IMG/VR virus record: IMGVR_UViG_3300032330_001137 | Span: 1 to 57,380 of that record | Length of the DNA: 57,380 nt | Source: a virus | Taxonomy: Duplodnaviria > Caudoviricetes | Strand: one strand, 5' to 3' | Shown here: positions 1-57,380 of the stretch, in pieces | Layout: the number at the start of each line of letters is the position of its first letter | Position numbering within the stretch: the stretch's first letter is position 1 | The notes under the pieces: generated by a model | What the model saw: the letters and a program-made list of their open reading frames with translations, nothing else | The model's database searches: none | What the model was told of the DNA's origin: nothing | Translations under genes and position numbers: made by a program

Positions 1-507
1 ACCACCATTGACTGAGGTTCCCTTAACGCCAAGTTGGTTTCCGCTTCCGTTTCCCTCAAGAGCGTTTCGAGTATTTCCGGCAAACATCGCATCTCCCTCG
101 CTTCCCCGAAGGACGATCTTGTTCGCCGTCGCTGCGCTGGTCGCGTCGGTGATGTCCGCGCTGACATGAGTGTGGACCAATGCCGCATAAACCGTGCCGA
201 AATAGCTTGCCAGCGTAGCCTTGATGTTCGCCCATGTAACCTTCTTCAGCGCGTTGGATGCTGCCGAGTCGGTCAATGGCATTGTGTCCGCGTCAACCGG
301 AGTCGTTTTCGCTGTCGCTGCGGTTAGGACTGCGCCGACATTTGCGTTCGTCACGGTCGCATCGGAGCCTGCTGCACCAGCAGGGCCAGTTGCTCCAGTT
401 GCTCCGGCTGGACCAGCAGGACCGCTCAGGGTAATCGAGAGCGTTGTGCCGTTGACCACTGTCAACGGATACTCAGTCGTGCTAAGCGATAAGGATACGT
501 CAGCCAT
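1..507 (-). CDS. Tail fiber protein, N-terminal part (runs off the left edge)
   Basis: Open frame from ATG at 507 to the window edge (MADVSLSLSTTEYPLTVVNG...), with a collagen-like GPAGPAGATGATGPAG stretch and an HTH.ADITD fiber motif. Not in the ORF track because it has no stop. Confidence 0.75.
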   Translation of the reverse strand, partial: MADVSLSLSTTEYPLTVVNGTTLSITLSGPAGPAGATGATGPAGAAGSDATVTNANVGAVLTAATAKTTPVDADTMPLTDSAASNALKKVTWANIKATLASYFGTVYAALVHTHVSADITDATSAATANKIVLRGSEGDAMFAGNTRNALEGNGSGNQLGVKGTSVNGG

Positions 508-846
508 TTAGGTCAAGTATGTGATGTTGGCGGTGACTCCAACGTCGCCGTAGAGTAGTTTGTGCCGGAGACCGCCCGCATCAAACCAGAAGAAGTCCCA
601 CTTGTAACGCTTGTTAACGTCCAGCGTCAGAGTCTGCGTGTCCGTCAAATCGAACTTCAGTGTGCCGTCGCCCAAAGAAGTAATGGTGAAAGCCGCAGCC
701 AAAGGCTTACGGTCAGCTTCGCGGATCTCAGCTTTTCCGTAAGGCGAAACAAGAGTAACTGGAACCTCCAACGAATCCAGAATCCTCAATGTAAAATTGA
801 AATCCTCTCCCTTAGGGATGGCAAGATCGTATTTGGCGGCGGACAT
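508..846 (-). CDS. Putative tail fiber adaptor/structural protein; paralog of 56402..56749
   Basis: MSAAKYDLAI...YKWDFFW...KLLYGDVGV resembles MLAANYDITL...YEYDIF...RLLYGSVSV. Both precede fiber genes. The track's TTG start at 885 is the -35 box, so ATG 846 is preferred. Confidence 0.65.
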   Translation of the reverse strand: MSAAKYDLAIPKGEDFNFTLRILDSLEVPVTLVSPYGKAEIREADRKPLAAAFTITSLGDGTLKFDLTDTQTLTLDVNKRYKWDFFWFDAGGLRHKLLYGDVGVTANITYLT

Positions 847-856
847 TACGTCGGAT

Positions 857-885
857 AATGTAGGGTAATCCAGACGTAATGTCAA
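857..885 (-). promoter_or_regulatory. sigma70-type promoter overlapped by an inverted repeat
   Basis: TTGACA-17 nt-TACATT on the minus strand. Inverted repeat GACATTACGTC/GACGTAATGTC at 842-852 and 873-883. Confidence 0.7.
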
Positions 886-923
886 GTTGCGGTAAAGAGT
901 ATACCACAGATGATCGCAAGCGA

Positions 924-1238
924 TTAACGCTTGCCTTTGCCCATAGCTTTCTCAATGGCGACCATGAAACCGCCGCCGCCGCCGCCGCCGCCGCCGCCTC
1001 CTTCACCGCCGCCGACTTCTCCCTCAGGAACTTCGTGGCGCATTGATCCATCTGGACCCATTCCTTCTTCGCCTTCCATCTCACCTTCTTCTTCTGGAGC
1101 GGGGAGGTCGATGCCATCGATGGCGATTGGCAAGAGCATACCGTGCATGACGGTAAACTCTACTGGAACAGTGAACATTTCTCCTTCGTTCTTTACGGGA
1201 ACTTTGAAGCCTTCTGGGATATTGATCATTCCGTGCAT
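924..1238 (-). CDS. Hypothetical acidic, Gly-rich protein
   Basis: 104-aa ORF co-oriented with its neighbours; poly-Gly encoded by a (CCG)n run. Confidence 0.65.
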   Translation of the reverse strand: MHGMINIPEGFKVPVKNEGEMFTVPVEFTVMHGMLLPIAIDGIDLPAPEEEGEMEGEEGMGPDGSMRHEVPEGEVGGGEGGGGGGGGGGGFMVAIEKAMGKGKR

Positions 1239-1243
1239 AAGTA

Positions 1244-2164
1244 TTATTTGCGTTTAGCGTTTTCCATTTGGCGATACCATTGCAGAGCAACTTGGGTATC
1301 CGATTTGCCAGCAAGATCTGGATTGCTCTTGAGAAGATTTTCGATTTCAGCTTTGCGAGCTACGTCTACGCGTGACTTAGGATCGAACGATGTGCCCGTG
1401 GCCTTTGCGAAGAGTGCGTCCATGTCGCGCTTTGGTCCAGCAGCAGCGGGTGCAGCAGCGGGTGCAGCAGCGGGTGCGGCAGCGGGTGCAGCAGCGGGTG
1501 CGGCAGCGGGTGCGGCAGCGGGTGCGGATGAGGGGAGATTAGCAGCCAAAGCAGCCGGAGGAGCTGCCATAATAAATCTTTTCAACTCTGCTTGCTTTTC
1601 AGGAGTAGAGACATCCAGTGGTTTAGGGGCAGCAGTGGATGGTGGTAGGCTAGGAGCGGAAGCAGCTGAAGGGGCTTCCATAATAAATCTTTTCAACTCT
1701 GCTTGCTTTTCAGGAGTAGAGACATCCAGTGGTTTAGGAGTAGCAGCGGACTCCATTGGGCTGCTTTTGTCTGGAGCAGTTTTGCTTGCTGGTTTTTCGT
1801 ATAACGATTGATCGACCGCTTGAGCGAGAACTTCATCGCTCACTGGCGTTCCAGCTTCTTTAAGAGTATTCAAAAGCTTTTGCCTAACCGAAAGGTATTT
1901 CGGATAGGCTGATACACTAGCTCTTTCCTCTGGCGTTGCGGTCTGCATCTCTTGGCGACCTTTGAAAGGAGCAGTACGTCCAATCGTCTGTCCGATGGTT
2001 TTTAGTTCATTATACTGCTCTTGCGCTACATCGCGGTTATTAAACTCTTTTGCCATTTGATTAAGCCGCTGCACTTTTCCAGTAAATCCACGTCCTTTTT
2101 CTCCGAGTTTTTCCTCAACGATGTTGATGAAATCTTTGTATGCGCCTGCAAATGGTGTCGCCAT
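1244..2164 (-). CDS. Hypothetical virion-associated protein with internal repeats
   Basis: 306 aa; duplicated PKPLDVSTPEKQAELKRFIM segment and (APAA)n linker. Confidence 0.7.
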   Translation of the reverse strand: MATPFAGAYKDFINIVEEKLGEKGRGFTGKVQRLNQMAKEFNNRDVAQEQYNELKTIGQTIGRTAPFKGRQEMQTATPEERASVSAYPKYLSVRQKLLNTLKEAGTPVSDEVLAQAVDQSLYEKPASKTAPDKSSPMESAATPKPLDVSTPEKQAELKRFIMEAPSAASAPSLPPSTAAPKPLDVSTPEKQAELKRFIMAAPPAALAANLPSSAPAAAPAAAPAAAPAAAPAAAPAAAPAAAGPKRDMDALFAKATGTSFDPKSRVDVARKAEIENLLKSNPDLAGKSDTQVALQWYRQMENAKRK

Positions 2165-2199
2165 GTTAGTAGTGAATTAAGAGTAAAAAGAAAGAGGTT

Positions 2200-2252
2200 C
2201 CCGTATCCTGTTTCAAGATGCCTGCTGCGGGAGTCGAGAAACAGGATACGGG
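2200..2252 (-). terminator. Stem-loop/terminator
   Basis: 15-bp arms CCCGTATCCTGTTTC/GAAACAGGATACGGG with a 23-nt loop, followed on the minus strand by a U-rich tract. Confidence 0.55.
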
Positions 2253-2262
2253 ATTGGGGGTT

Positions 2263-2928
2263 TTAGGATACGCGATACCAGCTAGTGCCGTTGCTCAAGA
2301 ACTGAGCAGTTGATCCAGCAGTTACCGTAGAGGAAGTTCCAGCAACACCAGCTGTACTGATAATGTTGGAAGTAGCAACATCAGCTGGATGCTGAGTAAG
2401 AACACAATCTGTTGTCGAAAGCTTAGTAACAAAAATCGAACGAAGAATACCCGCTGCTGGAGGGAAAGTCATTGGTTTTGTTCCAGAGGCAATCGTTGTG
2501 AAACGTGAAGTAATTGGAGTGTAGTAAGCAGAAGCTGTAACTGCAACGGTAGGTGCGCCGCTAAAGGAATTAGTTCCAGTTGCCGCAGTAGTGCTGATGC
2601 TAGTTAACACACCATTAGTCAGAACTCCAGTAAACGTAGCTGTTCCAGTACCCGAAAGAGTAATAGTAACTGTTCCTGAATGAAGTCCACCGCTAGTGAT
2701 TGACCAGTTAGTAACCGCTGTCCCAGTCAAAATTGGAACAACTACTGCCGTTTGAAGTGCTGTAGTTGCAACGCTAGCTAAATCATTGGCATTAAGTCCA
2801 TTGATCTGGTTCAAAGAAACCTTACGAACTTTGGACGAGCCAGTAGCCGTCAAGTCGTAGATTGGAAGCAAGTCATCACCAGTTGGTGACATCGAAGCAA
2901 GAGTTGGGAGATCGTCGAGAGTGGGCAT
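2263..2928 (-). CDS. Putative head decoration/fiber-like structural protein
   Basis: Directly downstream of the capsid gene; Thr/Ser/Gly-rich, beta-strand-like composition. Confidence 0.55.
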   Translation of the reverse strand: MPTLDDLPTLASMSPTGDDLLPIYDLTATGSSKVRKVSLNQINGLNANDLASVATTALQTAVVVPILTGTAVTNWSITSGGLHSGTVTITLSGTGTATFTGVLTNGVLTSISTTAATGTNSFSGAPTVAVTASAYYTPITSRFTTIASGTKPMTFPPAAGILRSIFVTKLSTTDCVLTQHPADVATSNIISTAGVAGTSSTVTAGSTAQFLSNGTSWYRVS

Positions 2929-2951
2929 CGTTTAGGTAGGTAAAGGATGAA

Positions 2952-2985
2952 GCTAAGGGGTTCCCTTTTACAGGAACCCCTTAGC
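2952..2985 (-). terminator. Hairpin after the major capsid gene
   Basis: 13-bp arms GCTAAGGGGTTCC/GGAACCCCTTAGC, 8-nt loop, weak U-tract. Confidence 0.6.
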
Positions 2986-2994
2986 GTTTAGGGT

Positions 2995-4362
2995 TTAGGC
3001 AGCAGGGGTGGTGCTGGTGCGCTTGAAGATGATCGCGTAACCGAATTCGGTTTTGATCGGCTTCGTTGCGCTTGCCAGAATACCACGGAAGAAACCAGTC
3101 GTACCATCAGGGTTGGTGATTTCGTTAGCGATATTGGTCCACTTGAAGTCACCGCGATAGTTGACAGGATTGAAGGTCAAGCCATTGGAACCGCTCATTG
3201 GGTTAGGAATCTGAGACTCCATAACTTGTGGGTGGATCACGTAAGCGGCTTCGTAGGGGGCCGTGTCGTATTCGCTGTTGTAAGTGGTGATGCCACTCGC
3301 TGCCGTATAGGGCTGAATACGAACCATGAAGCCAGCATTAGCTCCGTTTGATCCGTCACCCATGACGAAGCGCGGAGCGAGATCGTCAACCAGATGGTAG
3401 AAACCACGGAAGGACTTCTCAACACCCAACGGAGCGATTAGATCGCTAACCTTTGCGTTGTTGTAGCGAACATCGTCGCGGAAGCCAGCCTCAGTCTGAA
3501 GCGCATAAGAGGCTTCCGAAGAGATTACCAGTGCGAAAACAGGGCGACCGTTTTCTTTGCCATACGATTCCGAAGCAGCTCCTTTACGAACCAACTGGAA
3601 GTAGATCTGATCGAGAATCTTGTTCGATACGTTAGCGGTAGGGGTATAGTCGATGTCCGTACCAGAGGTAACGAAGTCATTGATGAAGTCAACCGCAGTG
3701 GTTTGGACACCTTCAAATTTCGTAGTAGCGGATTTGTCGATGATAGTAACACCACCAGAAGGGGTTCCAGTCGAGAGACACGGGACCAAGTTAGCAGCTA
3801 CACGATCATACTCGTCGCGATAGCGGTTTTCCCAAGTATAGCGGCTCGACTCAGTCATCAAGTCCATGATGGCGCGAAGCTGTTCGGTGCGATAAGCGGC
3901 GAAGCGCAGGTCTTCCAGCGAGATGCGGGGCGACTCAATAACAGCACGCGAGATGCTGTAGTTCTTGAGTTGCTTGCTGAACTGAACATATGCGCGTTTA
4001 TCAGTAGAACCAGTTCCACGTGCGCCTTGAACATCTTTAGCCGAATCATTGAGAAGCTGATCTTGCGAAGGAGTATCAAAAGAGGTAGACGACGTTTGAC
4101 CACTTTGTAGAGTTCCAAGAGAAGACCAGTTTACACCCACAACAGAACCACCTTGGGTAGTCGTTGGGATCGTGCGGTCATACACAAGAGTCGTGAGCTG
4201 ATAGCCCATGCCTTCAGGGAATGCGGATTGTTTGATCAAGTCCATCCATGGCGACGTGTGAAGCGTGCGCTTGTAGATGTCTTGTCCGATGCGGTTTGCC
4301 TCTTCGGCAAGGATGGTGTTGATAGCACTGATGCCAGTGCCGAGATCGAAGGTGTTAGCCAT
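2995..4362 (-). CDS. Major capsid protein (putative)
   Basis: 455 aa; follows portal and scaffold; has its own upstream promoter and a downstream hairpin. Called from gene order and size. Confidence 0.72.
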   Translation of the reverse strand: MANTFDLGTGISAINTILAEEANRIGQDIYKRTLHTSPWMDLIKQSAFPEGMGYQLTTLVYDRTIPTTTQGGSVVGVNWSSLGTLQSGQTSSTSFDTPSQDQLLNDSAKDVQGARGTGSTDKRAYVQFSKQLKNYSISRAVIESPRISLEDLRFAAYRTEQLRAIMDLMTESSRYTWENRYRDEYDRVAANLVPCLSTGTPSGGVTIIDKSATTKFEGVQTTAVDFINDFVTSGTDIDYTPTANVSNKILDQIYFQLVRKGAASESYGKENGRPVFALVISSEASYALQTEAGFRDDVRYNNAKVSDLIAPLGVEKSFRGFYHLVDDLAPRFVMGDGSNGANAGFMVRIQPYTAASGITTYNSEYDTAPYEAAYVIHPQVMESQIPNPMSGSNGLTFNPVNYRGDFKWTNIANEITNPDGTTGFFRGILASATKPIKTEFGYAIIFKRTSTTPAA

Positions 4363-4433
4363 AAAAGTAAGTTGGAAAGAAGTTGAACAGAGTTGGTTGT
4401 TGGAACTGAAGCGGTGTTTTTACACTGTATTCT

Positions 4434-4537
4434 TAGAACTAATTGAGGGCTAGAGCAACCGGACAGAGTATAGTTTCGAGCGCAGAGTCTCTTGACTTCG
4501 TTTCTTTCTGTAGAACTAATTGAGGGCTAGAGCAACC
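4434..4537. repeat. Two identical 27-bp direct repeats in the capsid leader
   Basis: TAGAACTAATTGAGGGCTAGAGCAACC at 4434-4460 and 4511-4537, 50 bp apart. Confidence 0.95.
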
Positions 4538-4558
4538 ATTGAAACTTACGTCAGAAAG

Positions 4559-4598
4559 AAAATACAAAAAAAGGGTGCTGTTGTCAACACCCTTTTTT
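4559..4598 (-). promoter_or_regulatory. Scaffold-gene terminator overlapping the capsid promoter
   Basis: Hairpin AAGGGTG...CACCCTT with A/T tracts on both sides; TTGACA(4587-4582)-17-TATTTT(4564-4559). Confidence 0.7.
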
Positions 4599-4620
4599 GA
4601 TTGGTTTGCGTAATGAGTAA

Positions 4621-5757
4621 TCAGCCGCCGAACGCTCTATTGATCGCATCCGTAAAGCTGACATCTGATCCCGCTGTGCTGCGCGATCCCGACGGCGATG
4701 GCAAACGGCTCGATCCTGTTCCCGAGATACGCGGTTCCGCGCCTTCGAATTCTGCCAGTCGGTCTGTCAGCGACTCGATTTCCTTCCTCTGGCTGACGTA
4801 TTCACGGACAATGGCTGGCAGAAGCTGTGCCGATACCGCGTTGTAGGCGAAGTCGACCGGATGGATTACCGACGGATCGCTTTGCGCTGCCTTTTGCTGG
4901 ATTCCTGCAACGTCGAGCTTGTCGAATGTCTTCAAGAACGGAAGTTTTTCCGTAATCCGCTCCATGACGTTGCGTGTTACGTTCTCCCGAAGCTTTGCCC
5001 GTTCGGCCAGTAGGGCGTTATTGCGGGATTCCTCCAGCATTTCGGCTTCGCGTGCCGCTTCTTGCACGTTTTCGTAGAGTTCTGCGCGTCGTGCGAGAAT
5101 CGGGTTCACATCCTCCATCAACTTGTAGATGCGGGCTTTATCCCGATCCGAAGCGTGGCTCATTACTTCCGAAAGGCGTTCATCTTGCAACTCCGTGTCG
5201 GAAAGAGCGAAAATATCGATGAGCGCGTTGGTATCTACATCGTATTTACTTGCGATCTGGTCTGCTTGCTCGATCAAAGCCTCCAATGGCTTTGTGATCG
5301 CTTCCTGATACGCGGACGTTTGTTCCAGATTGGAGAACATCTGCGCGTGTTCATACTCAGCGATCTTCTGTTGCAGGACTTCAATGTCTTTGTTCTCTAC
5401 AAGACCCGACATTTCTTTGATTTTCAGCTCCTGCTCAGCGGTCATCTGCTTGAGCTGGTCCCGTTCTTCGCGGAACTGCTTCATTTCGTCTTTGAGCTGC
5501 TTGAATCGGTTGGCAGCTTTAGGAGTCCAGTCTCCTTCTTCGCTGAGTTGCTCCAGCAAGTCCTCTTCAGAGGCGTCTGGCTGTGTCGATTCGACAACAG
5601 GAGTCGCTTGCTTTTGCTGTTTTTCAACCGGAGCATCGTCGCTGAAAGAGCTTGATGCCTCAAGTGAAGCGAACGCCGCGTCGAGCGCAGATCCAAAGGA
5701 TTCTGGCTCAACGGCGGACGGGATTTGTTCAGTTACGGATTCGATATGTGTGTCCAT
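4621..5757 (-). CDS. Capsid scaffolding protein (putative)
   Basis: Acidic coiled-coil protein of 378 aa immediately upstream of the capsid gene. Confidence 0.65.
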   Translation of the reverse strand: MDTHIESVTEQIPSAVEPESFGSALDAAFASLEASSSFSDDAPVEKQQKQATPVVESTQPDASEEDLLEQLSEEGDWTPKAANRFKQLKDEMKQFREERDQLKQMTAEQELKIKEMSGLVENKDIEVLQQKIAEYEHAQMFSNLEQTSAYQEAITKPLEALIEQADQIASKYDVDTNALIDIFALSDTELQDERLSEVMSHASDRDKARIYKLMEDVNPILARRAELYENVQEAAREAEMLEESRNNALLAERAKLRENVTRNVMERITEKLPFLKTFDKLDVAGIQQKAAQSDPSVIHPVDFAYNAVSAQLLPAIVREYVSQRKEIESLTDRLAEFEGAEPRISGTGSSRLPSPSGSRSTAGSDVSFTDAINRAFGG

Positions 5758-6032
5758 TCATCAATTAGTGGTTGTTTGTCGATAGGAAGCTTGGTCAGTT
5801 TCATCAGATCGCTAAACGCGTCACGATATCCAGCGAACCAAGCGTGCCTTAGATTGTTGTTTTCCGCACTCTGGGCGAGTGTGGCGTATGAGGGACCAGC
5901 TGCCTCTTTCAGGATACAGGATGCGGTTTGGAATGCGTCGCTATCCAGTATGCTGCGGAGTTCCTCTACAGATTTAATGTCGCTGAACCATCGATCCAGC
6001 GGGATCGGAATCGGAATTTTCTTTGATGCCAT
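5733..6032 (-). CDS. Hypothetical protein, head module
   Basis: 99-aa ORF between portal and scaffold. Confidence 0.7.
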   Translation of the reverse strand: MASKKIPIPIPLDRWFSDIKSVEELRSILDSDAFQTASCILKEAAGPSYATLAQSAENNNLRHAWFAGYRDAFSDLMKLTKLPIDKQPLIDEWTHISNP

Positions 6033-6048
6033 AAATTGGTTTACAATT

Positions 6049-6312
6049 TCACCACTTAATTCTGTTAGACCAAAAGGCCGCGCTCATCACACCTTTTGCG
6101 ATGTTCTTAGCGTGGCGGGCCTTAAATGCTTCACGTCTTTTGCGGTATGATTCGCTTTCACCTTCCTTTTTTGGTGATCCTTTAACTCCTTTTTGTCCAA
6201 AGTGAATAAGCTTCTCTTTCCCACCGCTGCAAGCTTTGACGACATGGGACTTCGTCGGATGATCGGGGGTTGTGTGGGGCTTATTGCAAGCCATTTTCTC
6301 TTTGTCGAGCAT
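6049..6312 (-). CDS. Small basic phage protein
   Basis: KSHVVKA...FGQKG...FKARH...SAAFWS..KW, a pattern I recognise from small basic phage proteins of unknown function. Confidence 0.7.
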   Translation of the reverse strand: MLDKEKMACNKPHTTPDHPTKSHVVKACSGGKEKLIHFGQKGVKGSPKKEGESESYRKRREAFKARHAKNIAKGVMSAAFWSNRIKW

Positions 6313-6326
6313 ATCAGCTGAGAGTG

Positions 6327-8570
6327 TTAGCCCTGTTGCTCGCGGAACTTAAGTGCTGCGGAGGCGTCACGCATCGATTGTTCCTGATCGAACTTCGCTT
6401 GCCGGATCTTCATGTCAAGTTCAGCCTTTTGTTGGGCGATCTGCATCTTGATTTGATGTTCCTGCATCTTGAGTTCCGATCCGTTAACTTGTGGCATGCC
6501 AGCTTCTTGAGGTTGGCCTTCTTGTTGGGCTGCTTGCTGATCCCGTTGGATCTTCTGAGCGGCTTTAGTCGTGTTGTTGATCGCCTCTTCAGCGTATTGC
6601 ATCACTTGTTTCGCTTGCCCGACGAGCGATGAAAGAGCTGGATCACCGCTAGCGTATTGAATGGTTTCTCCGATGTGTTGGTAGAACGACTGGAGGATCG
6701 GAAGCACTTGTTGCGGGTCGGCTCCGCCCGTATTGATTTGCTCAATGACTTGAGTAAGCAACGGGAGATGGACTTGCAGGTGCATTCCGTGCATCTCCGA
6801 AGAGATGACAGGAACTTGCTGTCCAGCGGAGAGCTGCTGGTTCTCAAAGAAGGCGATCTTGACGTCAACCGTCTGGCGATCTTCGCTGTCTTTCGGAACG
6901 TAGCGATCTGCGAGATCGTGTCCGACACGCGTGCTTACGATATCGCGGGTCAAGTTGCGGCGACCGACTTCGTCGAACGTGCCTGACATCGCTTGCAGCT
7001 CACGAAGAGCGACAACCCGATTTGCGTGCGATCCGCCACCGACCGAACGAACGGCGCGGGTGCGGTCGAGATCGAGAGTCCTGATGAAAGACGGGCTGAC
7101 TCCGCGAGCTTCGCAACGGCGGTAGAACTCAGCGACAAATTTGTCTTGCCGCTTGACTTGCACAACGCGTCGAACGATCTCGCGCATCAGGCGACTCCAC
7201 GCGGCGTAGAAGAGATTCAGACTCGCGCCCGAAAGTCGAGTTGCGACATCCATATCGGATGTAATCTGCATCTGATTCCTGTAAGGTGAACTCTGATTCG
7301 GGCCGTATGTAGAGACCGTATCCGTGTTCTGTTGCAACTGGTTCGTGAGATCCTGCAACGCTGGCATCACTGCCTGAGAAAGATTCGGGATCGCCTTCTC
7401 GACGATCTTTACGTTTGGAGAAACAATGGCGTAAGCTCCATAATACGTGAACTGCAATTCATCCAGAGCGCGTTGCGATTCTGGCTGGAGCATCACGGCG
7501 GACGACAGCATCGCGCCGTCGATCATCTGGCAGCGAAGGCGGTTGCTCGTCTGGATATGGTTGAAGATCCGCTGGCCCAATCCGCGAATCGAATGGAAAG
7601 TCCCGTTGGAGCCGACGCCATACGTGAACATCACGTAAGCCTGTTCGGGCGAAGCGTAGCGGGAGATCTTCTTGTAGATAAAGTCTTTGGGCGAATCTTC
7701 CGCACAGATGAAGTGAGAGACGCTGCCATCCATCTCGCGGACCAGAAAGTGCAGGACGGCGACGGTGGGATTCTGGAGTCCTGTATACAGATCGTTGTTC
7801 TTGAGTTCTGCTTGGATTGCCTCCCAATCGGTGTAGAGCGAACCACCTTCGCTGTATCTGCGGCCCGTTGTCTTTGCGTTCTTGACGATGATGCGCTTCA
7901 CTTCGTCTGGAAGCCATCCGATCTTCGCGGCGACTTCTTCGTTCTTCACGAACGAGAAGAGTTCGTGCAGTAGATAGTCTCTGCGGATGACCGCGACATC
8001 GACAGCGTTCTCTGAGGACGGTGTCTGGCGCGGAATGAGAATGTCGGTAAAGCTGCCGACCCTGAATTTCCAGTCTTCAGGCGAGTCGAAATAAGCGACT
8101 CCTACTCCATGCTTGATGAACGTGGTACACAAGCGCAGGTAACTGCTGTGGAATTCGGGCCAGTTACGCAGCAAATGCGTGAACTCTTCGGCAACGATGT
8201 CCTCTTGATACCCCATCTGACTTTTCTCGCCTTCCGTGCCTTTGACTTCCACAAGACACTCAAGCGAACTGTAGAGATCCACGTAGGACGACAACGAAAT
8301 ATCGAGCAGCCGTTGCGACTCCCCGAAGTTAAGATTGGTCTTCAGTTGCTGGTTGGTAGCGAGAAGCTTCGACGCGTCGTAAGGAGCGGCTCCATCGAAC
8401 ATCGCATCGATCCGTGCGCGAACAATCGAAGACTTTTCATCGCCACGGCGCAGAGACGTAAAAATGGACAACGCGCTTTGCACGTCTTTGAGCCTCGTCT
8501 CTACGGGTTTGCCTTTTTCATCCAACGATCCTAGATCAAAACCGTCAATATCCAAGTGGCGTGCCGACAT
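6327..8570 (-). CDS. Portal protein (putative)
   Basis: 747 aa, first gene of the head operon, Gln-rich helical C-terminus typical of podovirus portal barrels. Confidence 0.65.
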   Translation of the reverse strand: MSARHLDIDGFDLGSLDEKGKPVETRLKDVQSALSIFTSLRRGDEKSSIVRARIDAMFDGAAPYDASKLLATNQQLKTNLNFGESQRLLDISLSSYVDLYSSLECLVEVKGTEGEKSQMGYQEDIVAEEFTHLLRNWPEFHSSYLRLCTTFIKHGVGVAYFDSPEDWKFRVGSFTDILIPRQTPSSENAVDVAVIRRDYLLHELFSFVKNEEVAAKIGWLPDEVKRIIVKNAKTTGRRYSEGGSLYTDWEAIQAELKNNDLYTGLQNPTVAVLHFLVREMDGSVSHFICAEDSPKDFIYKKISRYASPEQAYVMFTYGVGSNGTFHSIRGLGQRIFNHIQTSNRLRCQMIDGAMLSSAVMLQPESQRALDELQFTYYGAYAIVSPNVKIVEKAIPNLSQAVMPALQDLTNQLQQNTDTVSTYGPNQSSPYRNQMQITSDMDVATRLSGASLNLFYAAWSRLMREIVRRVVQVKRQDKFVAEFYRRCEARGVSPSFIRTLDLDRTRAVRSVGGGSHANRVVALRELQAMSGTFDEVGRRNLTRDIVSTRVGHDLADRYVPKDSEDRQTVDVKIAFFENQQLSAGQQVPVISSEMHGMHLQVHLPLLTQVIEQINTGGADPQQVLPILQSFYQHIGETIQYASGDPALSSLVGQAKQVMQYAEEAINNTTKAAQKIQRDQQAAQQEGQPQEAGMPQVNGSELKMQEHQIKMQIAQQKAELDMKIRQAKFDQEQSMRDASAALKFREQQG

Positions 8571-8577
8571 CCGCTCT

Positions 8578-8605
8578 AAAGTATCCGATTTGGATATTTT
8601 GTCAA
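8578..8605 (-). promoter_or_regulatory. Leaderless sigma70-type promoter for the portal gene
   Basis: TTGACA-16-TACTTT, then 7 nt to ATG 8570. Confidence 0.65.
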
Positions 8606-8609
8606 TACT

Positions 8610-9086
8610 TTATTCGTCGGCCCCGAAATGCGATTCGGAACCCCAGACGTCGCTTACGAGTTTGGCAACCCGTATCGTGCGACGTGAGCCGTCCAATTTA
8701 CGCACGGAAACATACCGCCAGCCGCTTGGACGGATGAATTCGCTGACCATGTAGCAGGAGCCTGCTGCGGAGCCTCTAGAGGGCCTCTGGATGCAATACA
8801 CGGCCCCGTATTTTGTGACTGCTATCGTCGGATAAAGCGGATGCACTTTTGCGCCTTCGTTCGCGAAGATGATTTCCGCTGAAAGCGTCGGCTTCGGGTT
8901 GGCGATTTTGTCGATGCAAACGCGCTTTCGCTTTCCGGTATCGTCGGTGACCTGCGAATACCATTTGCCGCAGCGATACTCGCGGCGAAGCTGCTTGCCG
9001 TCCCGAAGGACGTTCCCCTTTTTGTCGATGGCGTAGTGTTTTGCGTTGTGGAGCGTTTCCATGAAGCGAGATTCGTTCGTTTCCAT
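8610..9086 (-). CDS. Putative DNA-binding protein with tandem NUMOD4-like domains, no HNH
   Basis: Two YAIDKKGNV / IAVTKYGAV ... G.RYV.V...G.RRT.RV.KLV-type units; no HNH residues follow. Confidence 0.5.
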   Translation of the reverse strand: METNESRFMETLHNAKHYAIDKKGNVLRDGKQLRREYRCGKWYSQVTDDTGKRKRVCIDKIANPKPTLSAEIIFANEGAKVHPLYPTIAVTKYGAVYCIQRPSRGSAAGSCYMVSEFIRPSGWRYVSVRKLDGSRRTIRVAKLVSDVWGSESHFGADE

Positions 9087-9155
9087 TTCCCGTCAAGTCA
9101 ATTCTTTTCCGTCAATTCTTTTCCTTACCCTTATATATAAACTTTATTATTACTT

Positions 9156-9191
9156 GGAGTTACATTGGTTTCCGGAAACCAATGTAACTCC
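9156..9191. repeat. Perfect 36-bp palindrome (copy 1 of a dispersed element)
   Basis: GGAGTTACATTGGTTTCC|GGAAACCAATGTAACTCC in an AT-rich non-coding region. Confidence 0.95.
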
Positions 9192-9544
9192 GTATATTAT
9201 AAGAGTATTTTAGGGGGGTTTCAAAATAACAAAAGATTGAAAAATCAATGAGTTACGATTTTCAAGTTTGAAAAAGCCTGAAAAACGTCAAATCTTTTCG
9301 GTATTACATTGGTTCGCAAGATTTCGGTTCTCCGACCGAAAACGGCCAATTCGGCATCGTTTTAACCTGAATCGATGCCGCGAGAGCCACGTTTTCGGGG
9401 GGCTGGAGGCGGACTGATCTTAAAAAATTACCGTTCGGGCATTTTCTTGCCAGCACCTTCGAAAAGTTTGAATAATTACTGATCGGGAACTTTTTTCTGC
9501 GACGGGAGGTTGAAAATCCTGTCTGGTTTTTTCAACCTGAACCC

Positions 9545-9802
9545 CTAACCTGCATCCTGAACCTCCTGCGCGGACAGGGCATCTCGCTTCCTTTTTCGGG
9601 ACTCGACGATCCTTTCTCGATTGGCGAGATAGTAGTTTCGGTTATACACACACACGGCTTCGCGCTTCTCTGGATCGATTACCGCATCCACTTCACGCTT
9701 TCGGATGATCCGATTCCGGTTCTTGATGTAGTAATTTCGTTGATACTGAAGGCGTTCTTCGCGTTTCGCTTTGTAGTATTGCTGCTTTTTTTCGTCGGCC
9801 AT
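9545..9802 (-). CDS. Small basic helical protein
   Basis: Repeated YY..NRERI-like motifs; preceded by TTGACA-17-TAGGGT-6-ATG. Confidence 0.7.
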   Translation of the reverse strand: MADEKKQQYYKAKREERLQYQRNYYIKNRNRIIRKREVDAVIDPEKREAVCVYNRNYYLANRERIVESRKRKRDALSAQEVQDAG

Positions 9803-9808
9803 GCGTGG

Positions 9809-9837
9809 ACCCTAAACCGAAAGCGGGATAGTGTCAA
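9809..9837 (-). promoter_or_regulatory. Leaderless sigma70-type promoter
   Basis: TTGACA-17-TAGGGT, 6 nt to ATG 9802. Confidence 0.6.
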
Positions 9838-10153
9838 ATTTTTTCCTATGCATACATATATGTATGCAAACGCGGCAGAAAAAACAGCCGACCCACCCGT
9901 GGCGTGGCTCATAACTTGTAACAACAGAGGTAATGCTGGATTGGCTGGCTGTTGATTATCAACGACTTGCATCAATTCACCACTGTTTCTTAACTGGTTT
10001 GAATGGTTACTATATAAGGGCTGCCAGATTCACCTACCATGAAGTATACTAATGGCAGGCACCGCAGCGGCGCGGCCTTGCTGTGATGCCTGTCAGCGGT
10101 TCGTTCCCCTGCTGTCCTGCAATGTTTCGATGAGAGGGGGAAACGAACGGCAA

Positions 10154-10182
10154 TTGCAACATCCGGTTGCAACCCGTATCCT
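10154..10182 (+). promoter_or_regulatory. Early promoter with overlapping dyad
   Basis: TTGCAA-17-TATCCT; palindrome TTGCAAC-N5-GTTGCAA at 10154-10172. Confidence 0.55.
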
Positions 10183-10208
10183 GATTCCCGATCGCTGAAA
10201 CAAATACC

Positions 10209-10760
10209 ATGAAGACTGAAACACAAACCACCATCGTTGAAGCCGCCACAGCCGCCATCACCGCCGCCGCTCTTGAAGCGGTCACCGCCATCGTAACGGC
10301 GAAGGCGGCTCTGACCATCGTCATCCGCGATCAAGTGAAGATTCTTGAGAAAGCAGGCATCTCCCAAAAGGAGATCGCCGCCATCGTGAAGGAAGCCGTC
10401 GGCACGGCGGCTTCGCCATCCCATATCAGCCGCACGCTGACCGCTTGCGGCGTCAGGCTTCGCGGCAAGCGGGCCGACGCAGGCTTTTTGCGCTTGGCCG
10501 ATGGTGCCTTGCAGGCGGCGATGGAAGCGAAGCCCGCCCCTGATAAGGGCGACGACGATGACGGCGAAGGCGACGACGATGACGGCGAAGGCGAAGGCGA
10601 AGGCGAAGGCGAAGGCGAAGGCGAAGGCGGCGGGCATACCGCTCAGACTCTCGCCGCTTTGCTGGCATCACTTGAGCCGCAACTTGTCGCCCGCGCTCTT
10701 GAAATTGCTGGCCTGATGGACTCCGATGGATGCGGCGGCGGATCATTCCGCGCAATCTGA
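10209..10760 (+). CDS. Early hypothetical protein (possible HTH plus acidic D/E-G tract)
   Basis: GISQKEIAAIV...SPSHISRTL; (GAAGGC)n encodes the EG repeats. Confidence 0.7.
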   Translation: MKTETQTTIVEAATAAITAAALEAVTAIVTAKAALTIVIRDQVKILEKAGISQKEIAAIVKEAVGTAASPSHISRTLTACGVRLRGKRADAGFLRLADGALQAAMEAKPAPDKGDDDDGEGDDDDGEGEGEGEGEGEGEGGGHTAQTLAALLASLEPQLVARALEIAGLMDSDGCGGGSFRAI

Positions 10761-10840
10761 AACTCCGCACCAGCAACGGTCAACCCTTAGTGAGCCTATC
10801 ACTAAGGGTTGACCTTCCCCATCATCCAATCCACAACCCT

Positions 10841-10917
10841 CCACCACCACCACCACCACCACCACCACCACCACCATGAGCACCACCACCACCACCACCA
10901 CCACCACCACCACCACC
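10841..10917. repeat. (CAC)n microsatellite, two runs split by ATGAG
   Basis: About 11 units upstream of ATG 10876, then 12 ACC codons before ATG 10918. Confidence 0.95.
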
Positions 10918-11232
10918 ATGAACACCTCCACCACTGCAATCATCCGCGCCGCACGTGCGCTATCCATCCCGCTGCTAAATCGCTCCATCTGGAGCGATCT
11001 GGCGGCGTCCTATAGCCTCCCCACCGTGTCGCCCGAGATGGCGGCATGGCTGGGACGCCATCCCGAAGCGGCAAACTCCGCGCCCGCCTCACGGGTCGGG
11101 CGCAAGCTCACCACCTCCGCGCTGGAGGCATGGCGGGTGCTTTACGCACCCTCTGTTCGAACCGTGCTGGCTGCGCCAGCCAAGCACAAGCCCGCCGCCA
11201 AGCGGGCTTACCGCGCCCAGCTTGTCGGCTAA
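10876..11232 (+). CDS. Early hypothetical protein (alternative start 10918)
   Basis: ORF lying between hairpins 1 and 2. Confidence 0.65.
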   Translation: MSTTTTTTTTTTTTMNTSTTAIIRAARALSIPLLNRSIWSDLAASYSLPTVSPEMAAWLGRHPEAANSAPASRVGRKLTTSALEAWRVLYAPSVRTVLAAPAKHKPAAKRAYRAQLVG

Positions 11233-11298
11233 CCCCAGCAACGGCCACTAGTGCAACCCGCACTAGTGGCCTGCCCTTTCATCCAATCCACCACCACC

Positions 11299-11610
11299 AT
11301 GAGCACCACCATCACCAAAACCGTTTTTCGAACCTTCCGCCAATCTGGCGAAACCATTGCCATCTTCCCAGAGGAACCTGCTGACATTCGCGGAGACTTC
11401 TGCATGTCATACATGCAGATCGGGCAGCACGGTGCTGCCTCGCCGATGGGCGCGGAATTTGCCAGCATCACCCGCCCCGCCACCCCAGAGGAGATTGCGC
11501 CGCTGCGGCGGGAGCTTGGGGCCATCGGCTACAAGCTCGCTCCGGTCCTGCGTGTCTCTTACAAGATGCATCAGGCCCGCCGCCAGAACGCCAACCCTTC
11601 CCGCCCATGA
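11299..11610 (+). CDS. Conserved early phage hypothetical protein
   Basis: VFR...GETIAIFP...CMSYMQIGQHG...PATPEE..PL.REL..IGY pattern. Confidence 0.75.
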   Translation: MSTTITKTVFRTFRQSGETIAIFPEEPADIRGDFCMSYMQIGQHGAASPMGAEFASITRPATPEEIAPLRRELGAIGYKLAPVLRVSYKMHQARRQNANPSRP

Positions 11611-11756
11611 CGTTCTCAGCCCTCGTTCTAATCGCCAGCCTTTTCGCCTCCCAGTGGGCGATCTTTGGGCTGGCCCGCGCCTTCCTCTACACGCCCGCCA
11701 TCGTCGCGGCAGCGGCTGCTCTGTGGCTCGTCGCCGCGCTCGCCGCCGCTCTGTGA
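11607..11756 (+). CDS. Small membrane protein (49 aa)
   Basis: ATGA overlap with the previous gene; MTFSALVLIASLFASQWAIFG...AAAALWLVAALAAAL; below the ORF-track cutoff. Confidence 0.6.
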   Translation: MTFSALVLIASLFASQWAIFGLARAFLYTPAIVAAAAALWLVAALAAAL

Positions 11757-11819
11757 ACCCCGAACCCCGAACCCTTAGTGCCCACGCACTAAGCGTTTCG
11801 GAGCTTTCTCAGAAAAGAA

Positions 11820-11847
11820 TTGACGGCACGCCGCCCGCCTGTAAAGT
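11820..11847 (+). promoter_or_regulatory. Putative promoter of the AAA gene
   Basis: TTGACG-16-TAAAGT; preceded by AGAAAAGAAT as is the 14021 promoter. Confidence 0.5.
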
Positions 11848-11894
11848 GGCGGCACGCTTGATTGAATAACAACTGAAACAGAAAGAACTAAAAG

Positions 11895-12956
11895 ATGAAA
11901 CTCCCATCCGCAAATATCGGCCAGCTCACTTCACTGGCCCGCATCGCCTTCCAATCCAATCGCTTTCTGGCGATCTATGGGAAGGGCGGAGTCGGTAAAA
12001 CGACGATACCCAAGACCATCATCGCGCCCGCTTTGGGCTTCGATGAGACGTGGATCGTGAATCTGTCAGGCTCAGGCCCGCAAGAGGCCATAGGCTACGG
12101 CATTCCCGACTCGACCACCAGAGATCTCTGGTTCTCGTCTCCCGAACAGTGGCCGACTGCCAAGCGCGTCGGCAGCAAGCGCGTCCTGCTGGTGCTCGAT
12201 GAATATCCCGAATGGGACGCATCGATTCAAAGCTTGTGCCGTTCGCTCTTCAATCCAACGGGCAACGCCCGCATCGGGACGCATGACTTAGGCGAGAACG
12301 TCCGCATCATCGTGACTGGCAACCGTCGCTCTGACGGCACCCGTTCCGCCGTGCCCGCCGCGCCATTCGTGGAGCGGTGCTTGTCGGTGTGCGTCGAGCC
12401 GACGCTGGACGAGTGGCTCGACTGGGCTGCGTCCACCGGACTGGCGGCATCGCCTGTCTACACGTTCCTCCGCTTCGCGAACGGCGAAGGCGTGGATCAC
12501 TTCAATCCTGACGTGCCCGCGCCGTGGGACGGCTCGCCGCATGCCTGCCCGAGAGCGTGGGAAGCGGCGTGCCGCATCGATGCGGATGAAGATCCGGCCA
12601 TGCTCTCGCTCGCTCTGCGCGGGCTGGTCGGCGAAGCCAGTGGCTCCGCTGCCTACGCCTTTTGCCAACTGGTCGCGGCGTTCCTGCCACGGCTCGCCGC
12701 CATCCGCGCCGGAACGGAACGCCTGCCTGCTGATCCATCGGAGCAGCACGCGCTGATCCACGCAGCGGTGCGGGTGGCTCGAAAAGAATCAGCCGCCGAT
12801 CCTGAGGCCGCTGTCGCCGCTGGCTCGCTCGACTGGCTGGTCCGCCTGCTGGTCTCCGCCAGCGGCGAGCTTAGACAATGGGGCTATACATGCGCCACCC
12901 GCAACGGCATCCCACTCGACCAGCACCCGCAGCGTTCTGCCATGCAAGGCGTCTGA
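11895..12956 (+). CDS. MoxR-like AAA+ ATPase
   Basis: Walker A GKGGVGKT, Walker B LLVLDE, sensor TGN, CPRAW lid motif. Confidence 0.85.
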   Translation: MKLPSANIGQLTSLARIAFQSNRFLAIYGKGGVGKTTIPKTIIAPALGFDETWIVNLSGSGPQEAIGYGIPDSTTRDLWFSSPEQWPTAKRVGSKRVLLVLDEYPEWDASIQSLCRSLFNPTGNARIGTHDLGENVRIIVTGNRRSDGTRSAVPAAPFVERCLSVCVEPTLDEWLDWAASTGLAASPVYTFLRFANGEGVDHFNPDVPAPWDGSPHACPRAWEAACRIDADEDPAMLSLALRGLVGEASGSAAYAFCQLVAAFLPRLAAIRAGTERLPADPSEQHALIHAAVRVARKESAADPEAAVAAGSLDWLVRLLVSASGELRQWGYTCATRNGIPLDQHPQRSAMQGV

Positions 12957-13042
12957 TCCACTGGCGGGCTTAGTGCGGATGCACTAAGCCCGCCTTCACT
13001 CGCCAAGATCTTCACTCTCCAGTAAAACAGAAAGAAAACATA

Positions 13043-13948
13043 ATGAACACCACCACCAACAACCTGTCCGTCATCAACTCACTTGTGCTTGTGAAATTCG
13101 GAAGCACCGCACCGTCGACCAGCGTCCTGCATAAAGGCGCAACGGCTAGCGTCTGCTCCACGAACGGGGCGAAAAAGAAGACCGCCCGTGTGCGGGTCAC
13201 CACCATCGAACGAAGCGGCACGGCTATCGGACGCGCTGCCTCGCTGGTCAATACGATCAGCCAAGCCATTCGCAAAGTGGCGTTGCCATGCCCGACCATC
13301 GAAGGCGCATCCTATGTGCAAGCGAAGGACGTGGACCACGTGCAACGCATCTTCGACGACGGTCTCGCCAAGCTGGCGGAGATCCGCCGCGAGATCTGCG
13401 CGGAGTGGCCCGCGCTGGTCAGCGAAGCACGCACCTCGTTGGGTGCGCTGGCTTACGAAATCGAGTGGCCGACTGGCTCCGACTTCGCCAGCCGCTTCGA
13501 TATCACGCTCACTTGGATGGGGCAACCCGCCGCGATCACGGGCACGATATTGGAAGGCGTAAGCAATGAAGTAGCGGCACGCGTCCGCGCCTCATCGGAA
13601 GCCAGCGTGAAGGCCGCGCTGCTTGAAGCGCACGGCTCGCCCATCCGCGACCTGCTCACGGAACTGATCGGCACGGCGTCTGTCACCGGAACCATCGATC
13701 AACTCTCGACGGGCAAGCGCATCCGCCGTGAGCGGTTCGACAACATCCGCGAGCACGCCGCCCGCATCAAGTCGCTCAACTGGCTGGAACTGCCGGAACT
13801 CGACACGCTGGTCACCGCGCTGGAAGCGTCGGTCGATGGCATCGATGGCGACTCTGAGCTGTCGAAGGGCACGCTCGATGCGGCGGTCGGCAAGATCAAA
13901 GCTGCCCGCGCTGTGGCGGAGAACACGCTCGCCGCTCTGGGCATCTGA
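13043..13948 (+). CDS. Helical hypothetical protein (DUF3150-like) between the AAA and vWA genes
   Basis: 301 aa with WP....F..RF motif; position in the AAA/vWA triad. Confidence 0.6.
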   Translation: MNTTTNNLSVINSLVLVKFGSTAPSTSVLHKGATASVCSTNGAKKKTARVRVTTIERSGTAIGRAASLVNTISQAIRKVALPCPTIEGASYVQAKDVDHVQRIFDDGLAKLAEIRREICAEWPALVSEARTSLGALAYEIEWPTGSDFASRFDITLTWMGQPAAITGTILEGVSNEVAARVRASSEASVKAALLEAHGSPIRDLLTELIGTASVTGTIDQLSTGKRIRRERFDNIREHAARIKSLNWLELPELDTLVTALEASVDGIDGDSELSKGTLDAAVGKIKAARAVAENTLAALGI

Positions 13949-14020
13949 TGCCCGCACCGCCGGAGGCTTAGTGCATCTGCACTAAGCCTCCGGCCTACCT
14001 TTCGAATAAGAGAAAAGAAT

Positions 14021-14049
14021 TTGACAAGCTCTCACATAGCCCGCATCCT
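14021..14049 (+). promoter_or_regulatory. Putative promoter of the vWA gene
   Basis: TTGACA-17-CATCCT; downstream sequence resembles that of the 10154 promoter. Confidence 0.5.
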
Positions 14050-14075
14050 GAATCCCGAACCCTGAATCCTGAAAC

Positions 14076-15575
14076 ATGAACGCCTCCATCACTCCCAACA
14101 TCAACGGCTCCGCCGTCCTTGATCAAGCCATGCGGCGCGTCCGCGATCACTGGCCGCTCGCCTACTCCAAGCTCCTCGCCATGCGCTGGAGCGAGACCAG
14201 CGGCACGGCTTACGGCTGCACCGACGGTCGCCAGCTCAAGCTCAACCCATTGGGGCTGGCTCGCCTCAACCGCACGTCCGATCCCGTCGGGCTGACTGCC
14301 TTCCTGCTGGTGCATGAGGCACTGCACGCGCTGCTCTCACACGGCGAACGCCTCAGCCGCCTGCAGGATCACAACACCGCCAACATCGCCGCCGACTACG
14401 TGATCAACGCCATGATCAAACGCCGCAACAGCGAGATTCTCGCCAAGTCGGGCATCATCCCGTTCCCGTTCATCGAAGGCATCCTCTTCGATGAAGCTAT
14501 CAGCAAAGACTTCAATGCGGAGGAACTCTATCAGCGTCTGCTTAAGCCGCAGCCGCAGCCGCAGCCGCAACCGCAACCCGATGAGTCGGGCGACGACGGC
14601 GAAGCTGGCGACGACGGCGAAGTGGGCGACGACGGCGAAGCTGGCAACGAAGCGGGCGACGAAGCGGGCGACGAAGCTGGCGATGAGTCGGGCGATGGTC
14701 AGCCATCCGATGAGTCGGGCAACGGCGATGCCGATGCTGGCAATGACAGCGGCGAAGGCGAAGCTGGCGGCGGCGAAGCTGGCGGCGGCAAAGCTGGCGG
14801 CGGCAACGCTAACGGAAGCGAACGCCAAACGGACAAGGAAATCTTGGGCGACAAGTGGGTGGGCACGGGCGCGGTCGATACGGCCAAGCCTGAGCTGGCT
14901 GGCGATGAGACGGCGGAACAAGTGGCCGACGAGATCGAAGCGTCGAACGAGTCCATCCTGATCGGTGACCAGATCGACAAGCGTGCTGGCATGAGCGGCG
15001 CGGGCGGCTCCCGCCAGATTCAACAGCAGCGGGCACGCACTGGCGGGCTGGACTGGGCTGACGTTCTACGCCAGTGGCTGACAGCACGGTGCGCTGGCGG
15101 ATGGGACAAGCCATTCAACGCGCCGATCTACACCTGCACCGGAACCGTCGCCGCTGGTCGCCAGAAGAAGGCACTGCCTGAGATCGTCGTCGTCGTCGAC
15201 ACGTCATGCTCCGTGCCTGACTCGCTGCTGGCGGAGATGCTCGCGCAACTCCAGCACTGCTTGGATACGCTCCGGCCTGAAGCCATCCATCTTGTCTCTT
15301 GCGACGCCCGCATCCGTGAGACGCATGAGCTGCGCGAAGGCGACTTCGTCCCGAACAAGCTGATCGGTGGGGGCGGCACGCTCTTCTGCCCAGCCTTCGA
15401 CTGGATGAAGGAGAACGTCCCGAATGCGGAGGGCATGATCTACCTGACCGATGGAGAAGCGTGGGACATGGGCAGCGTGGAGGAGCCGCCATGCCCGATG
15501 CTCTGGCTCGACTACGGCACGCGTGGCGCGTCTGCCTATCCTTTCGGTGAAGTGGTTTCGTTCACTCACCGCTGA
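14076..15575 (+). CDS. Metallopeptidase plus vWA-like protein (DUF2201-type)
   Basis: TDG, HEALH zinc motif, NIAADYVIN, acidic linker, MIDAS-like DTSCS, GGGGT, YLTDG. Confidence 0.85.
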   Translation: MNASITPNINGSAVLDQAMRRVRDHWPLAYSKLLAMRWSETSGTAYGCTDGRQLKLNPLGLARLNRTSDPVGLTAFLLVHEALHALLSHGERLSRLQDHNTANIAADYVINAMIKRRNSEILAKSGIIPFPFIEGILFDEAISKDFNAEELYQRLLKPQPQPQPQPQPDESGDDGEAGDDGEVGDDGEAGNEAGDEAGDEAGDESGDGQPSDESGNGDADAGNDSGEGEAGGGEAGGGKAGGGNANGSERQTDKEILGDKWVGTGAVDTAKPELAGDETAEQVADEIEASNESILIGDQIDKRAGMSGAGGSRQIQQQRARTGGLDWADVLRQWLTARCAGGWDKPFNAPIYTCTGTVAAGRQKKALPEIVVVVDTSCSVPDSLLAEMLAQLQHCLDTLRPEAIHLVSCDARIRETHELREGDFVPNKLIGGGGTLFCPAFDWMKENVPNAEGMIYLTDGEAWDMGSVEEPPCPMLWLDYGTRGASAYPFGEVVSFTHR

Positions 15576-15638
15576 TATAAACCAACGGGGGGAGCGCATC
15601 CGATCACGCTCGCAAACTGAAACAACAACCAACTGGAT

Positions 15639-16055
15639 ATGAAATACAAACTGACAGGCGAATCGAAAGAGATCGACGGCGTGACACTTTACAGAATCGA
15701 AGCCCTTAGGGCCTTTGGAAATGTGAGCGTCGGACATATAGGCGGATGGGTAGAATCGGAAGCTAACCTGTCGCATGACGGCAATGCTTGGGTCTACGAC
15801 GATGCTCAGGTCTACGGCGATGCTAAGGTCTACGGCGATGCTAAGGTCTACGGCGATGCTAAGGTCTACGGCAATGCTTGGGTCTACGACGATGCTCAGG
15901 TCTACGGCGATGCTAAGGTCTACGGCGATGCTCGGGCCTACGACAATGCTAAGGTCTACGACAATGCTTGGGTCTACGGCAATGCTTGGGTCTACGGCAA
16001 TGCTAAGGTCTACGGCGATGCTTGGGTCTACGGCGAGATAGACTCACTTCAGTGA
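15639..16055 (+). CDS. Hexapeptide-repeat (left-handed beta-helix-like) protein, copy 1
   Basis: LYRIEAL..FGNV..G.IGGWVESEANLSH followed by (VYGDAK/VYGNAW)n, an 18-bp DNA repeat. Confidence 0.85.
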   Translation: MKYKLTGESKEIDGVTLYRIEALRAFGNVSVGHIGGWVESEANLSHDGNAWVYDDAQVYGDAKVYGDAKVYGDAKVYGNAWVYDDAQVYGDAKVYGDARAYDNAKVYDNAWVYGNAWVYGNAKVYGDAWVYGEIDSLQ

Positions 16056-16065
16056 GACCGAACCA

Positions 16066-16090
16066 AAAAGTCAAGACGGTCTTGACTTTC
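16066..16090. terminator. Palindrome/terminator between the paralogs
   Basis: AAAAGTCAAGAC-G-GTCTTGACTTTT. Confidence 0.5.
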
Positions 16091-16147
16091 CCCGATGCGT
16101 AGCTTTCCGCTGAGATGGAGCACCAACACTAAACAAAACAGAACATC

Positions 16148-16819
16148 ATGAAATACAAACTGACAGACGAATCGAAAGTGATTAACGGCGTGACGCTTTA
16201 CAGAATCGAGTCCCTAACGGCCTTTGGAAATGTGAGCGTCGGAGATATAGGCGGATGGGTAGAATCGGAAGCTAACCTATCGCATGACGGCAATGCTTGG
16301 GTCTACGACGATGCTCAGGTCTACGGCGATGCTAAGGTCTACGGCGATGCTCGGGCCTACGACAATGCTAAGGTCTACGGCAATGCTAAGGTCTACGGCA
16401 ATGCTTGGGTCTCCGGCAATGCTAAGGTCTACGGCAATGCTAAGGTCTATGGCAATGCTTGGGTCTGCGACAATGCTAAGGTCTACGGCAATGCTTGGGT
16501 CTGCGACAATGCTAAGGCCTACGACAATGCTTGGATATACGGAGATGCTCAGGTCTACGGCGATGCTGATGTCTTCGGAAATGCTGTGGTCTCCGGCAAT
16601 GCTCTGGCCTACGGCAATGCTCGGGTCTACGACAATGCTTGGGTCTCCGACAATGCTAAGGCCTACGACAATGCTTGGATATACGGAGATGCTCAGGTCT
16701 ACGGCAATGCTCTGGCCTACGACAATGCTCAGATCTACGGCAGTGCTCGGATCTCCGGCAGTGCTGAAGTCTCCGGCAATGCTAAGGTCAATGCTGTGGT
16801 CTGCGGCAATGCTGCCTGA
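16148..16819 (+). CDS. Hexapeptide-repeat protein, copy 2
   Basis: Near-identical N-terminus to copy 1 with a longer repeat tract. Confidence 0.85.
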   Translation: MKYKLTDESKVINGVTLYRIESLTAFGNVSVGDIGGWVESEANLSHDGNAWVYDDAQVYGDAKVYGDARAYDNAKVYGNAKVYGNAWVSGNAKVYGNAKVYGNAWVCDNAKVYGNAWVCDNAKAYDNAWIYGDAQVYGDADVFGNAVVSGNALAYGNARVYDNAWVSDNAKAYDNAWIYGDAQVYGNALAYDNAQIYGSARISGSAEVSGNAKVNAVVCGNAA

Positions 16820-16882
16820 GCCCGAGCCGCTGCCGGAATCTGCCGAAACCCCAACACAAAACCAAACTGAAACCAAAACAAA

Positions 16883-17068
16883 ATGCATACTGATACCATT
16901 ACCATTGGACGCAATGTCCATCTCACCATCGCAATCATGCGGGCTGTGGCCGCACGACAAGCCGCAGCCGAAGCGAAGATGCAACGGAAGAATCGAATCA
17001 TCCGTGCAATCAAGCGCACGCTGTTCCTGATCCCTGCAACCTCAATCCGATTCCGGTTCAAGCCATGA
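16883..17068 (+). CDS. Small basic hypothetical protein
   Basis: A-rich leader; ATGA overlap with the next gene. Confidence 0.55.
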   Translation: MHTDTITIGRNVHLTIAIMRAVAARQAAAEAKMQRKNRIIRAIKRTLFLIPATSIRFRFKP

Positions 17069-17370
17069 TCAACAAACGAATCCAAGCACGTGCCGCCAAG
17101 CGGGAGGCCGACGCCGCCGAAAGACACCAGCGTCTCGTCGCTAGTGCGGCTGTCACTAAGCTGCATGAGTGGGCCACGCTGCGGCAAGTCAACGAATGGT
17201 GTGCCGCTGTGCGTAACCAGATGGGGCTGGGACCGATGGATGAGATGCCAATGCCGAAGCTGCTCGCTGACATGAGAGCGAGCCGACACGTCACCATCGA
17301 TATCGGAAAGCTCGACCAGCCAGCACGCGCTCGACTGTTCGCCGCGATCACGTCCATCTTGACTAAGTAA
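17065..17370 (+). CDS. Hypothetical protein
   Basis: Translationally coupled 101-aa ORF. Confidence 0.65.
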   Translation: MINKRIQARAAKREADAAERHQRLVASAAVTKLHEWATLRQVNEWCAAVRNQMGLGPMDEMPMPKLLADMRASRHVTIDIGKLDQPARARLFAAITSILTK

Positions 17371-17375
17371 ACAAA

Positions 17376-17480
17376 ATGGAAAACAATCCAAGAGACATCA
17401 TCGCCGGAGCAATCCTGCAAGCGATCTGCTTGATAATCGTAGGGGGCGCGGCTCTCATACTGCTCATATCCCACTTGTAA
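17376..17480 (+). CDS. Small single-TM peptide (34 aa)
   Basis: MENNPRDIIAGAILQAICLIIVGGAALILLISHL fills the gap between neighbours. Confidence 0.5.
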   Translation: MENNPRDIIAGAILQAICLIIVGGAALILLISHL

Positions 17481-17492
17481 ATTGATTGATAA

Positions 17493-17780
17493 ATGAAACA
17501 CGTAACACAAAAACTAATCGAAGTCGGCGGGCATCCCGTTGACGTGAAGGCACGGATCGAAAAGCACGGATGGGTGGTCATCACCTTCACTCCTGCATTC
17601 TCAATCCGCTCATCGAAACTGCATCTTCCTTTTGCGCGGGACGCATTCATCAACTCCATCATCTGCGGGCTGTTGGATAATGAATCGCCCGACTACGAGA
17701 AGAAGTTCGGTGAGGCATACGCTGAATTGAATGCGACCCTTGAGCTTGTCACCGGAAACTTCAATGCTGAGGAACCCTGA
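17493..17780 (+). CDS. Hypothetical protein
   Basis: 95-aa ORF in the operon. Confidence 0.6.
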   Translation: MKHVTQKLIEVGGHPVDVKARIEKHGWVVITFTPAFSIRSSKLHLPFARDAFINSIICGLLDNESPDYEKKFGEAYAELNATLELVTGNFNAEEP

Positions 17781-18135
17781 TTCCGGTAACCTGATCCTTG
17801 AAACAATAGCCCGCCGTGCAGGAGTCACGGCGGGCGTTCTTTTCGAGTCGCGTAACAAAGAGATAGCAGCATGGCGGAAGATCGCCATCTACCTGCTCCG
17901 TAAATCAGGACGCACGATGGCGGAAGTCGCAGCCATCGCATCACGCGATGCCTCAACGATCAGTCGTTTGATATCGGAGATCAACGAAGTGAAGAGAAGG
18001 AAGTGGTTCCAAGACTTATCTGATTCAATAGAAGAAGAATTGGATAAGCGGTCGATCTGCATTCGGGCCAATGAATTCTGCCAGCGCATACCGATGGAGG
18101 TATACGCTCAAGCATTTGCGTCGGCGGACGATTAA
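17764..18135 (+). CDS. DnaA C-terminal-like HTH protein
   Basis: SRNKEIAAWRKIAIYLLR...MAEVAAIASRDASTI resembles DnaA domain IV. Confidence 0.65.
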   Translation: MLRNPDSGNLILETIARRAGVTAGVLFESRNKEIAAWRKIAIYLLRKSGRTMAEVAAIASRDASTISRLISEINEVKRRKWFQDLSDSIEEELDKRSICIRANEFCQRIPMEVYAQAFASADD

Positions 18136-21100
18136 GGTTCGATCATTATGTAGCGGCTGTACTTCTTCAACTCGTCGTCGGCGATCAACAGTCGGTCCAT
18201 CCCCTGTTCGTTCGTAGGATCAGCGAGCCTACTTTGGAAGTCAGGCGAAAGCACGGGCCGATCCATTAGCTTGTTGAACAACAAGCGGGATCGGTCTTTG
18301 CCGTAGCCCATGTTCTTGCTCGTCATAATGCTGTAGATGTCTTGTGGCTTTAGGCCCAAGCCTTCATAGCCGCGCATCTTGCGGTAGATGTCTTCGTTCA
18401 TCGCGGCTTTGTCATAGACTTCAGACTTGATGATGTCGCGGACCGCAGCCTCATCGATTGGTTTCTTGCTGAACAGCACGTTCTTCCGTTCGTTGATGCG
18501 GTTGTAGACATCACGTGTCTCCGACAGATAGCGGCGGAGTTGCTTGTCCAGTTCGATATCATGTCGCTTAACAGGATAGAATTCCTGCATCAGGATTCCT
18601 GCTGGCGAATTGTCAAAATCTGTGTAGTCAGATCCGACAGCCTGATAAGCTTTGATGATGCGGTTCGCTGCGCTTGGCATATACGCTTGGCGGAACACGT
18701 GAGACATCGACTTGAGAACAACCGCTCCTGCTGAATCGATCTTCGGCTCATAGATCGGCTTGTCCGTGGACGGGTCACGGTTATCGCGCAGCGATTGGAT
18801 CGCGGACGAGAAGATCTGATCGTCGAGATACTGATCAAAGATCGCTGTCTCGACAAACTTAGCCGCCGCCTTTGCCGGATCTCCGCGAAGGAGATGCTCC
18901 ATTGAACGCATCGTCGGATCTGATACCAACGAATACGGATTGAGGAACGTGAAGTCCCACGATTGCAGCTGGCCGTTATCATCGCGGCGATAGAAGAACG
19001 TGTGGTTCCTTAAGTAAGATGGAAGCGAAGCGCGTAGTGCCTCATCCTCATCGTCTCCGATGCCGACCAATGCGCGGATCACGGCAGGCACAACCATCGA
19101 AACGCCGCCGATCACGAAGGTCATGCCTGCGAAACGCTTCTGTCCGCGTGCCGCGATCACGCTGTTGCCGCTCTTCATCTCGTCGAACGCGAGCTTGTAA
19201 GTATTGAGAACGATGCGCGGAACTTCCGCTTTGAATCGGAGGAACGGCGAGAACAGTAGGCCGATGCCAGACTTCGTGATCTCTTTGACGATTGGCGGTG
19301 CTTGGCTCGCCGACTGCGCCGTCATCAGGACTTTCCGCGCAGCTTCACGCTTCAGATCATAGTCGCTCATCGTCGCGAACTTACCGCCGCCCGCACCTCT
19401 CGCGCTGTTAAGCACTTTGAGTTCGTTCTCATAGTAGGCGATCTTGTAGAAGGCATCAGCGGCAGACGCTAGCTGCTGTGCCTTATCCGTCATCCATGTG
19501 AGTGGCTTCGTTCCCGCGTGCCCGATCTTGATCAGCTTGTCCAGCTGGCTTTCAATAGACTGGATCGTGGTAGTCCCGCGCAGGAGATCCGCCATAACAG
19601 TGGATTGGGTTTCATTTCCAATGACGCCCAACGATATGAGTTCGGTGCGATATGCTTCGATTCGATTCGGGTCAGTGAGCGAAGACCAGATCTCGTTGCG
19701 AGCGGACTCAGCCATCGATCCGATATTGAAGAATCCCTGAGAAGGACCGAAGAACGCCATGTTGCTGACGACGTTGCGGATGTAGAATCCAACTGATCCT
19801 AACGTCTTCGCAGCCATCGCTCCGCCTGTAAGCTTCGCAAACAGATTGGTTGTCTTTGCGACTAAGTCCTGAGCCGTGTCCATGTTCTGCTTACGCGCTT
19901 CAGAGGAGAACACTTTGTTCAGACCATCGACCAGTTCCGGTGGTCCGAAGAGATCGCCCAACGGATCGTAGGCTGATGCTTCTTTGTTCGACCGGATCAT
20001 GCCGTAGTTCTTATAGGTATCGTAGTCGGACACCATCTTGTCATCCAACTCTTTTCGGGTCAGCAACCATCCGCCTTCAACACCGATGGTCTTAACGTGT
20101 TGGAGGAAGGATTGATTAGCCGCCATCGACGAGACCGTTACGAACGAGCGAAGCAGGTTATCGGCTCCAGATTCGGGACCATACTCTCCCAAGATGTTGC
20201 GGAGTTCTACCGGAATATCTTTCTTCTGCTTAATGTTCTTCTGGAGGATGCGGAACGATTCCGACATCGTTGATCCCGCTGAACCGGAGAGACCCTTCTT
20301 CTCGTATTGCGAGATGAATTCCTCTAGCGCGTTCTCCGCAACAGACCGTCCGTTACTGGCTTTGTTTGCAAGATCGATACGGGCATTGTTCTCCGCGTCG
20401 GATTGGGTCTCGCCCGCAGCCATACGCCGTGCCGTCTCATGCTCCATGAACTGGTTCTCAAAGAACGTCATCGCCGCCTGACGCTGCGGCTCATATGATG
20501 GATCGCTCCGAACAATGTCAGCGAAGCCAACTTCGTGGAACATCTTATACGAGCGGGTTAAGTAGATGCCAAGTTGCGAATCGAATGTGGCTTGAAGCTC
20601 AGGCTTGAATCCATACAGAGAAGTAACGCGTTTAGATACTTCGTCGGTAAGCGTTCTGAGTTGAACAATGTGGCGTGCAAGTTCGGGTGATTTGTTCGCG
20701 AGATTTTCGAGCGCGGTATCCCGCAATGAGCGGATGGCGTCGGCTTGTGCCGTGCGTTCCACATCAATCGATTGCATTTTGGCATCGAGAGCAGTCCGGC
20801 GGGCCGCTGTCTTCTGCTTTGCGTTGAGCGTGTCATCGATGCTGATCGTCTCAAGTGCTGCCTGATACGTGTCTTCGATCTGATCGACGACATCCTGATT
20901 CAGGACCGTGCCGTGTGTAGATCCAATCGCTGCCGCGATGTCATCGAGCGGAGCATTCTCAAGCGAACCGAAGTCTTTCTTGATGATGCTGTCGAGCTTC
21001 GTCTTGTAGTTCTGAACGAGACTCGTCGCCGCGCTTTTGAAGAAGTCGCGGTGGTTCTTCAGAGTAGTAATGCGCGGATCGAGTTCTCCTTTGAACAAGC

Positions 21101-24100
21101 GATCAAGCACGTTCTTTGGCGAGCGATACGTTCCGACTTCAAGCATCGGCATCTCCAATGCCTGCAAGAAGTTGCTGAAGTCCATCTTGTCCGCGTCGAA
21201 GCGAGCGGGCAACTGCGAGACATCGCCGAAGGATGTTTGCAGGATGCTGTTACTCTTCTGGTTGAATCGTTGCGATAGAGGAATCACGTTTCCATTCTCA
21301 TCGCGGGTAATCGGATCTGCGGATTTAACTTTATTTGGGTCAAATATGGCAAAGCTAGTTATGTTTCCATCTCCTCTTTCACTTTCGTAGTAACCATCAA
21401 AACCAAGTTGTCGAATTAGATCTTGGGCACTACTATTTTCAAAAACGTCATAGTCAGCGGCTTGCAGTTCTGCGTCATCGATATACATCAATTTACGCAA
21501 CGCAGACCTGTGATCTTGCACTCGCGGGTCGAAGAGATTGTTACTGCCAAACACTCCCAAAATAATAGGTTCAGTTGATTCTGAATCCAACTGATCACCC
21601 TCTCGATCAACAATATGCCTAACATTTTTGGCTTGAGCTTCAGCAAAATCTTTTGCCATTTCTGGGCGAAGAGCAACATGCATTGCTACACCTCTATGTC
21701 CTCGGGGAATCGTGAATTTATATGCTGTTCCATGCCACCCTTTTATGGTGTACCCCGCAGCCTTCGCCGCTGCATCCACCATCTGCTGCATCTTTGCAGT
21801 GTCGCCAGCATCAACGGCTTTCAGATACTCAGCGTCTGACTGACGTGAGACATCGCCGAAGGATGTTTGCAGTGTGCCTGCATTAGGCATGGATTGCTTG
21901 TTGGATGCTGGAGGTATAGACTTAACGGCTGCCTGCTGCGCCGCCATTGCCTCATCATAGGTGGCATAAAGCGGAACTTGGTCGCGAATTGCATCGTAGC
22001 CTTCTGTCCCGATCTCTGGAAGACCTGACTTGCCAGTTGGGTCTTTGACCATTAGCACGACGTCTGGCTTGCCTGCTAGATCATAAGGCCAATTTGGAGG
22101 TGCGTAGTCTGAGTTAAATGCAATCCTCGCGACTGGGCGGAATCCAATTTTGGAATACAGGTTTGGAAGGAACCCGTTGACGTCATACGCATCCAGCGTT
22201 GTTGCGTAATTTGCCGCTTCTTTAAGAATTGGTAGTATCTTCTCCTTGCTCGATGGGTGCTTGAACACGCTGACAAGGTCACCATACGAAGTCACTGCAA
22301 CTCCAGTCAAGTCATCGGGGGCGAGGAAGAGTCTGGTTCCGCTGTCGTTGTAGAAGGAGGCATCTTTGACCTCAACTGCTGCACCCATTGGGTGGTCGGA
22401 TGCAGTTCTTCCAATTCCTTCAAGAAATTTTCGTCCGACATCAGGCTCATTCCTGATGCTGCGTTCATAAACGCTTGTTGCGGTGTTTTCTTTTTCGTTT
22501 CCATTTGGTAATGTTTTGAAATTTGTTTCTAGCGTGTCGCCGAAGGACGTTCCTACAGAGACATTAGTTTGTCCAGCAGCTGTTCCAACTGCGCGTCCGT
22601 CATCCCCTCCGCTATTTCGTGCGGCTCTATCGGTTCGGATGGACTCTGCGATTGAGAGAGCGTCGTCTCCGAGCCCTCGTTGTTTTGCGATGGTGATGAA
22701 TTCTTCGTCATAGGATGATTTGAGGTTACTCTCTGGCTTGCCCGTAAGCAGTGCCCAGAGATCTTTTTCGGGATACCAAAGGATAGCTTGGATGTCCGCA
22801 TTGGTTGTAGTGTAGCCTAGAGCTTTCAGTTGTAAACGACTATTGTTCACGATCTCTGTGATCACGCGTCGGTCTTGATCAGATGGTGCATCGATGGGGT
22901 TGAGCTTCGATTTGATAACGTTCGCTGCATTGGCCCACGCTGGCTTGATTGCAGAGACTTCTTTGTTGGTGAGGACGATATCCCTGCCTGCTTTGGCGAA
23001 CTTCAAGAGTCTCCAATCAGCAATCGGAATTTGTGGGAGCTTGTTGCTCTCAGCTAGCTTATCAAATTTGATTGGCAACTCGTTAAGTCGGGCATTGCGC
23101 TCCGCTTCTGAGAGTTTGTTTTTCCTAGCGTCTGCGTTGATGCTCTTCGTTTTGTTGCCAATCCATACTTCCCTGCTGATGGAAGGGAGTGACTTGCTGG
23201 TTGAGAGAATCTTATAGTCGGCGTTGATTTTCTCGATGAACGCGTCCGTCGATGCAATATACTTACCGATGGACAGTTCACCGGACAGCATGGCGTCATA
23301 CAACTTTTTGTTCAGCGGTAAGCTCAACAACTTGAATTGACGTTGCCATTCGGCATCGAGTTTAGTTGCCGTCTCATTGCATAGCTCTCTAAACTTGAAA
23401 TCATTTTCGAGTTTAGCGGCGGCAGTGTGATGCACTGTCATTTTAACCACGCCATCCTTTTCGATTAGCTTGCCTTTAGAGTTTAGCGCAGGTACGAACC
23501 TAATCTTTTTAAGTTCGTCTGGCAGGGCTACCTTTGCGGCCTTTGCCCCGAGAATAAGATTGGTGAGTCTTTCTTCGGTGACTCCATCTCCCACTACGTC
23601 GCCAGTCCAGCGACCCCATGTGCGGCGCATCCATAGATCGACAGTGACAGGAGTGAAGTTTGACATCAGGTTCTGCAAAAAGCCCTGTCCGATCTTTGGT
23701 CCGAAGATTGCGGCTCCGTTCACTTTGTCTTTTTTCGCTCCGGTGACAGATACTTTCTTGCCACGGATATCGCTCGCGATTGTCGATAGATCTTTAATGG
23801 TAAATTCTTTCTTAACAAAATCTTCCGATTTGGCGTAGCCATATTTTGCAACTAGCAAGTTTGCCAGATTGAGGTTGCTCTTAATGGCGTCCGCTTTTGA
23901 TCCGTAGCTTCTCGTATTGTCGAACTTACCGTTAAGCTTTAACAATGTGAACTGTTCTTCAGCGTATCTAGTATTCTGTTCTACGTTGATATTCTGCGAC
24001 GTGATCGCCAACGCCATTCGCATTGCAAATCTTGCAGCTTGAACAGGATCTTCCGAAGCTGCAAAGGCAGGAACTGCTCTTGCCGCATCGACATTGGATA

Positions 24101-27100
24101 GCTCAGGGTGGAGGACGGAAGCGACACCCATCGCAACTTCGATGGCAGTGGAATACCAATCAGCTGCGTTCTTTCCGCTGGCATTCAATGCGGCGATGAC
24201 TTCTTCGGTGCAGTTCTGAGTCAGGATTGCCTTTTGTTCTGGCGTAATGTTCTTGCTGGTAACAAGACCACCCCAATACTCTGCTGCCATCTCCGCCAGT
24301 TGATTAGCTACGACTTTGTTGGTAGCCTTTGTCGGGGACATCGCGGCTCCGTGTAGAAGATTGAGAGCCGACATCGGGAACGAAGAGCGGGTAAGCTCTG
24401 CTTCGACATCGCCGAACGATGTTCCTAACTGATTTTCAAACATTCCAACTACGTCGGACGGATTCTCTGGATTGAAACGCATCGCGTTCGGAGCCAGTCG
24501 ATAGCCTGCTTGGAGCGCACGCATCTCTGTGACGATACGGGCGACGGCCACACGTTCGTCGGTAGACATTGCAAGAAATGTTTTTCCACGAACGAACGAT
24601 GCAACATTGTTATTGATGTTGGTAGTGCCGCCGAACATGGAGTTGATCATGTTCTTGAAGTAGCGTCCAAGAATCTTTAACGTGCTTGGGTTGGTTCTCC
24701 AGAAGGCATAGTCCTCTTCGGTCGTAGTTCCGCGAGTCACTTTCTGTGAGAGCATCCGCAACCGTTCTTCGGTAAGACGGAGTTTCTCTGCTCCAGAAAC
24801 ATTAGGATCTTCACTACGAAGTCTTTCGAGAGCAGCCGCACGGTTAGCTTCGTTGCCGTAGTATGCGTTGGCAATCTCTTCAAAGTCCGAATCCTTTTTG
24901 GAATCCACGATGGTAGCAACCTCAGATTCCGTAAGCGAGTTGAACGATGCGACGTGGCGCATTTCTTCGTCAATCATCGTTTTGATGGCAAGACTCGCTT
25001 GCGACGGAGTCTTACCGTTGATAAGTGCGGCGATGCTCTGCGGGTTGACAAACAGCTCTCCCGTCTGGAGATCGACTTCCGCCATCGGGACAGTGCTATC
25101 CCATTGGAGTTTAATTTCTTTAGGGACCAGCTTGCGGATGAGCAACATCGAACGCTTCATCGAAGCGACCATCGAGCGGTTCGTGTCGGTCGTTGGATCG
25201 AAGGGGAGAGTTTTAGGATCTGCTTGATCCATCAAGTCAGAGACTTCCGCTTCGTCAGCGGCTTTCACTGCGGCTGCTTTGGCTTCAGCGGCGGCAGATT
25301 CTTCATCGACAGATATTGTCCCATCGCCCGCAACCGATCCGAACGAACTGCCGACCCGCTTCGCGATGCCGAGTATCTCGCTCGACTTCACAGCGAGCTT
25401 GTTGATCAGACTGCGGGAAGTAAGCGGAGCGGAGTGGATAGCCGAACGTGTGAGATCGACCACATCCGTGAACGCTTGTTGGTAAACGGACTGAGTCGAT
25501 TTGCCCAACCCGAACACATCGAGAAGTGCATCGATAACGCGAGCAAAGAACCCACGTTGTTTAGCTGGAGGCGAGAGCGTCTTAACCAGATTCTGGAAGT
25601 CGGTTGACGTAAAGAAGTGAGTAACAAATTCGTTAAGATCAACCAGACCATCCGTCAGCATCGGTGAGTCGATACCGTTTGAGGCAGCGGAATCACGAAC
25701 CAGATTCAGGATTCCGTTCAGGCGTTGAATGGCGGCACGTTGATCTTCCGTTTGGAGTTCGACCGGAGCCGATATGACTTTGTTCACGAACGCGTGCAGG
25801 TATTCATGCAGCAGTGCATCAGATAACCCTCTGCCGTTGTAGCCATCCAAGTTCAACGATACCGCTGAAGTGCCATCTGCCATCAGCGTATACTGACCAG
25901 CGTATGGCAAGCTGACTTCGTCGATTGAGAACGTGACTTGCCGGATGAACGATTGGTTCTCAAGCAGGAGTCTAGCCAGAAGTTTCTTGTTCGGGTCAGC
26001 TTCAGTTGAAGCGATGATCCTAAGCGCGTTGATGACCGACTGCGGGTCTCCGTTCTTAAGACCCAAGCGTGCGACATCAGCTTCGTTAAGATTGCGTGCG
26101 AATTCAATCTGTTCTCCGCGCACGTAAGAGCGCGACCACAGACGTGTAGCGACATTGCCGATTGACTTGGCAAATTCTTTTGCTTGCCGTTCGGTAACCT
26201 TTACCCCACTGCCAGACGAAAGGTTTCTGGCGAGTTCTTTGATATACTCAGGATCTTGGTCGATGCTGCCTGTGACCGATTTAGATGCGATATGCATCAG
26301 CTTCAACGCATCACGAAGAGCCATGCCGTTCTCGTAGTCACCGTTCTCTAAGCCTCTTTGGAATCCGATAGCTTCAGGATTGGTAGCGTAATTTCCGGCA
26401 GACATCCACTGAGCCAGTTGGCTGAATGCGTCTTGGGCGGTCAAGCCGCTGACATCAAACGCGCTGTTGCCTTTATACAAAGTGCTACGCAACAGTTTAT
26501 TCAATGCTGTCCTCAGTTCAGGATCGCTATCGATTGAATCAACAGCATCAGCCGCAGTCCGCTCCATCAATCCTTTGGTAAGTTGCGACGTCGGGCTGAA
26601 AAGATCTTTGTCTGGAGCGATGTGGTCATCAGATACTTCCGACATCGGATCGTATGCTTCATCAGCTTGGAGCTTTGCCACATCTTCCGGTGACGTAGTC
26701 TGGAATATAGCTCTGCGTGCGAATAAGTTTCTGCTCCGTTGTTGTTCGGCATACATGTTTCCAACTTTTGCTCCGACAGAACGAAACGTCGGAGCGACTT
26801 CTGGAGCAGTGAGGATATGATCTTCGATGAAGTTGGCGATAACGAGATCAGGATTAGACTCAGGATTGATGTCGCTTCCATAGGTTTGCTGAAGCCTTTT
26901 CGCTACGGAAACTTTTTGGTTAGCTCCTTCTGGTCTGGTGAGTCCAACGAATTGATCGATTGCCGCGTTAACTTTATCTGGCTTAAGCGATGGGAATGCT
27001 TCTCCAGAAACACGTTCGGAGAATTTATCGAACGACAGACGCATGGAATGAAGCCGCAGCGCACGGCGATATGCTAGATCGAAGGCTATAGATGCGGTCT

Positions 27101-30100
27101 CTGCGAAATCATCAGTAAGGTTTCCGACTTTCGGTTTGATAGCATTGTCGATGATCGCTTTGGCTGCTGGCTGGCTAAGTTTACCAGCAGATCCTATCCC
27201 AACCGATTTGTTTCGGATGTTAGTAACTCTGGTAAATACTTCATTGAGGGTTACTTTGACATTCGCATTCTCAGGATCGGGGATTACTTGCTCGCCCGCT
27301 ATTTTGTTGTTGAACAAGTTTTCGAAGTCACTGACTTTCTGAATGAAATCATAGTTTGGCTCTTCGCTCAACACGGTATCCTGACGCGTCAGCGCAGACA
27401 CGAATCCCGATCCGGTTTCGGGATTGACTTTAACGATGTCCGTAAGAGTATGTTCATTTCCGAGTTTACTGTAGCGGAACGAAGGATTGATGGTGCTGAG
27501 ATCGAAGTCTTCTGGAATGATGACTGGATGATTATTCTCCAGCAGTGCCTTCATCGTGAGCGGATTGTTATCGAACACGCCGACTCCATTCTCGTTGATG
27601 TAACCTTTAGGCTGAGCGCGACTTACTGTATTTGATTTTGGATTGAATACGGTTGTCTTACTTCCAGATACGGGAGTCCAGTTTTTCTGGACACTCAACT
27701 CAATCGGCTTGTAGATCTGAGCGATCTTCTTGTTGATCAGATCCGACTTGCCGCTCAGATATCCCTTATCGTAACTAGCACGCTTCGGATAGCCGTACAG
27801 TTCCTTTGCTTGGAGGCGAACGGGAAAGCCGAATCCGATCAGGCGTTGGAGCGTGGAGATCTCTTGTCCAGTAAGTTCATCATCCACGAATGTCTCTTCG
27901 TCGAATGTCTCTGGAACTTCAACACCAACAGGAGCGGCTGGCTTCTTAGCTTTAGTTGGCTTCTTAGCTACAACTTCTTTCGGATTTTTGCCAGCGACGA
28001 TTGCTTGAGCAGCAGCGGCTACGGGAATCGGAATGGACGTAACAACGGCCTCAGCATCTGCTTCGGCGGCATCTTCAAACTTGTCTGAGGAACCAGCGTG
28101 ATTGCTTTGCTCTTCGATATCGGCTTCTGGGGGGAAGAGATCAAGCTGTTCGGCAAGCGAAGTCTTAGTCTGTTGTTTAACACTACGCCTAACACGCGGG
28201 ACTTTCACTGGTGGCGCACCGCCGACCGATAGCTGAAGTTCAAGCTGCCCCATTGGAGCTTCGCTTGCTTGTTTGAGAGCAGCATTTTTTGCTTCGATTT
28301 GTTGGACGACCGGACTAGCTCCTCCTTTGGCCGCTGTCTTGCGCTTCTTTTTCGCCGCCGGATTTGGAATGGAGTCGATATCCATTCCGATTTCAGGAGC
28401 TTTATTGGGGTCAGTGGCGATGGCGGCAGCGACAGATTCTTGCGACGTATTGGCGTGCAGTGCGGCAGAGATCTTCTCCACAGCTGCAATCGTCTGAGGC
28501 ATCTTCGGCCTTTGCTTTGCAATCGCTTCTTGGTTGTTGGTCAGGTCGAGTTGTTCGATGGCAGTTTCATATTCGATGCCTTCATCATCGACATAGCTGA
28601 TCATTCTGTTTTCAGGATCGTATCCAGTTACTTTAAGCTTGTCGCCAAATCGGTCCATAAGTTCTCCGGCAGACGTGATGTCCTTCGTGAGAAGTTCATG
28701 CATCACATCGAAATCGTTGGGAGCCTTATACTCCGGTTCGGTTTCAACGGATGCGGGAGCAGGGGTTGGGGTTGCGGCAGGCGCAGCAGGCGCAGCCACA
28801 GTTGCAGGCGCAGCAGGCGCAGCAGGCGCAGCCACAGTTGCAGGCGCAGCAGGCGCAGCAGGCGCAGGCTGTGTGGCTCGCGATGCCTGCAGCACGGCTT
28901 CAGCTGCCTTTGCGCGGGTGCGGCGCGGGGCTGACAGGATTCCGTACACGGTTTCAGCAGTCAGCGGGCTACCGCTCGCTTCTAGCGAAGAGCTGACTTT
29001 CTTGGCGAAGTCAAGCTCGATTGCCGCTTGACGTTGACGCGCACTTTGTTTGAACAACGGAGCAGCTGCTGCCCGAATGGCCGGAACGCCAGAACCCATT
29101 ACACCTCCGAGAATTGCCGCACGACCCGCTTGCTCTAACCGTTGGAGGAACGGAGTGTCTTGATCCGTAGCCGCGTCTGTGATGAACCCGTTGACAAACT
29201 CATCGGTGAATTCTTCCGCGCCTTCATCGATGAATCCTTTGCCTGCATCTTTTGCTAGCGTGCTTCCGTAGTTTTTAAGGATGCCCGATACTTCTTTGGC
29301 GACAACTTTGTTAAATACGTCGTCACTGATATCGCTGACATTCGCGATACGGGCCATAACAGATTTAAGTTCACTTCTGGTAGCTCCACTTAGGAGAGCG
29401 TCCTCAAGACCGCCGTGACCGAACGCTGCGAATCCAGCGGTAAGTGCCGCAGTGACAGCACCAGCCGCGAAACCAGCTCCCAACGCACGGTCATGCCGTT
29501 CTTCTGGCGTGATGTCCTTATTGTTTTCGAGCTGAGAATAGACGTTCGCATAAGTAGCTCCGGCGGAACGGTTGAATGCTGGGATCGCCGACGCCACTGT
29601 GGTTCCGAGTGTCTTGGCTAGCCGTCCACTATAGCCGTTGATCACAGCCATTGCGCCGCTCTTGCCTGCTTCGCCCACCGACTCTTTAACCAGTCCGCTT
29701 ACGATTAGACGCTCTGCCGCTTGTTCTACGCTCTCCGTAGCCAACTTGCGGAATGCTCCGCTTGCCATCCCTTTCACCAACCCTTTAACAGTAATGCGTG
29801 CGCCGCTTTTTGCTGCGGCGTATGCAACACCACCAGCTCCTGCAGCGGGAGCCGTGCCTATTGCCAGCAACGTAGTTGCCGCCATGTCGATCAGCATAGG
29901 AGCGATTGTCTCAGCTAGATCTTGGCCCATGCCGTATTCTTTACCGAATAGGCGAGCTACTTCGCGGCGGTTTTGCTTCTCTTTGATATTGCCGATCATG
30001 TAGTTCCGCGCCCAATCCGCGCCCATCATTGCTGGAACGGCGGCGACAAGCTCGCCGAAGCCATCGAGAATGGATTCCTTGATGCCTCCCGCACGGCTCG

Positions 30101-31376
30101 AAAGCTCGCTAAAGTTGGAGGGGGTTGAGACAAACTGCTCAAGCGTGTCCGTATCTTTTTGTCCGTTGGCGCGTCCTTTTTGCAGTGCGTTCAGCCAATC
30201 GCTAGAGATAGTAGAATCGGTTAGCAACTTGTTGTATCCCTCAAAGGAATTGGCAACCGCGATTTCACGCTGCGCCTTAAGTGTTGTCCGTTGATCCTCC
30301 GATAGTTCAGGATGCTCAGCCAATGCTTGTTCGAACAACGGCTTATTTGTCATCAACGCAGGATGAACAATAGGCGTAGCGTAACCAACATTGCGAATGT
30401 TGCGCCCAATCTCTTTGGGATCATCGTAGAATTTGAATTTATTTTGGTCGTTCGCGGACATGTAGGCAAGTTGAGTAATTGCTTTGTCAACTTCATCGTC
30501 GGTGAACGTATGTCCCGCTGTAAGGTTCTCATTCAAAGTGCGGCGCACCGCAGCGATATCAGGTTTCTGGCCTTCTAATACTTCTCTGTTATCAGCGTCC
30601 GCCTTCGAAAGAGTCGTGCCGTAAGAGTCGAGGATCTGGGCTGTCTTTTCATCGTTCTTCGCCAGTTCCGAAATCATGCCCGCAGCTTCGTTGTAGCGGG
30701 ATGTTTTGTAGAGCGGGGTCTTATATCCAACGGGAGTGCTTACCAACGCCTGAACATTGAGAGAGTCCGAGAAGTTAACGCCGCCCGTTTTGCTGGAGCG
30801 GATAGCTTCAGGGAGATTCATCGAGTCCATCATCGGTCCAGCAATGATCTCCTGCTTTCCTTCATCATCCATCACTTTGGCGAGCGGCATTTCTCCGTTA
30901 CGCACTTTGATGCGTTTCGCGGTATCGAAACCTTTCTCCACCGCTTGTTCCGCTTCTTGCTTATATTGATCGCGGGATGCGACAAGATCGGGAGCGAGCG
31001 CGTCGGGATCGGGATGGATCGATTGGAACGTCAGATAACGATTGACTGCCTTCCATGCGGGATCTTCCGAATCCAGAGTGGATCTGATCATCGCATACTT
31101 AGTCTCAGTAGATGGCTCCTTTGCCGTGAATAGTGCCTCTACATCTTCTTGCTTAGTTGGATCAATCAAGCCAGCTTCGGCTGCTTGGTCCCGCGTGGCA
31201 TTGCGGATCTCTCGCTCGATAGAGCTGTTATAAGATCCAGCTTTTAGGTATTCTCCACGAACATAATCCGCGTAGGACTTTCTGTTCTCGATTGAATCTC
31301 CTGCGTCATTCTGTGGTTCCCAATCTTTGAAGGATGAAAAGTCGGGCGATTGTAGTAGTTTTTCAAGCTCTGACAT
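18132..31376 (-). CDS. Giant (4414 aa) polyvalent internal virion/ejection protein
   Basis: Gly/Ala-rich hydrophobic N-terminal segments; HEYLH and EEMRH zincin-like motifs; HhH-GPD-like, GNAT-like and ART-like (GWHGT...GFDG...IFDPNKVKS) modules. Confidence 0.85.
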   Translation of the reverse strand: MSELEKLLQSPDFSSFKDWEPQNDAGDSIENRKSYADYVRGEYLKAGSYNSSIEREIRNATRDQAAEAGLIDPTKQEDVEALFTAKEPSTETKYAMIRSTLDSEDPAWKAVNRYLTFQSIHPDPDALAPDLVASRDQYKQEAEQAVEKGFDTAKRIKVRNGEMPLAKVMDDEGKQEIIAGPMMDSMNLPEAIRSSKTGGVNFSDSLNVQALVSTPVGYKTPLYKTSRYNEAAGMISELAKNDEKTAQILDSYGTTLSKADADNREVLEGQKPDIAAVRRTLNENLTAGHTFTDDEVDKAITQLAYMSANDQNKFKFYDDPKEIGRNIRNVGYATPIVHPALMTNKPLFEQALAEHPELSEDQRTTLKAQREIAVANSFEGYNKLLTDSTISSDWLNALQKGRANGQKDTDTLEQFVSTPSNFSELSSRAGGIKESILDGFGELVAAVPAMMGADWARNYMIGNIKEKQNRREVARLFGKEYGMGQDLAETIAPMLIDMAATTLLAIGTAPAAGAGGVAYAAAKSGARITVKGLVKGMASGAFRKLATESVEQAAERLIVSGLVKESVGEAGKSGAMAVINGYSGRLAKTLGTTVASAIPAFNRSAGATYANVYSQLENNKDITPEERHDRALGAGFAAGAVTAALTAGFAAFGHGGLEDALLSGATRSELKSVMARIANVSDISDDVFNKVVAKEVSGILKNYGSTLAKDAGKGFIDEGAEEFTDEFVNGFITDAATDQDTPFLQRLEQAGRAAILGGVMGSGVPAIRAAAAPLFKQSARQRQAAIELDFAKKVSSSLEASGSPLTAETVYGILSAPRRTRAKAAEAVLQASRATQPAPAAPAAPATVAAPAAPAAPATVAAPAAPAATPTPAPASVETEPEYKAPNDFDVMHELLTKDITSAGELMDRFGDKLKVTGYDPENRMISYVDDEGIEYETAIEQLDLTNNQEAIAKQRPKMPQTIAAVEKISAALHANTSQESVAAAIATDPNKAPEIGMDIDSIPNPAAKKKRKTAAKGGASPVVQQIEAKNAALKQASEAPMGQLELQLSVGGAPPVKVPRVRRSVKQQTKTSLAEQLDLFPPEADIEEQSNHAGSSDKFEDAAEADAEAVVTSIPIPVAAAAQAIVAGKNPKEVVAKKPTKAKKPAAPVGVEVPETFDEETFVDDELTGQEISTLQRLIGFGFPVRLQAKELYGYPKRASYDKGYLSGKSDLINKKIAQIYKPIELSVQKNWTPVSGSKTTVFNPKSNTVSRAQPKGYINENGVGVFDNNPLTMKALLENNHPVIIPEDFDLSTINPSFRYSKLGNEHTLTDIVKVNPETGSGFVSALTRQDTVLSEEPNYDFIQKVSDFENLFNNKIAGEQVIPDPENANVKVTLNEVFTRVTNIRNKSVGIGSAGKLSQPAAKAIIDNAIKPKVGNLTDDFAETASIAFDLAYRRALRLHSMRLSFDKFSERVSGEAFPSLKPDKVNAAIDQFVGLTRPEGANQKVSVAKRLQQTYGSDINPESNPDLVIANFIEDHILTAPEVAPTFRSVGAKVGNMYAEQQRSRNLFARRAIFQTTSPEDVAKLQADEAYDPMSEVSDDHIAPDKDLFSPTSQLTKGLMERTAADAVDSIDSDPELRTALNKLLRSTLYKGNSAFDVSGLTAQDAFSQLAQWMSAGNYATNPEAIGFQRGLENGDYENGMALRDALKLMHIASKSVTGSIDQDPEYIKELARNLSSGSGVKVTERQAKEFAKSIGNVATRLWSRSYVRGEQIEFARNLNEADVARLGLKNGDPQSVINALRIIASTEADPNKKLLARLLLENQSFIRQVTFSIDEVSLPYAGQYTLMADGTSAVSLNLDGYNGRGLSDALLHEYLHAFVNKVISAPVELQTEDQRAAIQRLNGILNLVRDSAASNGIDSPMLTDGLVDLNEFVTHFFTSTDFQNLVKTLSPPAKQRGFFARVIDALLDVFGLGKSTQSVYQQAFTDVVDLTRSAIHSAPLTSRSLINKLAVKSSEILGIAKRVGSSFGSVAGDGTISVDEESAAAEAKAAAVKAADEAEVSDLMDQADPKTLPFDPTTDTNRSMVASMKRSMLLIRKLVPKEIKLQWDSTVPMAEVDLQTGELFVNPQSIAALINGKTPSQASLAIKTMIDEEMRHVASFNSLTESEVATIVDSKKDSDFEEIANAYYGNEANRAAALERLRSEDPNVSGAEKLRLTEERLRMLSQKVTRGTTTEEDYAFWRTNPSTLKILGRYFKNMINSMFGGTTNINNNVASFVRGKTFLAMSTDERVAVARIVTEMRALQAGYRLAPNAMRFNPENPSDVVGMFENQLGTSFGDVEAELTRSSFPMSALNLLHGAAMSPTKATNKVVANQLAEMAAEYWGGLVTSKNITPEQKAILTQNCTEEVIAALNASGKNAADWYSTAIEVAMGVASVLHPELSNVDAARAVPAFAASEDPVQAARFAMRMALAITSQNINVEQNTRYAEEQFTLLKLNGKFDNTRSYGSKADAIKSNLNLANLLVAKYGYAKSEDFVKKEFTIKDLSTIASDIRGKKVSVTGAKKDKVNGAAIFGPKIGQGFLQNLMSNFTPVTVDLWMRRTWGRWTGDVVGDGVTEERLTNLILGAKAAKVALPDELKKIRFVPALNSKGKLIEKDGVVKMTVHHTAAAKLENDFKFRELCNETATKLDAEWQRQFKLLSLPLNKKLYDAMLSGELSIGKYIASTDAFIEKINADYKILSTSKSLPSISREVWIGNKTKSINADARKNKLSEAERNARLNELPIKFDKLAESNKLPQIPIADWRLLKFAKAGRDIVLTNKEVSAIKPAWANAANVIKSKLNPIDAPSDQDRRVITEIVNNSRLQLKALGYTTTNADIQAILWYPEKDLWALLTGKPESNLKSSYDEEFITIAKQRGLGDDALSIAESIRTDRAARNSGGDDGRAVGTAAGQTNVSVGTSFGDTLETNFKTLPNGNEKENTATSVYERSIRNEPDVGRKFLEGIGRTASDHPMGAAVEVKDASFYNDSGTRLFLAPDDLTGVAVTSYGDLVSVFKHPSSKEKILPILKEAANYATTLDAYDVNGFLPNLYSKIGFRPVARIAFNSDYAPPNWPYDLAGKPDVVLMVKDPTGKSGLPEIGTEGYDAIRDQVPLYATYDEAMAAQQAAVKSIPPASNKQSMPNAGTLQTSFGDVSRQSDAEYLKAVDAGDTAKMQQMVDAAAKAAGYTIKGWHGTAYKFTIPRGHRGVAMHVALRPEMAKDFAEAQAKNVRHIVDREGDQLDSESTEPIILGVFGSNNLFDPRVQDHRSALRKLMYIDDAELQAADYDVFENSSAQDLIRQLGFDGYYESERGDGNITSFAIFDPNKVKSADPITRDENGNVIPLSQRFNQKSNSILQTSFGDVSQLPARFDADKMDFSNFLQALEMPMLEVGTYRSPKNVLDRLFKGELDPRITTLKNHRDFFKSAATSLVQNYKTKLDSIIKKDFGSLENAPLDDIAAAIGSTHGTVLNQDVVDQIEDTYQAALETISIDDTLNAKQKTAARRTALDAKMQSIDVERTAQADAIRSLRDTALENLANKSPELARHIVQLRTLTDEVSKRVTSLYGFKPELQATFDSQLGIYLTRSYKMFHEVGFADIVRSDPSYEPQRQAAMTFFENQFMEHETARRMAAGETQSDAENNARIDLANKASNGRSVAENALEEFISQYEKKGLSGSAGSTMSESFRILQKNIKQKKDIPVELRNILGEYGPESGADNLLRSFVTVSSMAANQSFLQHVKTIGVEGGWLLTRKELDDKMVSDYDTYKNYGMIRSNKEASAYDPLGDLFGPPELVDGLNKVFSSEARKQNMDTAQDLVAKTTNLFAKLTGGAMAAKTLGSVGFYIRNVVSNMAFFGPSQGFFNIGSMAESARNEIWSSLTDPNRIEAYRTELISLGVIGNETQSTVMADLLRGTTTIQSIESQLDKLIKIGHAGTKPLTWMTDKAQQLASAADAFYKIAYYENELKVLNSARGAGGGKFATMSDYDLKREAARKVLMTAQSASQAPPIVKEITKSGIGLLFSPFLRFKAEVPRIVLNTYKLAFDEMKSGNSVIAARGQKRFAGMTFVIGGVSMVVPAVIRALVGIGDDEDEALRASLPSYLRNHTFFYRRDDNGQLQSWDFTFLNPYSLVSDPTMRSMEHLLRGDPAKAAAKFVETAIFDQYLDDQIFSSAIQSLRDNRDPSTDKPIYEPKIDSAGAVVLKSMSHVFRQAYMPSAANRIIKAYQAVGSDYTDFDNSPAGILMQEFYPVKRHDIELDKQLRRYLSETRDVYNRINERKNVLFSKKPIDEAAVRDIIKSEVYDKAAMNEDIYRKMRGYEGLGLKPQDIYSIMTSKNMGYGKDRSRLLFNKLMDRPVLSPDFQSRLADPTNEQGMDRLLIADDELKKYSRYIMIEP
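21217..21872. repeat. 26-bp exact direct repeats flanking the ART-like module
   Basis: GAGACATCGCCGAAGGATGTTTGCAG at 21217-21242 and 21847-21872 (630-bp period, in frame). Confidence 0.95.
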
Positions 31377-31405
31377 AGCAGAAACAGTTTAGTGGTTGGA
31401 TAGTA

Positions 31406-32431
31406 TTATTTGAACTTAGACGAGAATTCAGAAGAGGTAACAGTTGGGATACCAAGCATGCCCGTTATTTGCCCGCTGACCGACCGGAAAGCATTTCGAT
31501 AAAGATCTTCATCGGAGAACTGAGACAAGTCCTTACTGGTGATGCTTGGATACATCGAGCGCAGGATCTCTTCTAGTTGTGCTTTGTCTTCTGGTTGGAA
31601 CTTGAAAGGTTGCGCTTGCGGAACATTGTGCTTCGTCACTGGTCCGGTTGCCGAAGCGTCTTTAAGCGACCCGACATCATAACCTTCTTCCTCCTTCTTG
31701 GTTCCCATCTTATTCAGATCGGTCAGATAGTTTTTGAAGTAGTCAAGCTGCGCTCCATACTGACTCATTTTAAGTTTGTCTTGCGCTTCTTGTGCGTTGA
31801 TGGCGGCTTTACTTTGCGCTGCGGCTTTGCCTTCCTCAGTTCTCTGCTGATTGATCGCCGTCGCCACTCCGTAATACTGTGCGCCTGCGCCTTCTGTGAC
31901 TTGGCCGCCGAACACGTTCTTGACCGCATCGGGAAGTCCTTGGGTCGCGAGAGCGTATCCCAACGCTGACTTTTGCTTTTCGGTTTCGTCTTTGGCTTTG
32001 AGCGTATCTTCGGCAGCTGAGACGAGATTGATCAGACTCTTGTTGCGAGCGAATCGGCCTGCGTTGTCCATCTTATACTGACCAACGGCGGTAAGCTTCT
32101 CGAAATTATTCTTATTCGGATCGTTAACGATTCCTGTAAGATTCTGAAGATCGGTCGGCAGAGTCTCCAGAGCTTCACGCTGCGCCTTTGCTTCGTCGGC
32201 GGCAGCCATCAAGTCGAGCTGTTGACGCTTGAAAGCGATTTGTTGATACTGCGACTTGAGCAGATCATCCTGAGTCTTGATTTGGGATTCAAGATACGGG
32301 CTTACTTCCGCAGTGTATTTGCTTGTGAGGTATCGTGCAGCGTCGGCATTCAGGCTTCGGGATGCGGCTACATCAGAAAAAAAATTGCCCTTCATCGGGG
32401 CGATAGCGGAGTCGTAAGAGAATTCACCCAT
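31406..32431 (-). CDS. Putative internal virion protein
   Basis: Helical Q/A/K-rich 341-aa protein directly upstream of the giant gene. Confidence 0.6.
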   Translation of the reverse strand: MGEFSYDSAIAPMKGNFFSDVAASRSLNADAARYLTSKYTAEVSPYLESQIKTQDDLLKSQYQQIAFKRQQLDLMAAADEAKAQREALETLPTDLQNLTGIVNDPNKNNFEKLTAVGQYKMDNAGRFARNKSLINLVSAAEDTLKAKDETEKQKSALGYALATQGLPDAVKNVFGGQVTEGAGAQYYGVATAINQQRTEEGKAAAQSKAAINAQEAQDKLKMSQYGAQLDYFKNYLTDLNKMGTKKEEEGYDVGSLKDASATGPVTKHNVPQAQPFKFQPEDKAQLEEILRSMYPSITSKDLSQFSDEDLYRNAFRSVSGQITGMLGIPTVTSSEFSSKFK

Positions 32432-32436
32432 CTGGA

Positions 32437-33093
32437 TTAAGCGGAAGGTGCGTATTTGCGGTAGTCGAATTGACCGGATTCAAGATCCTTATTCTGTTGT
32501 TGAAGCAATTTGTTTTGGAATTGGAACTGCCTGCGTTTCAGGTCTTCGTTGGCCGCTGCTTCCCCCGCTGCGGCCCGTTTGGATTTTTCTTCGAAGCCTC
32601 TGTATTCTTGGCTTTTGATGTTCGGTTCGTCTATGTTCTGCGCTACGCCAGCGAGAGCCACTTGCTCCGCCGCTTTGTCGAAGCCCAAACGCTTCAATCT
32701 GCGGGCCGCACGCAGCGACTTGCCCTCTGCGGACTCAAGACTACGGGTTTGGTGCAGCGTGTTGGCGGAACCAAACGGAGCATTCTGCATCGCGGCGAGA
32801 CGATCCAGTCCCGGCGTAACGGGTCCGCTATCCAAGCGGGGGGTAGCGGGTCCGCTATTAGAACTTGGAGCAGCAGGACCGCTATCGGGGGTAGCGGGTT
32901 TCCTATCTAAGTTTGAAAAGAACGATTTCGCAGAACTTAAATCTGGCGTCCCCAAACCGCTCGCATCGGAAGGAGTGGCTAACGGAGGCAAAGGAGAGAA
33001 CGTATTCCGAGTCCGCGCAGCGGCTTCATCAGTGAGCTTCTTCGCCATCTCGTTCACTTTTTTACGTTTTTCGTCGGTGATCTCGCCAGCCAT
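32437..33093 (-). CDS. Putative internal virion protein
   Basis: First gene of the three-gene operon; ATG 33093 follows a leaderless promoter. Confidence 0.6.
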   Translation of the reverse strand: MAGEITDEKRKKVNEMAKKLTDEAAARTRNTFSPLPPLATPSDASGLGTPDLSSAKSFFSNLDRKPATPDSGPAAPSSNSGPATPRLDSGPVTPGLDRLAAMQNAPFGSANTLHQTRSLESAEGKSLRAARRLKRLGFDKAAEQVALAGVAQNIDEPNIKSQEYRGFEEKSKRAAAGEAAANEDLKRRQFQFQNKLLQQQNKDLESGQFDYRKYAPSA

Positions 33094-33099
33094 CTGGAA

Positions 33100-33128
33100 A
33101 AAATACCGCAACCCGCTTACTTTGTCAA
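33100..33128 (-). promoter_or_regulatory. Leaderless sigma70-type promoter
   Basis: TTGACA-17-TATTTT, 6 nt to ATG 33093. Confidence 0.7.
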
Positions 33129-33150
33129 TACATTCTGCAGATCAAATACG

Positions 33151-33314
33151 ATGTATTTACATTGTAAGTGGATGCCCCCTTAAAATTCCTAGTATAAAAA
33201 CTTTATTATTAGTTGGAGTTACATTGGTTTCCGAAAACCAATGTAACTCCATTCATTATAAGAGTTTTTAGTGGGGGGTCTGGAAAGGCCCATCCGCTTA
33301 CAATGTAAATACAT
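33151..33314. repeat. Concentric inverted repeats (copy 2 of the palindrome)
   Basis: Inner 33215-33250; outer 24-bp arms at 33151-33174 and 33291-33314 (1 mismatch); both centred at 33232.5. Confidence 0.95.
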
Positions 33315-33325
33315 TGCCACTACGA

Positions 33326-35113
33326 TCACTCGAAAAGCGTGGATTCATCGTTCGAAAGCGCATTCCGAAGCGAAGAGATCGTCGGTCGCTGCATCCGGTA
33401 TCCTGAATCCTTTTTCTCGAAAGGTTCTACGGCGACCATGCCGTGACGCTGTCGCGCCAAGTCCAAGCAGAGGAACGCGGCATCGGCCAAGTCGGGAGAT
33501 CTCCCGAATCGGGATTTGAATTCAGGCTTCGATTCGATCTTCACGCGAAGCGACGTGCCTTTGACCAGCTCGTAGTTTCTGGCACAGATCTCTTTGGCGA
33601 GATCGCTGTTGATTCCAAACAACTGTTTGGTTCGGATGAGTTCCTTCCCCACGAACCAGAGTTCGGATACACGGTTCATGTAGAGTTCTTCGCCAGTCAG
33701 GCTACTGTTCGCGCTGACGCGCCTGTCGGACGCCTTGCCGCCGAAGCTGACTCTTAGGAAGGCCGATGACCACTCGCCCGCCAGAACGTCGCAGAAGGGT
33801 GCTCCCGCGCCCGTGCTGTCCACCGCAATGTTTTCCGGCGCGATGCCGCGCTTGATACAGTGCGTCTTGATTTGCTGGACGATCTGGTAGGTTCGCGGGA
33901 TCGCTTTGTTCGTCGCGTCATCGTTCAAGTGGATAGCTTCCCCCAATTCCGTGACAAAGTGCCCATCCGTGTTGTAACCCACTAGCCCAGTGTAGAGGAT
34001 CGTTCGGTCGCCACCGTTCGTGAACGCCGGATCGAGTCCTGCAATCGGAGTCGGTTTGCCCTGCCACTCGACTTTACGGAACGACTCGCTACGCGAGAGT
34101 TCGGCTTCCGAGTAAATCCCTTCCGTCTCTTCCGAATCGAAGAAGACGGCGCGGACCATTCGCATGTATCCACGTGAGGTCTCGCCCAACAGAGCCTTGT
34201 CTTCCGCCAGCTTGCTTGCCGTCGGGAGCCACGGGTAGATGTTCTCGCCAGCTAGAATGTTGGGCGATCGTTCGCCATCGAGCCGGATGTATTTGCCGCC
34301 CCATCGCGTATCCCATTCGTCATCCACTTGCGTATCGATGGTATCCCAGCCCTTCTTCGGCTCAGACCACACGCCAAACGCATCGAAGCGACTGTTCGGG
34401 TTGCTCATTCCGATCATCTGAAACTCTGGGTTCTTCGATAAGTTGGAGAGACCCGCATTCAGAATGGCTTCGCTCAGTTCGGAAAGCTCGTCACCGATCA
34501 GGATCACGCGCTTCTGCTTGATACCGATGAACTTACCAACGGCTTCGCGAGTCTTGCTCCGCTCCGCCGCGATCAGCGAAAGACCCGCCCGCTCGATCAA
34601 ATCGCCGTTCTCGTTGATGTAGGCGACGTTTCCGATTGAATCCCGAATCTTGATTGGTGCGTCTTCGATCACCGTCAGCAAGCTGATGACGGAACCCCAG
34701 ATCCGTTTACGGGCCTCACGCAGCGTTGTAGAGGTCAGGAGAACCAGAGTGTCACGCGGCTGCGCTAAGAAGTTTACGATGCCCCACGCGGCCATTGTGT
34801 GCGATTTACCGCTGGATGCCGACCCGCCTATCGCAAGATATTTGTTGCGGATCGCCGCTTTGATCATCCGGTCGGCCCACGGATGGCGGACCATCAGCTG
34901 CTCCGCCATGTCGGGACCGTTCCAAAGCTCGTCGCAGATTCGCCAGAAATAATACTCCTTGGCGATAGGCTTTGTGTGATGGGCGAACCCGTAGAGTAAG
35001 GCCGTGATGAGGCTGGTGGGGCGGATCTCCAATCCTCCGACATCCATTTTCTTGGTTGTCGGATCGATACGCGGCTCCAGAACACTCTTCGTCTGAGTCA
35101 AATTATTTTGCAT
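33326..35113 (-). CDS. terL: Terminase large subunit
   Basis: Walker A GSASSGKS, Walker B ILIGDE, MSNP coupling motif, nuclease GLDPA..GGD and SPDLADA; start ATG 35113 or TTG 35134. Confidence 0.9.
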   Translation of the reverse strand: MQNNLTQTKSVLEPRIDPTTKKMDVGGLEIRPTSLITALLYGFAHHTKPIAKEYYFWRICDELWNGPDMAEQLMVRHPWADRMIKAAIRNKYLAIGGSASSGKSHTMAAWGIVNFLAQPRDTLVLLTSTTLREARKRIWGSVISLLTVIEDAPIKIRDSIGNVAYINENGDLIERAGLSLIAAERSKTREAVGKFIGIKQKRVILIGDELSELSEAILNAGLSNLSKNPEFQMIGMSNPNSRFDAFGVWSEPKKGWDTIDTQVDDEWDTRWGGKYIRLDGERSPNILAGENIYPWLPTASKLAEDKALLGETSRGYMRMVRAVFFDSEETEGIYSEAELSRSESFRKVEWQGKPTPIAGLDPAFTNGGDRTILYTGLVGYNTDGHFVTELGEAIHLNDDATNKAIPRTYQIVQQIKTHCIKRGIAPENIAVDSTGAGAPFCDVLAGEWSSAFLRVSFGGKASDRRVSANSSLTGEELYMNRVSELWFVGKELIRTKQLFGINSDLAKEICARNYELVKGTSLRVKIESKPEFKSRFGRSPDLADAAFLCLDLARQRHGMVAVEPFEKKDSGYRMQRPTISSLRNALSNDESTLFE

Positions 35114-35166
35114 TATTTGTTTTTTTTGTTGCAAGTGATTACAATGTGTTCAAATCTGAATCCATC

Positions 35167-35802
35167 TTGAGCAGCAACCCTAAAGAAAACAAGCCGAAAA
35201 GGTCGAACGTCCCGAAGTCTACGGAGCTGAAAGAGCGTGCGTTGCAGATGTTCCGCGATAACTACAAGCAGACGATCATCTCCCGCGATCTTGGAGTCCA
35301 TATCAATACCGTTCACAAATGGATCAAACAAGCGGGTTTGAACGCCATCCCGATTACAGCGATGATTCCGAAGGATGCTGAAGGGATGGAGTTCATCGAT
35401 CCGTTGGCTAACCTATTGAACGAGAACCTTTCGGAGCGAACGGATGAAGCCGTAAAGCTCGCCAAGCATAACGCCGCTTTGCTGGAGGAAAAAGAAATCC
35501 TCGATCTCGCCGAAGCGCAGTCCACGCCAGCCGACAAGTATCAGCACTACATCGCCGCCGCGAGTATCAAGCTACTACGCGATTCGATGAAGCATCTAAG
35601 AGGCCCGCGCAGCGTTCGCGAACTCTCCGAACTCGACCAGTTGATCCGACGCAATTTGGGTTTAAACTCTAAAAGTGCGGGCGGAACCAGTAAGATGCAC
35701 ATCGACATCTCCATTCTCAACAACTCCGCTGCCGACAGAGGCAACGGTGCGGTTAAGCAAAAGACAACAATAATCGATATCGAACCTGAATCAGAAGAAT
35801 GA
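35167..35802 (+). CDS. HTH protein, possible terminase small subunit (start uncertain)
   Basis: KERALQMF...ISRDLGVHINTVHKW HTH followed by a helical region; adjacent to terL but divergent. Confidence 0.55.
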   Translation: MSSNPKENKPKRSNVPKSTELKERALQMFRDNYKQTIISRDLGVHINTVHKWIKQAGLNAIPITAMIPKDAEGMEFIDPLANLLNENLSERTDEAVKLAKHNAALLEEKEILDLAEAQSTPADKYQHYIAAASIKLLRDSMKHLRGPRSVRELSELDQLIRRNLGLNSKSAGGTSKMHIDISILNNSAADRGNGAVKQKTTIIDIEPESEE

Positions 35803-36086
35803 TCACCACATACAAACAACGCCTACAGTTTCCCGCAAAAATCGCGATCAGCGACCCGCAAGTAATCTTTAAGGAGAAGTATGAAAATTCAGATGAGTAT
35901 TCCTACTACAGCGAAATGGTTGCCGGAGACTTCTACCGCGTGATTCCAACGTCACCACGTGAGATCAGCTTCTTTGCGAGCCTTAAGAAATACGTTGAGG
36001 TCTTTGCTCCAGCGAAAGGCAACGGGCTTATTGTCCGCGCTGACGTCATCGACGCCTTTGATCCACCGCCAAAGAATCTGAAGTGA
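35799..36086 (+). CDS. Hypothetical protein
   Basis: ATGA and GTGA overlaps on both sides. Confidence 0.7.
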   Translation: MITTYKQRLQFPAKIAISDPQVIFKEKYENSDEYSYYSEMVAGDFYRVIPTSPREISFFASLKKYVEVFAPAKGNGLIVRADVIDAFDPPPKNLK

Positions 36087-36559
36087 TCATAGGAATCGAT
36101 AACGGTCTTGATGGTGGACTCTGTGCGATCTCCGAGCACAGCGGATCGATTATCGACAAGTTGGCGATGCCTACGTTCCAGCGTGCCGGAAAGCGTGAAG
36201 TCGACACAAAGACGATTCTGAACTGGATACGCGACCTGAACACTGAACCGTTGATCGCGATTGAGGAACCGCTAAAACACGCGAAGTCTTCTCAAGCGAT
36301 GCGTTCAATGGGCATTTCGTTCGGGAAAATTTTGGGCATGTGCGAGTCACATGAACTCAAAGTCAAGCCAATCCAAGTGCTGGATTGGCAGAAGAAGATG
36401 TTGGGCAAAGTGCCTAAGTCCCAAACGAAAGTCTTCGCTTTGAGAAAAGCGAACGAACTTGCGCCCGACGAAGACTGGCGAAAGAATGGACGATGCACTG
36501 TTCCGCACGACGGAATCGTCGATGCTTTTTTGATTGCTTTTTACACTGCAAAACTATGA
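36083..36559 (+). CDS. RuvC-like Holliday junction resolvase
   Basis: IIGIDNGLDGG, AIEE, SFG...G, W.K, HDGIVDAFLIA. Confidence 0.85.
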   Translation: MIIGIDNGLDGGLCAISEHSGSIIDKLAMPTFQRAGKREVDTKTILNWIRDLNTEPLIAIEEPLKHAKSSQAMRSMGISFGKILGMCESHELKVKPIQVLDWQKKMLGKVPKSQTKVFALRKANELAPDEDWRKNGRCTVPHDGIVDAFLIAFYTAKL

Positions 36560-36819
36560 ACAAGATTGACATGATGATGGACGATATGTTCGACGATGGA
36601 GAAATAATTCTCACAGCTGATGGCTTTGACGATGCCTTTGTAGGAATCGGGATACAGTTTAATAGGCCCATCGCCGTATACGATTATGCTAAATGCATCA
36701 GCATTCTCGCGAAAGAAATGGACTATGAAGACGCTGTTGAGTTCTTTGAGTTCAACGTGATTGGCGCATGGGTTGGGGAACAAACTCCGATCTTTTTACG
36801 CTACCCTGAAAATTCTTGA
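36556..36819 (+). CDS. Conserved acidic phage hypothetical protein
   Basis: ADGFDDAFVG...AVYD...EDAVEFFEFNVIGAWVGEQTP. Confidence 0.75.
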   Translation: MNKIDMMMDDMFDDGEIILTADGFDDAFVGIGIQFNRPIAVYDYAKCISILAKEMDYEDAVEFFEFNVIGAWVGEQTPIFLRYPENS

Positions 36820-36867
36820 ATTTTTTTCTTGTCAGTTCAGGTCGGATGTCCTAAGAGCTTCTTCCGA

Positions 36868-38163
36868 ATGAAAATACTATTCCCGAAGCAGAAAGAAGCC
36901 AAAGAATTTTTCCAAGAGCGCATCCGCTGTGGCGGCAATACGCTCGATAGCTCAAGCGTCGGAACAGGCAAGACGGTAGTCGCCATCCATCTGGTGAAGG
37001 ATCTGGATCGCCCGTTTGCCGTCATCTGCCCGAAGGCCGTTGTTCCGGCATGGGAGCGCGAATGCGAAGCGCACGGCATCACTCCGCTGTTCGTCACGAA
37101 CTACGAAAAGCTTCGCGGTGGCAGGACGAAGTGGCTCGCCAAAGCGGGCAAGAAGATCATGCGTTGGTCCCTGCCACAAGACACCGTCATTCTTGTGGAC
37201 GAAATCCACAAAGCCAAAGGCCCGTATACACAGAACGCCCAGCTCGTCGTATCGCTCGTCCAGCAGGGCTACGCGGTGCATGGGATGTCAGCCACTGCGG
37301 CGGAAGACCCCACAGAGATGCGCCCGTTGGGCTACGCTCTTTCGCTGCACTCGCTCAACAAGCCGGAGAACGGCCTGAAGAGTTGGTTCTCATGGATGAT
37401 GACGAACGGATGTTATCAAGATTCATGGGGCAGTTGGAAGTTCAGCAATAAGCAAAAGCTTATCGATCTGAATAAGCAGATCTACGGAGTCAGCGGGCAC
37501 AAGCTCACACCGAAAGACTTTCCTGATTCCTTCCGTGAGAACCGTGTGTTCGTCGAGCCAACGCAGTTTTCAGACTGGAAGAAGATCGACAAAGCCTACA
37601 CCGATTTGGGCATCACTCCAGCAATCATCGAAGAGTTTATTGAATTTGGAAGCGTAGCGAATAGCGAGCATGTTCTCGTCAACATTCTCAAAGCCCGCCA
37701 ACTTGCCGAATCCTTCAAAGCTCCTGATCTGGCAGAGATCGCCCAAGACTACATCAACGGCGGGAACAGCGTTGTGATCTTCGTGAACTTCACTGATACC
37801 GTGGACGCGCTCTGCTCTTCGCTTAGTTGCCGAAAGATCGACGGTCGCCAAACGGCAATAGAACGTCAGCTCGCCATCGACCGCTTCCAAGTTGACTATG
37901 ACCACTGTCTCGTCGTCAACATCGCTGCGGGCGGCACTGGACTATCGCTGCACGACACCATTGGAAACCGTCCGCGCATCTCACTGATCTCACCTACGTT
38001 TAACGCGAAGGACTACTTGCAAGTATTGGGTAGGATACACCGCAACGGAGCAAAGACAGACGCACTACAAAAAGTGCTTGTCGCCGCTGGCTCCATCGAA
38101 GAAACTGTAATGAAAGCGATCAACGCGAAAACGGCCAATATGCAAGCCTTACACGGAGCATGA
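36868..38163 (+). CDS. Superfamily 2 (SNF2-like) helicase
   Basis: GTGKT, DEIH, SAT, GGTGLSL, QVLGRIHR; upstream TTGTCA-17-TAAGAG. Confidence 0.88.
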   Translation: MKILFPKQKEAKEFFQERIRCGGNTLDSSSVGTGKTVVAIHLVKDLDRPFAVICPKAVVPAWERECEAHGITPLFVTNYEKLRGGRTKWLAKAGKKIMRWSLPQDTVILVDEIHKAKGPYTQNAQLVVSLVQQGYAVHGMSATAAEDPTEMRPLGYALSLHSLNKPENGLKSWFSWMMTNGCYQDSWGSWKFSNKQKLIDLNKQIYGVSGHKLTPKDFPDSFRENRVFVEPTQFSDWKKIDKAYTDLGITPAIIEEFIEFGSVANSEHVLVNILKARQLAESFKAPDLAEIAQDYINGGNSVVIFVNFTDTVDALCSSLSCRKIDGRQTAIERQLAIDRFQVDYDHCLVVNIAAGGTGLSLHDTIGNRPRISLISPTFNAKDYLQVLGRIHRNGAKTDALQKVLVAAGSIEETVMKAINAKTANMQALHGA

Positions 38164-38247
38164 AAATTAAATTGAAAATCCTGAAATTTTTTCTTGCTCT
38201 GGTCCTCCTGCGCTATAATCTGCGGGAAGTCTTCACACAGCAGCTTT

Positions 38248-38307
38248 ATGGAAAAGAAAACCAAATCGACAGTGAACGCTTCTGGTAATTACACTAAACA
38301 ACAATGA
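38248..38307 (+). pseudogene. 19-codon remnant of a small basic phage gene
   Basis: MEKKTKSTVNASGNYTKQQ* resembles, from recall, the KS.VN.AGNYTKP N-terminus of DUF5872-like proteins. Confidence 0.4.
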
Positions 38308-38678
38308 GAATTACAATCGAACCAACACATCAGGGATTGGGTGGTAAACACCCGAATCCGAAAGCGATCATTGAAATCCCATATGACGACTACACCATTG
38401 ATGATGCTTTGGAGAATCTAATCATTCCCGCTTTGAGGGCATTCGGGTATATGATTGAGGATGGTCAAATCTATTTTGACAACAATCGCAAAGATCAATC
38501 GGCGGTAGAAGTCGAGTTTCTCCGTGAGGGATATGACAAGTTGGCTAAAGAAGCTGAGGCTCTCCGTGAGGAATGCGACCAATGGGCCGAAGAAGTCGAG
38601 GCTCTCCGTGAGGAACGCGACATGTATCGGTGGCGGTGGCTGACGGGTATGGCGATTGGAACCTCCTACACTGATTAA
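38304..38678 (+). CDS. Hypothetical protein with 14-aa coiled-coil repeats
   Basis: Three E.E.LRE units with a 42-bp period. Confidence 0.65.
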   Translation: MRITIEPTHQGLGGKHPNPKAIIEIPYDDYTIDDALENLIIPALRAFGYMIEDGQIYFDNNRKDQSAVEVEFLREGYDKLAKEAEALREECDQWAEEVEALREERDMYRWRWLTGMAIGTSYTD

Positions 38679-38682
38679 ACAT

Positions 38683-38946
38683 ATGACTCAATACGAAATT
38701 TGCACACTGTCCCTGATCGTCAAAGAAAAAGGCAAACCGATTTACGACCAACAAGCCACCGTCATTGAAATGACTGATGAAGCGGCTGGACCATTTATCA
38801 GGTTGAAGCAGTGCAACGACGACTCTAAAATCGGAGAAGTCCAATTTGATCCGGCTGAATGGACCACAATTAAACAAGCCGTCGAGACGATGATCAGGAT
38901 TTGCAACGATGAACAACAAAATAGCTACGATGAGCGTGCAATTTAA
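38683..38946 (+). CDS. Hypothetical protein
   Basis: IEMTDEAAGPFI.L.Q...FDP.EW motif. Confidence 0.65.
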   Translation: MTQYEICTLSLIVKEKGKPIYDQQATVIEMTDEAAGPFIRLKQCNDDSKIGEVQFDPAEWTTIKQAVETMIRICNDEQQNSYDERAI

Positions 38947-39027
38947 GACGCCAGTAATTGAGCGACATATTGCTCAAACTATCCAATCGATGACGAAATT
39001 GTGCAGATTATCGCTCAACCGACGACT

Positions 39028-39390
39028 ATGAACCTAAACGACAGGAATCCGAATGACCCCAAAGGCATGAACACTTGCGAGAAATGTAAGCATTGGGCCG
39101 AAGCAAAAGTGGATGACAACCAGATACCTCTTGTGGGTGAGCGGTTTGGCGTCTGCGGCATGGGTGTCGGCGGTGTCTCCCATTACCCAGACCTTGATGG
39201 GTGTATCGGAGACGGTCGCCCCGAGGACGGTACTGGGAAAGGACGAACGGGGCCAGATTTTGGGTGCGTTCACTGGACTATGAACCTAAAAGACGAAACC
39301 ACTGAAGCGCGAAATTCTTCAAGCGAACACAAAATGCACACCCATACAACCATGAATCCGAATGACCTGTTCGCTGATTTAATTGAATGA
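39028..39390 (+). CDS. Cys-rich hypothetical protein, chimeric ends
   Basis: CEKCKHW...GVC...TGPDFGCVHW flanked by MNL and MNPND repeats. Confidence 0.55.
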   Translation: MNLNDRNPNDPKGMNTCEKCKHWAEAKVDDNQIPLVGERFGVCGMGVGGVSHYPDLDGCIGDGRPEDGTGKGRTGPDFGCVHWTMNLKDETTEARNSSSEHKMHTHTTMNPNDLFADLIE

Positions 39391-39502
39391 ATCAAGCGCA
39401 GACAACGGCGGGAGTTGCGCCCCGCCACGCGACAGACGGCATCCCGCCGTTGTCTGCCGCGCTTTGTTATCCCTTGGCGGAATCTACACAAAACACACTA
39501 CC

Positions 39503-39940
39503 ATGAGCGACCTATACTGGAAACAGAACTACAACACCAAACTGAACGACGAAAACGAAGCTCGGTTCAAGAACTGGACTGCCGCGCAATCAAAGGCCCG
39601 AGGCCGCGATATGTCAAACGACGACATCGACTATGACCTTCGCGGCTACTGGCTGAATGGAGGCTACAAGTCCGAAGCGGCTGGGCACATGCCCGACACC
39701 TACAAGAAGCCAAATCATCCGACGTTCAGCAACGAGTCTATCTATCACGGACAGCCTGACCCGTGGGGAGGGAAGTTCGATGGCGGGGTATGGGCGGGAG
39801 ATGACAAGACGGGATACACCTTCGCGCCGACTCACCACATGCTATCATCAACGCACAATCTGGAGGATATGAAACGCTACATGGCCGAGCGCGAGAAGGG
39901 CGTGAAGCTGGTGCTGCCCATCCCGTATCGCCCGCTATGA
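39503..39940 (+). CDS. Hypothetical protein
   Basis: DYDLRGYW...GHMPDTYKKPNHPTFSNES motif; A/C-rich leader. Confidence 0.7.
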   Translation: MSDLYWKQNYNTKLNDENEARFKNWTAAQSKARGRDMSNDDIDYDLRGYWLNGGYKSEAAGHMPDTYKKPNHPTFSNESIYHGQPDPWGGKFDGGVWAGDDKTGYTFAPTHHMLSSTHNLEDMKRYMAEREKGVKLVLPIPYRPL

Positions 39941-39954
39941 ATTGGGATACAACC

Positions 39955-40431
39955 ATGAATCCGAATGACCCCAAAGGCGCAGCGGGCGCACTCAAGACAC
40001 CGTTGAGCTTAATCCCGCCGTTTGCAATGGAGCAAACCGCATGGGTGCATAAGTTTGGCGCAGAGCGTTATGGCGCGTTTAACTGGCGCGAAACCGGAGT
40101 TTGCGCCACTACCTACGTCAACGCCATTATGCGTCACCTCAACGCATGGCGGGACGGCGAAACCCTTGACCCTGAATCCGGTATCAGTCATCTGGCACAC
40201 GTTGCCTGTAGCTGTAACATCCTTCTGGACGCAGATCACTGTGGCACGTTGCAGGATGATCGTAATGTTACGCCTAACAATGAGCTTACTAAAATTACGG
40301 AAGACTTGATAAAGAAATGGAATAAAAAACCCGAACCTGAATCCTGCAACTGTGGCCGGATCAAAGTCAACCATTACGCGATGGGTTTAATCTGTGAGGA
40401 CTGCGAACTTAAATGGCAAGACCCATATTGA
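39955..40431 (+). CDS. dATP/dGTP diphosphohydrolase (DUF5664-like)
   Basis: K.PLSLIP...FGAERYG..NWR...YVNAIMRHL.AW.DGE.LDPESGISHLAHVAC. Confidence 0.85.
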   Translation: MNPNDPKGAAGALKTPLSLIPPFAMEQTAWVHKFGAERYGAFNWRETGVCATTYVNAIMRHLNAWRDGETLDPESGISHLAHVACSCNILLDADHCGTLQDDRNVTPNNELTKITEDLIKKWNKKPEPESCNCGRIKVNHYAMGLICEDCELKWQDPY

Positions 40432-40434
40432 ATT

Positions 40435-40737
40435 ATGAACGAACAAGAACAAAGAATCGCCATTGCAGAAGCGTGTGGCATCGTATCCAAAAACCAGTGG
40501 GGTAGTTTATATAAAACACGTAAAGGTGTAAGCATAGAATGTCCAGACTATTGCAACGACCTCAACGAGATGCACGAAGCGGAGTCATTTATTATGGATG
40601 ATGATCCTCACGCTTACGGATGTTACGCGTGTAACCTTTACGAAGAATATGGAAACACTGTGCATTTGACCGCAGCCCAACGCGCAGAGGCATTTCTCCG
40701 CACGGTTGGAAAATGGACAACCAGCCCGAACGAATGA
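40435..40737 (+). CDS. Phage hypothetical protein (ABA-sandwich-like)
   Basis: IAEACG...PDYCNDLNEMHEAE...TAAQRAEAFLRTVGKW. Confidence 0.7.
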   Translation: MNEQEQRIAIAEACGIVSKNQWGSLYKTRKGVSIECPDYCNDLNEMHEAESFIMDDDPHAYGCYACNLYEEYGNTVHLTAAQRAEAFLRTVGKWTTSPNE

Positions 40738-41192
40738 ACACTGACACACCACAAACAGCCGCGTGGTCGGCAAGTAAAGCCGAAGAAATCATCGCCGTGG
40801 CGTGGCTCGTAGCGGGACTGAACGCATGGAGCGCGGGAATACGCTGGCTCGCATGGGTGCTGTTCGCGAAGTCCGCGCTCGATACTGCATGCACACTCCT
40901 CATGGCAATAGCCGAGAAAAACGCCGAATCACGATTTGCACGCCAGCTTGAGTGCGAACTCGCTTCCGCTCAAGCCGAGAAAGAAAAATGGGAGCAAATA
41001 GCTTGTGACAAGCTAATCGAGGTTTGCATGCAAATTGAAGAAAAAAAAATAGTCACCGAGCAGCGGGACAGGCTGGCGGAGGCGTTGGACAAAGTCGTCG
41101 ACGCTTGGGATCACGCTGAATGGCTAGATGAAAACGATTTTGAATCATTCAGGGCAGCACTCCAATCCCTAACCAACCAGAACGAACTATGA
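40734..41192 (+). CDS. QRDRLA-family modular protein 1 (hydrophobic insert)
   Basis: MNTDTP...VTEQRDRLAEAL...ALQSLTNQNEL. Confidence 0.7.
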   Translation: MNTDTPQTAAWSASKAEEIIAVAWLVAGLNAWSAGIRWLAWVLFAKSALDTACTLLMAIAEKNAESRFARQLECELASAQAEKEKWEQIACDKLIEVCMQIEEKKIVTEQRDRLAEALDKVVDAWDHAEWLDENDFESFRAALQSLTNQNEL

Positions 41193-41551
41193 CTGATACA
41201 CCAGAAACAAACGCTGCCGAATTCCCGTGCATGAGATGGCTGTCGAGAGATGACCCAATGGGTGTGCGATCCTCTCTTGCCAAGAGGCTAGAACGCGAGC
41301 GGGACGAGGCGAGGGAAAAAATAGAATTCTCCCGCGAATGGTCAGCAGCAATCGCGGATATTGCTGATGATTTACGATCCGAACTCGCCGCCGTCACCGA
41401 GCAGCGGGACAGGCTGGCGGAGGCTTTGCGGAAAGCTATATCATGGGGTGATTCAGCATCACATCATATTCTTTACAGAGAGGATATCAACTGGACATAC
41501 TTGGACGAAGCTAAAGAAGCACTCCAATCCCTAACCACAAACGAACTATGA
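41189..41551 (+). CDS. QRDRLA-family modular protein 2
   Basis: MTDTPET...LERERDEAR...VTEQRDRLAEAL...ALQSLTTNEL. Confidence 0.75.
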   Translation: MTDTPETNAAEFPCMRWLSRDDPMGVRSSLAKRLERERDEAREKIEFSREWSAAIADIADDLRSELAAVTEQRDRLAEALRKAISWGDSASHHILYREDINWTYLDEAKEALQSLTTNEL

Positions 41552-42297
41552 ACAAAACACCTAGAACAAATGAATGGGAGACTTACTGCGACGAATGCTA
41601 TTATCACATGTGGAGGGTCCGCCGCAAAAACGAGCGAGGATTTGATGATGGATTCCACCTCCAAAACGGAAACGGGGCGAATCAATTAGTTGAGCTACTA
41701 AATAAGCAAGATGACGAACTAACCACCGTTACCGAACAGCGGGACAGGCTGGCTGAGGAGGTCGGACAACTCAAATCACGACTCACACAAACGATGGGGG
41801 CGGTCACAATCAGCCGCAATGGTTATGTTCAAGAGCTAGAACAGCAACGGGACAGGCTGGCGGAGTCGTTGCGGAACATTATGGGTTATCGAAAAGGTGA
41901 AAAACCTTATGACTATTATGGATTACCGTTTGAAGAACGAGAAAACGCAGCTTTTGACGGATGGATGCAAATTGAAAATAATATAAATCAAACCCTCCAA
42001 TCCCTGACCCCCAAACGAACTATGAACACACCGACACCTAAATCCGATAAAGCAAAGATTGCTTTTACCTCGCTGTTTGCAAATGATGATGCCTACTGGA
42101 TACCATACGTAGTTGGCGTAAAACTTGAAACCGAATTAACCGCCGTCACCGAGCAGCGGGACAGGCTGGCTGTAGTCGTGCAGGGAATACGATCTGGCTT
42201 CGGTGGTCAAATCCCCGATCCCGCTTGCGATTGCGGAGACTGCGCGTTTCTCATTACAATTGATAACGCTCTGCAATACCTAACTAAACCAAACTAA
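41548..42297 (+). CDS. QRDRLA-family modular protein 3/4 (apparent fusion of two units)
   Basis: Three QRDRLA motifs; internal LQSLTPKRTMNTPTP junction. Confidence 0.7.
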   Translation: MNKTPRTNEWETYCDECYYHMWRVRRKNERGFDDGFHLQNGNGANQLVELLNKQDDELTTVTEQRDRLAEEVGQLKSRLTQTMGAVTISRNGYVQELEQQRDRLAESLRNIMGYRKGEKPYDYYGLPFEERENAAFDGWMQIENNINQTLQSLTPKRTMNTPTPKSDKAKIAFTSLFANDDAYWIPYVVGVKLETELTAVTEQRDRLAVVVQGIRSGFGGQIPDPACDCGDCAFLITIDNALQYLTKPN

Positions 42298-42509
42298 TGA
42301 TAATCAACAACGCCATCGCGGAAGCGTGCCCCGAAGACATTGTAATCACAATCCTTAAAAAAAGTTATTTCAAACGGTTAAAACTTTCGTCAAAATCGTT
42401 TGACGCGCAGCTCGAAAACGAATTGAATCTCATCGAAGACGCAATACGCGAACGGCAACGGCGACTCTCAGAAAACAAAGCAACACAGAATAATGACACA
42501 GACACCTGA
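42297..42509 (+). CDS. Hypothetical protein
   Basis: TAATG overlap; 70 aa. Confidence 0.55.
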   Translation: MIINNAIAEACPEDIVITILKKSYFKRLKLSSKSFDAQLENELNLIEDAIRERQRRLSENKATQNNDTDT

Positions 42510-43605
42510 CCATTCATCTCGCGGACACGCGGAATTCTCACCCTCCTCCTTGAAATACGTGGCTGGCTGCGCTGGCTACCACGGCAAAGAGGGATCATCA
42601 TCCGCAGCCGAAATGGGGACTCGTATCCACGAAGCCCTTGAAATCTTCGACCCGTCTGCGCTCCACAACGAAGAGGAACTCCGCATCTACGAGCAGATCG
42701 TCGCAATGGAGCAGGAATTCCTAGCCAACTTCCCCGTTGGCGGAGTAGAGCATAACGAGATTCAAGTCACCGTAGACTTGAACGGCACGCAGACTTGGGG
42801 CACTTGTGACCGCCTTATTCTTTTCGGAGACAAAGCAGTTATGGCTGACTATAAGACGGGCATCAGCATCATCGACCCGCCAGAAAAAAACTGGCAGGCT
42901 AAGGCTTACACCATTGGTGCATTCCAGATGTTCCCGCAGCTTGAGGAAATCACGTTCGTATTCTATGTGCCACAGCACTACGCTTCGCTGCACTACACGT
43001 TCAACCGCAAGACTGACCTTCAGCCGATGATCGACGAACTGAGCGACATCATCAAGAAGGGTGAAGAAGTCCGCCCTAAATGGAATAATGGAACGCCAGC
43101 TCTGGTCGACTGCACTCCGACGGTAAACTGCCGTTTCTGCCGCCATGAAGATCGCTGTCCAGCTTTGGGGGGTCTGGTCATCGAAGTCGCGAAGAAGCTT
43201 AATCCGCAACTGCCCGATGTGGATCTCGAAAGCACGGAAGATCCAGCAGTGATCGAAGAGCTTTGGAATATCGCTAAGATTGTCAGCAACTGGTCGGATC
43301 GCTTGAAGGAGCGGGCGATGATTCTGGCGAAGTCAGGTGCGACATTTCCGACGCTCCAGCTACGTTCGATGGGCGCACCGAAAAAGGTTGTTGACAACGA
43401 TGGTTTGGTCGCTATTGCCCTCTCGCACGGGCTTGATACCGCTGAAGTCCTATCTCTCGCATCAATCCCATTGGGAAAAATCACTCAAGCTGTTGCAGAC
43501 AAACACGAAAAAAGCGACCGCAAAAAGATTTCAGAAAATTTTGTTGACGCCTGCGTAAAAGAAGGCATCGTCGAAACCTCTGAGGAACGATTCACACTGA
43601 GGTGA
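42493..43605 (+). CDS. Cas4/RecB-like PD-(D/E)xK exonuclease (DUF2800-like)
   Basis: SPSS....C, GTRIH, GTCD, DYKTG, Q...Y, CRFC.....C. Confidence 0.85.
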   Translation: MTQTPDHSSRGHAEFSPSSLKYVAGCAGYHGKEGSSSAAEMGTRIHEALEIFDPSALHNEEELRIYEQIVAMEQEFLANFPVGGVEHNEIQVTVDLNGTQTWGTCDRLILFGDKAVMADYKTGISIIDPPEKNWQAKAYTIGAFQMFPQLEEITFVFYVPQHYASLHYTFNRKTDLQPMIDELSDIIKKGEEVRPKWNNGTPALVDCTPTVNCRFCRHEDRCPALGGLVIEVAKKLNPQLPDVDLESTEDPAVIEELWNIAKIVSNWSDRLKERAMILAKSGATFPTLQLRSMGAPKKVVDNDGLVAIALSHGLDTAEVLSLASIPLGKITQAVADKHEKSDRKKISENFVDACVKEGIVETSEERFTLR

Positions 43606-43648
43606 ATCGGGAATCAAAACCAGAAACCAAAACTAGAAGCTAGAAACC

Positions 43649-44293
43649 ATGCCAAAAGCAGAAATTGCATTGCAAGAGAACCAGAGCCTGTCAGCCACCA
43701 GCACAGACAGGCTTCAGTTTGACCAAAGTGATATTGATATTCCCCGTATCAATGTCGTCCAGAAAACATCCGACATCGAAGCTTCTACAGGAAGTCTCGT
43801 TTTGGATAAACGCCACGTCCTTCTGAAAGCAGAAGAGATCGGTGAAGTAGTAGTGGTCTCCGCTACTAAAGCGTGGAAAGAAGACATCCCCTTCGACGAA
43901 GGAACGATGCCCCGTATTGCTGCAACTCCTGAGGCAGCAACACAGCTCGCTCTTGAATCGAGTTATCCAGTATTGGAGTTCGCTGATATCATCCTGCTTT
44001 TCCGCCAGCCGGAAAATTCCACCGATGATTCAGCTTATCCGTATCCTATTGGAGATGCAAACTACGCGCTTGGAAAATTGTATGTCGCTAAGGATGCTTA
44101 TCGCCAAACGTATAAGCGTTTGGTTACCTTCGCGGCCTTCAATAAGTCAATCCAACTCCGCAGCCGACTCTGGAACTTCCAGACTCAAATGATGGAGAAG
44201 GGTAAATATAGCTGGTATGTTCCATCGTTGGCGATCAGCCAATCGGAAACGCCAGCAGAAGTGTTGGAATTCATCGAAATCTTCAACGGGTAA
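43649..44293 (+). CDS. Putative ssDNA-binding/annealing protein
   Basis: DIDIPRINVVQ N-terminus, SWYVP C-terminus; located between the nuclease and the polymerase. Confidence 0.55.
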   Translation: MPKAEIALQENQSLSATSTDRLQFDQSDIDIPRINVVQKTSDIEASTGSLVLDKRHVLLKAEEIGEVVVVSATKAWKEDIPFDEGTMPRIAATPEAATQLALESSYPVLEFADIILLFRQPENSTDDSAYPYPIGDANYALGKLYVAKDAYRQTYKRLVTFAAFNKSIQLRSRLWNFQTQMMEKGKYSWYVPSLAISQSETPAEVLEFIEIFNG

Positions 44294-44297
44294 TAAT

Positions 44298-44480
44298 ATG
44301 AACGAAAGAGAAGTCCTTAAGAAAGAACTCGAAAGCATCGCCGCAATGTGCTCTGAAATCGAGGGTAACATCGATATCCTTCGGGCACAGCAACAACGTA
44401 TCTGCATTGTTGCAGAAGCGATTGCGAAATCGCTTGAAGCGACTCCCGAACAACTTGAGTTCGAACTGGTAGTCGACTGA
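44298..44480 (+). CDS. Small coiled-coil protein
   Basis: 60-aa ORF in the operon. Confidence 0.6.
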   Translation: MNEREVLKKELESIAAMCSEIEGNIDILRAQQQRICIVAEAIAKSLEATPEQLEFELVVD

Positions 44481-44489
44481 AATAACAAA

Positions 44490-44526
44490 CCCTGCACGAT
44501 AAACTTACTGAGTTTATCGTGCGGGG
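44490..44526 (+). terminator. Hairpin upstream of the polymerase gene
   Basis: CCCTGCACGATAAACT-TACTG-AGTTTATCGTGCGGGG. Confidence 0.55.
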
Positions 44527-44549
44527 TATATTTATGCCCAAACACAAAA

Positions 44550-46307
44550 ATGAATACCTTTGCTTTAGACTTTGAGTCTTACTACGACAAATCTTGCTCG
44601 ATCAAGACACTCGGCCCGCGTGGCTACTTTTCTCATCCCGACTTCGACGCCTATCTCATGTCCATTGTTGGCGATGAGGGCACTCGATTCTGCGGGCATC
44701 CGTCAGAGTTTGATTGGAATCTTCTGAAAGATCAGCGCATTCTATCCCACAATGCTTCCTTCGACCAGCATCTCTACATCTTCGGTTGTCTGAAAGGCTG
44801 GTTTCCTTCGGTAGAAGTTGCCGAATGGCATTGCACTGCCGACATGGTCGTATATCTCGGACTCGCCAGAAGCTTAAAAGACTCTTCCGCTGCGGCATTA
44901 GGTCACAAAGTGGATAAATCAACCCGCGATAATATGAGTGGGAAGAAGTGGTCGGCGATGCCGGAAGACTTCCAGAAAGAAGTCATCGAGTATGCGATCA
45001 AAGACTCTGAACTCTGCCTTGAACTTTGGCAGAAGCTTTCCGATAAATGGCCCGAACGCGAACGTGTCATCAGCAGCGTAAACCGCAAAGTTGGTTTTCG
45101 CGGAATCCCGATTGATTCCGCTTACCTAAAGGAGAGTATCGAAAAGACAAACGTAAACCTTTTCAATATCGAAGAATCGATTCCGTGGTCTGGAGAACGA
45201 TCCATCCTTTCCCGTATCGCCTTCAACGATGCATGCCGCAAAGAAGGTTTGGAACCGCCAGCGAGTCTCGCGCTCGACGACGAAGAAGCGAACGAGTTCC
45301 TCGACACCAACAGCCATCTTCCGTGGGTCAATGGAGTTCGCAACTTCCGCCGCATCAACGGGCTGAAGCGCAAGCTTGAATCGTTCGACTCAGCGACGAT
45401 GGGCGACGGTCGCTTCTACGGCAATCTTATGTATTTCGGAGGACACACTGGACGCTTCAGCGGAAGTGGCGGAAATCTAAACCTACAAAATCTTCCGCGA
45501 GAAGAGATGTTCGGCGTGTATCTCCGCAATCTGATCGCTCCAAAGGAAGGCAGAGTCCTGATCGCAGTCGACTTGTCGCAGATCGAAGTCCGCACATTGT
45601 GCTGGCTTTCGAAGGATACCGACACGATGGCAGAGATCGCAGCTTCGGACGATATCTACGAAGCCTTCGCCATCCGCTTCGGCTTGTGGGAGAAATCCAA
45701 AGGCAGCATGAAGGCGAATGATTCTTCCCTTCGCGGTAAAGTGAAGGCAATGGTTTTGGGCTGCGGCTACGGCTGCGGTCCAGATAAGTTCGCCAAAGTC
45801 TCGGGCATGGAGCTTCGGGATGCGACGAAGGCTGTCGCTCTTTACAGAGAGAAGATGCGAAAGGTAACGGCTCTCTGGAAGCGGCTTAATGAGGACATTC
45901 AACTTTCGATTAACGCACAGGAGGAATTTACCATTGACCTGCCGTCCAACCGCTCGTTACGCTACGGCCATATTCGAACAGCGATGCAGAAGGGTAAGAG
46001 GCAGTTCGTTGCAATGATGAACAAATACAGCAAAAAAACTCCTGTCAAAATTTACGGCGGGCTGCTTTCTGAAAACGCCTCACAAGCTCTAGCCCGTGAC
46101 ATCTTCTGCGACATGCTTTGCAAGATCGACGCCAACGGGCATGAGATCATCTTCCACGTTCACGACGAAGTTGTGGTCGAGTGCGATGCAGACAAAGCCG
46201 AAGAAAGTTTGCGAGATATTGTCTCGCTAATGTCCTCACCGCCTGATTGGATTCCCGATATCCCACTTTCCGCCGAAGGAAAAATTCTCACCAAATACGA
46301 AAAATGA
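44550..46307 (+). CDS. polA: Family A DNA polymerase with 3'-5' exonuclease
   Basis: ExoI DFE, ExoII HNASFD, TGRFSG, NLQNLPR, motif A DLSQIEVR, motif B R...KAMVLGCGYG, motif C VHDE. Confidence 0.92.
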   Translation: MNTFALDFESYYDKSCSIKTLGPRGYFSHPDFDAYLMSIVGDEGTRFCGHPSEFDWNLLKDQRILSHNASFDQHLYIFGCLKGWFPSVEVAEWHCTADMVVYLGLARSLKDSSAAALGHKVDKSTRDNMSGKKWSAMPEDFQKEVIEYAIKDSELCLELWQKLSDKWPERERVISSVNRKVGFRGIPIDSAYLKESIEKTNVNLFNIEESIPWSGERSILSRIAFNDACRKEGLEPPASLALDDEEANEFLDTNSHLPWVNGVRNFRRINGLKRKLESFDSATMGDGRFYGNLMYFGGHTGRFSGSGGNLNLQNLPREEMFGVYLRNLIAPKEGRVLIAVDLSQIEVRTLCWLSKDTDTMAEIAASDDIYEAFAIRFGLWEKSKGSMKANDSSLRGKVKAMVLGCGYGCGPDKFAKVSGMELRDATKAVALYREKMRKVTALWKRLNEDIQLSINAQEEFTIDLPSNRSLRYGHIRTAMQKGKRQFVAMMNKYSKKTPVKIYGGLLSENASQALARDIFCDMLCKIDANGHEIIFHVHDEVVVECDADKAEESLRDIVSLMSSPPDWIPDIPLSAEGKILTKYEK

Positions 46308-48490
46308 CATACCGATACCTGAAAAATCTGCGGACATTGACCGCCATTAAGTGCCAAGACGTCAGCAAAATCAAAAGGACAAAGCCCGTCCACAAGAACA
46401 AAGCGGAATACAGAGAGTGGTGTTCCGAAGGCAATACAGATCACGTCTTCTACAGCGCGTCTGAAGGAGACGCACCAGCGAAGCGGATCTCCAACGACAA
46501 CCCGCCAGCTGCCATCTACGGAGTCGTTGCCGATTACGATGCGCCAGTCGATTGGGACACTGTCGACGATATGATCGCGCTCAAGTGTAAGGACAATCCG
46601 CCGACGTGGCGGAGCAGGACACATTCTGGCTACATCCGTCTGGTGTGGGAGTTCGAAGATCGGCTCCCGATTACGATGGACATGTATGAAGTGTTTATGA
46701 AGCACCTTAACAGCATCCTTCGGATCGATAGGGTGTTTGCGGGATTCGACAACACTTCACTTAAGCCCAATCAATACTTCGAATTGGGTGAGGATTGGAC
46801 GAAAGTCGGCGTGCCCATCCCATCATCTGTCTACCATACGGCACTGATGAAGGCGGCTAAAGAACGCCCACCACAGTCTGACGAGACATTGATCCCAATC
46901 GAAACGGTTGCAGCCGAAGTCCAGAAACAGTTCGCCAACCGATGGGTCGGCAACTTCGAAATCGGCTCACGCGGTCCTTTGTTTTGGATCGATGATGGTG
47001 TTGATCGGGAAGGATGTCAGATTGTCGAAGACGGTGTTCTTTGCTTCAGCGACCGTGCGGGCAAAGGATTCCTTACATGGCGCGAAGTCTTAGGCCCGAA
47101 GTTCGTTCAGGCTTTCGAGCAGAAGAAGATGGGGAATCTGCTGGACCAATACTGGTTCAATGGGAAAAGCTTCTTCAAGCTACTGCACAACGCAGCTGTT
47201 GCGATCCAGCGCGACCAGTTGATCTTGGAGCTTCGGCAATCGGGATTCAATCCGAAAACGAAGAAGGGCCAGCCGCTGTCAGAAGTCGAAAGCGCGATTC
47301 TGGTCATCAGCAACCAGAACCGAATCGATGAGATTGCTCCTGTTGTATTCTCGAAAGATCGAATCGTGACGTATAATAGCCACCGCATCCTGAACAACGC
47401 GAATATCCATCCGGTGGAACCAGCGGATAACGGAGATCCAGCAAACTGGCCGTTCATCCATACGTGGATCAATCAGCTGTTCGTCAACACGGCAAGCAGG
47501 CCGACCGTCGAGTATCTTTTCTCATGGCTCAAGCGATTCTACTCAGCCGTGCTTTACAAAGAATTCATGCAGGGCCAAGCAATGCTGCTTGTCGGCCCAA
47601 CCAATAAGGGAAAATCTCTACTTTCGAATAGGGTTATTTCTTCACTGGTTGGCGGGTATGCCGATGCTTCGGACTACCTCAGCGGCCAGACGAAGTTCAA
47701 CAAGGATCTGGCACGCGTAGCTGCGTGGGTGATCGACGACACAACGTCAGCTGCATCCTTTCAGGACCAGCGCAAAGCGACCGAACTCATCAAGCGTGCC
47801 GTAGCCAACCCGCGTGTCGAGTATCACGCGAAATACGTAGACGCTATTTCGGTTCCGTGGACAGGACGTGTGATCTTCTCGCTCAACATGGACGCGAACA
47901 GTCTCTCCGTCATCCCTTCGCTGGACAGCTCCAATCGGGATAAGCTCATGGCATTGCGGATCAGCGATTCAGCGTCGAGCAAGTTCCCAGCCAACGGATC
48001 GCTTGAGACTACCATCAAGAACGAGCTTCCCTACTTTGCGAAGTTCTTGCTGGACTGGCAAATCCCGAAAGACATCGAAGGCATGGGTCGCTTCGGAGTT
48101 AAGAGCTACATCGATGAGTCCATCGCGTCGGCGGCGTATGACAACTCAAGCCGTTCGTCTGTGGCGGAACTCGTTGAGTTCTTCGTCAAGCGTCTCCGTG
48201 AATACAATAGCACAACGGATCGCTGGGCGGGGACGCTAACAGAGTTTCAAGTGTCTCTGCACGACTTGAACAACGGACGCCCCGTCGGCATGTCGGGCAA
48301 TCTTGAATTCGTCCGCCGTGGAATGGGGACGATGGAGGAGGCTTGCAACAACAACCCCAACGTCAGACCGATTCGTTCTTACGGACAGGGAGGCGGGAAG
48401 ATCTGGGAGATCAGTTTGGACAAGAAATTCGACATCAGTCGTGGCTCGTCAGATATTCTTCTAGAAGATCCATCTTCTTCAGTTTGTTGA
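46304..48490 (+). CDS. Primase-helicase (AEP/PrimPol-like plus SF3/DUF5906-like ATPase)
   Basis: VADYD and SRTHSG..RL in the N-terminus; GPTNKGKS, IDD in the C-terminus; ATGA overlap with polA. Confidence 0.8.
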   Translation: MTYRYLKNLRTLTAIKCQDVSKIKRTKPVHKNKAEYREWCSEGNTDHVFYSASEGDAPAKRISNDNPPAAIYGVVADYDAPVDWDTVDDMIALKCKDNPPTWRSRTHSGYIRLVWEFEDRLPITMDMYEVFMKHLNSILRIDRVFAGFDNTSLKPNQYFELGEDWTKVGVPIPSSVYHTALMKAAKERPPQSDETLIPIETVAAEVQKQFANRWVGNFEIGSRGPLFWIDDGVDREGCQIVEDGVLCFSDRAGKGFLTWREVLGPKFVQAFEQKKMGNLLDQYWFNGKSFFKLLHNAAVAIQRDQLILELRQSGFNPKTKKGQPLSEVESAILVISNQNRIDEIAPVVFSKDRIVTYNSHRILNNANIHPVEPADNGDPANWPFIHTWINQLFVNTASRPTVEYLFSWLKRFYSAVLYKEFMQGQAMLLVGPTNKGKSLLSNRVISSLVGGYADASDYLSGQTKFNKDLARVAAWVIDDTTSAASFQDQRKATELIKRAVANPRVEYHAKYVDAISVPWTGRVIFSLNMDANSLSVIPSLDSSNRDKLMALRISDSASSKFPANGSLETTIKNELPYFAKFLLDWQIPKDIEGMGRFGVKSYIDESIASAAYDNSSRSSVAELVEFFVKRLREYNSTTDRWAGTLTEFQVSLHDLNNGRPVGMSGNLEFVRRGMGTMEEACNNNPNVRPIRSYGQGGGKIWEISLDKKFDISRGSSDILLEDPSSSVC

Positions 48491-48998
48491 TCGGGATGTG
48501 GTAGCCATCAACGCGGTAGGTGAATCCGGTTCCATCCGATCCACCTGCCGCAATGTAATTTGATCTCCGCTTAAAGGAATCAGTTTTTATCCATCCGACA
48601 AGCCATAGACGAGTCATAGTCTCATGTGCGCGAACGAACACAAAAATGTCGTTCTCAAACATATGAGACTTCTTTTTTTCTACCGATGCGATGTAGTCTC
48701 CTTTCGGGATGCTGTTTGATCGCTTCGTCTTTACTTCGATCTTGATCCCGTTATCCGTTTCGAAATCGTAGCCGAATTTAGTATCTCCGCAATGTTTCAC
48801 TAATCCATTGAGATACGCTCCTACAGCGACCTCTCCCAACATGCCGTGCATCCTGCCAGCTCCTTTGGTGTAAGAATTGTGTAAGATGCCCATCCTGTCG
48901 GACCGCTCCGCAGCTAGTCGGAAGTCTTCGCCCGATGGTCTGAACTCAATAAATTGATCGTTGAATACGGATCTAAATTGAGAGGGAGCATCAGGCAT
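48435..48998 (-). CDS. PD-(D/E)xK nuclease-like protein
   Basis: G.LGE...YDF......IEVKTK. Confidence 0.65.
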   Translation of the reverse strand: MPDAPSQFRSVFNDQFIEFRPSGEDFRLAAERSDRMGILHNSYTKGAGRMHGMLGEVAVGAYLNGLVKHCGDTKFGYDFETDNGIKIEVKTKRSNSIPKGDYIASVEKKKSHMFENDIFVFVRAHETMTRLWLVGWIKTDSFKRRSNYIAAGGSDGTGFTYRVDGYHIPINKLKKMDLLEEYLTSHD

Positions 48999-49296
48999 TG
49001 TCTTTGGAGATTCTTTTTACGAAGGCATCCCATGCAGGAAAGAAGATTTCTTCCATGCAGCGGACAATAGGCTCCTGTTCATAGCGTTCTGAGAAACCAA
49101 TTCCTGAAAGAAGTAACGATGCCTCCATCAATTCGTGACGGATCGTAAGTAACTTTTCTGGATCGGAAATGCTTTTATTGATTTCGATAATTTTAAGGTC
49201 GTGTTTGTATTGACCAAACGTGTCATCGAGATCGACAAAATCAAGCTTAACCCTACGGCCAGCGACAAGAATAGTTTTCGGCCATTTGGTTTTCAT
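48991..49296 (-). CDS. Small zincin-like hypothetical protein
   Basis: FGQY....IEIN...TIRHELMEA (HExxE variant). Confidence 0.6.
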   Translation of the reverse strand: MKTKWPKTILVAGRRVKLDFVDLDDTFGQYKHDLKIIEINKSISDPEKLLTIRHELMEASLLLSGIGFSERYEQEPIVRCMEEIFFPAWDAFVKRISKDNA

Positions 49297-49307
49297 GGAT
49301 TTAGAGA

Positions 49308-49445
49308 CTATTTTTTCGTCTTCTCGACTTTGACTTTACCTTCGTGCAGCTCGCCTTTGAGTTTATTCTGTTGTTTTTTCGACAGCGGGCTGACTTTCGA
49401 GAGCAGATATCCGACTTGCTTTTGCGACTTCGTAATAGTTTTCAT
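49308..49445 (-). CDS. Small basic protein (45 aa)
   Basis: MKTITKSQKQVGYLLSKVSPLSKKQQNKLKGELHEGKVKVEKTKK fills the gap. Confidence 0.55.
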   Translation of the reverse strand: MKTITKSQKQVGYLLSKVSPLSKKQQNKLKGELHEGKVKVEKTKK

Positions 49446-49448
49446 AGA

Positions 49449-50021
49449 TCAATTCGTTTGTGCTGCAACCCATTTCAGGATTCCTTCAGTGTATGCTTTG
49501 GCGAGTTCTTCTTTTCTATTGGAGAAATAAAGGTTCTCAGTGGGATTGCTTCCGAAAAATGGCTCGCAGATAACTGCTGGGCAGTGGGTCTTGCGGAGGA
49601 ATAATCCACCACGGTCTTCGGCATTGATCGATTTGAGTCCTCTATCCTTCTGGTTTGGAAAGAATTTAACCAGACTTTCTGAGAGGTTAGCGGCCAAGGA
49701 TGCACCTTTAGGGCTAGAGAACCAGTGCAGAAATTCGTGCCCATTAGCGTAAGGGCCAGCGGAATTGAAATGCAGCTCTACGGCCACGTCCGCTTTGAGT
49801 TCTTTGATATGCTTAGTGAGCCACATCATTGCCGGAGCGTAGCCCGATCCTTCATACTTATCGATCAGGACAGAATCGTGACCCGCTTCGTGTAGAAGTT
49901 CACAAACGCGTTTGGCGATTGGCTGGTTGAAATTCCACTCCGAAATACCTTCGACATTCACGGCTCCGTCATCGCCGGAACGACTGTGTCCGACACAAAT
50001 TGCTATAAGTTTCTTAGTCAT
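49449..50021 (-). CDS. Endolysin, N-acetylmuramoyl-L-alanine amidase (Amidase_3)
   Basis: VGH, E..FN, ELHFNS, GHE, FLRKT..PAVICEPFF. Confidence 0.9.
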   Translation of the reverse strand: MTKKLIAICVGHSRSGDDGAVNVEGISEWNFNQPIAKRVCELLHEAGHDSVLIDKYEGSGYAPAMMWLTKHIKELKADVAVELHFNSAGPYANGHEFLHWFSSPKGASLAANLSESLVKFFPNQKDRGLKSINAEDRGGLFLRKTHCPAVICEPFFGSNPTENLYFSNRKEELAKAYTEGILKWVAAQTN

Positions 50022-50251
50022 TTATTGTAATTCTTGTTACCGATAATTATGGCGCGTTCGTAACTGTATTGGCTATGAAACGTCTGGCCTCTGCCCTCTA
50101 GCTGGCCCTCAACAAAGTAGTATTTGACAGAAGGTTTCAGCGTAATGTGGTCAGGGTCGAGAAGTGCGCTTTCGTTGGAGGCGTTGCGAGAGCCGCTCGA
50201 TACGCAGCTTACTAGCCCCATCACCAACAGCAGCGAGACGATCCAGTTCAT
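50018..50251 (-). CDS. Lipoprotein, o-spanin-like
   Basis: MNWIVSLLLVMGLVSC lipobox; overlaps 50151..50354 in another frame. Confidence 0.6.
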   Translation of the reverse strand: MNWIVSLLLVMGLVSCVSSGSRNASNESALLDPDHITLKPSVKYYFVEGQLEGRGQTFHSQYSYERAIIIGNKNYNK

Positions 50252-50354
50252 CTTCGATCTGATCCAGCTCTGTTTCTCGCTGCCTGAGTATCCATTCTGC
50301 ATACGCATTGCACGCGGCAGTAATAGCTGTGAGTAGTGCAGAGATCGCATTCAC
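50151..50354 (-). CDS. i-spanin-like protein
   Basis: Hydrophobic N-terminus plus coiled coil; overlaps the lipoprotein gene. Confidence 0.5.
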   Translation of the reverse strand: MNAISALLTAITAACNAYAEWILRQRETELDQIEDELDRLAAVGDGASKLRIERLSQRLQRKRTSRP

Positions 50355-50510
50355 TTACTTGGTTGCGTCAGCAGCCTTGATCAGACCGATGCCAACGGTA
50401 ACACCAGTAATAAGCACGCCGATATCGAAGGAGCCGCTTTTCAGAAAAGCGATGGCGGCGAACGAAACAGCAGAAACGATGGTGAGGATTCCAATGATAG
50501 TGGTTTTCAT
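50355..50510 (-). CDS. Holin-like 2-TM protein
   Basis: MKTTIIGILTIV...GIGLIKAAD; in the lysis cassette. Confidence 0.65.
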   Translation of the reverse strand: MKTTIIGILTIVSAVSFAAIAFLKSGSFDIGVLITGVTVGIGLIKAADATK

Positions 50511-50523
50511 AGCAGTAGTTTGT

Positions 50524-50730
50524 TTATGGCTTGTTGGATTTGCGACTGAAGGCACGATACAGTGAAATAAGTCCGATTGCAAGTCCAATGCAGGAGCCTG
50601 TAAAGCGAACGGACCAGTCGAGCTGTTCCTGAAAAGTTGAGACAACTGCGAATGTCGATCCGCATATGCCGATCAGTCCGTTGAGGAGGATTTGAGGAGT
50701 ATTCATCGGTGAAAACTGATCGGTAATCAT
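50524..50730 (-). CDS. Small membrane protein (holin/antiholin-like)
   Basis: Two hydrophobic segments and a basic C-terminus. Confidence 0.55.
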   Translation of the reverse strand: MITDQFSPMNTPQILLNGLIGICGSTFAVVSTFQEQLDWSVRFTGSCIGLAIGLISLYRAFSRKSNKP

Positions 50731-50734
50731 AAGC

Positions 50735-51688
50735 TCAATACATGTTGAAAGGACTCCCGTTTCCTGAATAGGGGTCCACGCGCATTGTCTGCCGTGCTCC
50801 GCCGCGATAAGCGTCCTTTTCGTCCTCCAGAAGCTGCTTGCATACTTGCCAGTGGTAGTTGGCCCGCTCGATATCAGCGTTGTCCTCAGCCGTTGTGGCG
50901 AGAATGCCGCTCTTAATGGCGTTCACGTTGCCCAAATAGACGATGTCAGACTCGTCCATGATCGGAACGAATGCCCGCTTAAGCAAAAGGAAAATTTCTT
51001 GAGTAGCGTTTGATGGAGTGCGCGTCCGGTAACGCCTGTAGCGGAAGATCTGGTCGCCTCTTCCTTCGGCCAGCACCAGCTTATCATCGACCGTCTTCCC
51101 GCTTTCGACCGCATAGATTTCGATATTGGTCGGTATACCATCGAACCGGATCTCCGAAACCGCGTTGATTTGATTCCCGTTTCCAAACGCTTTCAGAGAC
51201 AGACTCCCGTTCGTATTGGTAAGAGAGAAGTCTTCCTTCAAGGAGGTAATAGTCCCGTTGAGGAGCGTGTATTTTATCTGGATAATCCCATCGGAAGGAA
51301 GGTTTCCTGTGACCGCTTTCACCGAAAGGGTGTATCCTTTGGTCGAATCGAGAGCCTCTTTCGTGCTGTGAATCCCGTCATCCACAACGCCAAACATCCC
51401 GTATGCGCTATACGTGTCGGGGATTCCGCCGATGGAGTAGTCGTGCCACTGAGACCAAAGGTTCTGTGGCGATTTGTCCACGTTCGCGGCCATGATGGAT
51501 TCAGCATCTTGTGGCAACGCGAAGTAGCCATTGCTGGTCGTGATGCGGAAGTCGTAGGCCAGATCGCGCCAGTAACCCATCGCGTAGAGTCGCGGAAGCA
51601 CCAGATTCAGCACGGGAATAAACCGCTGATCAGGAGAACAGTAGCTGGAAAGTTGGTCCGAAAGGGACTTTACCGTCATTGCAGGCAT
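50735..51688 (-). CDS. Putative head-tail adaptor/tail tubular protein
   Basis: 317 aa; helical termini around a beta-rich core; position in the tail module. Confidence 0.5.
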   Translation of the reverse strand: MPAMTVKSLSDQLSSYCSPDQRFIPVLNLVLPRLYAMGYWRDLAYDFRITTSNGYFALPQDAESIMAANVDKSPQNLWSQWHDYSIGGIPDTYSAYGMFGVVDDGIHSTKEALDSTKGYTLSVKAVTGNLPSDGIIQIKYTLLNGTITSLKEDFSLTNTNGSLSLKAFGNGNQINAVSEIRFDGIPTNIEIYAVESGKTVDDKLVLAEGRGDQIFRYRRYRTRTPSNATQEIFLLLKRAFVPIMDESDIVYLGNVNAIKSGILATTAEDNADIERANYHWQVCKQLLEDEKDAYRGGARQTMRVDPYSGNGSPFNMY

Positions 51689-51694
51689 GGGCGG

Positions 51695-51723
51695 ATACTA
51701 CAGGTTCAGGGTTCAGGAGTCAA
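51695..51723 (-). promoter_or_regulatory. Leaderless sigma70-type promoter
   Basis: TTGACT-17-TAGTAT, 6 nt to ATG 51688. Confidence 0.7.
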
Positions 51724-52517
51724 GCGAAGGTGTCGGTTATCGTGTATTCAGTGATACCGCCAGCTCCGGCGAATGCAAACGTACGAGCAAATAGCGTCAC
51801 CTTTATTTTTCTATAGCTGACTTCTAAACCGAATTCAATTATATAAGTTTCGCCAGTATAGTATCTAAAAGGAACTGCAACATAAAAGTCTCCTTTAAAA
51901 AGGAACATACGCAAACAGCCATAGCTTCTAGCTAGAAAAGCCTCGCCAGTAGACGCAGCTCGTTGATATTCAGGCAAAGGCTCACTTGTCGTCGCAGCCA
52001 ACGAACTCAAGAAAGGCTGTGAAGAATCGTAGAGATCAATGGAGCCGCCCATTGAAAAGTCCTTACTCCCTCCGTGTTTAATTCTAGGATCACCTAACGG
52101 TATCTCTTGGTCGTATGGGTGGATATAGTCGATGTTGCCACGTAGAACTGGAAAGGACGATTTCTCAGCAGCTGGATCTACCGGACCAACTGAATCTACT
52201 GAAGATACTTCCGTACTTGTATCAAAAAATACAGGAACGTCAAATGCCGCACTGCCATCGGATGGGAAATAGTAAGTATCAATTTTTGCAGTAATCTCAG
52301 AAGCGCGGCACATCCAATCAGCGAAGTCCTCAATTCCGTTTGGAAACTTCTTCACTCGCCATGAAATGCGTTCCTCATTAGGATATTGAAAACTTGTAGT
52401 AATTTCTTCAGAAAATAAATCCGATAGGTTATCAATGGCAATAGACGAGTATACTACAGGCGGAACCGCATCTGGATAGCTGACCGGACAAATGAGTTGA
52501 TACCTTTTTTCGGCCAT
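51720..52517 (-). CDS. Hypothetical tail-module protein
   Basis: 265-aa ORF, AT-richer than its neighbours. Confidence 0.65.
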   Translation of the reverse strand: MAEKRYQLICPVSYPDAVPPVVYSSIAIDNLSDLFSEEITTSFQYPNEERISWRVKKFPNGIEDFADWMCRASEITAKIDTYYFPSDGSAAFDVPVFFDTSTEVSSVDSVGPVDPAAEKSSFPVLRGNIDYIHPYDQEIPLGDPRIKHGGSKDFSMGGSIDLYDSSQPFLSSLAATTSEPLPEYQRAASTGEAFLARSYGCLRMFLFKGDFYVAVPFRYYTGETYIIEFGLEVSYRKIKVTLFARTFAFAGAGGITEYTITDTFA

Positions 52518-52529
52518 AGATTAAGTGCT

Positions 52530-53087
52530 TTAAGGTGGGAGAAGCGGAATGAAACTCGTAGAAGCACATAGGGTTATGGTTCCTACTTTTTTTGTGACAC
52601 TGTCGTAGGCATAGAACGAAATCGGAACTGCTGTAAGGTCTGGCATGGACGCCTTATCCGGTCTATACATCGGTGCTGGAGCGAATGGGATATCAAATGA
52701 TCTAGTTTGAACAATGCCGGAATTACGATCATCCTGCGCCGTTCGTGTTCCGCCTTTATTGAGGTCTGCAACAGTTGCTTTGATGAAATCTTTCAACTCA
52801 GACTTCGCTTTATCCTCTACCGCATTTTGTTGTCGGACCTCTTCTCGACGATCTTCGACGGCGTCCCTAAGTCTTCCAGTAGAAATACCAGTTGGCAATT
52901 TACCCAAGCCTAAACGAGAAGCCTCTTGTCTCAGGTTCTCCCGTTCGGTCTTGCTAGCTGATTTATCAGATTGCGACGTAGCGACTTGTCTATCTTGTAG
53001 GGTTTTATTTCTAGTGGCTGCGGCAGCAGCTTTCTCAGAAGCCTTTGCCACTTTCGCAATTTCTCGTTTGGTTGTTTCTTCGGACAT
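52530..53087 (-). CDS. Hypothetical tail-module protein
   Basis: 185-aa ORF in the operon. Confidence 0.65.
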   Translation of the reverse strand: MSEETTKREIAKVAKASEKAAAAATRNKTLQDRQVATSQSDKSASKTERENLRQEASRLGLGKLPTGISTGRLRDAVEDRREEVRQQNAVEDKAKSELKDFIKATVADLNKGGTRTAQDDRNSGIVQTRSFDIPFAPAPMYRPDKASMPDLTAVPISFYAYDSVTKKVGTITLCASTSFIPLLPP

Positions 53088-53096
53088 GGTGATGTA

Positions 53097-54959
53097 TTAT
53101 TTGAACACCGAGGCGTCTAGGACAACGGCGGTGCATTTAGCGTAACCCCAGTTATAGGGCTCAACCGTCGAGCGCATAAGATATTTCCCAGTTCTAGGAA
53201 TATCCGGCGGCGAAGTTGCCGCGAGTGAGGAAGGGCTTACTTTCCCCTCTACGTCTTTTTTCGCTTCAGAAGTTACCTTTAGACTAGGGAAGTTTGTACC
53301 GTTCCAGTAGGCGGTTGCTGTAGCTTTTGCTTCAACTTTTTTAGTTGAATCTGCGATGGGTATCGCTGCATGGAGCGTTGCGGGTAGGGTGACAACATTT
53401 ATGTTGAGGCTGATGTCGTAGTCTTCCCCTTTAGTCTCGCCCTTCTCCTGCATATATGTCTCTTTAGAGCCTCTCACAGACGCGGTACCAGAGGCTGAGC
53501 ATCTTACTCCGACCTTAACGCCTTTGCATATAATGTTATTTGATACAGGCTTAAACATTGGCCAACTCAGTGGAGCCCCAACTTTTGCTTTTATCTGGGC
53601 CTCCGTTACTTTGTTATTATTCATTCTAACGAAGAAAGCGTGAACCGTAACCGGAATACTCACCCCTACGGGTTGTTCGATTTCGATATCGAGTTCCGGC
53701 CTAATCGTAGCCACGGCAGAGGCGGACGATCCTTCGGACCCGCTCAGAGCGAAGTTCTCTCCGTTCGCATAACCACTCCAATCACCTTTTGTTTCTCCAG
53801 TAGACTGCTCCGTGCTCCACACTATGCCAATGCTCTTTAAGATCTTAGGCAGGTCAACATCCATTCTTGAGGGAATCTCAATCATGTAATTGTCTAATTC
53901 GGTCGTCGGCGGATAAGTAACAGTCTTTAGCGAGCGGTCCTTATTTACAGCTTTATACGACGTATTAGCTGAGCCAGTACTAATATCAGTAGAGGGGACA
54001 AAAGTCTCTACGGTCATAACTTGAGCTGACAGTTCTGGATTCCATGCTGTGGAAACGAGCGTGGGCCATTCATCGACTTTGACGGTCTCCCGAACGTAGT
54101 CGCCGTTGCCTAAGTCCGTGACGCTGCTCTGAGCGATCAGAAGGCCAGTCTCCACATCGAGCTTCTCCGACGAGTAGGTCTCTTCGATATTACCGACAGT
54201 GGTTTCAACGTAGCTACGTTGACTAAGGAGCTTCTTGCCTGCCGCAGCTTTCCGATTACTCGAAATGGTTTTGACGAGTTTTACGTCAGGGTTGATCTGC
54301 TCTTCGGAAGCCTGTAGGAGATCAGTGCCTAAGACGGGAGTCTTTGCCTTACCCTCAACGATATTTTCGGTGGTGGTCCTAGGAATCAACGCCCTGAATT
54401 TATCCGGCATCAGATCAGGAACCTGAGTAGACAAAGAGACGTAGTCATCCAGCAACGCAGTCTCGACGTAAGTGTGAGTCTCCAGAACGTAGTGGGAATC
54501 CAGCTCCGTCTGTTCCGTCTTCTTCTGCTGCTTGTCGAAGAAGATGTAGGACACGCCATCGAATACTCCTGCCGGAACATCTGGCATCGCGTCTTTGAAC
54601 GCCGGAACGGACGCATCGAATTCTGCGCGGGGGGTGACGTATTCGCGTAAGACGATCTTGAACTCGCGATTCCCGCCGATATTCCGGTAGCCGGAAGAGA
54701 AGTTGTAGAGATCCTGATTCTCGCGATCCGCAGCGTAGAAGAACTCAAAGATCTCGTTACGCTCGATGTCAACGGGCTTGATGAAGATCAGCTTGTGGTG
54801 GGGCCACTTGACAGCGTTAGGGTGCGGTGTCCCGTATGCCGGAAAGTCGGAGCGGTTACAGTCACGGATCTCGCTGAAAAGGACATCGGTCGTAAGCGGA
54901 GTCGGAAAGATCTTCCGGTCCTGCCTATACGGGGCTTGGGGTAGGGCTGAGACTGGCAT
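53097..54959 (-). CDS. Putative tail structural protein
   Basis: 620 aa, beta-rich, downstream of the fiber gene. Confidence 0.6.
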   Translation of the reverse strand: MPVSALPQAPYRQDRKIFPTPLTTDVLFSEIRDCNRSDFPAYGTPHPNAVKWPHHKLIFIKPVDIERNEIFEFFYAADRENQDLYNFSSGYRNIGGNREFKIVLREYVTPRAEFDASVPAFKDAMPDVPAGVFDGVSYIFFDKQQKKTEQTELDSHYVLETHTYVETALLDDYVSLSTQVPDLMPDKFRALIPRTTTENIVEGKAKTPVLGTDLLQASEEQINPDVKLVKTISSNRKAAAGKKLLSQRSYVETTVGNIEETYSSEKLDVETGLLIAQSSVTDLGNGDYVRETVKVDEWPTLVSTAWNPELSAQVMTVETFVPSTDISTGSANTSYKAVNKDRSLKTVTYPPTTELDNYMIEIPSRMDVDLPKILKSIGIVWSTEQSTGETKGDWSGYANGENFALSGSEGSSASAVATIRPELDIEIEQPVGVSIPVTVHAFFVRMNNNKVTEAQIKAKVGAPLSWPMFKPVSNNIICKGVKVGVRCSASGTASVRGSKETYMQEKGETKGEDYDISLNINVVTLPATLHAAIPIADSTKKVEAKATATAYWNGTNFPSLKVTSEAKKDVEGKVSPSSLAATSPPDIPRTGKYLMRSTVEPYNWGYAKCTAVVLDASVFK

Positions 54960-54963
54960 GATT

Positions 54964-56397
54964 TTAGATTAGAGCGATTACTGATACATTCATAGCGTCT
55001 ACAGTCGCGCTATTTGCGGCATCAAGATTTGTAACAAATAATTCAATAAATTCAGTAGTAGTTAGCTCAACGATACACTGGCATGACCCGTGAGTTAAAC
55101 TACCCGCACCTGTAGCCGTTACTACAACACTTGATGAACTTAATTGGTTCCCGCCATTCGTGTAGAATACAAATTTATAATCATTTCCATTAGTCCCGTG
55201 GAAGCTTACTGTCGCAGATATAAAAAACCTACGAGTTGCAGTTCCCGTATACGTTAGCCGATTATTAAATGGATGCGTAAAGTTAGTTAGATAATTACTT
55301 GTTGTTGTCCCAGAAACTTTATAGAAGTTGCCAGTTGAGCTTATTGTTGTTGAGGCGTTTGACGAGATAGAATACTCACCGTATGCAGATTGATTAACAC
55401 CAGTTCCGCCGTTTACAACGGGCAAGACGCCAGTAACGCCAGTTGTCAAAGGCAAGCCAGTGCAGCTAGTGAGGACGCCAGCGGTAGGCGTTCCCAATGC
55501 CGGAGTAGTTAAAGACGGGCTTGTTTGCAATACCGCAAGACCTGATCCGGTGGCGGATGAAGATCCGGTTCCGCCGTTTGAGACGGGCAACGTACCGGTA
55601 ACGTGCGACGTTAATCCAACTTTTCCGTAGGCTGGCGGTGAGCCTATTCCACCGGACAGAAGAACGTTGCCTGTTGCAACGTCTGGGAGTTTGCTTAGAG
55701 CGTTTGCTGCGCTCGCGTATAAGACATCACCGATAGTGTAACCCGTTTGTCCGGTTCCGCCGTAGATAGCGGACAATGCTCCGGTAAGGGTGGTTGTTCC
55801 GAGATTGATTGATACGCCTCCGAGAGTTCCTCCGGTGATGGCGACGGCACTGGCTGCTTGAGTGGACATCGTGCCGAGACCCAAAGCAGATATAGCCGCA
55901 TCCGTATTGGCACTACCGATAATACTGCGCCCTACGGCGGTGCAGCTAATCGGGGCTACTGCACCAGTAACGTCGGATGAGTTTCCTAATACAGTATTGG
56001 CACTGATGTTCGCGAGCTTTGCAATAGGGAGCGAACCATCGGCAATCGCGGTAGCAGGAACAGCACCAACGGCCAATTTAGCGGAAGTCACTGCTCCATC
56101 TGCGATCTTGGCAGTAGTGACGTTCAGATCTAGGATCTTGGCAGTGGTCACATTGGCGTCCAAGATCTTCGCTGTGGTTACGTTGGCATCAAGGATCTTG
56201 GCAGTGGTGATATTAGCGTCCAAGATCTTTGCAGTGGTCACAGCGTTGGCTGCGATCTTCGCTGCGGTGACGTTGGCATCTAAGATCTTGGAGGTAATAA
56301 CCGCATTGTCAGCTAATTCAGCAGACGTGATCGTTGTGGGGCCAACCGAAGCGTAGCCTACATCGGAAATAATAAGGGTGTATGTATCAGAGGGCAT
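54964..56397 (-). CDS. Tail fiber protein
   Basis: (ILDANVTTAK)n 30-bp repeats, repeated G.LPV.NGGTG motifs, C-terminal beta domain. Confidence 0.8.
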   Translation of the reverse strand: MPSDTYTLIISDVGYASVGPTTITSAELADNAVITSKILDANVTAAKIAANAVTTAKILDANITTAKILDANVTTAKILDANVTTAKILDLNVTTAKIADGAVTSAKLAVGAVPATAIADGSLPIAKLANISANTVLGNSSDVTGAVAPISCTAVGRSIIGSANTDAAISALGLGTMSTQAASAVAITGGTLGGVSINLGTTTLTGALSAIYGGTGQTGYTIGDVLYASAANALSKLPDVATGNVLLSGGIGSPPAYGKVGLTSHVTGTLPVSNGGTGSSSATGSGLAVLQTSPSLTTPALGTPTAGVLTSCTGLPLTTGVTGVLPVVNGGTGVNQSAYGEYSISSNASTTISSTGNFYKVSGTTTSNYLTNFTHPFNNRLTYTGTATRRFFISATVSFHGTNGNDYKFVFYTNGGNQLSSSSVVVTATGAGSLTHGSCQCIVELTTTEFIELFVTNLDAANSATVDAMNVSVIALI

Positions 56398-56401
56398 AGG
56401 G

Positions 56402-56749
56402 TTAAACGTCGTTGGTTGCTTGTGGTCTTACAGAAACCGATCCGTAGAGGAGCCTACGCCGAACGGAGTTGATGTCCGCGAAAATATCGTATTCGTAGAG
56501 GCCAGTTCCGGCTCTGAGAGTTTTGGTGAGGGTCTTGGAGAGGCTCAACGTAGCGATTCCTGCGAGCGGAGTGGTCAACGCAGCTGTAAACGTCGTCGCT
56601 TGGGCTTTGGTTTTGACGTCCCGAATATCAGCATAGAAAGTAGCTCCAGTGATATCGATAGGAGTGATCCCATCAGCCTGCCGGATCGTAAGCACAAAGC
56701 TGTAATCCGCTGCACGGTCTAAAGTGATGTCGTAATTTGCTGCGAGCAT
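56402..56749 (-). CDS. Putative tail fiber adaptor; paralog of 508..846
   Basis: Shared motifs and the same position upstream of a fiber gene. Confidence 0.65.
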   Translation of the reverse strand: MLAANYDITLDRAADYSFVLTIRQADGITPIDITGATFYADIRDVKTKAQATTFTAALTTPLAGIATLSLSKTLTKTLRAGTGLYEYDIFADINSVRRRLLYGSVSVRPQATNDV

Positions 56750-56760
56750 GGCAAGTTGGT

Positions 56761-57015
56761 TTAACCCGTTACGCCTTTATAGAAAATAGCTGGTCCGCCA
56801 GTAATCGTTCCGCCTGTGAATAGCGTGTTGATGGTTACGCCAGCAGCGACAGCACCAACGGTTCCCGAAGAAATCAACGGAGTCGTTAAAGTAGTGGCCG
56901 TGATTGCTCCCAATGCAGTCATCGACACGTATTCGCCAGCGGCAAGAGTTCCACCAGTAGTGACGATCACGGCACCGCCGCGACCCGAGTTTTGTTTAAG
57001 GATATAGTCGGACAT
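56761..57015 (-). CDS. Small Gly/Thr-rich structural protein
   Basis: 84-aa ORF in the tail module. Confidence 0.6.
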   Translation of the reverse strand: MSDYILKQNSGRGGAVIVTTGGTLAAGEYVSMTALGAITATTLTTPLISSGTVGAVAAGVTINTLFTGGTITGGPAIFYKGVTG

Positions 57016-57148
57016 AAAATTAGTCTAAAGCGGTTGGTCAGGATTAGTTGGTGGGGTGTAAGTCAACACGTCCCAGAGGATATAAACAATTATCAGAACC
57101 CATTGTGCAAGGATCATTTGTCGGAGTGGGTGAACGTTTTGAGGTTCT

Positions 57149-57380
57149 TCATAGGGATTCAAGTTCAGCTTGTTTGGCAGCGATTTCCGCCACGATTTCG
57201 AGTTTGCGTTTTTCCACGGAAGGTAATTCGGCTTCGGTAAGAACTTGCTCGATGGCTGAAACCGTGGCGGCGTCATCGAGATCGGCGTCCTTGATGGCAT
57301 CCTTGATCGAGTCAATCAGCGCATTCTTCGCGGCGAGTTCAGCTTGGATAATAGCGAGTTCGTTTGCATGAGTATCCGTC
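57149..57380 (-). CDS. Coiled-coil protein, C-terminal part (enters from the right edge)
   Basis: Open frame ...HANELAIIQAELAAKN...AAKQAELESL*. Confidence 0.6.
   Translation of the reverse strand, partial: TDTHANELAIIQAELAAKNALIDSIKDAIKDADLDDAATVSAIEQVLTEAELPSVEKRKLEIVAEIAAKQAELESL

Follow-up and report, generated by a model that had tools for sequence, protein, structure and literature searches.

Hairpins with a conserved core after consecutive stop codons in an uncultured freshwater phage: candidate PeSL-like modules at the boundaries of small gene cassettes

The window (the whole stretch of DNA analysed, 57,380 nucleotides) is the genome of an uncultured freshwater phage, ~95% complete, from a lineage with genomes of ~57-60 kb. 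Searches by DNA and by terminase found no close cultured relative, and the phage DNA polymerase is at most 28% identical to those of cultured phages. A rightward run of genes begins with a 183-aa gene and includes a MoxR-like AAA ATPase gene, a 301-aa gene and a DUF2201/VWA gene (Table 1). The small proteins of this operon had no informative Pfam or PHROG match. Each of the first five listed genes is followed, 6-17 nt after its stop codon, by one of five hairpins (H1 to H5). The hairpin-bounded genes are plausibly early genes, given their sigma-70-like promoters.

Table 1. Hairpins, genes and other features of the window; hairpins are written as arm, loop, arm.
Feature	Position	Strand	Description	Arm length (match)	RNA folding energy (kcal/mol)	z-score
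183-aa gene (first gene)	10209-10760	+	H1 lies downstream
465-bp cassette	10754-11218	+	H1 module and the larger part of the 118-aa gene; missing in close relative L021
Flank common to H1 and H2	10770-10779 and 11235-11244		CCAGCAACGG
H1	10778-10814	+	GGTCAACCCTTAGTGA-GCCTA-TCACTAAGGGTTGACC; 17 nt past 183-aa gene stop	16 nt (100%)	-30.5	-8.6
Second flank common to H1 and H2	10823-10834 and 11280-11291		CATCCAATCCAC
118-aa gene	10876-11232	+	H2 lies downstream
H2	11243-11271	+	GGCCACTAGTGC-AACCC-GCACTAGTGGCC; 10 nt past 118-aa gene stop	12 nt (100%)	-26.5	-7.8
49-aa gene	11607-11756	+	H3 lies downstream
H3	11770-11797	+	AACCCTTAGTGC-CCAC-GCACTAAGCGTT; one C.C mismatch; 13 nt past 49-aa gene stop	12 nt (92%)	-21.2	-3.7
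Promoter-like module after H3	11811-11847	+	A-rich AGAAAAGAA, TTGACG, 16 nt, TAAAGT
MoxR-like AAA ATPase gene	11895-12956	+	H4 lies downstream
H4	12963-12994	+	GGCGGGCTTAGTGC-GGAT-GCACTAAGCCCGCC; 6 nt past ATPase gene stop	14 nt (100%)	-30.4	-4.4
301-aa gene	13043-13948	+	H5 lies downstream
H5	13959-13994	+	GCCGGAGGCTTAGTGC-ATCT-GCACTAAGCCTCCGGC; 10 nt past 301-aa gene stop	17 nt (100%)	-36.5	-6.0
Promoter-like -35 module after H5	14011-14026	+	AGAAAAGAATTTGACA; ahead of DUF2201/VWA gene
DUF2201/VWA gene	14076-15575	+	Downstream of H5 -35 module
Sixth post-stop hairpin	16067-16089	+	AAAGTCAAGA-CGG-TCTTGACTTT; different sequence; 11 nt past first beta-solenoid gene stop		-11.6	-1.2
TAGTG..CACTA match in ORF	17142-17158		Stem of just 5 bp
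Canonical terminator	17809-17835		Hairpin and T-run
RuvC-like resolvase	36083-36559

The preliminary description had placed five inverted repeats near stop codons, and all were found at its coordinates, with the arms of H3 slightly wider than the 11774-11793 first given. The core CTTAGTGC-N4-GCACTAAG occurs in H3, H4 and H5 and variant cores in H1 and H2, as had been reported. The stems are 12-17 bp long, perfect or near-perfect and without internal loops, and 0/200 shuffles fold as well. Both flanks said to be shared by two copies are real and belong to H1 and H2. A near-identical copy of H2, with the same loop, lies at 1058-1084 of relative L013, and the C.C mismatch of H3 is missing in the copy at 6878-6907 of relative L022.

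The pattern TAGTGN{2,10}CACTA has six matches in the window, compared with a mean of 0.08 in 100 dinucleotide-preserving shuffles (the largest count was 1, and none reached six). Five of these are the hairpins, clustered within 3.2 kb. The sixth was rejected as a member of the family, being inside an ORF and having so short a stem; apart from this weak coding match, the earlier statement that the motif occurs nowhere else in the window holds. The additional hairpin after the first beta-solenoid gene is weak (Table 1).

A search of Rfam (positions 9000-18200, E up to 1) returned no family on H1 to H5, its sole row being a chance MIR1120 match (E 0.53) on a palindrome at 9139-9208. We also rejected a host REP-like family: among 596 billion bases from the genomes of 185,579 species, the exact core was found in 41 scattered stretches from unrelated taxa, never more than one per record except for a pair in a MAG chromosome (OZ007033.1), compared with ~140 matches estimated by chance (16 fixed bases, 596 Gb). 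None of these loci resembled the window by tblastx, and an exact-core scan of viral contigs returned only a known relative and one unrelated record. REP elements in operons and the inverted repeats at chloroplast mRNA 3' ends stabilise mRNA, terminate poorly and block 3' exonucleases. The hairpins here are likewise stable, U-less and placed after coding regions, but REPs are multi-copy families of the host.

None of the five carries a U-tract, as first noted. At the 3' foot, no span of 8 nt contains more than 3-4 T, and a terminator scan of 9000-18500 lists none of them. Canonical Rho-independent termination was thus rejected for H1 to H5, in which the G+C-rich hairpin is present and the U-tract missing (5/5); a canonical terminator lies elsewhere in the window. 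Among relatives, 3/43 hairpins of the clade with TAGTGC cores have a lenient T-rich score, and true T-runs follow 6/29 in the sister clade; this hairpin class therefore occurs also as full terminators.

We compared the window with thirty-six related loci, in which hairpins occupy matching gene ends. Of 31 related loci, 24 have a compact hairpin following the ATPase stop, and across the window and the thirty-six loci post-stop hairpins begin 1-34 nt past stops. The core conservation looked for in relatives is present: one clade shows almost no variation in its apical helix, TAGTGC/GCACTA, and other clades have GTACTA-CSG-TAGTAC. Among forty-one distinct TAGTGC-core hairpins, pairs 9-14 (the core) are identical in 35-41 of the 41 rows, and the outer eight pairs vary freely yet remain paired. 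Double changes occur at 11/14 pairs (0/500 shuffles as good), in counts that leave out alignment across core families, where the arms are misaligned. Pairing holds in 84.6% of 560 cells compared with 67.2% in shuffles (0/500 as high), and drops to 21.6-42.6% when the partner column is slid. Loops are diverse (25 different sequences among 44 hairpins). Both the structure and the core sequence are thus constrained, as the preliminary description had proposed.

Mismatches within the hairpins are strongly biased by strand. On the sense strand of 63 distinct post-stop hairpins from the window and the thirty-six loci, G.T or T.G occurs 38 times and A.C or C.A seven times (binomial p = 3e-6), in counts that include homologous copies, so that not all events are independent. 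Elsewhere the two classes are symmetric (18 vs 16 in 71 coding hairpins; 8 vs 12 in 51 others). C-to-T mutation bias is not the cause of the excess, because the + strand of the hairpin region is C-rich and T-poor. A single mutation that leaves G.T on one strand leaves A.C on its complement, so the asymmetry excludes a duplex or cruciform function as its source. It points to selection of the stem-loops as sense-strand structures, not as cruciforms or duplex operators.

This bias counts against the single-stranded or cruciform DNA signals first suggested, whether as N4-type hairpin promoters for an injected polymerase, as initiation sites for a primosome or on single strands, or as targets at which a resolvase initiates recombination. 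Such signals would suit perfect palindromes in a possibly first-entering region, where recombination breakpoints coincide with the palindromes, and the phage encodes both a RuvC-like resolvase and a 4414-aa virion protein. Yet the wobble bias falls on the non-template strand, and the hairpins are tied to stop codons. No polymerase domain was found in the 4414-aa ORF, which has no Pfam or PDB sequence match (its tblastn matches are virion structural, ADP-ribosyltransferase and minor capsid proteins), no DxDGD motif was found in a real ORF, and no RNA polymerase of the phage's own was detectable among the ORFs scanned. The hairpins of coliphage N4 are also small, conserved and located in an early region, where they are read by sequence and structure; they have 5-7 bp stems and 3-nt loops, act on the template strand and need the virion RNA polymerase. 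With stems of 12-17 bp, coding-strand wobble bias and no polymerase domain or motif, an N4-type promoter was rejected here, and we regard this whole group of explanations as highly improbable.

Sense-strand RNA structures could instead be processing sites, at which a sequence-specific endoribonuclease of phage or host would cut polycistronic early RNA into single messages, each left with a protective 3' hairpin. T7 RNase III sites and the repeat hairpins of Cas6-type enzymes are processed in this way. Each cistron end carries one hairpin, loops and outer stems vary next to an unchanging apical helix, and three of the five hairpins lie inside transcription units, without a promoter downstream. 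As in the T7 early region, a set of related hairpins punctuates a host-transcribed operon, one per gene pair, and in T7 the hairpin remains at the 3' end of the upstream message. T7 sites, however, are longer irregular stems of about two turns of imperfect helix with an internal loop at the cut, whereas the stems here are perfect, lack an internal loop and are conserved at the apical end. In relatives, stems that carry this core can be as short as 7-9 bp, less than RNase III requires. The earlier proposal of T7-like RNase III sites is disfavoured on these grounds, and no nuclease candidate was found in the operon; dedicated RNA processing sites of any kind we consider unlikely.

A reading without any reader of the sequence is that these are plain terminator-type hairpins whose core is a house style left by duplication or gene conversion of an ancestral module. 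Modules have indeed been duplicated (a ~110-bp repeat in L023 and the flanks common to H1 and H2), and in L011 even the loop GTCC is common to all six copies, including an inverted one. The sister-clade hairpins with real U-tracts fit as well, and core type follows phylogeny, with a single core-type change on the ATPase tree possible. The five window hairpins, however, have five different loops and unrelated outer stems with both core arms intact, which argues against copying because duplication or conversion would copy the loop too. Furthermore, the ACTA-CSG-TAGT core is kept in sister-clade phages with an ATPase 53-70% identical to that of the window, deeper than neutral intergenic sequence should survive. 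We find this account improbable.

The promoter-like module after H3 is predicted to drive the ATPase gene, and with its G+C-rich spacer it is conserved in relatives. After H5, no clear -10 element was found to accompany the -35 module. No promoter was detectable between H1, H2 or H4 and the next start codon, and these three must be read through because the next gene has no detectable promoter before it. TTGACRR within 70 nt of a hairpin thus occurs in the window only after H3 and H5; among distinct core instances it follows 25/62. Three features of the wider set look as though they belong to the DNA level: in many relatives the palindrome continues through the loop (complementary loop ends such as CGG/CCG or GCGG-C-CCGC), promoter-linked copies in some relatives have stems as short as 7-9 bp, and the palindrome centre lies 36-37 nt from the TTGAC of TTGACGG promoters in 19 of 20 distinct cases, with differing sequence in between.

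The fixed spacing, the extended palindromes and the core-only promoter-linked copies are what would be expected of duplex-DNA operators for a dimeric phage regulator. Such a protein might activate or repress the TTGAC promoters from upstream (the core centre would presumably fall near -71) or, in the manner of the stoperators known from cluster A mycobacteriophages, act as a roadblock that shuts early transcription. The 183-aa first gene, with a stretch that looks HTH-like by eye, is confined to TAGTGC-clade loci and could encode it. Stoperators, which are asymmetric duplex repressor sites, are also short conserved sites in many copies in short intergenic gaps near gene ends of transcribed regions; the sites here are hairpins, with outer-stem covariation and sense-strand wobble bias that point to RNA. 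Long covarying G+C-rich outer stems would be needless for a duplex site, and the asymmetry of G.T and A.C cannot come from duplex or cruciform function. Half-site spacing takes two values, both present in the window (7 nt, 28 cases; 6 nt, 14 cases), and for 37/62 distinct cores, including those of H1, H2 and H4, such a promoter is missing within 70 nt. An operator role, in any of these variants, seems distinctly improbable.

Gene content between the hairpins is not invariant across relatives, and the genes upstream of the ATPase vary. The 465-bp cassette missing from L021 has at its edges the flank CCAGCAAYGG-hairpin-...CATCCAATCCAC, which is repeated. In L023, the duplicated ~110-bp module flanks an additional unit made up of promoter, 74-aa ORF and hairpin. 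An extra ORF in L022 adjoins H3, and one cassette of this relative is bounded by (GAACCY)n repeats adjoining the hairpin, not by the hairpin itself. In a second lineage, L018 and L032 differ by a ~400-bp cassette that ends at cores 3890 and 4302 (L032 has one core), with additional replacements besides, and two blocks starting 3-4 nt before cores are swapped in order between L019 and L038; L019 and L039 likewise differ with breakpoints in these motifs. Between close relatives, insertions, deletions, replacements and order swaps thus break at hairpin/promoter modules in two independent lineages, in line with the earlier idea of cassette boundaries. Cores are also concentrated in other records, with 4-9 copies each; in complete 60-kb genomes they are confined to a single stretch of 3-6 kb. 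The repeated modules therefore serve as boundaries for recombination, as do PeSLs (promoter-early stem-loops) in T4-type phages.

A PeSL is a recombining cassette of promoter and stem-loop at which transcription is terminated (Arbiol et al. 2010, PMC2839356), and both terminator activity and mini-circles are reported for them in T4-type phages (PMC2839356; Comeau et al. 2014, PMC4122927). As those reports describe them, PeSLs share with the modules here a repeated composite intergenic layout, a sigma-70-like promoter with an A/T-rich upstream part (here at some of the hairpins), a stable stem-loop, a concentration among small genes of unknown function, and breakpoints between close relatives inside the motif, including within or beside the stem-loop. 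They also differ. The phage lineage of the window is unrelated to T4-types; the stem-loop here always follows the stop codon directly and precedes any promoter, whereas most PeSL stem-loops overlap the -35 and -10 boxes or sit between them; and the apical helix is invariant within a clade, where the PeSL stem-loop is described only as often containing polyG followed by polyC tracts. Against the full composite of promoter and stem-loop, H3 is complete, H5 has a -35 only and H1, H2 and H4 lack a promoter, so that the promoter half is present at just two of the five. Our literature searches listed no PeSL equivalent outside T4-likes.

The explanation that we prefer, and to which we give an even chance, is that these are PeSL-analogue modules, combining leaky terminators or mRNA 3' stabilisers with recombination boundaries. 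The hairpins would be the stem-loop halves of composite intergenic modules, each a stem-loop followed, where present, by an A-rich/TTGAC promoter and an A/C-rich leader, that punctuate a rightward, probably early operon transcribed by the host polymerase. The stem-loops most likely act in mRNA. Host polymerase would mostly read through them, and they may serve as attenuators and as barriers to 3'-to-5' exonucleases, determining where the message of each cistron ends and how long it lasts, and insulating neighbouring cassettes. The same modules are the sites at which cassettes are inserted, deleted, replaced and reordered.

Recognition of the core by a protein, as first suggested, is a reasonable inference, but the search for a reader among the small operon proteins found none. 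Loops and outer stems turn over next to a lasting, near-invariant TAGTGC/GCACTA, and sister clades have fixed another helix in its place; this suggests a trans-acting factor that would read the apical helix, which is the least secure step of the proposed mechanism. The switch from GTACTA-CSG-TAGTAC to TAGTGC-N-GCACTA is the identical duplex with the loop at the other end. A possible but doubtful extension is that each clade has its own 'punctuation code' in early mRNA, formed by the apical helix and recognised by a co-evolving phage-encoded protein; under it, the core switch would have coincided with a burst of change in the 301-aa protein and with gain of the 183-aa first gene. Accelerated branches of the 301-aa protein track core changes inconsistently, and this link rests on one transition because L025 and L039 show acceleration with the core unchanged. 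The fold of the 301-aa protein, predicted from a 19-row alignment (pLDDT 70.8), had no Foldseek PDB match at E<=0.001, and the protein had no Pfam or PDB profile match. If the extension is true, a hairpin-reader system would control how the message of each cassette is terminated, processed or stabilised, and might also mark cassettes for exchange.

In the cited reports, PeSL-type cassettes are those of T4-like myoviruses. PeSL-like logic in an unrelated freshwater phage lineage suggests a general route for trying new early genes, in which a portable stem-loop and promoter regulates a small gene and supplies the homology by which it moves. The additional feature here is an invariant, clade-specific apical helix on a U-less hairpin of the sense RNA. 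It offers a testable handle for telling passive terminators from modules that would be read by a dedicated factor.

The record making up the window, whose completeness is estimated at 95%, encodes a large terminase, a family-A DNA polymerase, a primase, a helicase, an exonuclease, a RuvC-like resolvase, endolysins, and a tail fibre. We found no close cultured relative of this phage. Because no RNA polymerase was detected in the window, the hairpin region is presumably transcribed by the host polymerase. All five hairpins (H1 to H5) lie within one + strand block, and we infer that this operon is expressed early. Positions of the features are collected in the table.

Positions of the hairpins and other features in the 57,380-base record
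Feature	Position	Strand	Description
H1	10778-10814	+	arms 16 nt; stem starts 17 nt past stop codon
H2	11243-11271	+	arms 12 nt; stem starts 10 nt past stop codon
H3	11770-11797	+	arms 12 nt, one C.C mismatch; stem starts 13 nt past stop codon
H4	12963-12994	+	arms 14 nt; stem starts 6 nt past stop codon
H5	13959-13994	+	arms 17 nt; stem starts 10 nt past stop codon
Hairpin-bearing block	10209-18135	+	four small genes, MoxR-like AAA ATPase, 301-aa protein, DUF2201 metallopeptidase/VWA protein, two beta-solenoid proteins, others
MoxR-like AAA ATPase gene	11895-12956	+	
301-aa protein gene	13043-13948	+	between H4 and H5, between ATPase and DUF2201/VWA genes
(GGCGAA)n run	10550-10625		microsatellite-like; within 183-aa gene, encodes Gly-Glu run
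(CCA)n run	10843-10920		microsatellite-like; leader and first codons of 118-aa gene, start MSTTTTTTTTTTTT
Unit absent from L021	10754-11218		exactly 465 bp; H1 module and 118-aa gene
Beta-solenoid genes	15639-16055; 16148-16819	+	tandem paralogues (YdcK repeat) made of 18-nt repeats
Sixth pattern match	17142-17158		within ORF, only 5 bp paired
DnaA-C-like HTH protein frame	17731-18135	+	
Terminator-like hairpin	17809-17835		G+C-rich hairpin then T-run; inside the HTH protein frame
Promoter 13-mer, two copies	9097-9124	-	divergent control region
Second inverted-repeat module	9130-9215; 33190-33275		two copies
4414-aa ORF	18132-31376	-	HExxH stretch (HEYLHAF) seen by eye

Several other properties of the genome were recorded. 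G+C content is 59-65% in the hairpin-bearing part (window 10001-16000) vs about 45-55% in the remaining genome. Shine-Dalgarno sequences were absent from genes at window positions 14040-14075, 9530-9560, and 11751-11775 and in loci L015, L018, and L022 (L numbers denote related viral or metagenome loci). Upstream of the start codons lie A/C-rich leaders containing repeated CCTGAA/GAACCY units (e.g. CCTGAATCCCGAACCCTGAATCCTGAAAC-ATG), whose number differs among relatives. The (CCA)n run is shorter in L021 than in the window, and the beta-solenoid repeat numbers differ between the window and L022. The 4414-aa ORF has tblastn similarities only to virion structural, annotated ADP-ribosyltransferase, and minor capsid proteins, and it probably encodes a multi-domain virion protein that is ejected.

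The five inverted repeats of the preliminary description are all present where it placed them, following five consecutive genes, with loops of 2-5 nt, and sequence comparison also confirmed the flanks it had noted as common to H1 and H2. The pattern TAGTGN{2,10}CACTA has six matches in the window vs a mean of 0.08 over 100 shuffles, none of which reached six; the sixth match was not counted as a member. Predicted RNA folding energies of H1 to H5 run from -21 to -36 kcal/mol (z-scores -3.7 to -8.6), and none of 200 shuffles was as good.

Protein-guided scans identified relatives at ten viral and twenty-six metagenome loci, with ATPases 53-96% identical to the window's. Thirty-one of these loci covered the ATPase stop codon. 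A compact hairpin directly follows it in twenty-four, a long-loop stem enclosing a promoter-like AAAAAGATTTGACA in six, and no hairpin in one. The six-pair apical helix, or core, falls into two families: TAGTGC...GCACTA in the window's clade, and (G/A)TACTA-CSG-TAGTA(C/T) in other clades, with variants including CTGTAATA and GTGCTA. Complete or long records have their cores clustered within one 3-6 kb stretch (e.g. five of six cores in a 60.6-kb genome, four of four in a 59.7-kb genome, and nine within 5.3 kb in a third). Locus L011 also carries an inverted copy of its hairpin at 5654-5675, whose loop, GGAC, is GTCC reverse-complemented and whose + strand shows an A.C mismatch. This copy lies upstream of the operon, within the leader region, adjoining a (GGCT)n/(GGAT)n run, and suggests some leftward transcription there.

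For the TAGTGC family we aligned forty-three hairpins (forty-one distinct rows) after excluding an inverted copy and two spurious matches to the pattern. Paired cells make up 84.6% of the alignment vs 67.2% in shuffles (0/500 reached this value) and 21.6-42.6% when partners were slid. Changes on both sides occur at eleven of the fourteen pairs among the distinct rows, the six apical pairs retain one pair type in 35-41 of the 41 rows, and twenty-five different loops are found among forty-four hairpins. These results bear out the earlier proposal that both structure and core sequence are under selection. The combination of covarying outer pairs with constant apical pairs means that the outer stem is selected as structure alone and the core as sequence plus structure; the loops are free.

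A motif-blind scan of all hairpins with at least nine Watson-Crick pairs, classed by position alone, bears on which strand is selected. Among sixty-three post-stop hairpins, G.T/T.G mismatches outnumber A.C/C.A 38 to 7 (P = 3e-6, with homologous copies included, which overstates independent events). The corresponding counts, likewise including homologous copies, are 18 vs 16 in coding hairpins and 8 vs 12 in other hairpins. Since a single DNA mutation that gives G.T on one strand gives A.C on the opposite strand, this bias points to the + strand as the selected form, probably as sense RNA, with ssDNA of the + strand less likely. Base composition on the + strand of the region (window 10001-16000) is C-rich and T-poor, with C exceeding G, and so speaks against simple C-to-T mutational bias as the source of the wobble excess.

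Four DNA-level features keep alive the alternative that the hairpins are duplex-operator palindromes: TTGAC lies 36-37 nt from the core centre in 19/20 distinct TTGACGG-promoter cases with differing intervening sequence, the palindrome continues through the loop in many hairpins, the two core families resemble one duplex with its arms swapped, and words from the hairpin cores of other genomes reappear in the central palindromes of a second, larger inverted-repeat module. A duplex operator cannot, however, account for copies that have no promoter, for the covariation of the outer stems, for the strand bias of mismatches, or for the 6- and 7-nt half-site spacings that both occur in the window. 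Parallels with T7 RNase III sites, N4 hairpin promoters, REP/chloroplast 3' stem-loops, and stoperators were used as leads only.

The second module is centred on a 36-38 bp perfect palindrome, GGAGTTACATTGGTTT-CCGG/CCGA-AAACCAATGTAACTCC, with mirrored A/T-rich arms on either side (AAACTTTATTATTA ... TATTATAAGAG) resembling divergent -10 regions. Relatives, some with three copies, keep the flanks ATAAAAACTTT ... AAAGTTTTTAT and have lineage-specific central palindromes. This module may serve as a bidirectional promoter/operator or as an origin.

In the window, the core arms are intact in five copies whose outer stems are unrelated and whose loops all differ. Had the copies arisen by recent duplication or conversion, their loops would have been carried along, so the differing loops argue against such an origin. 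The sister core, moreover, is maintained across phages with ATPases 53-70% identical to the window's. Together, these observations make sequence-specific selection acting on the helix the preferred reading, with a trans-acting reader as its simplest agent. The preliminary description had proposed that a protein recognises the core; selection of this kind is favoured, but a search for the reader itself found none. One lead is the 301-aa protein, whose identity to the window copy is 54-99% within TAGTGC-family loci and 30-37% outside them, unlike the ATPase, whose identity ranges overlap between the two core families. In the tree of the 301-aa protein, about 2.1 changes per site lie between the families, which are not resolved in the ATPase tree. 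Its two deeply divergent types correspond to the core families, though only one transition underlies the link, and elsewhere fast branches of the protein show no core change. It had no Pfam, PDB, or fold match (predicted fold, pLDDT 70.8). The 183-aa first gene is restricted to TAGTGC-family loci among those compared.

None of the five window hairpins is followed by a U-tract. In the TAGTGC family, a T-rich tail appears in 3/43 hairpins at a lenient threshold and a real T-run in 0/43. True T-runs follow 6/29 sister-family hairpins, some with an A-run upstream, which places the hairpin class in the terminator world. Most copies, including all five in the window, lack the polymerase-releasing part. 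An A-rich TTGAC promoter-like module, whose 13-mer recurs twice on the minus strand, follows H3 and H5; no promoter was detectable between H1, H2, or H4 and the next start codon. As three of the five thus have no downstream promoter, polymerase would read through the hairpins, which would act by attenuation and 3' exonuclease blocking and not by full termination. The canonical-looking terminator at 17809-17835 is kept in L011 (13130-13158), also within the HTH protein's reading frame.

Invariant gene order would speak against the hairpins as cassette boundaries, another proposal of the preliminary description; gene content upstream of the ATPase gene instead varies widely among relatives. Between the window and 89-99% identical relatives, homology breaks at hairpin/promoter modules (proximity taken from BLAST block ends). 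In L021, which lacks the 465-bp unit, the sole hairpin region aligns with both the H1 and H2 modules. L023 has an extra cassette between H3 and the ATPase gene (promoter, 74-aa ORF, and hairpin), with a ~110-bp hairpin-promoter-leader module duplicated on its flanks. In L022, one more small ORF separates the 49-aa gene from H3, its limits marked by leader-type (GAACCY)n repeats abutting the hairpin. The L022 hairpin allele after the 183-aa gene also differs from the window's, and homology there runs no further than the stop codon of the 183-aa gene. The pattern recurs in the other core family: L018 is set apart from L032, which has a single core, by a ~400-bp cassette with ends at cores 3890 and 4302 and by additional replacements, and L019 and L038 share two blocks that start 3-4 nt before cores and are swapped in order.

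The closest known system is the PeSL (promoter-early stem-loop) of T4-type phages (PMC2839356; PMC4122927), a composite cassette of sigma-70 promoter and transcription-terminating stem-loop whose recombination inserts, deletes, and circularises small genes. The window's modules differ from PeSLs in phage lineage, in the absence of a U-tract, in their clade-specific invariant apical helix, and in layout, as here the stem-loop lies directly past the stop codon and upstream of the promoter, with some copies promoter-less. At the level of genome plasticity, however, the hairpin modules act like them.

Follow-up and report, generated by a model that had tools for sequence, protein, structure and literature searches.

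What does a short peptide do when it recurs at the module junctions of a giant phage protein: is it a handle for recombination, a signal, or a cleavage site? The window analyzed here, a 57,380-nucleotide stretch of DNA from an uncultured freshwater phage, contains a single 4414-aa ORF whose modules are joined by the short conserved peptide TSFGD. The gene is on the strand of terminase and downstream of it, with neighbors encoding terminase large subunit, DNA polymerase, helicase, primase, exonuclease, tail fibre and amidase, and its 46 related loci are in viral contigs. The combination of several unrelated domains in one chain and the phage encoding are those of the polyvalent proteins of phages and conjugative elements described by Iyer, Burroughs, Anand, de Souza and Aravind in 2017 (PMC5512222). 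A Pfam scan of the whole protein returned no family at E≤0.1, and no Pfam polyvalent-protein model reached threshold on it. The ORF and the junction sites, located with the pattern [TS]SFG, are as follows.

18132..31376, minus strand: giant ORF, polyvalent-type phage protein, 4414 aa, with collinear full-length relatives P0003-P0013
25338..25349, minus strand: degenerate junction motif VG-SSFG-SV, aa 2010-2013 (VGTSFGAV or VGTAFGAV in close relatives)
24408..24422 (TSFG 24411-24422), minus strand: junction motif TSFGD (LGTSFGDV), aa 2319-2323, fixed boundary before the 624-aa module
22536..22550 (TSFG 22539-22550), minus strand: junction motif TSFGD (VGTSFGDT), aa 2943-2947, left edge of the variable cassette slot
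21852..21866 (TSFG 21855-21866), minus strand: junction motif TSFGD (LQTSFGDV), aa 3171-3175, within the 26-nt repeat copy at 21847-21872
21222..21236 (TSFG 21225-21236), minus strand: junction motif TSFGD (LQTSFGDV), aa 3381-3385, within the 26-nt repeat copy at 21217-21242

Pattern scanning of the ORF placed these copies within a few bases of the coordinates given in the initial annotation. TSFGD occurs four times in the 4414-aa protein, versus 0.003 expected from composition, and SSFGS once. The tripeptide SFG occurs five times versus 0.80 expected, all five at junction sites. Five window boundaries carry the motif, the same motif standing at each boundary as in a processed polyprotein. T[SQ]FG[DA] was absent from all other ORFs of the window, with only loose SSFG, TSFG or IGTSY matches in six short or antisense frames. 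Thus, there is no sign of capsid or scaffold proteins being cut at TSFGD.

Overall, the protein comprises a chassis and one hypervariable slot. The chassis consists of an N-terminal 2000 aa with a putative zincin-like HEYLH domain, an EExxH domain, a 624-aa module and a 1034-aa C-terminal body; the slot of the window protein holds two cassettes.

25794..25808, minus strand: HEYLH, aa 1857-1861, putative zincin metal site in a strand-strand-strand-helix domain (motif scan and model)
24423..25349, minus strand: module aa 2010-2318 with invariant EExxH (EEMRH 24954-24968; relatives' alignment and model)
22551..24422, minus strand: conserved 624-aa module (relatives in 46 loci)
21867..22550, minus strand: cassette 1, 228 aa, labeled 'GNAT-like', phrog_2563
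21237..21866, minus strand: cassette 2, 210 aa, ART-PolyVal-type ADP-ribosyltransferase, tail ...NVIPLSQRFNQKSNSILQ, GC3 0.386
18135..21236, minus strand: conserved C-terminal body, 1034 aa, start (TSFGD)VSQLPARFDADK (relatives' alignment)

The domain labels of the initial annotation fared unevenly. ART-PolyVal (PF18760) scored 15.7 bits against cassette 2 (E 0.026), under the 31.2-bit gathering cut-off. BLAST aligned this cassette with 59 segments of other giant proteins at E≤1e-8, many with precomputed PF18760 annotation, and cassette and homologs have the common tail NVIPLS[EQ]RF. PARP12 and exotoxin A domain III matched weakly in fold (E 0.29-0.7). Collectively, these comparisons support homology of cassette 2 to the ART-PolyVal family despite the sub-threshold Pfam score, and the ART label stands. 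The GNAT label of cassette 1 gained no such backing: Pfam matched neither the module nor any of 11 aligned members, no PDB profile matched, and language-model neighbors that included some GNAT clusters scored 0.79-0.82, below the tool's 0.9 lead level. The HhH-GPD-like label of the 624-aa module found no support. The zincin-like label of the EEMRH interval corresponds to a strand-strand-strand-helix layout resembling the HEYLH domain in a medium-confidence model, which is no proof. In relatives, four further cassette families occupy the same slot; LPD1, LPD5, DNA_methylase and GH-E occur in homologs at a greater distance. Eleven of 46 loci have an ORF that terminates where the 624-aa module does; in eight of these, which have an ...IRGY tail, it stops ~25 residues before the motif's place in the window.

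Comparison of relatives revealed cassette exchange from motif to motif. After a shared '...QTNVSVGTSFG', P0003 continues directly into the C-terminal body, P0004 and P0005 carry one ART, and P0006 and P0007 carry unrelated modules of 182 and 137 aa, respectively; the slot modules of P0004-P0007 each terminate in xxTSFGD-VSQLP. Across the relatives' proteins the slot shows eight architectures built from six cassette families. Alignment of P0001 with P0003 or P0012 gave one 438-aa indel running from TSFGD to TSFGD, the relative lacking all residues between the two copies. At the DNA level, most flanking 150-nt windows of loci L001 and L004 show 93-99% identity; homology breaks off after GTAGGTACATCCTTCGG (the codons for VGTSFG) and is restored at the following motif copy. 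An independent metagenome contig (run X2, 13.9 kb) falls from ~99% to <85% identity to the window at 22556, a motif edge; it has 37 differences over 19500-22556, is diverged through the 624-aa module and has seven differences over 24346-25600, thus carrying a diverged allele of that module between near-identical flanks. In run X3, junction stretches match the window (21751-21918) and the cassette cores of the contigs do not, and a 9-nt deletion variant at the 21852..21866 junction still reads GTSFGD. Both relatives and contig breakpoints therefore bear out the proposal that in-frame gain, loss and replacement begin and end at TSFGD. The expectation that ortholog indels would fall at the motif held in the cassette slot, as with the 438-aa indel, but not in the N-terminal half, where two indels (48 and 67 aa) lie away from any motif. 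At the level of sequence, these comparisons show that TSFGD delimits modules and that relatives swap cassettes motif-to-motif.

Repeat comparison confirmed that the two LQTSFGDVS copies form an exact 26-nt direct repeat (21217-21242 and 21847-21872), spaced 630 nt apart and in frame. The match stretches to 31 nt at 94%, and a 15-nt core is present in four copies in the window at 93-100% identity; window motif copies show synonymous differences at T, S and D. GC3 was 0.386 in the ART interval, 0.478 in the 'GNAT-like' interval, 0.51-0.55 in other upstream parts and 0.655 in the C-terminal body. Parts of the modules had been described as AT-richer than the flanks, which is partly borne out by the low GC3 of the ART and 'GNAT-like' intervals.

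Other lineages use other peptides. The sister clade displays TQFGA at equivalent junctions, and the position of aa 2319-2323 is occupied elsewhere by RFALDV, QFMPAE, TTRARRS or VTRKQK. [RK]FALD is present in 10 copies in P0025 and nine in P0047, both flanks of the 624-aa module included. In P0047, an ART (1025-1165) lies between motif copies at 983 and 1191, and a C5 methylase (1218-1516) between copies at 1191 and 1569. The L025 lineage uses QL[SR]SPVKR, DIRYS is a further dialect, and P0011 and P0027 have hybrid DIRY/TQFGA junctions. The motif is also present at fixed boundaries, flanking the 624-aa module on both sides in at least five dialects. More generally, a 5-mer in at least three spaced copies was found in 33 of 164 giant proteins versus one of 164 shuffled proteins. 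Some copies in P0008, L019 and P0013 have decayed to TQLG, TQLT or SQLT, the alignment shows no motif at the aa 2010 boundary of the TQFGA clade, and the 3125-aa protein of the cultured Limnohabitans phage DC33, which has the 624-aa module, contains no non-low-complexity 4-mer in three or more copies. In two AlphaFold models, all four modeled motif copies fell in segments with pLDDT <50, although the alignments were shallow (8 and 26 rows) and low pLDDT may not mean disorder; VG-SSFG-SV (aa 2010) falls in the low-pLDDT segment 323-387 of its model. A literature search found no comparable junction motifs in print.

Codon usage among copies separates peptide from DNA. Nine RFALDV copies in L030 use two to three codons at each of six positions, three ATQFGA copies in L005 differ at the third positions of all six codons, and TLSVG copies in L028 likewise encode the same residues with different codons; copies were chosen by peptide, so the lack of amino-acid change is partly built in, and what can be relied on is the difference in DNA between copies. 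In some lineages, motif copies have no usable DNA identity. As judged from these codons, junction residues are kept by selection on the protein and not merely by DNA identity. Residues kept while codons drift indicate that the peptide has a function at the protein level and is more than a DNA recombination handle.

A candidate reader of the peptide resides in the protein itself. Model pLDDT is ~80-87 around HEYLH, and VIA-align paired the domain with 8vb2_A (Z 7.4, rmsd 5.2, 148 aligned) and anthrax lethal factor 1yqy_A (Z 7.0, rmsd 12.4, 180 aligned), Z values of 7.0-7.4 being in the tool's middling range, and further with 3dl1_A (Z 5.8) and PPEP-2 (Z 5.4). Foldseek returned no match to the domain model at E≤0.001, and no Pfam peptidase family was found on the giant protein. 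Matches to podophage internal virion or ejectosome proteins were weak (9sfn_G, E 0.35; 8vb2_A, Z 7.4); like the gene's place downstream of terminase, they are no more than hints that the protein may be packaged and travel with the DNA. The E and second H of HEYLH are invariant in eight of eight aligned relatives; L025 has E in place of the first H. Of 164 giant proteins, 128 contain HExxH, versus 4.9 expected in total. The models hint at a zincin-like domain that may be a peptidase, an assignment we regard as putative. The L025 lineage has EEYTH instead of HEYxH and retains its own junction motif; either the site tolerates Glu or another enzyme reads the motif.

We propose that the giant ORF encodes a phage polyvalent protein in which TSFGD is a probable cleavage site, perhaps read by the built-in HEYLH domain, that also bounds exchangeable cassettes; we give this reading an even chance of being correct. 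TSFGD would be the window lineage's version of a junction peptide located in a flexible linker before each module, and would be both recognized and cut, much like the sites of viral polyproteins. The HEYLH domain would be the likeliest enzyme, and cutting, whether inside the capsid or once the protein has been injected, would yield chassis pieces and cassettes as separate proteins. Since no cassette could work if it lacked the peptide, the codons for the peptide would double as short in-frame homology where recombinants survive, which would explain both the breakpoints and the 26-nt repeat.

It appears very improbable that the repeat matters only as DNA microhomology for swap, deletion or duplication, with the peptide a merely tolerated linker. 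The exact repeat flanking the ART cassette, the near-identical 15-nt core, DNA breakpoints at the motif, an ART GC3 suggestive of import, the hybrid junctions and the window-like junctions of run X3 around unlike cassette cores would all be accommodated. However, copies in L005, L003, L028 and L030 encode the same peptide with most third positions different, leaving identical runs of a few bases that are too short for homologous exchange, and the motif also stands at boundaries invariant in the set, where all that a direct repeat could bring is a risk of losing a conserved module. Another reading is a peptide signal that does not serve cleavage; peptide conservation and linker position fit any short linear motif. 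TSFGD would then be a docking or handling motif (capsid loading, chaperone, or an unfolding start or pause at tail ejection) and the chain would stay whole, as with the N4 virion RNA polymerase, packaged unprocessed, and ArdC and TraC1, all with MPTase domains, which travel unprocessed according to Iyer et al. 2017 (PMC5512222); the EEYTH lineage, with a motif and no canonical HExxH, is also in keeping with such a role.

We nonetheless consider a non-cleavage signal unlikely. A conserved capsid or portal reader is not expected to fit the wholesale change from TSFGD to TQFGA, QLxSPVKR or VTRKQK within one zincin family. Uniformity inside a protein with differences between lineages is typical of protease/site pairs, and one copy per boundary is what module release needs but not obviously what loading needs. 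Cleavage by a different protease, with HEYLH serving as effector or structural element, is a rather improbable alternative. Retention of the motif through the change of HEYLH to EEYTH is compatible with a head-maturation protease or host enzyme, and the window encodes a separate DUF2201-type putative metallopeptidase (14076-15575). Yet every other plausible window protein lacks the motif, no head protease was recognized among 25 neighboring ORFs scanned, and dialects change with the giant protein's own zincin variants, a descriptive association confounded by descent.

We advance a broader proposition tentatively, at somewhat less than even confidence: giant polyvalent proteins of DNA phages would be true polyproteins, each lineage having a private cleavage code and its own zincin-like protease, and a module with the peptide on both sides would be a plug-in cassette freed on delivery. 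The 5-8-residue peptides TSFGD, TQFGA, RFALDV, DIRYS, QLxSPVKR and VTRKQK would each have their own protease, and hybrid DIRY/TQFGA junctions would be scars of import across codes. Coevolution of protease and code would make cassette pools partly private to a lineage and would provide a natural orthogonal set of protease/site pairs. The junction peptide would also explain how phages reshuffle modules in frame. Splitting at a lineage's repeated peptide offers a parsing rule for giant phage proteins, thousands of which lack annotation, and would bring to light numerous new candidate anti-defense enzymes.

Uniform, virus-specific cleavage motifs are a property of viral polyproteins, such as the potyvirus NIa and picornavirus 3C sites. 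The window protein resembles these in having one short motif per boundary, uniform in the protein and lineage-specific, with a candidate protease in cis. It differs in being a DNA phage protein for which cleavage is proposed here, and its modules are exchangeable accessory enzymes, whereas theirs form a fixed replication set. MARTX toxins exchange effector domains by recombination and release them with a built-in cysteine protease that cuts inter-domain linkers. Likewise, the window protein has a modular effector region between conserved flanks, a repertoire that varies among close relatives and a built-in protease proposed for release. It is not a MARTX toxin, as no cysteine protease domain or MARTX repeats were detected by Pfam in the whole protein (0 families at E≤0.1); its carrier is a phage and not a secreted toxin, and a strict peptide of 5-8 residues marks its junctions. 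Polymorphic toxins have demarcation motifs, VENN in CdiA and PxxxxDPxGL in Rhs, and similarly place a short conserved peptide where a conserved part gives way to a variable, exchangeable part. Theirs is one demarcation before one C-terminal toxin, whereas the phage peptide occurs 4-10 times per protein, invariant boundaries included. T4 internal proteins carry a capsid-targeting sequence removed by the head protease and are capsid-delivered effectors processed at a short motif, as may be the case here; they are separate small genes sharing their motif with capsid and scaffold, whereas the window motif is confined to the giant protein. In composition the window protein resembles polyvalent proteins: it strings together unrelated enzyme domains, has an ART-PolyVal-type cassette and a putative HExxH zincin-like domain, and belongs with relatives in which LPD, DNA methylase, GH-E and further polyvalent-protein domains are found. 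Processing of polyvalent proteins by zincin-like metallopeptidases was already predicted by Iyer et al. 2017, in whose main text the word 'linker' does not occur and which, in the passages considered here, names neither cut sites nor a conserved junction peptide (PMC5512222). Window junctions are distinguished by a defined peptide with lineage dialects onto which cassette exchange maps, and this peptide offers residue-level candidate sites for the predicted processing.

The 4414-aa polyvalent-type phage protein encoded at 18132-31376 (minus) carries [TS]SFG at residues 2010, 2319, 2943, 3171 and 3381. TSFGD itself occurs four times versus 0.003 expected from composition, and the five SFG tripeptides of the protein (0.80 expected) all lie at [TS]SFG sites. 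The copies reading LQTSFGDVS lie within the two identical 26-nt units of an in-frame direct repeat (21217-21242 and 21847-21872; spacing 630 nt) that brackets a 210-residue ART interval. Motif counts and the exact repeat thus confirm the motif copies and in-frame repeats described in the initial annotation, a model's reading of the sequence alone, the coordinates of which were correct to a few bases. Within the window, T[SQ]FG[DA] was found to be confined to the giant ORF, so nothing suggests head-protease cutting of capsid or scaffold there; the motif as a head protease's site on those proteins was rejected. Loose SSFG, TSFG or IGTSY matches outside the giant ORF were confined to six short or antisense frames. 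The giant gene also contains a 36-nt tandem repeat of three copies (28765-28882) encoding an Ala/Pro-rich linker (aa 838-868). The database version of the protein (P0002, 3555 aa) begins just within this repeat; relatives are collinear from residue 1, and the 4414-aa reading is therefore better.

The junction peptide TSFGD is real and under selection, and conservation extends to the peptide itself, not to DNA alone. Window copies differ synonymously (ACA/ACG, TCG/TCC, GAT/GAC). Among related loci, the three ATQFGA copies of L005 vary at the third base of each of their six codons, the three TLSVG copies of L028 show three different codons for each of S, V and G, and the nine RFALDV copies of L030 use 2-3 codons at every position. 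Copies were chosen by peptide, so the lack of amino-acid change in these counts is in part a product of that choice. A non-low-complexity 5-mer with at least three spaced copies was present in 33 of 164 giant proteins (117 database proteins, that of the window and 46 locus ORFs) versus 1 of 164 shuffled sequences. Lineages speak dialects, each with its own junction peptide at equivalent module boundaries. Sister clade junctions read [LI][AG]TQFGA at the same positions, and more distant forms are as follows.

Junction dialects of giant homologous proteins (P) and a related locus (L)
[TI]RFALDV[DE]: P0025, ten copies; P0047, nine copies
EPTTRAR[KR]S: P0048, six copies
ETVTRKQK: P0057, four copies
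GLQFMPAE: P0041
QL[SR]SPVKR: L025, both sides of its 228-aa cassette homolog

The local motif lies on both flanks of the 624-aa module in the TSFGD, TQFGA, RFALDV, TTRAR and VTRKQK lineages, and these boundaries are invariant in the set. Pfam domains of P0047 fall between copies, with ART at 1025-1165 (copies at 983 and 1191) and a DNA methylase at 1218-1516 (1191 and 1569). A single register aligning TSF, IRY, IRF and TQF fits a constant distance to the ART N-terminal helix; it was set aside because the hybrid DIRY-TQFGA shows that a tandem arrangement is also possible, and no residue-by-residue homology is therefore claimed for the dialects. Limnohabitans phage DC33 was rejected as a cultured motif-bearing model, as no non-low-complexity 4-mer occurs at least three times in its 3125-aa protein. 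The searches revealed no cultured phage whose giant protein carries TSFGD.

Residues 1990-3420, used as a query, retrieved 117 giant homologs, 2.4-6.7 thousand residues long, the closest of which are collinear with the window protein except at a single slot that separates the 624-aa module from the C-terminal body. In P0003, '...VSVGTSFGD' is joined directly to 'VSQLPSRFDADK...' with no cassette. P0004 and P0005 have one ART cassette each in the slot, P0006 an unrelated 182-aa module, P0007 an unrelated 137-aa module and the window protein a 228-aa module plus ART; in every case the cassette ends in xxTSFGD, then VSQLP. Clustering of inter-motif segments yielded six cassette families, and eight architectures were counted among the proteins listed. 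The multiple alignment shows one 438-residue indel between the window protein and each of P0003 and P0012, running from TSFGD(2943) to just before TSFGD(3381). DNA comparison of loci L001 and L004 revealed 93-99% identity in most 150-nt windows on either side of the slot, falling to 72-82% within the 624-aa module. Their homology stops right after GTAGGTACATCCTTCGG (VGTSFG) and returns where these 17 bases next occur. The proposal that in-frame module gain or loss starts and ends at TSFGD therefore holds in the variable slot, where relatives with absent or replaced cassettes were found, but not for a 67-aa insertion (P0003, residue 862) and a 48-aa difference (residue 910), both in the N-terminal half and away from any motif copy. 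Modules are bounded by TSFGD, and cassette exchange takes place between copies of the motif.

Contigs from public sequencing runs X2-X4 were also compared with the window, a scale at which rare variants and true depths are not readable; window parts lacking contig cover (e.g. 22968-23375) were left out of interpretation. A 13.9-kb contig of run X2, from a study other than that of the possible source run X1, had 37 differences over 19500-22556 and 7 over 24346-25600, and was mostly <85% identical across the 624-aa module. Its first identity switch is on the VG codons of VGTSFGD and its second about 65 nt from the LGTSFGD copy. Some run X3 contigs match the C-terminal body and junction stretch 21751-21918, then diverge from the window, and others match the ART core (21433-21780) and 228-aa cassette core (21880-22523). 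One X3 variant has a 9-nt deletion at 21864-21872 that converts AGTLQTSFGD to AGTSFGD and keeps the motif core. The deletion drops an LQ that looks like the junction at the ART tail, bringing back the form GTSFGD found at other copies.

ART homology reaches the tail NVIPLS[EQ]RFxxxxx[DS]I in 53 proteins, followed by the local junction, and x-[YFW] directly follows the tail in 68 of 79 cases. Judged by sequence, the cassette behaves as a portable unit. It ends NSILQ-TSFGD in the window and PDIRY-TQFGA in P0011 and P0027, where a foreign junction remnant lies beside the resident junction. Because the DIRY remnant adjoins resident TQFGA, these hybrids point to import of the cassette across lineages, which also fits its GC3 of 0.386 versus 0.655 for the adjacent C-terminal body. 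Mixed alignments A1 and A2 placed ART homologs on the other cassette and were dropped in favor of A3. The ART label of the initial annotation is supported by 59 BLAST-related segments, weak PARP/exotoxin A fold matches and a sub-threshold Pfam match, the only one obtained with the whole giant protein and seven pieces. Its GNAT-like label for the 228-aa cassette was not confirmed by Pfam, PDB profile or language-model searches, nor was HhH-GPD-like for the 624-aa module by Pfam or PDB profile searches. The zincin-like (EEMRH) label has as its basis the topology of one medium-confidence model. Homologs of the 228-aa cassette (window 21867-22550) occur in P0124 and P0125, 781-799-aa proteins on 40-43-kb contigs with PF06074 in their precomputed Pfam column. 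In other phages, then, the cassette is apparently joined to another carrier protein.

The motif sits in linker sequence. In 11 of the 46 related loci (L006, L008, L011-L015, L017, L023, L024 and L029), the giant ORF does not extend beyond the 624-aa module. Eight of these 11 ORFs have the tail ...IRGY, aligning about 25 residues before the window's motif, and the intervening window residues are Gly/Ala/Thr-rich (RAARNSGGDDGRAVGTAAGQTNVSVG). The examined flanks of the 11 loci yielded no homolog of the C-terminal body; the chassis is therefore assembled differently in other lineages. Two AlphaFold2 models (mean pLDDT 60.6 and 59.4; alignments of 26 and 8 rows) placed all four modelled motif copies in segments with pLDDT <50 (residues 1-27 and 225-301 of one model, 323-387 and 640-681 of the other), low confidence from shallow alignments not being proof of disorder. 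The conserved stretch after residue 3385 likewise had low pLDDT. Foldseek of both models against the PDB gave no match at E<=0.001, VIA-align of the ART and C-terminal model gave generic helical matches only, and PDB profile searches with the HEYLH region, 228-aa cassette, 624-aa module, C-terminal body and N-terminal 1100 aa gave none below E 0.2.

A putative protease resides in the same protein. HExxH is present in 128 of 164 giant proteins versus 4.9 expected in total, and in the better-predicted model part (pLDDT about 80-87) the HEYLH of the window is situated on a helix preceded by three strands. VIA-align matches, with Z <8 being middling by the tool's own scale, were as follows.

Structural matches of the HEYLH domain
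8vb2_A, PhiM1 ejectosome protein: Z 7.4, rmsd 5.2, 148 aligned
1yqy_A, anthrax lethal factor: Z 7.0, rmsd 12.4, 180 aligned
3dl1_A, putative metal-dependent hydrolase: Z 5.8
6fpc_A and 9g0j_A, Pro-Pro endopeptidases: Z 5.4 and 4.9

Foldseek and Pfam returned no match for the domain, and the PhiM1 ejectosome paper contains no occurrence of peptidase, protease or HExxH. A zincin-like fold is plausible from the model, though not established. A further domain, in which EExxH is invariant, comes after the HEYLH-type domain in 42 of the 43 family members, and the two (window second domain, 24423-25349) might represent a zincin and a pseudo-zincin in tandem. The first site, too, has the EExxH form (EEYTH) in L025 and P0018-P0020.

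The window covers most or all of the genome of a freshwater phage. PHROGs matches were obtained for 8 of 25 neighbouring ORFs scanned, six with a functional name.

Features around the giant gene
33326-35134, minus: terminase large subunit (PHROGs)
Neighbouring ORFs: DNA helicase, exonuclease, DNA polymerase, primase, tail fibre (PHROGs)
Neighbouring ORF: amidase (Pfam)
11895-12956, plus: MoxR-like ATPase (phrog_1297), inside GC-rich island
Within 10000-16000, plus: 301-aa ORF, inside GC-rich island
14076-15575, plus: DUF2201_N putative metallopeptidase plus VWA-like protein, inside GC-rich island
16148-16819, plus: 223-aa protein, YdcK beta-solenoid, bactofilin and hexapeptide-type repeats (Pfam)
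17731-18135, plus: 134-aa ORF, DnaA C-terminal helix-turn-helix match (E 3.9e-8)

The GC-rich island (10000-16000; GC 0.59-0.65 versus about 0.50 elsewhere in the window), with its genes on the plus strand, may be a recently acquired module. The 223-aa protein has strong matches to PHROG families of unknown function, and the 134-aa ORF is convergent with the giant gene, overlapping its stop by 4 nt.

By analogy with viral polyproteins, the most likely reading is TSFGD as a recognition and cleavage site, in which case the giant protein would work as a polyprotein. Were the motif a recombination handle only, breakpoints at its copies would also be expected; copies in relatives such as L005, L028 and L030 share too little DNA for recombination, so a pure DNA handle cannot explain them. 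With a required peptide, every viable cassette would have to carry it, its codons would give short in-frame homology, and recombinants joined elsewhere would be lost, leaving the observed breakpoints and 26-nt repeat. Recombination would then be a consequence of these codons and not the primary function of the motif.

A signal other than cleavage would share the peptide conservation, and it is the likeness to polyprotein sites that favors cleavage. The identity of the enzyme is a separate matter. Within this zincin family, each site variant is paired with a dialect (HEY[LT]H occurs with T[SQ]FG, EEYTH with SPVKR, HEGLH with VTRKQK), a descriptive association confounded by descent. Against HEYLH as reader of the motif, the EEYTH lineage keeps a junction motif without the canonical first histidine. 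When the HEYLH domain (aa 1749-1979, 8-row alignment) was modelled together with a 40-aa junction peptide, the complex received a score of 0.02 and a mark of 0.32, which weighs on neither side. The motif might instead be cut by another protease, for which the DUF2201_N putative metallopeptidase (14076-15575) is an alternative candidate.

Functionally, the giant protein belongs with the polyvalent proteins of Iyer et al. 2017 (PMC5512222), passages of which predict that zincin-like MPTases process such proteins; the word 'linker' is absent from its text and those passages name no junction motif. Polyvalent ARTs are treated in a 2022 survey by the same group (PMC9503650), with junctions unmentioned in the corresponding passages. 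A literature search, to which most subscription journals and supplements were closed, returned no description of the motif strings or of cleavage or linker motifs in polyvalent proteins. The pattern seen here resembles that of viral polyprotein sites, with one motif throughout a protein, specific to the lineage, found at each boundary and situated in a linker.
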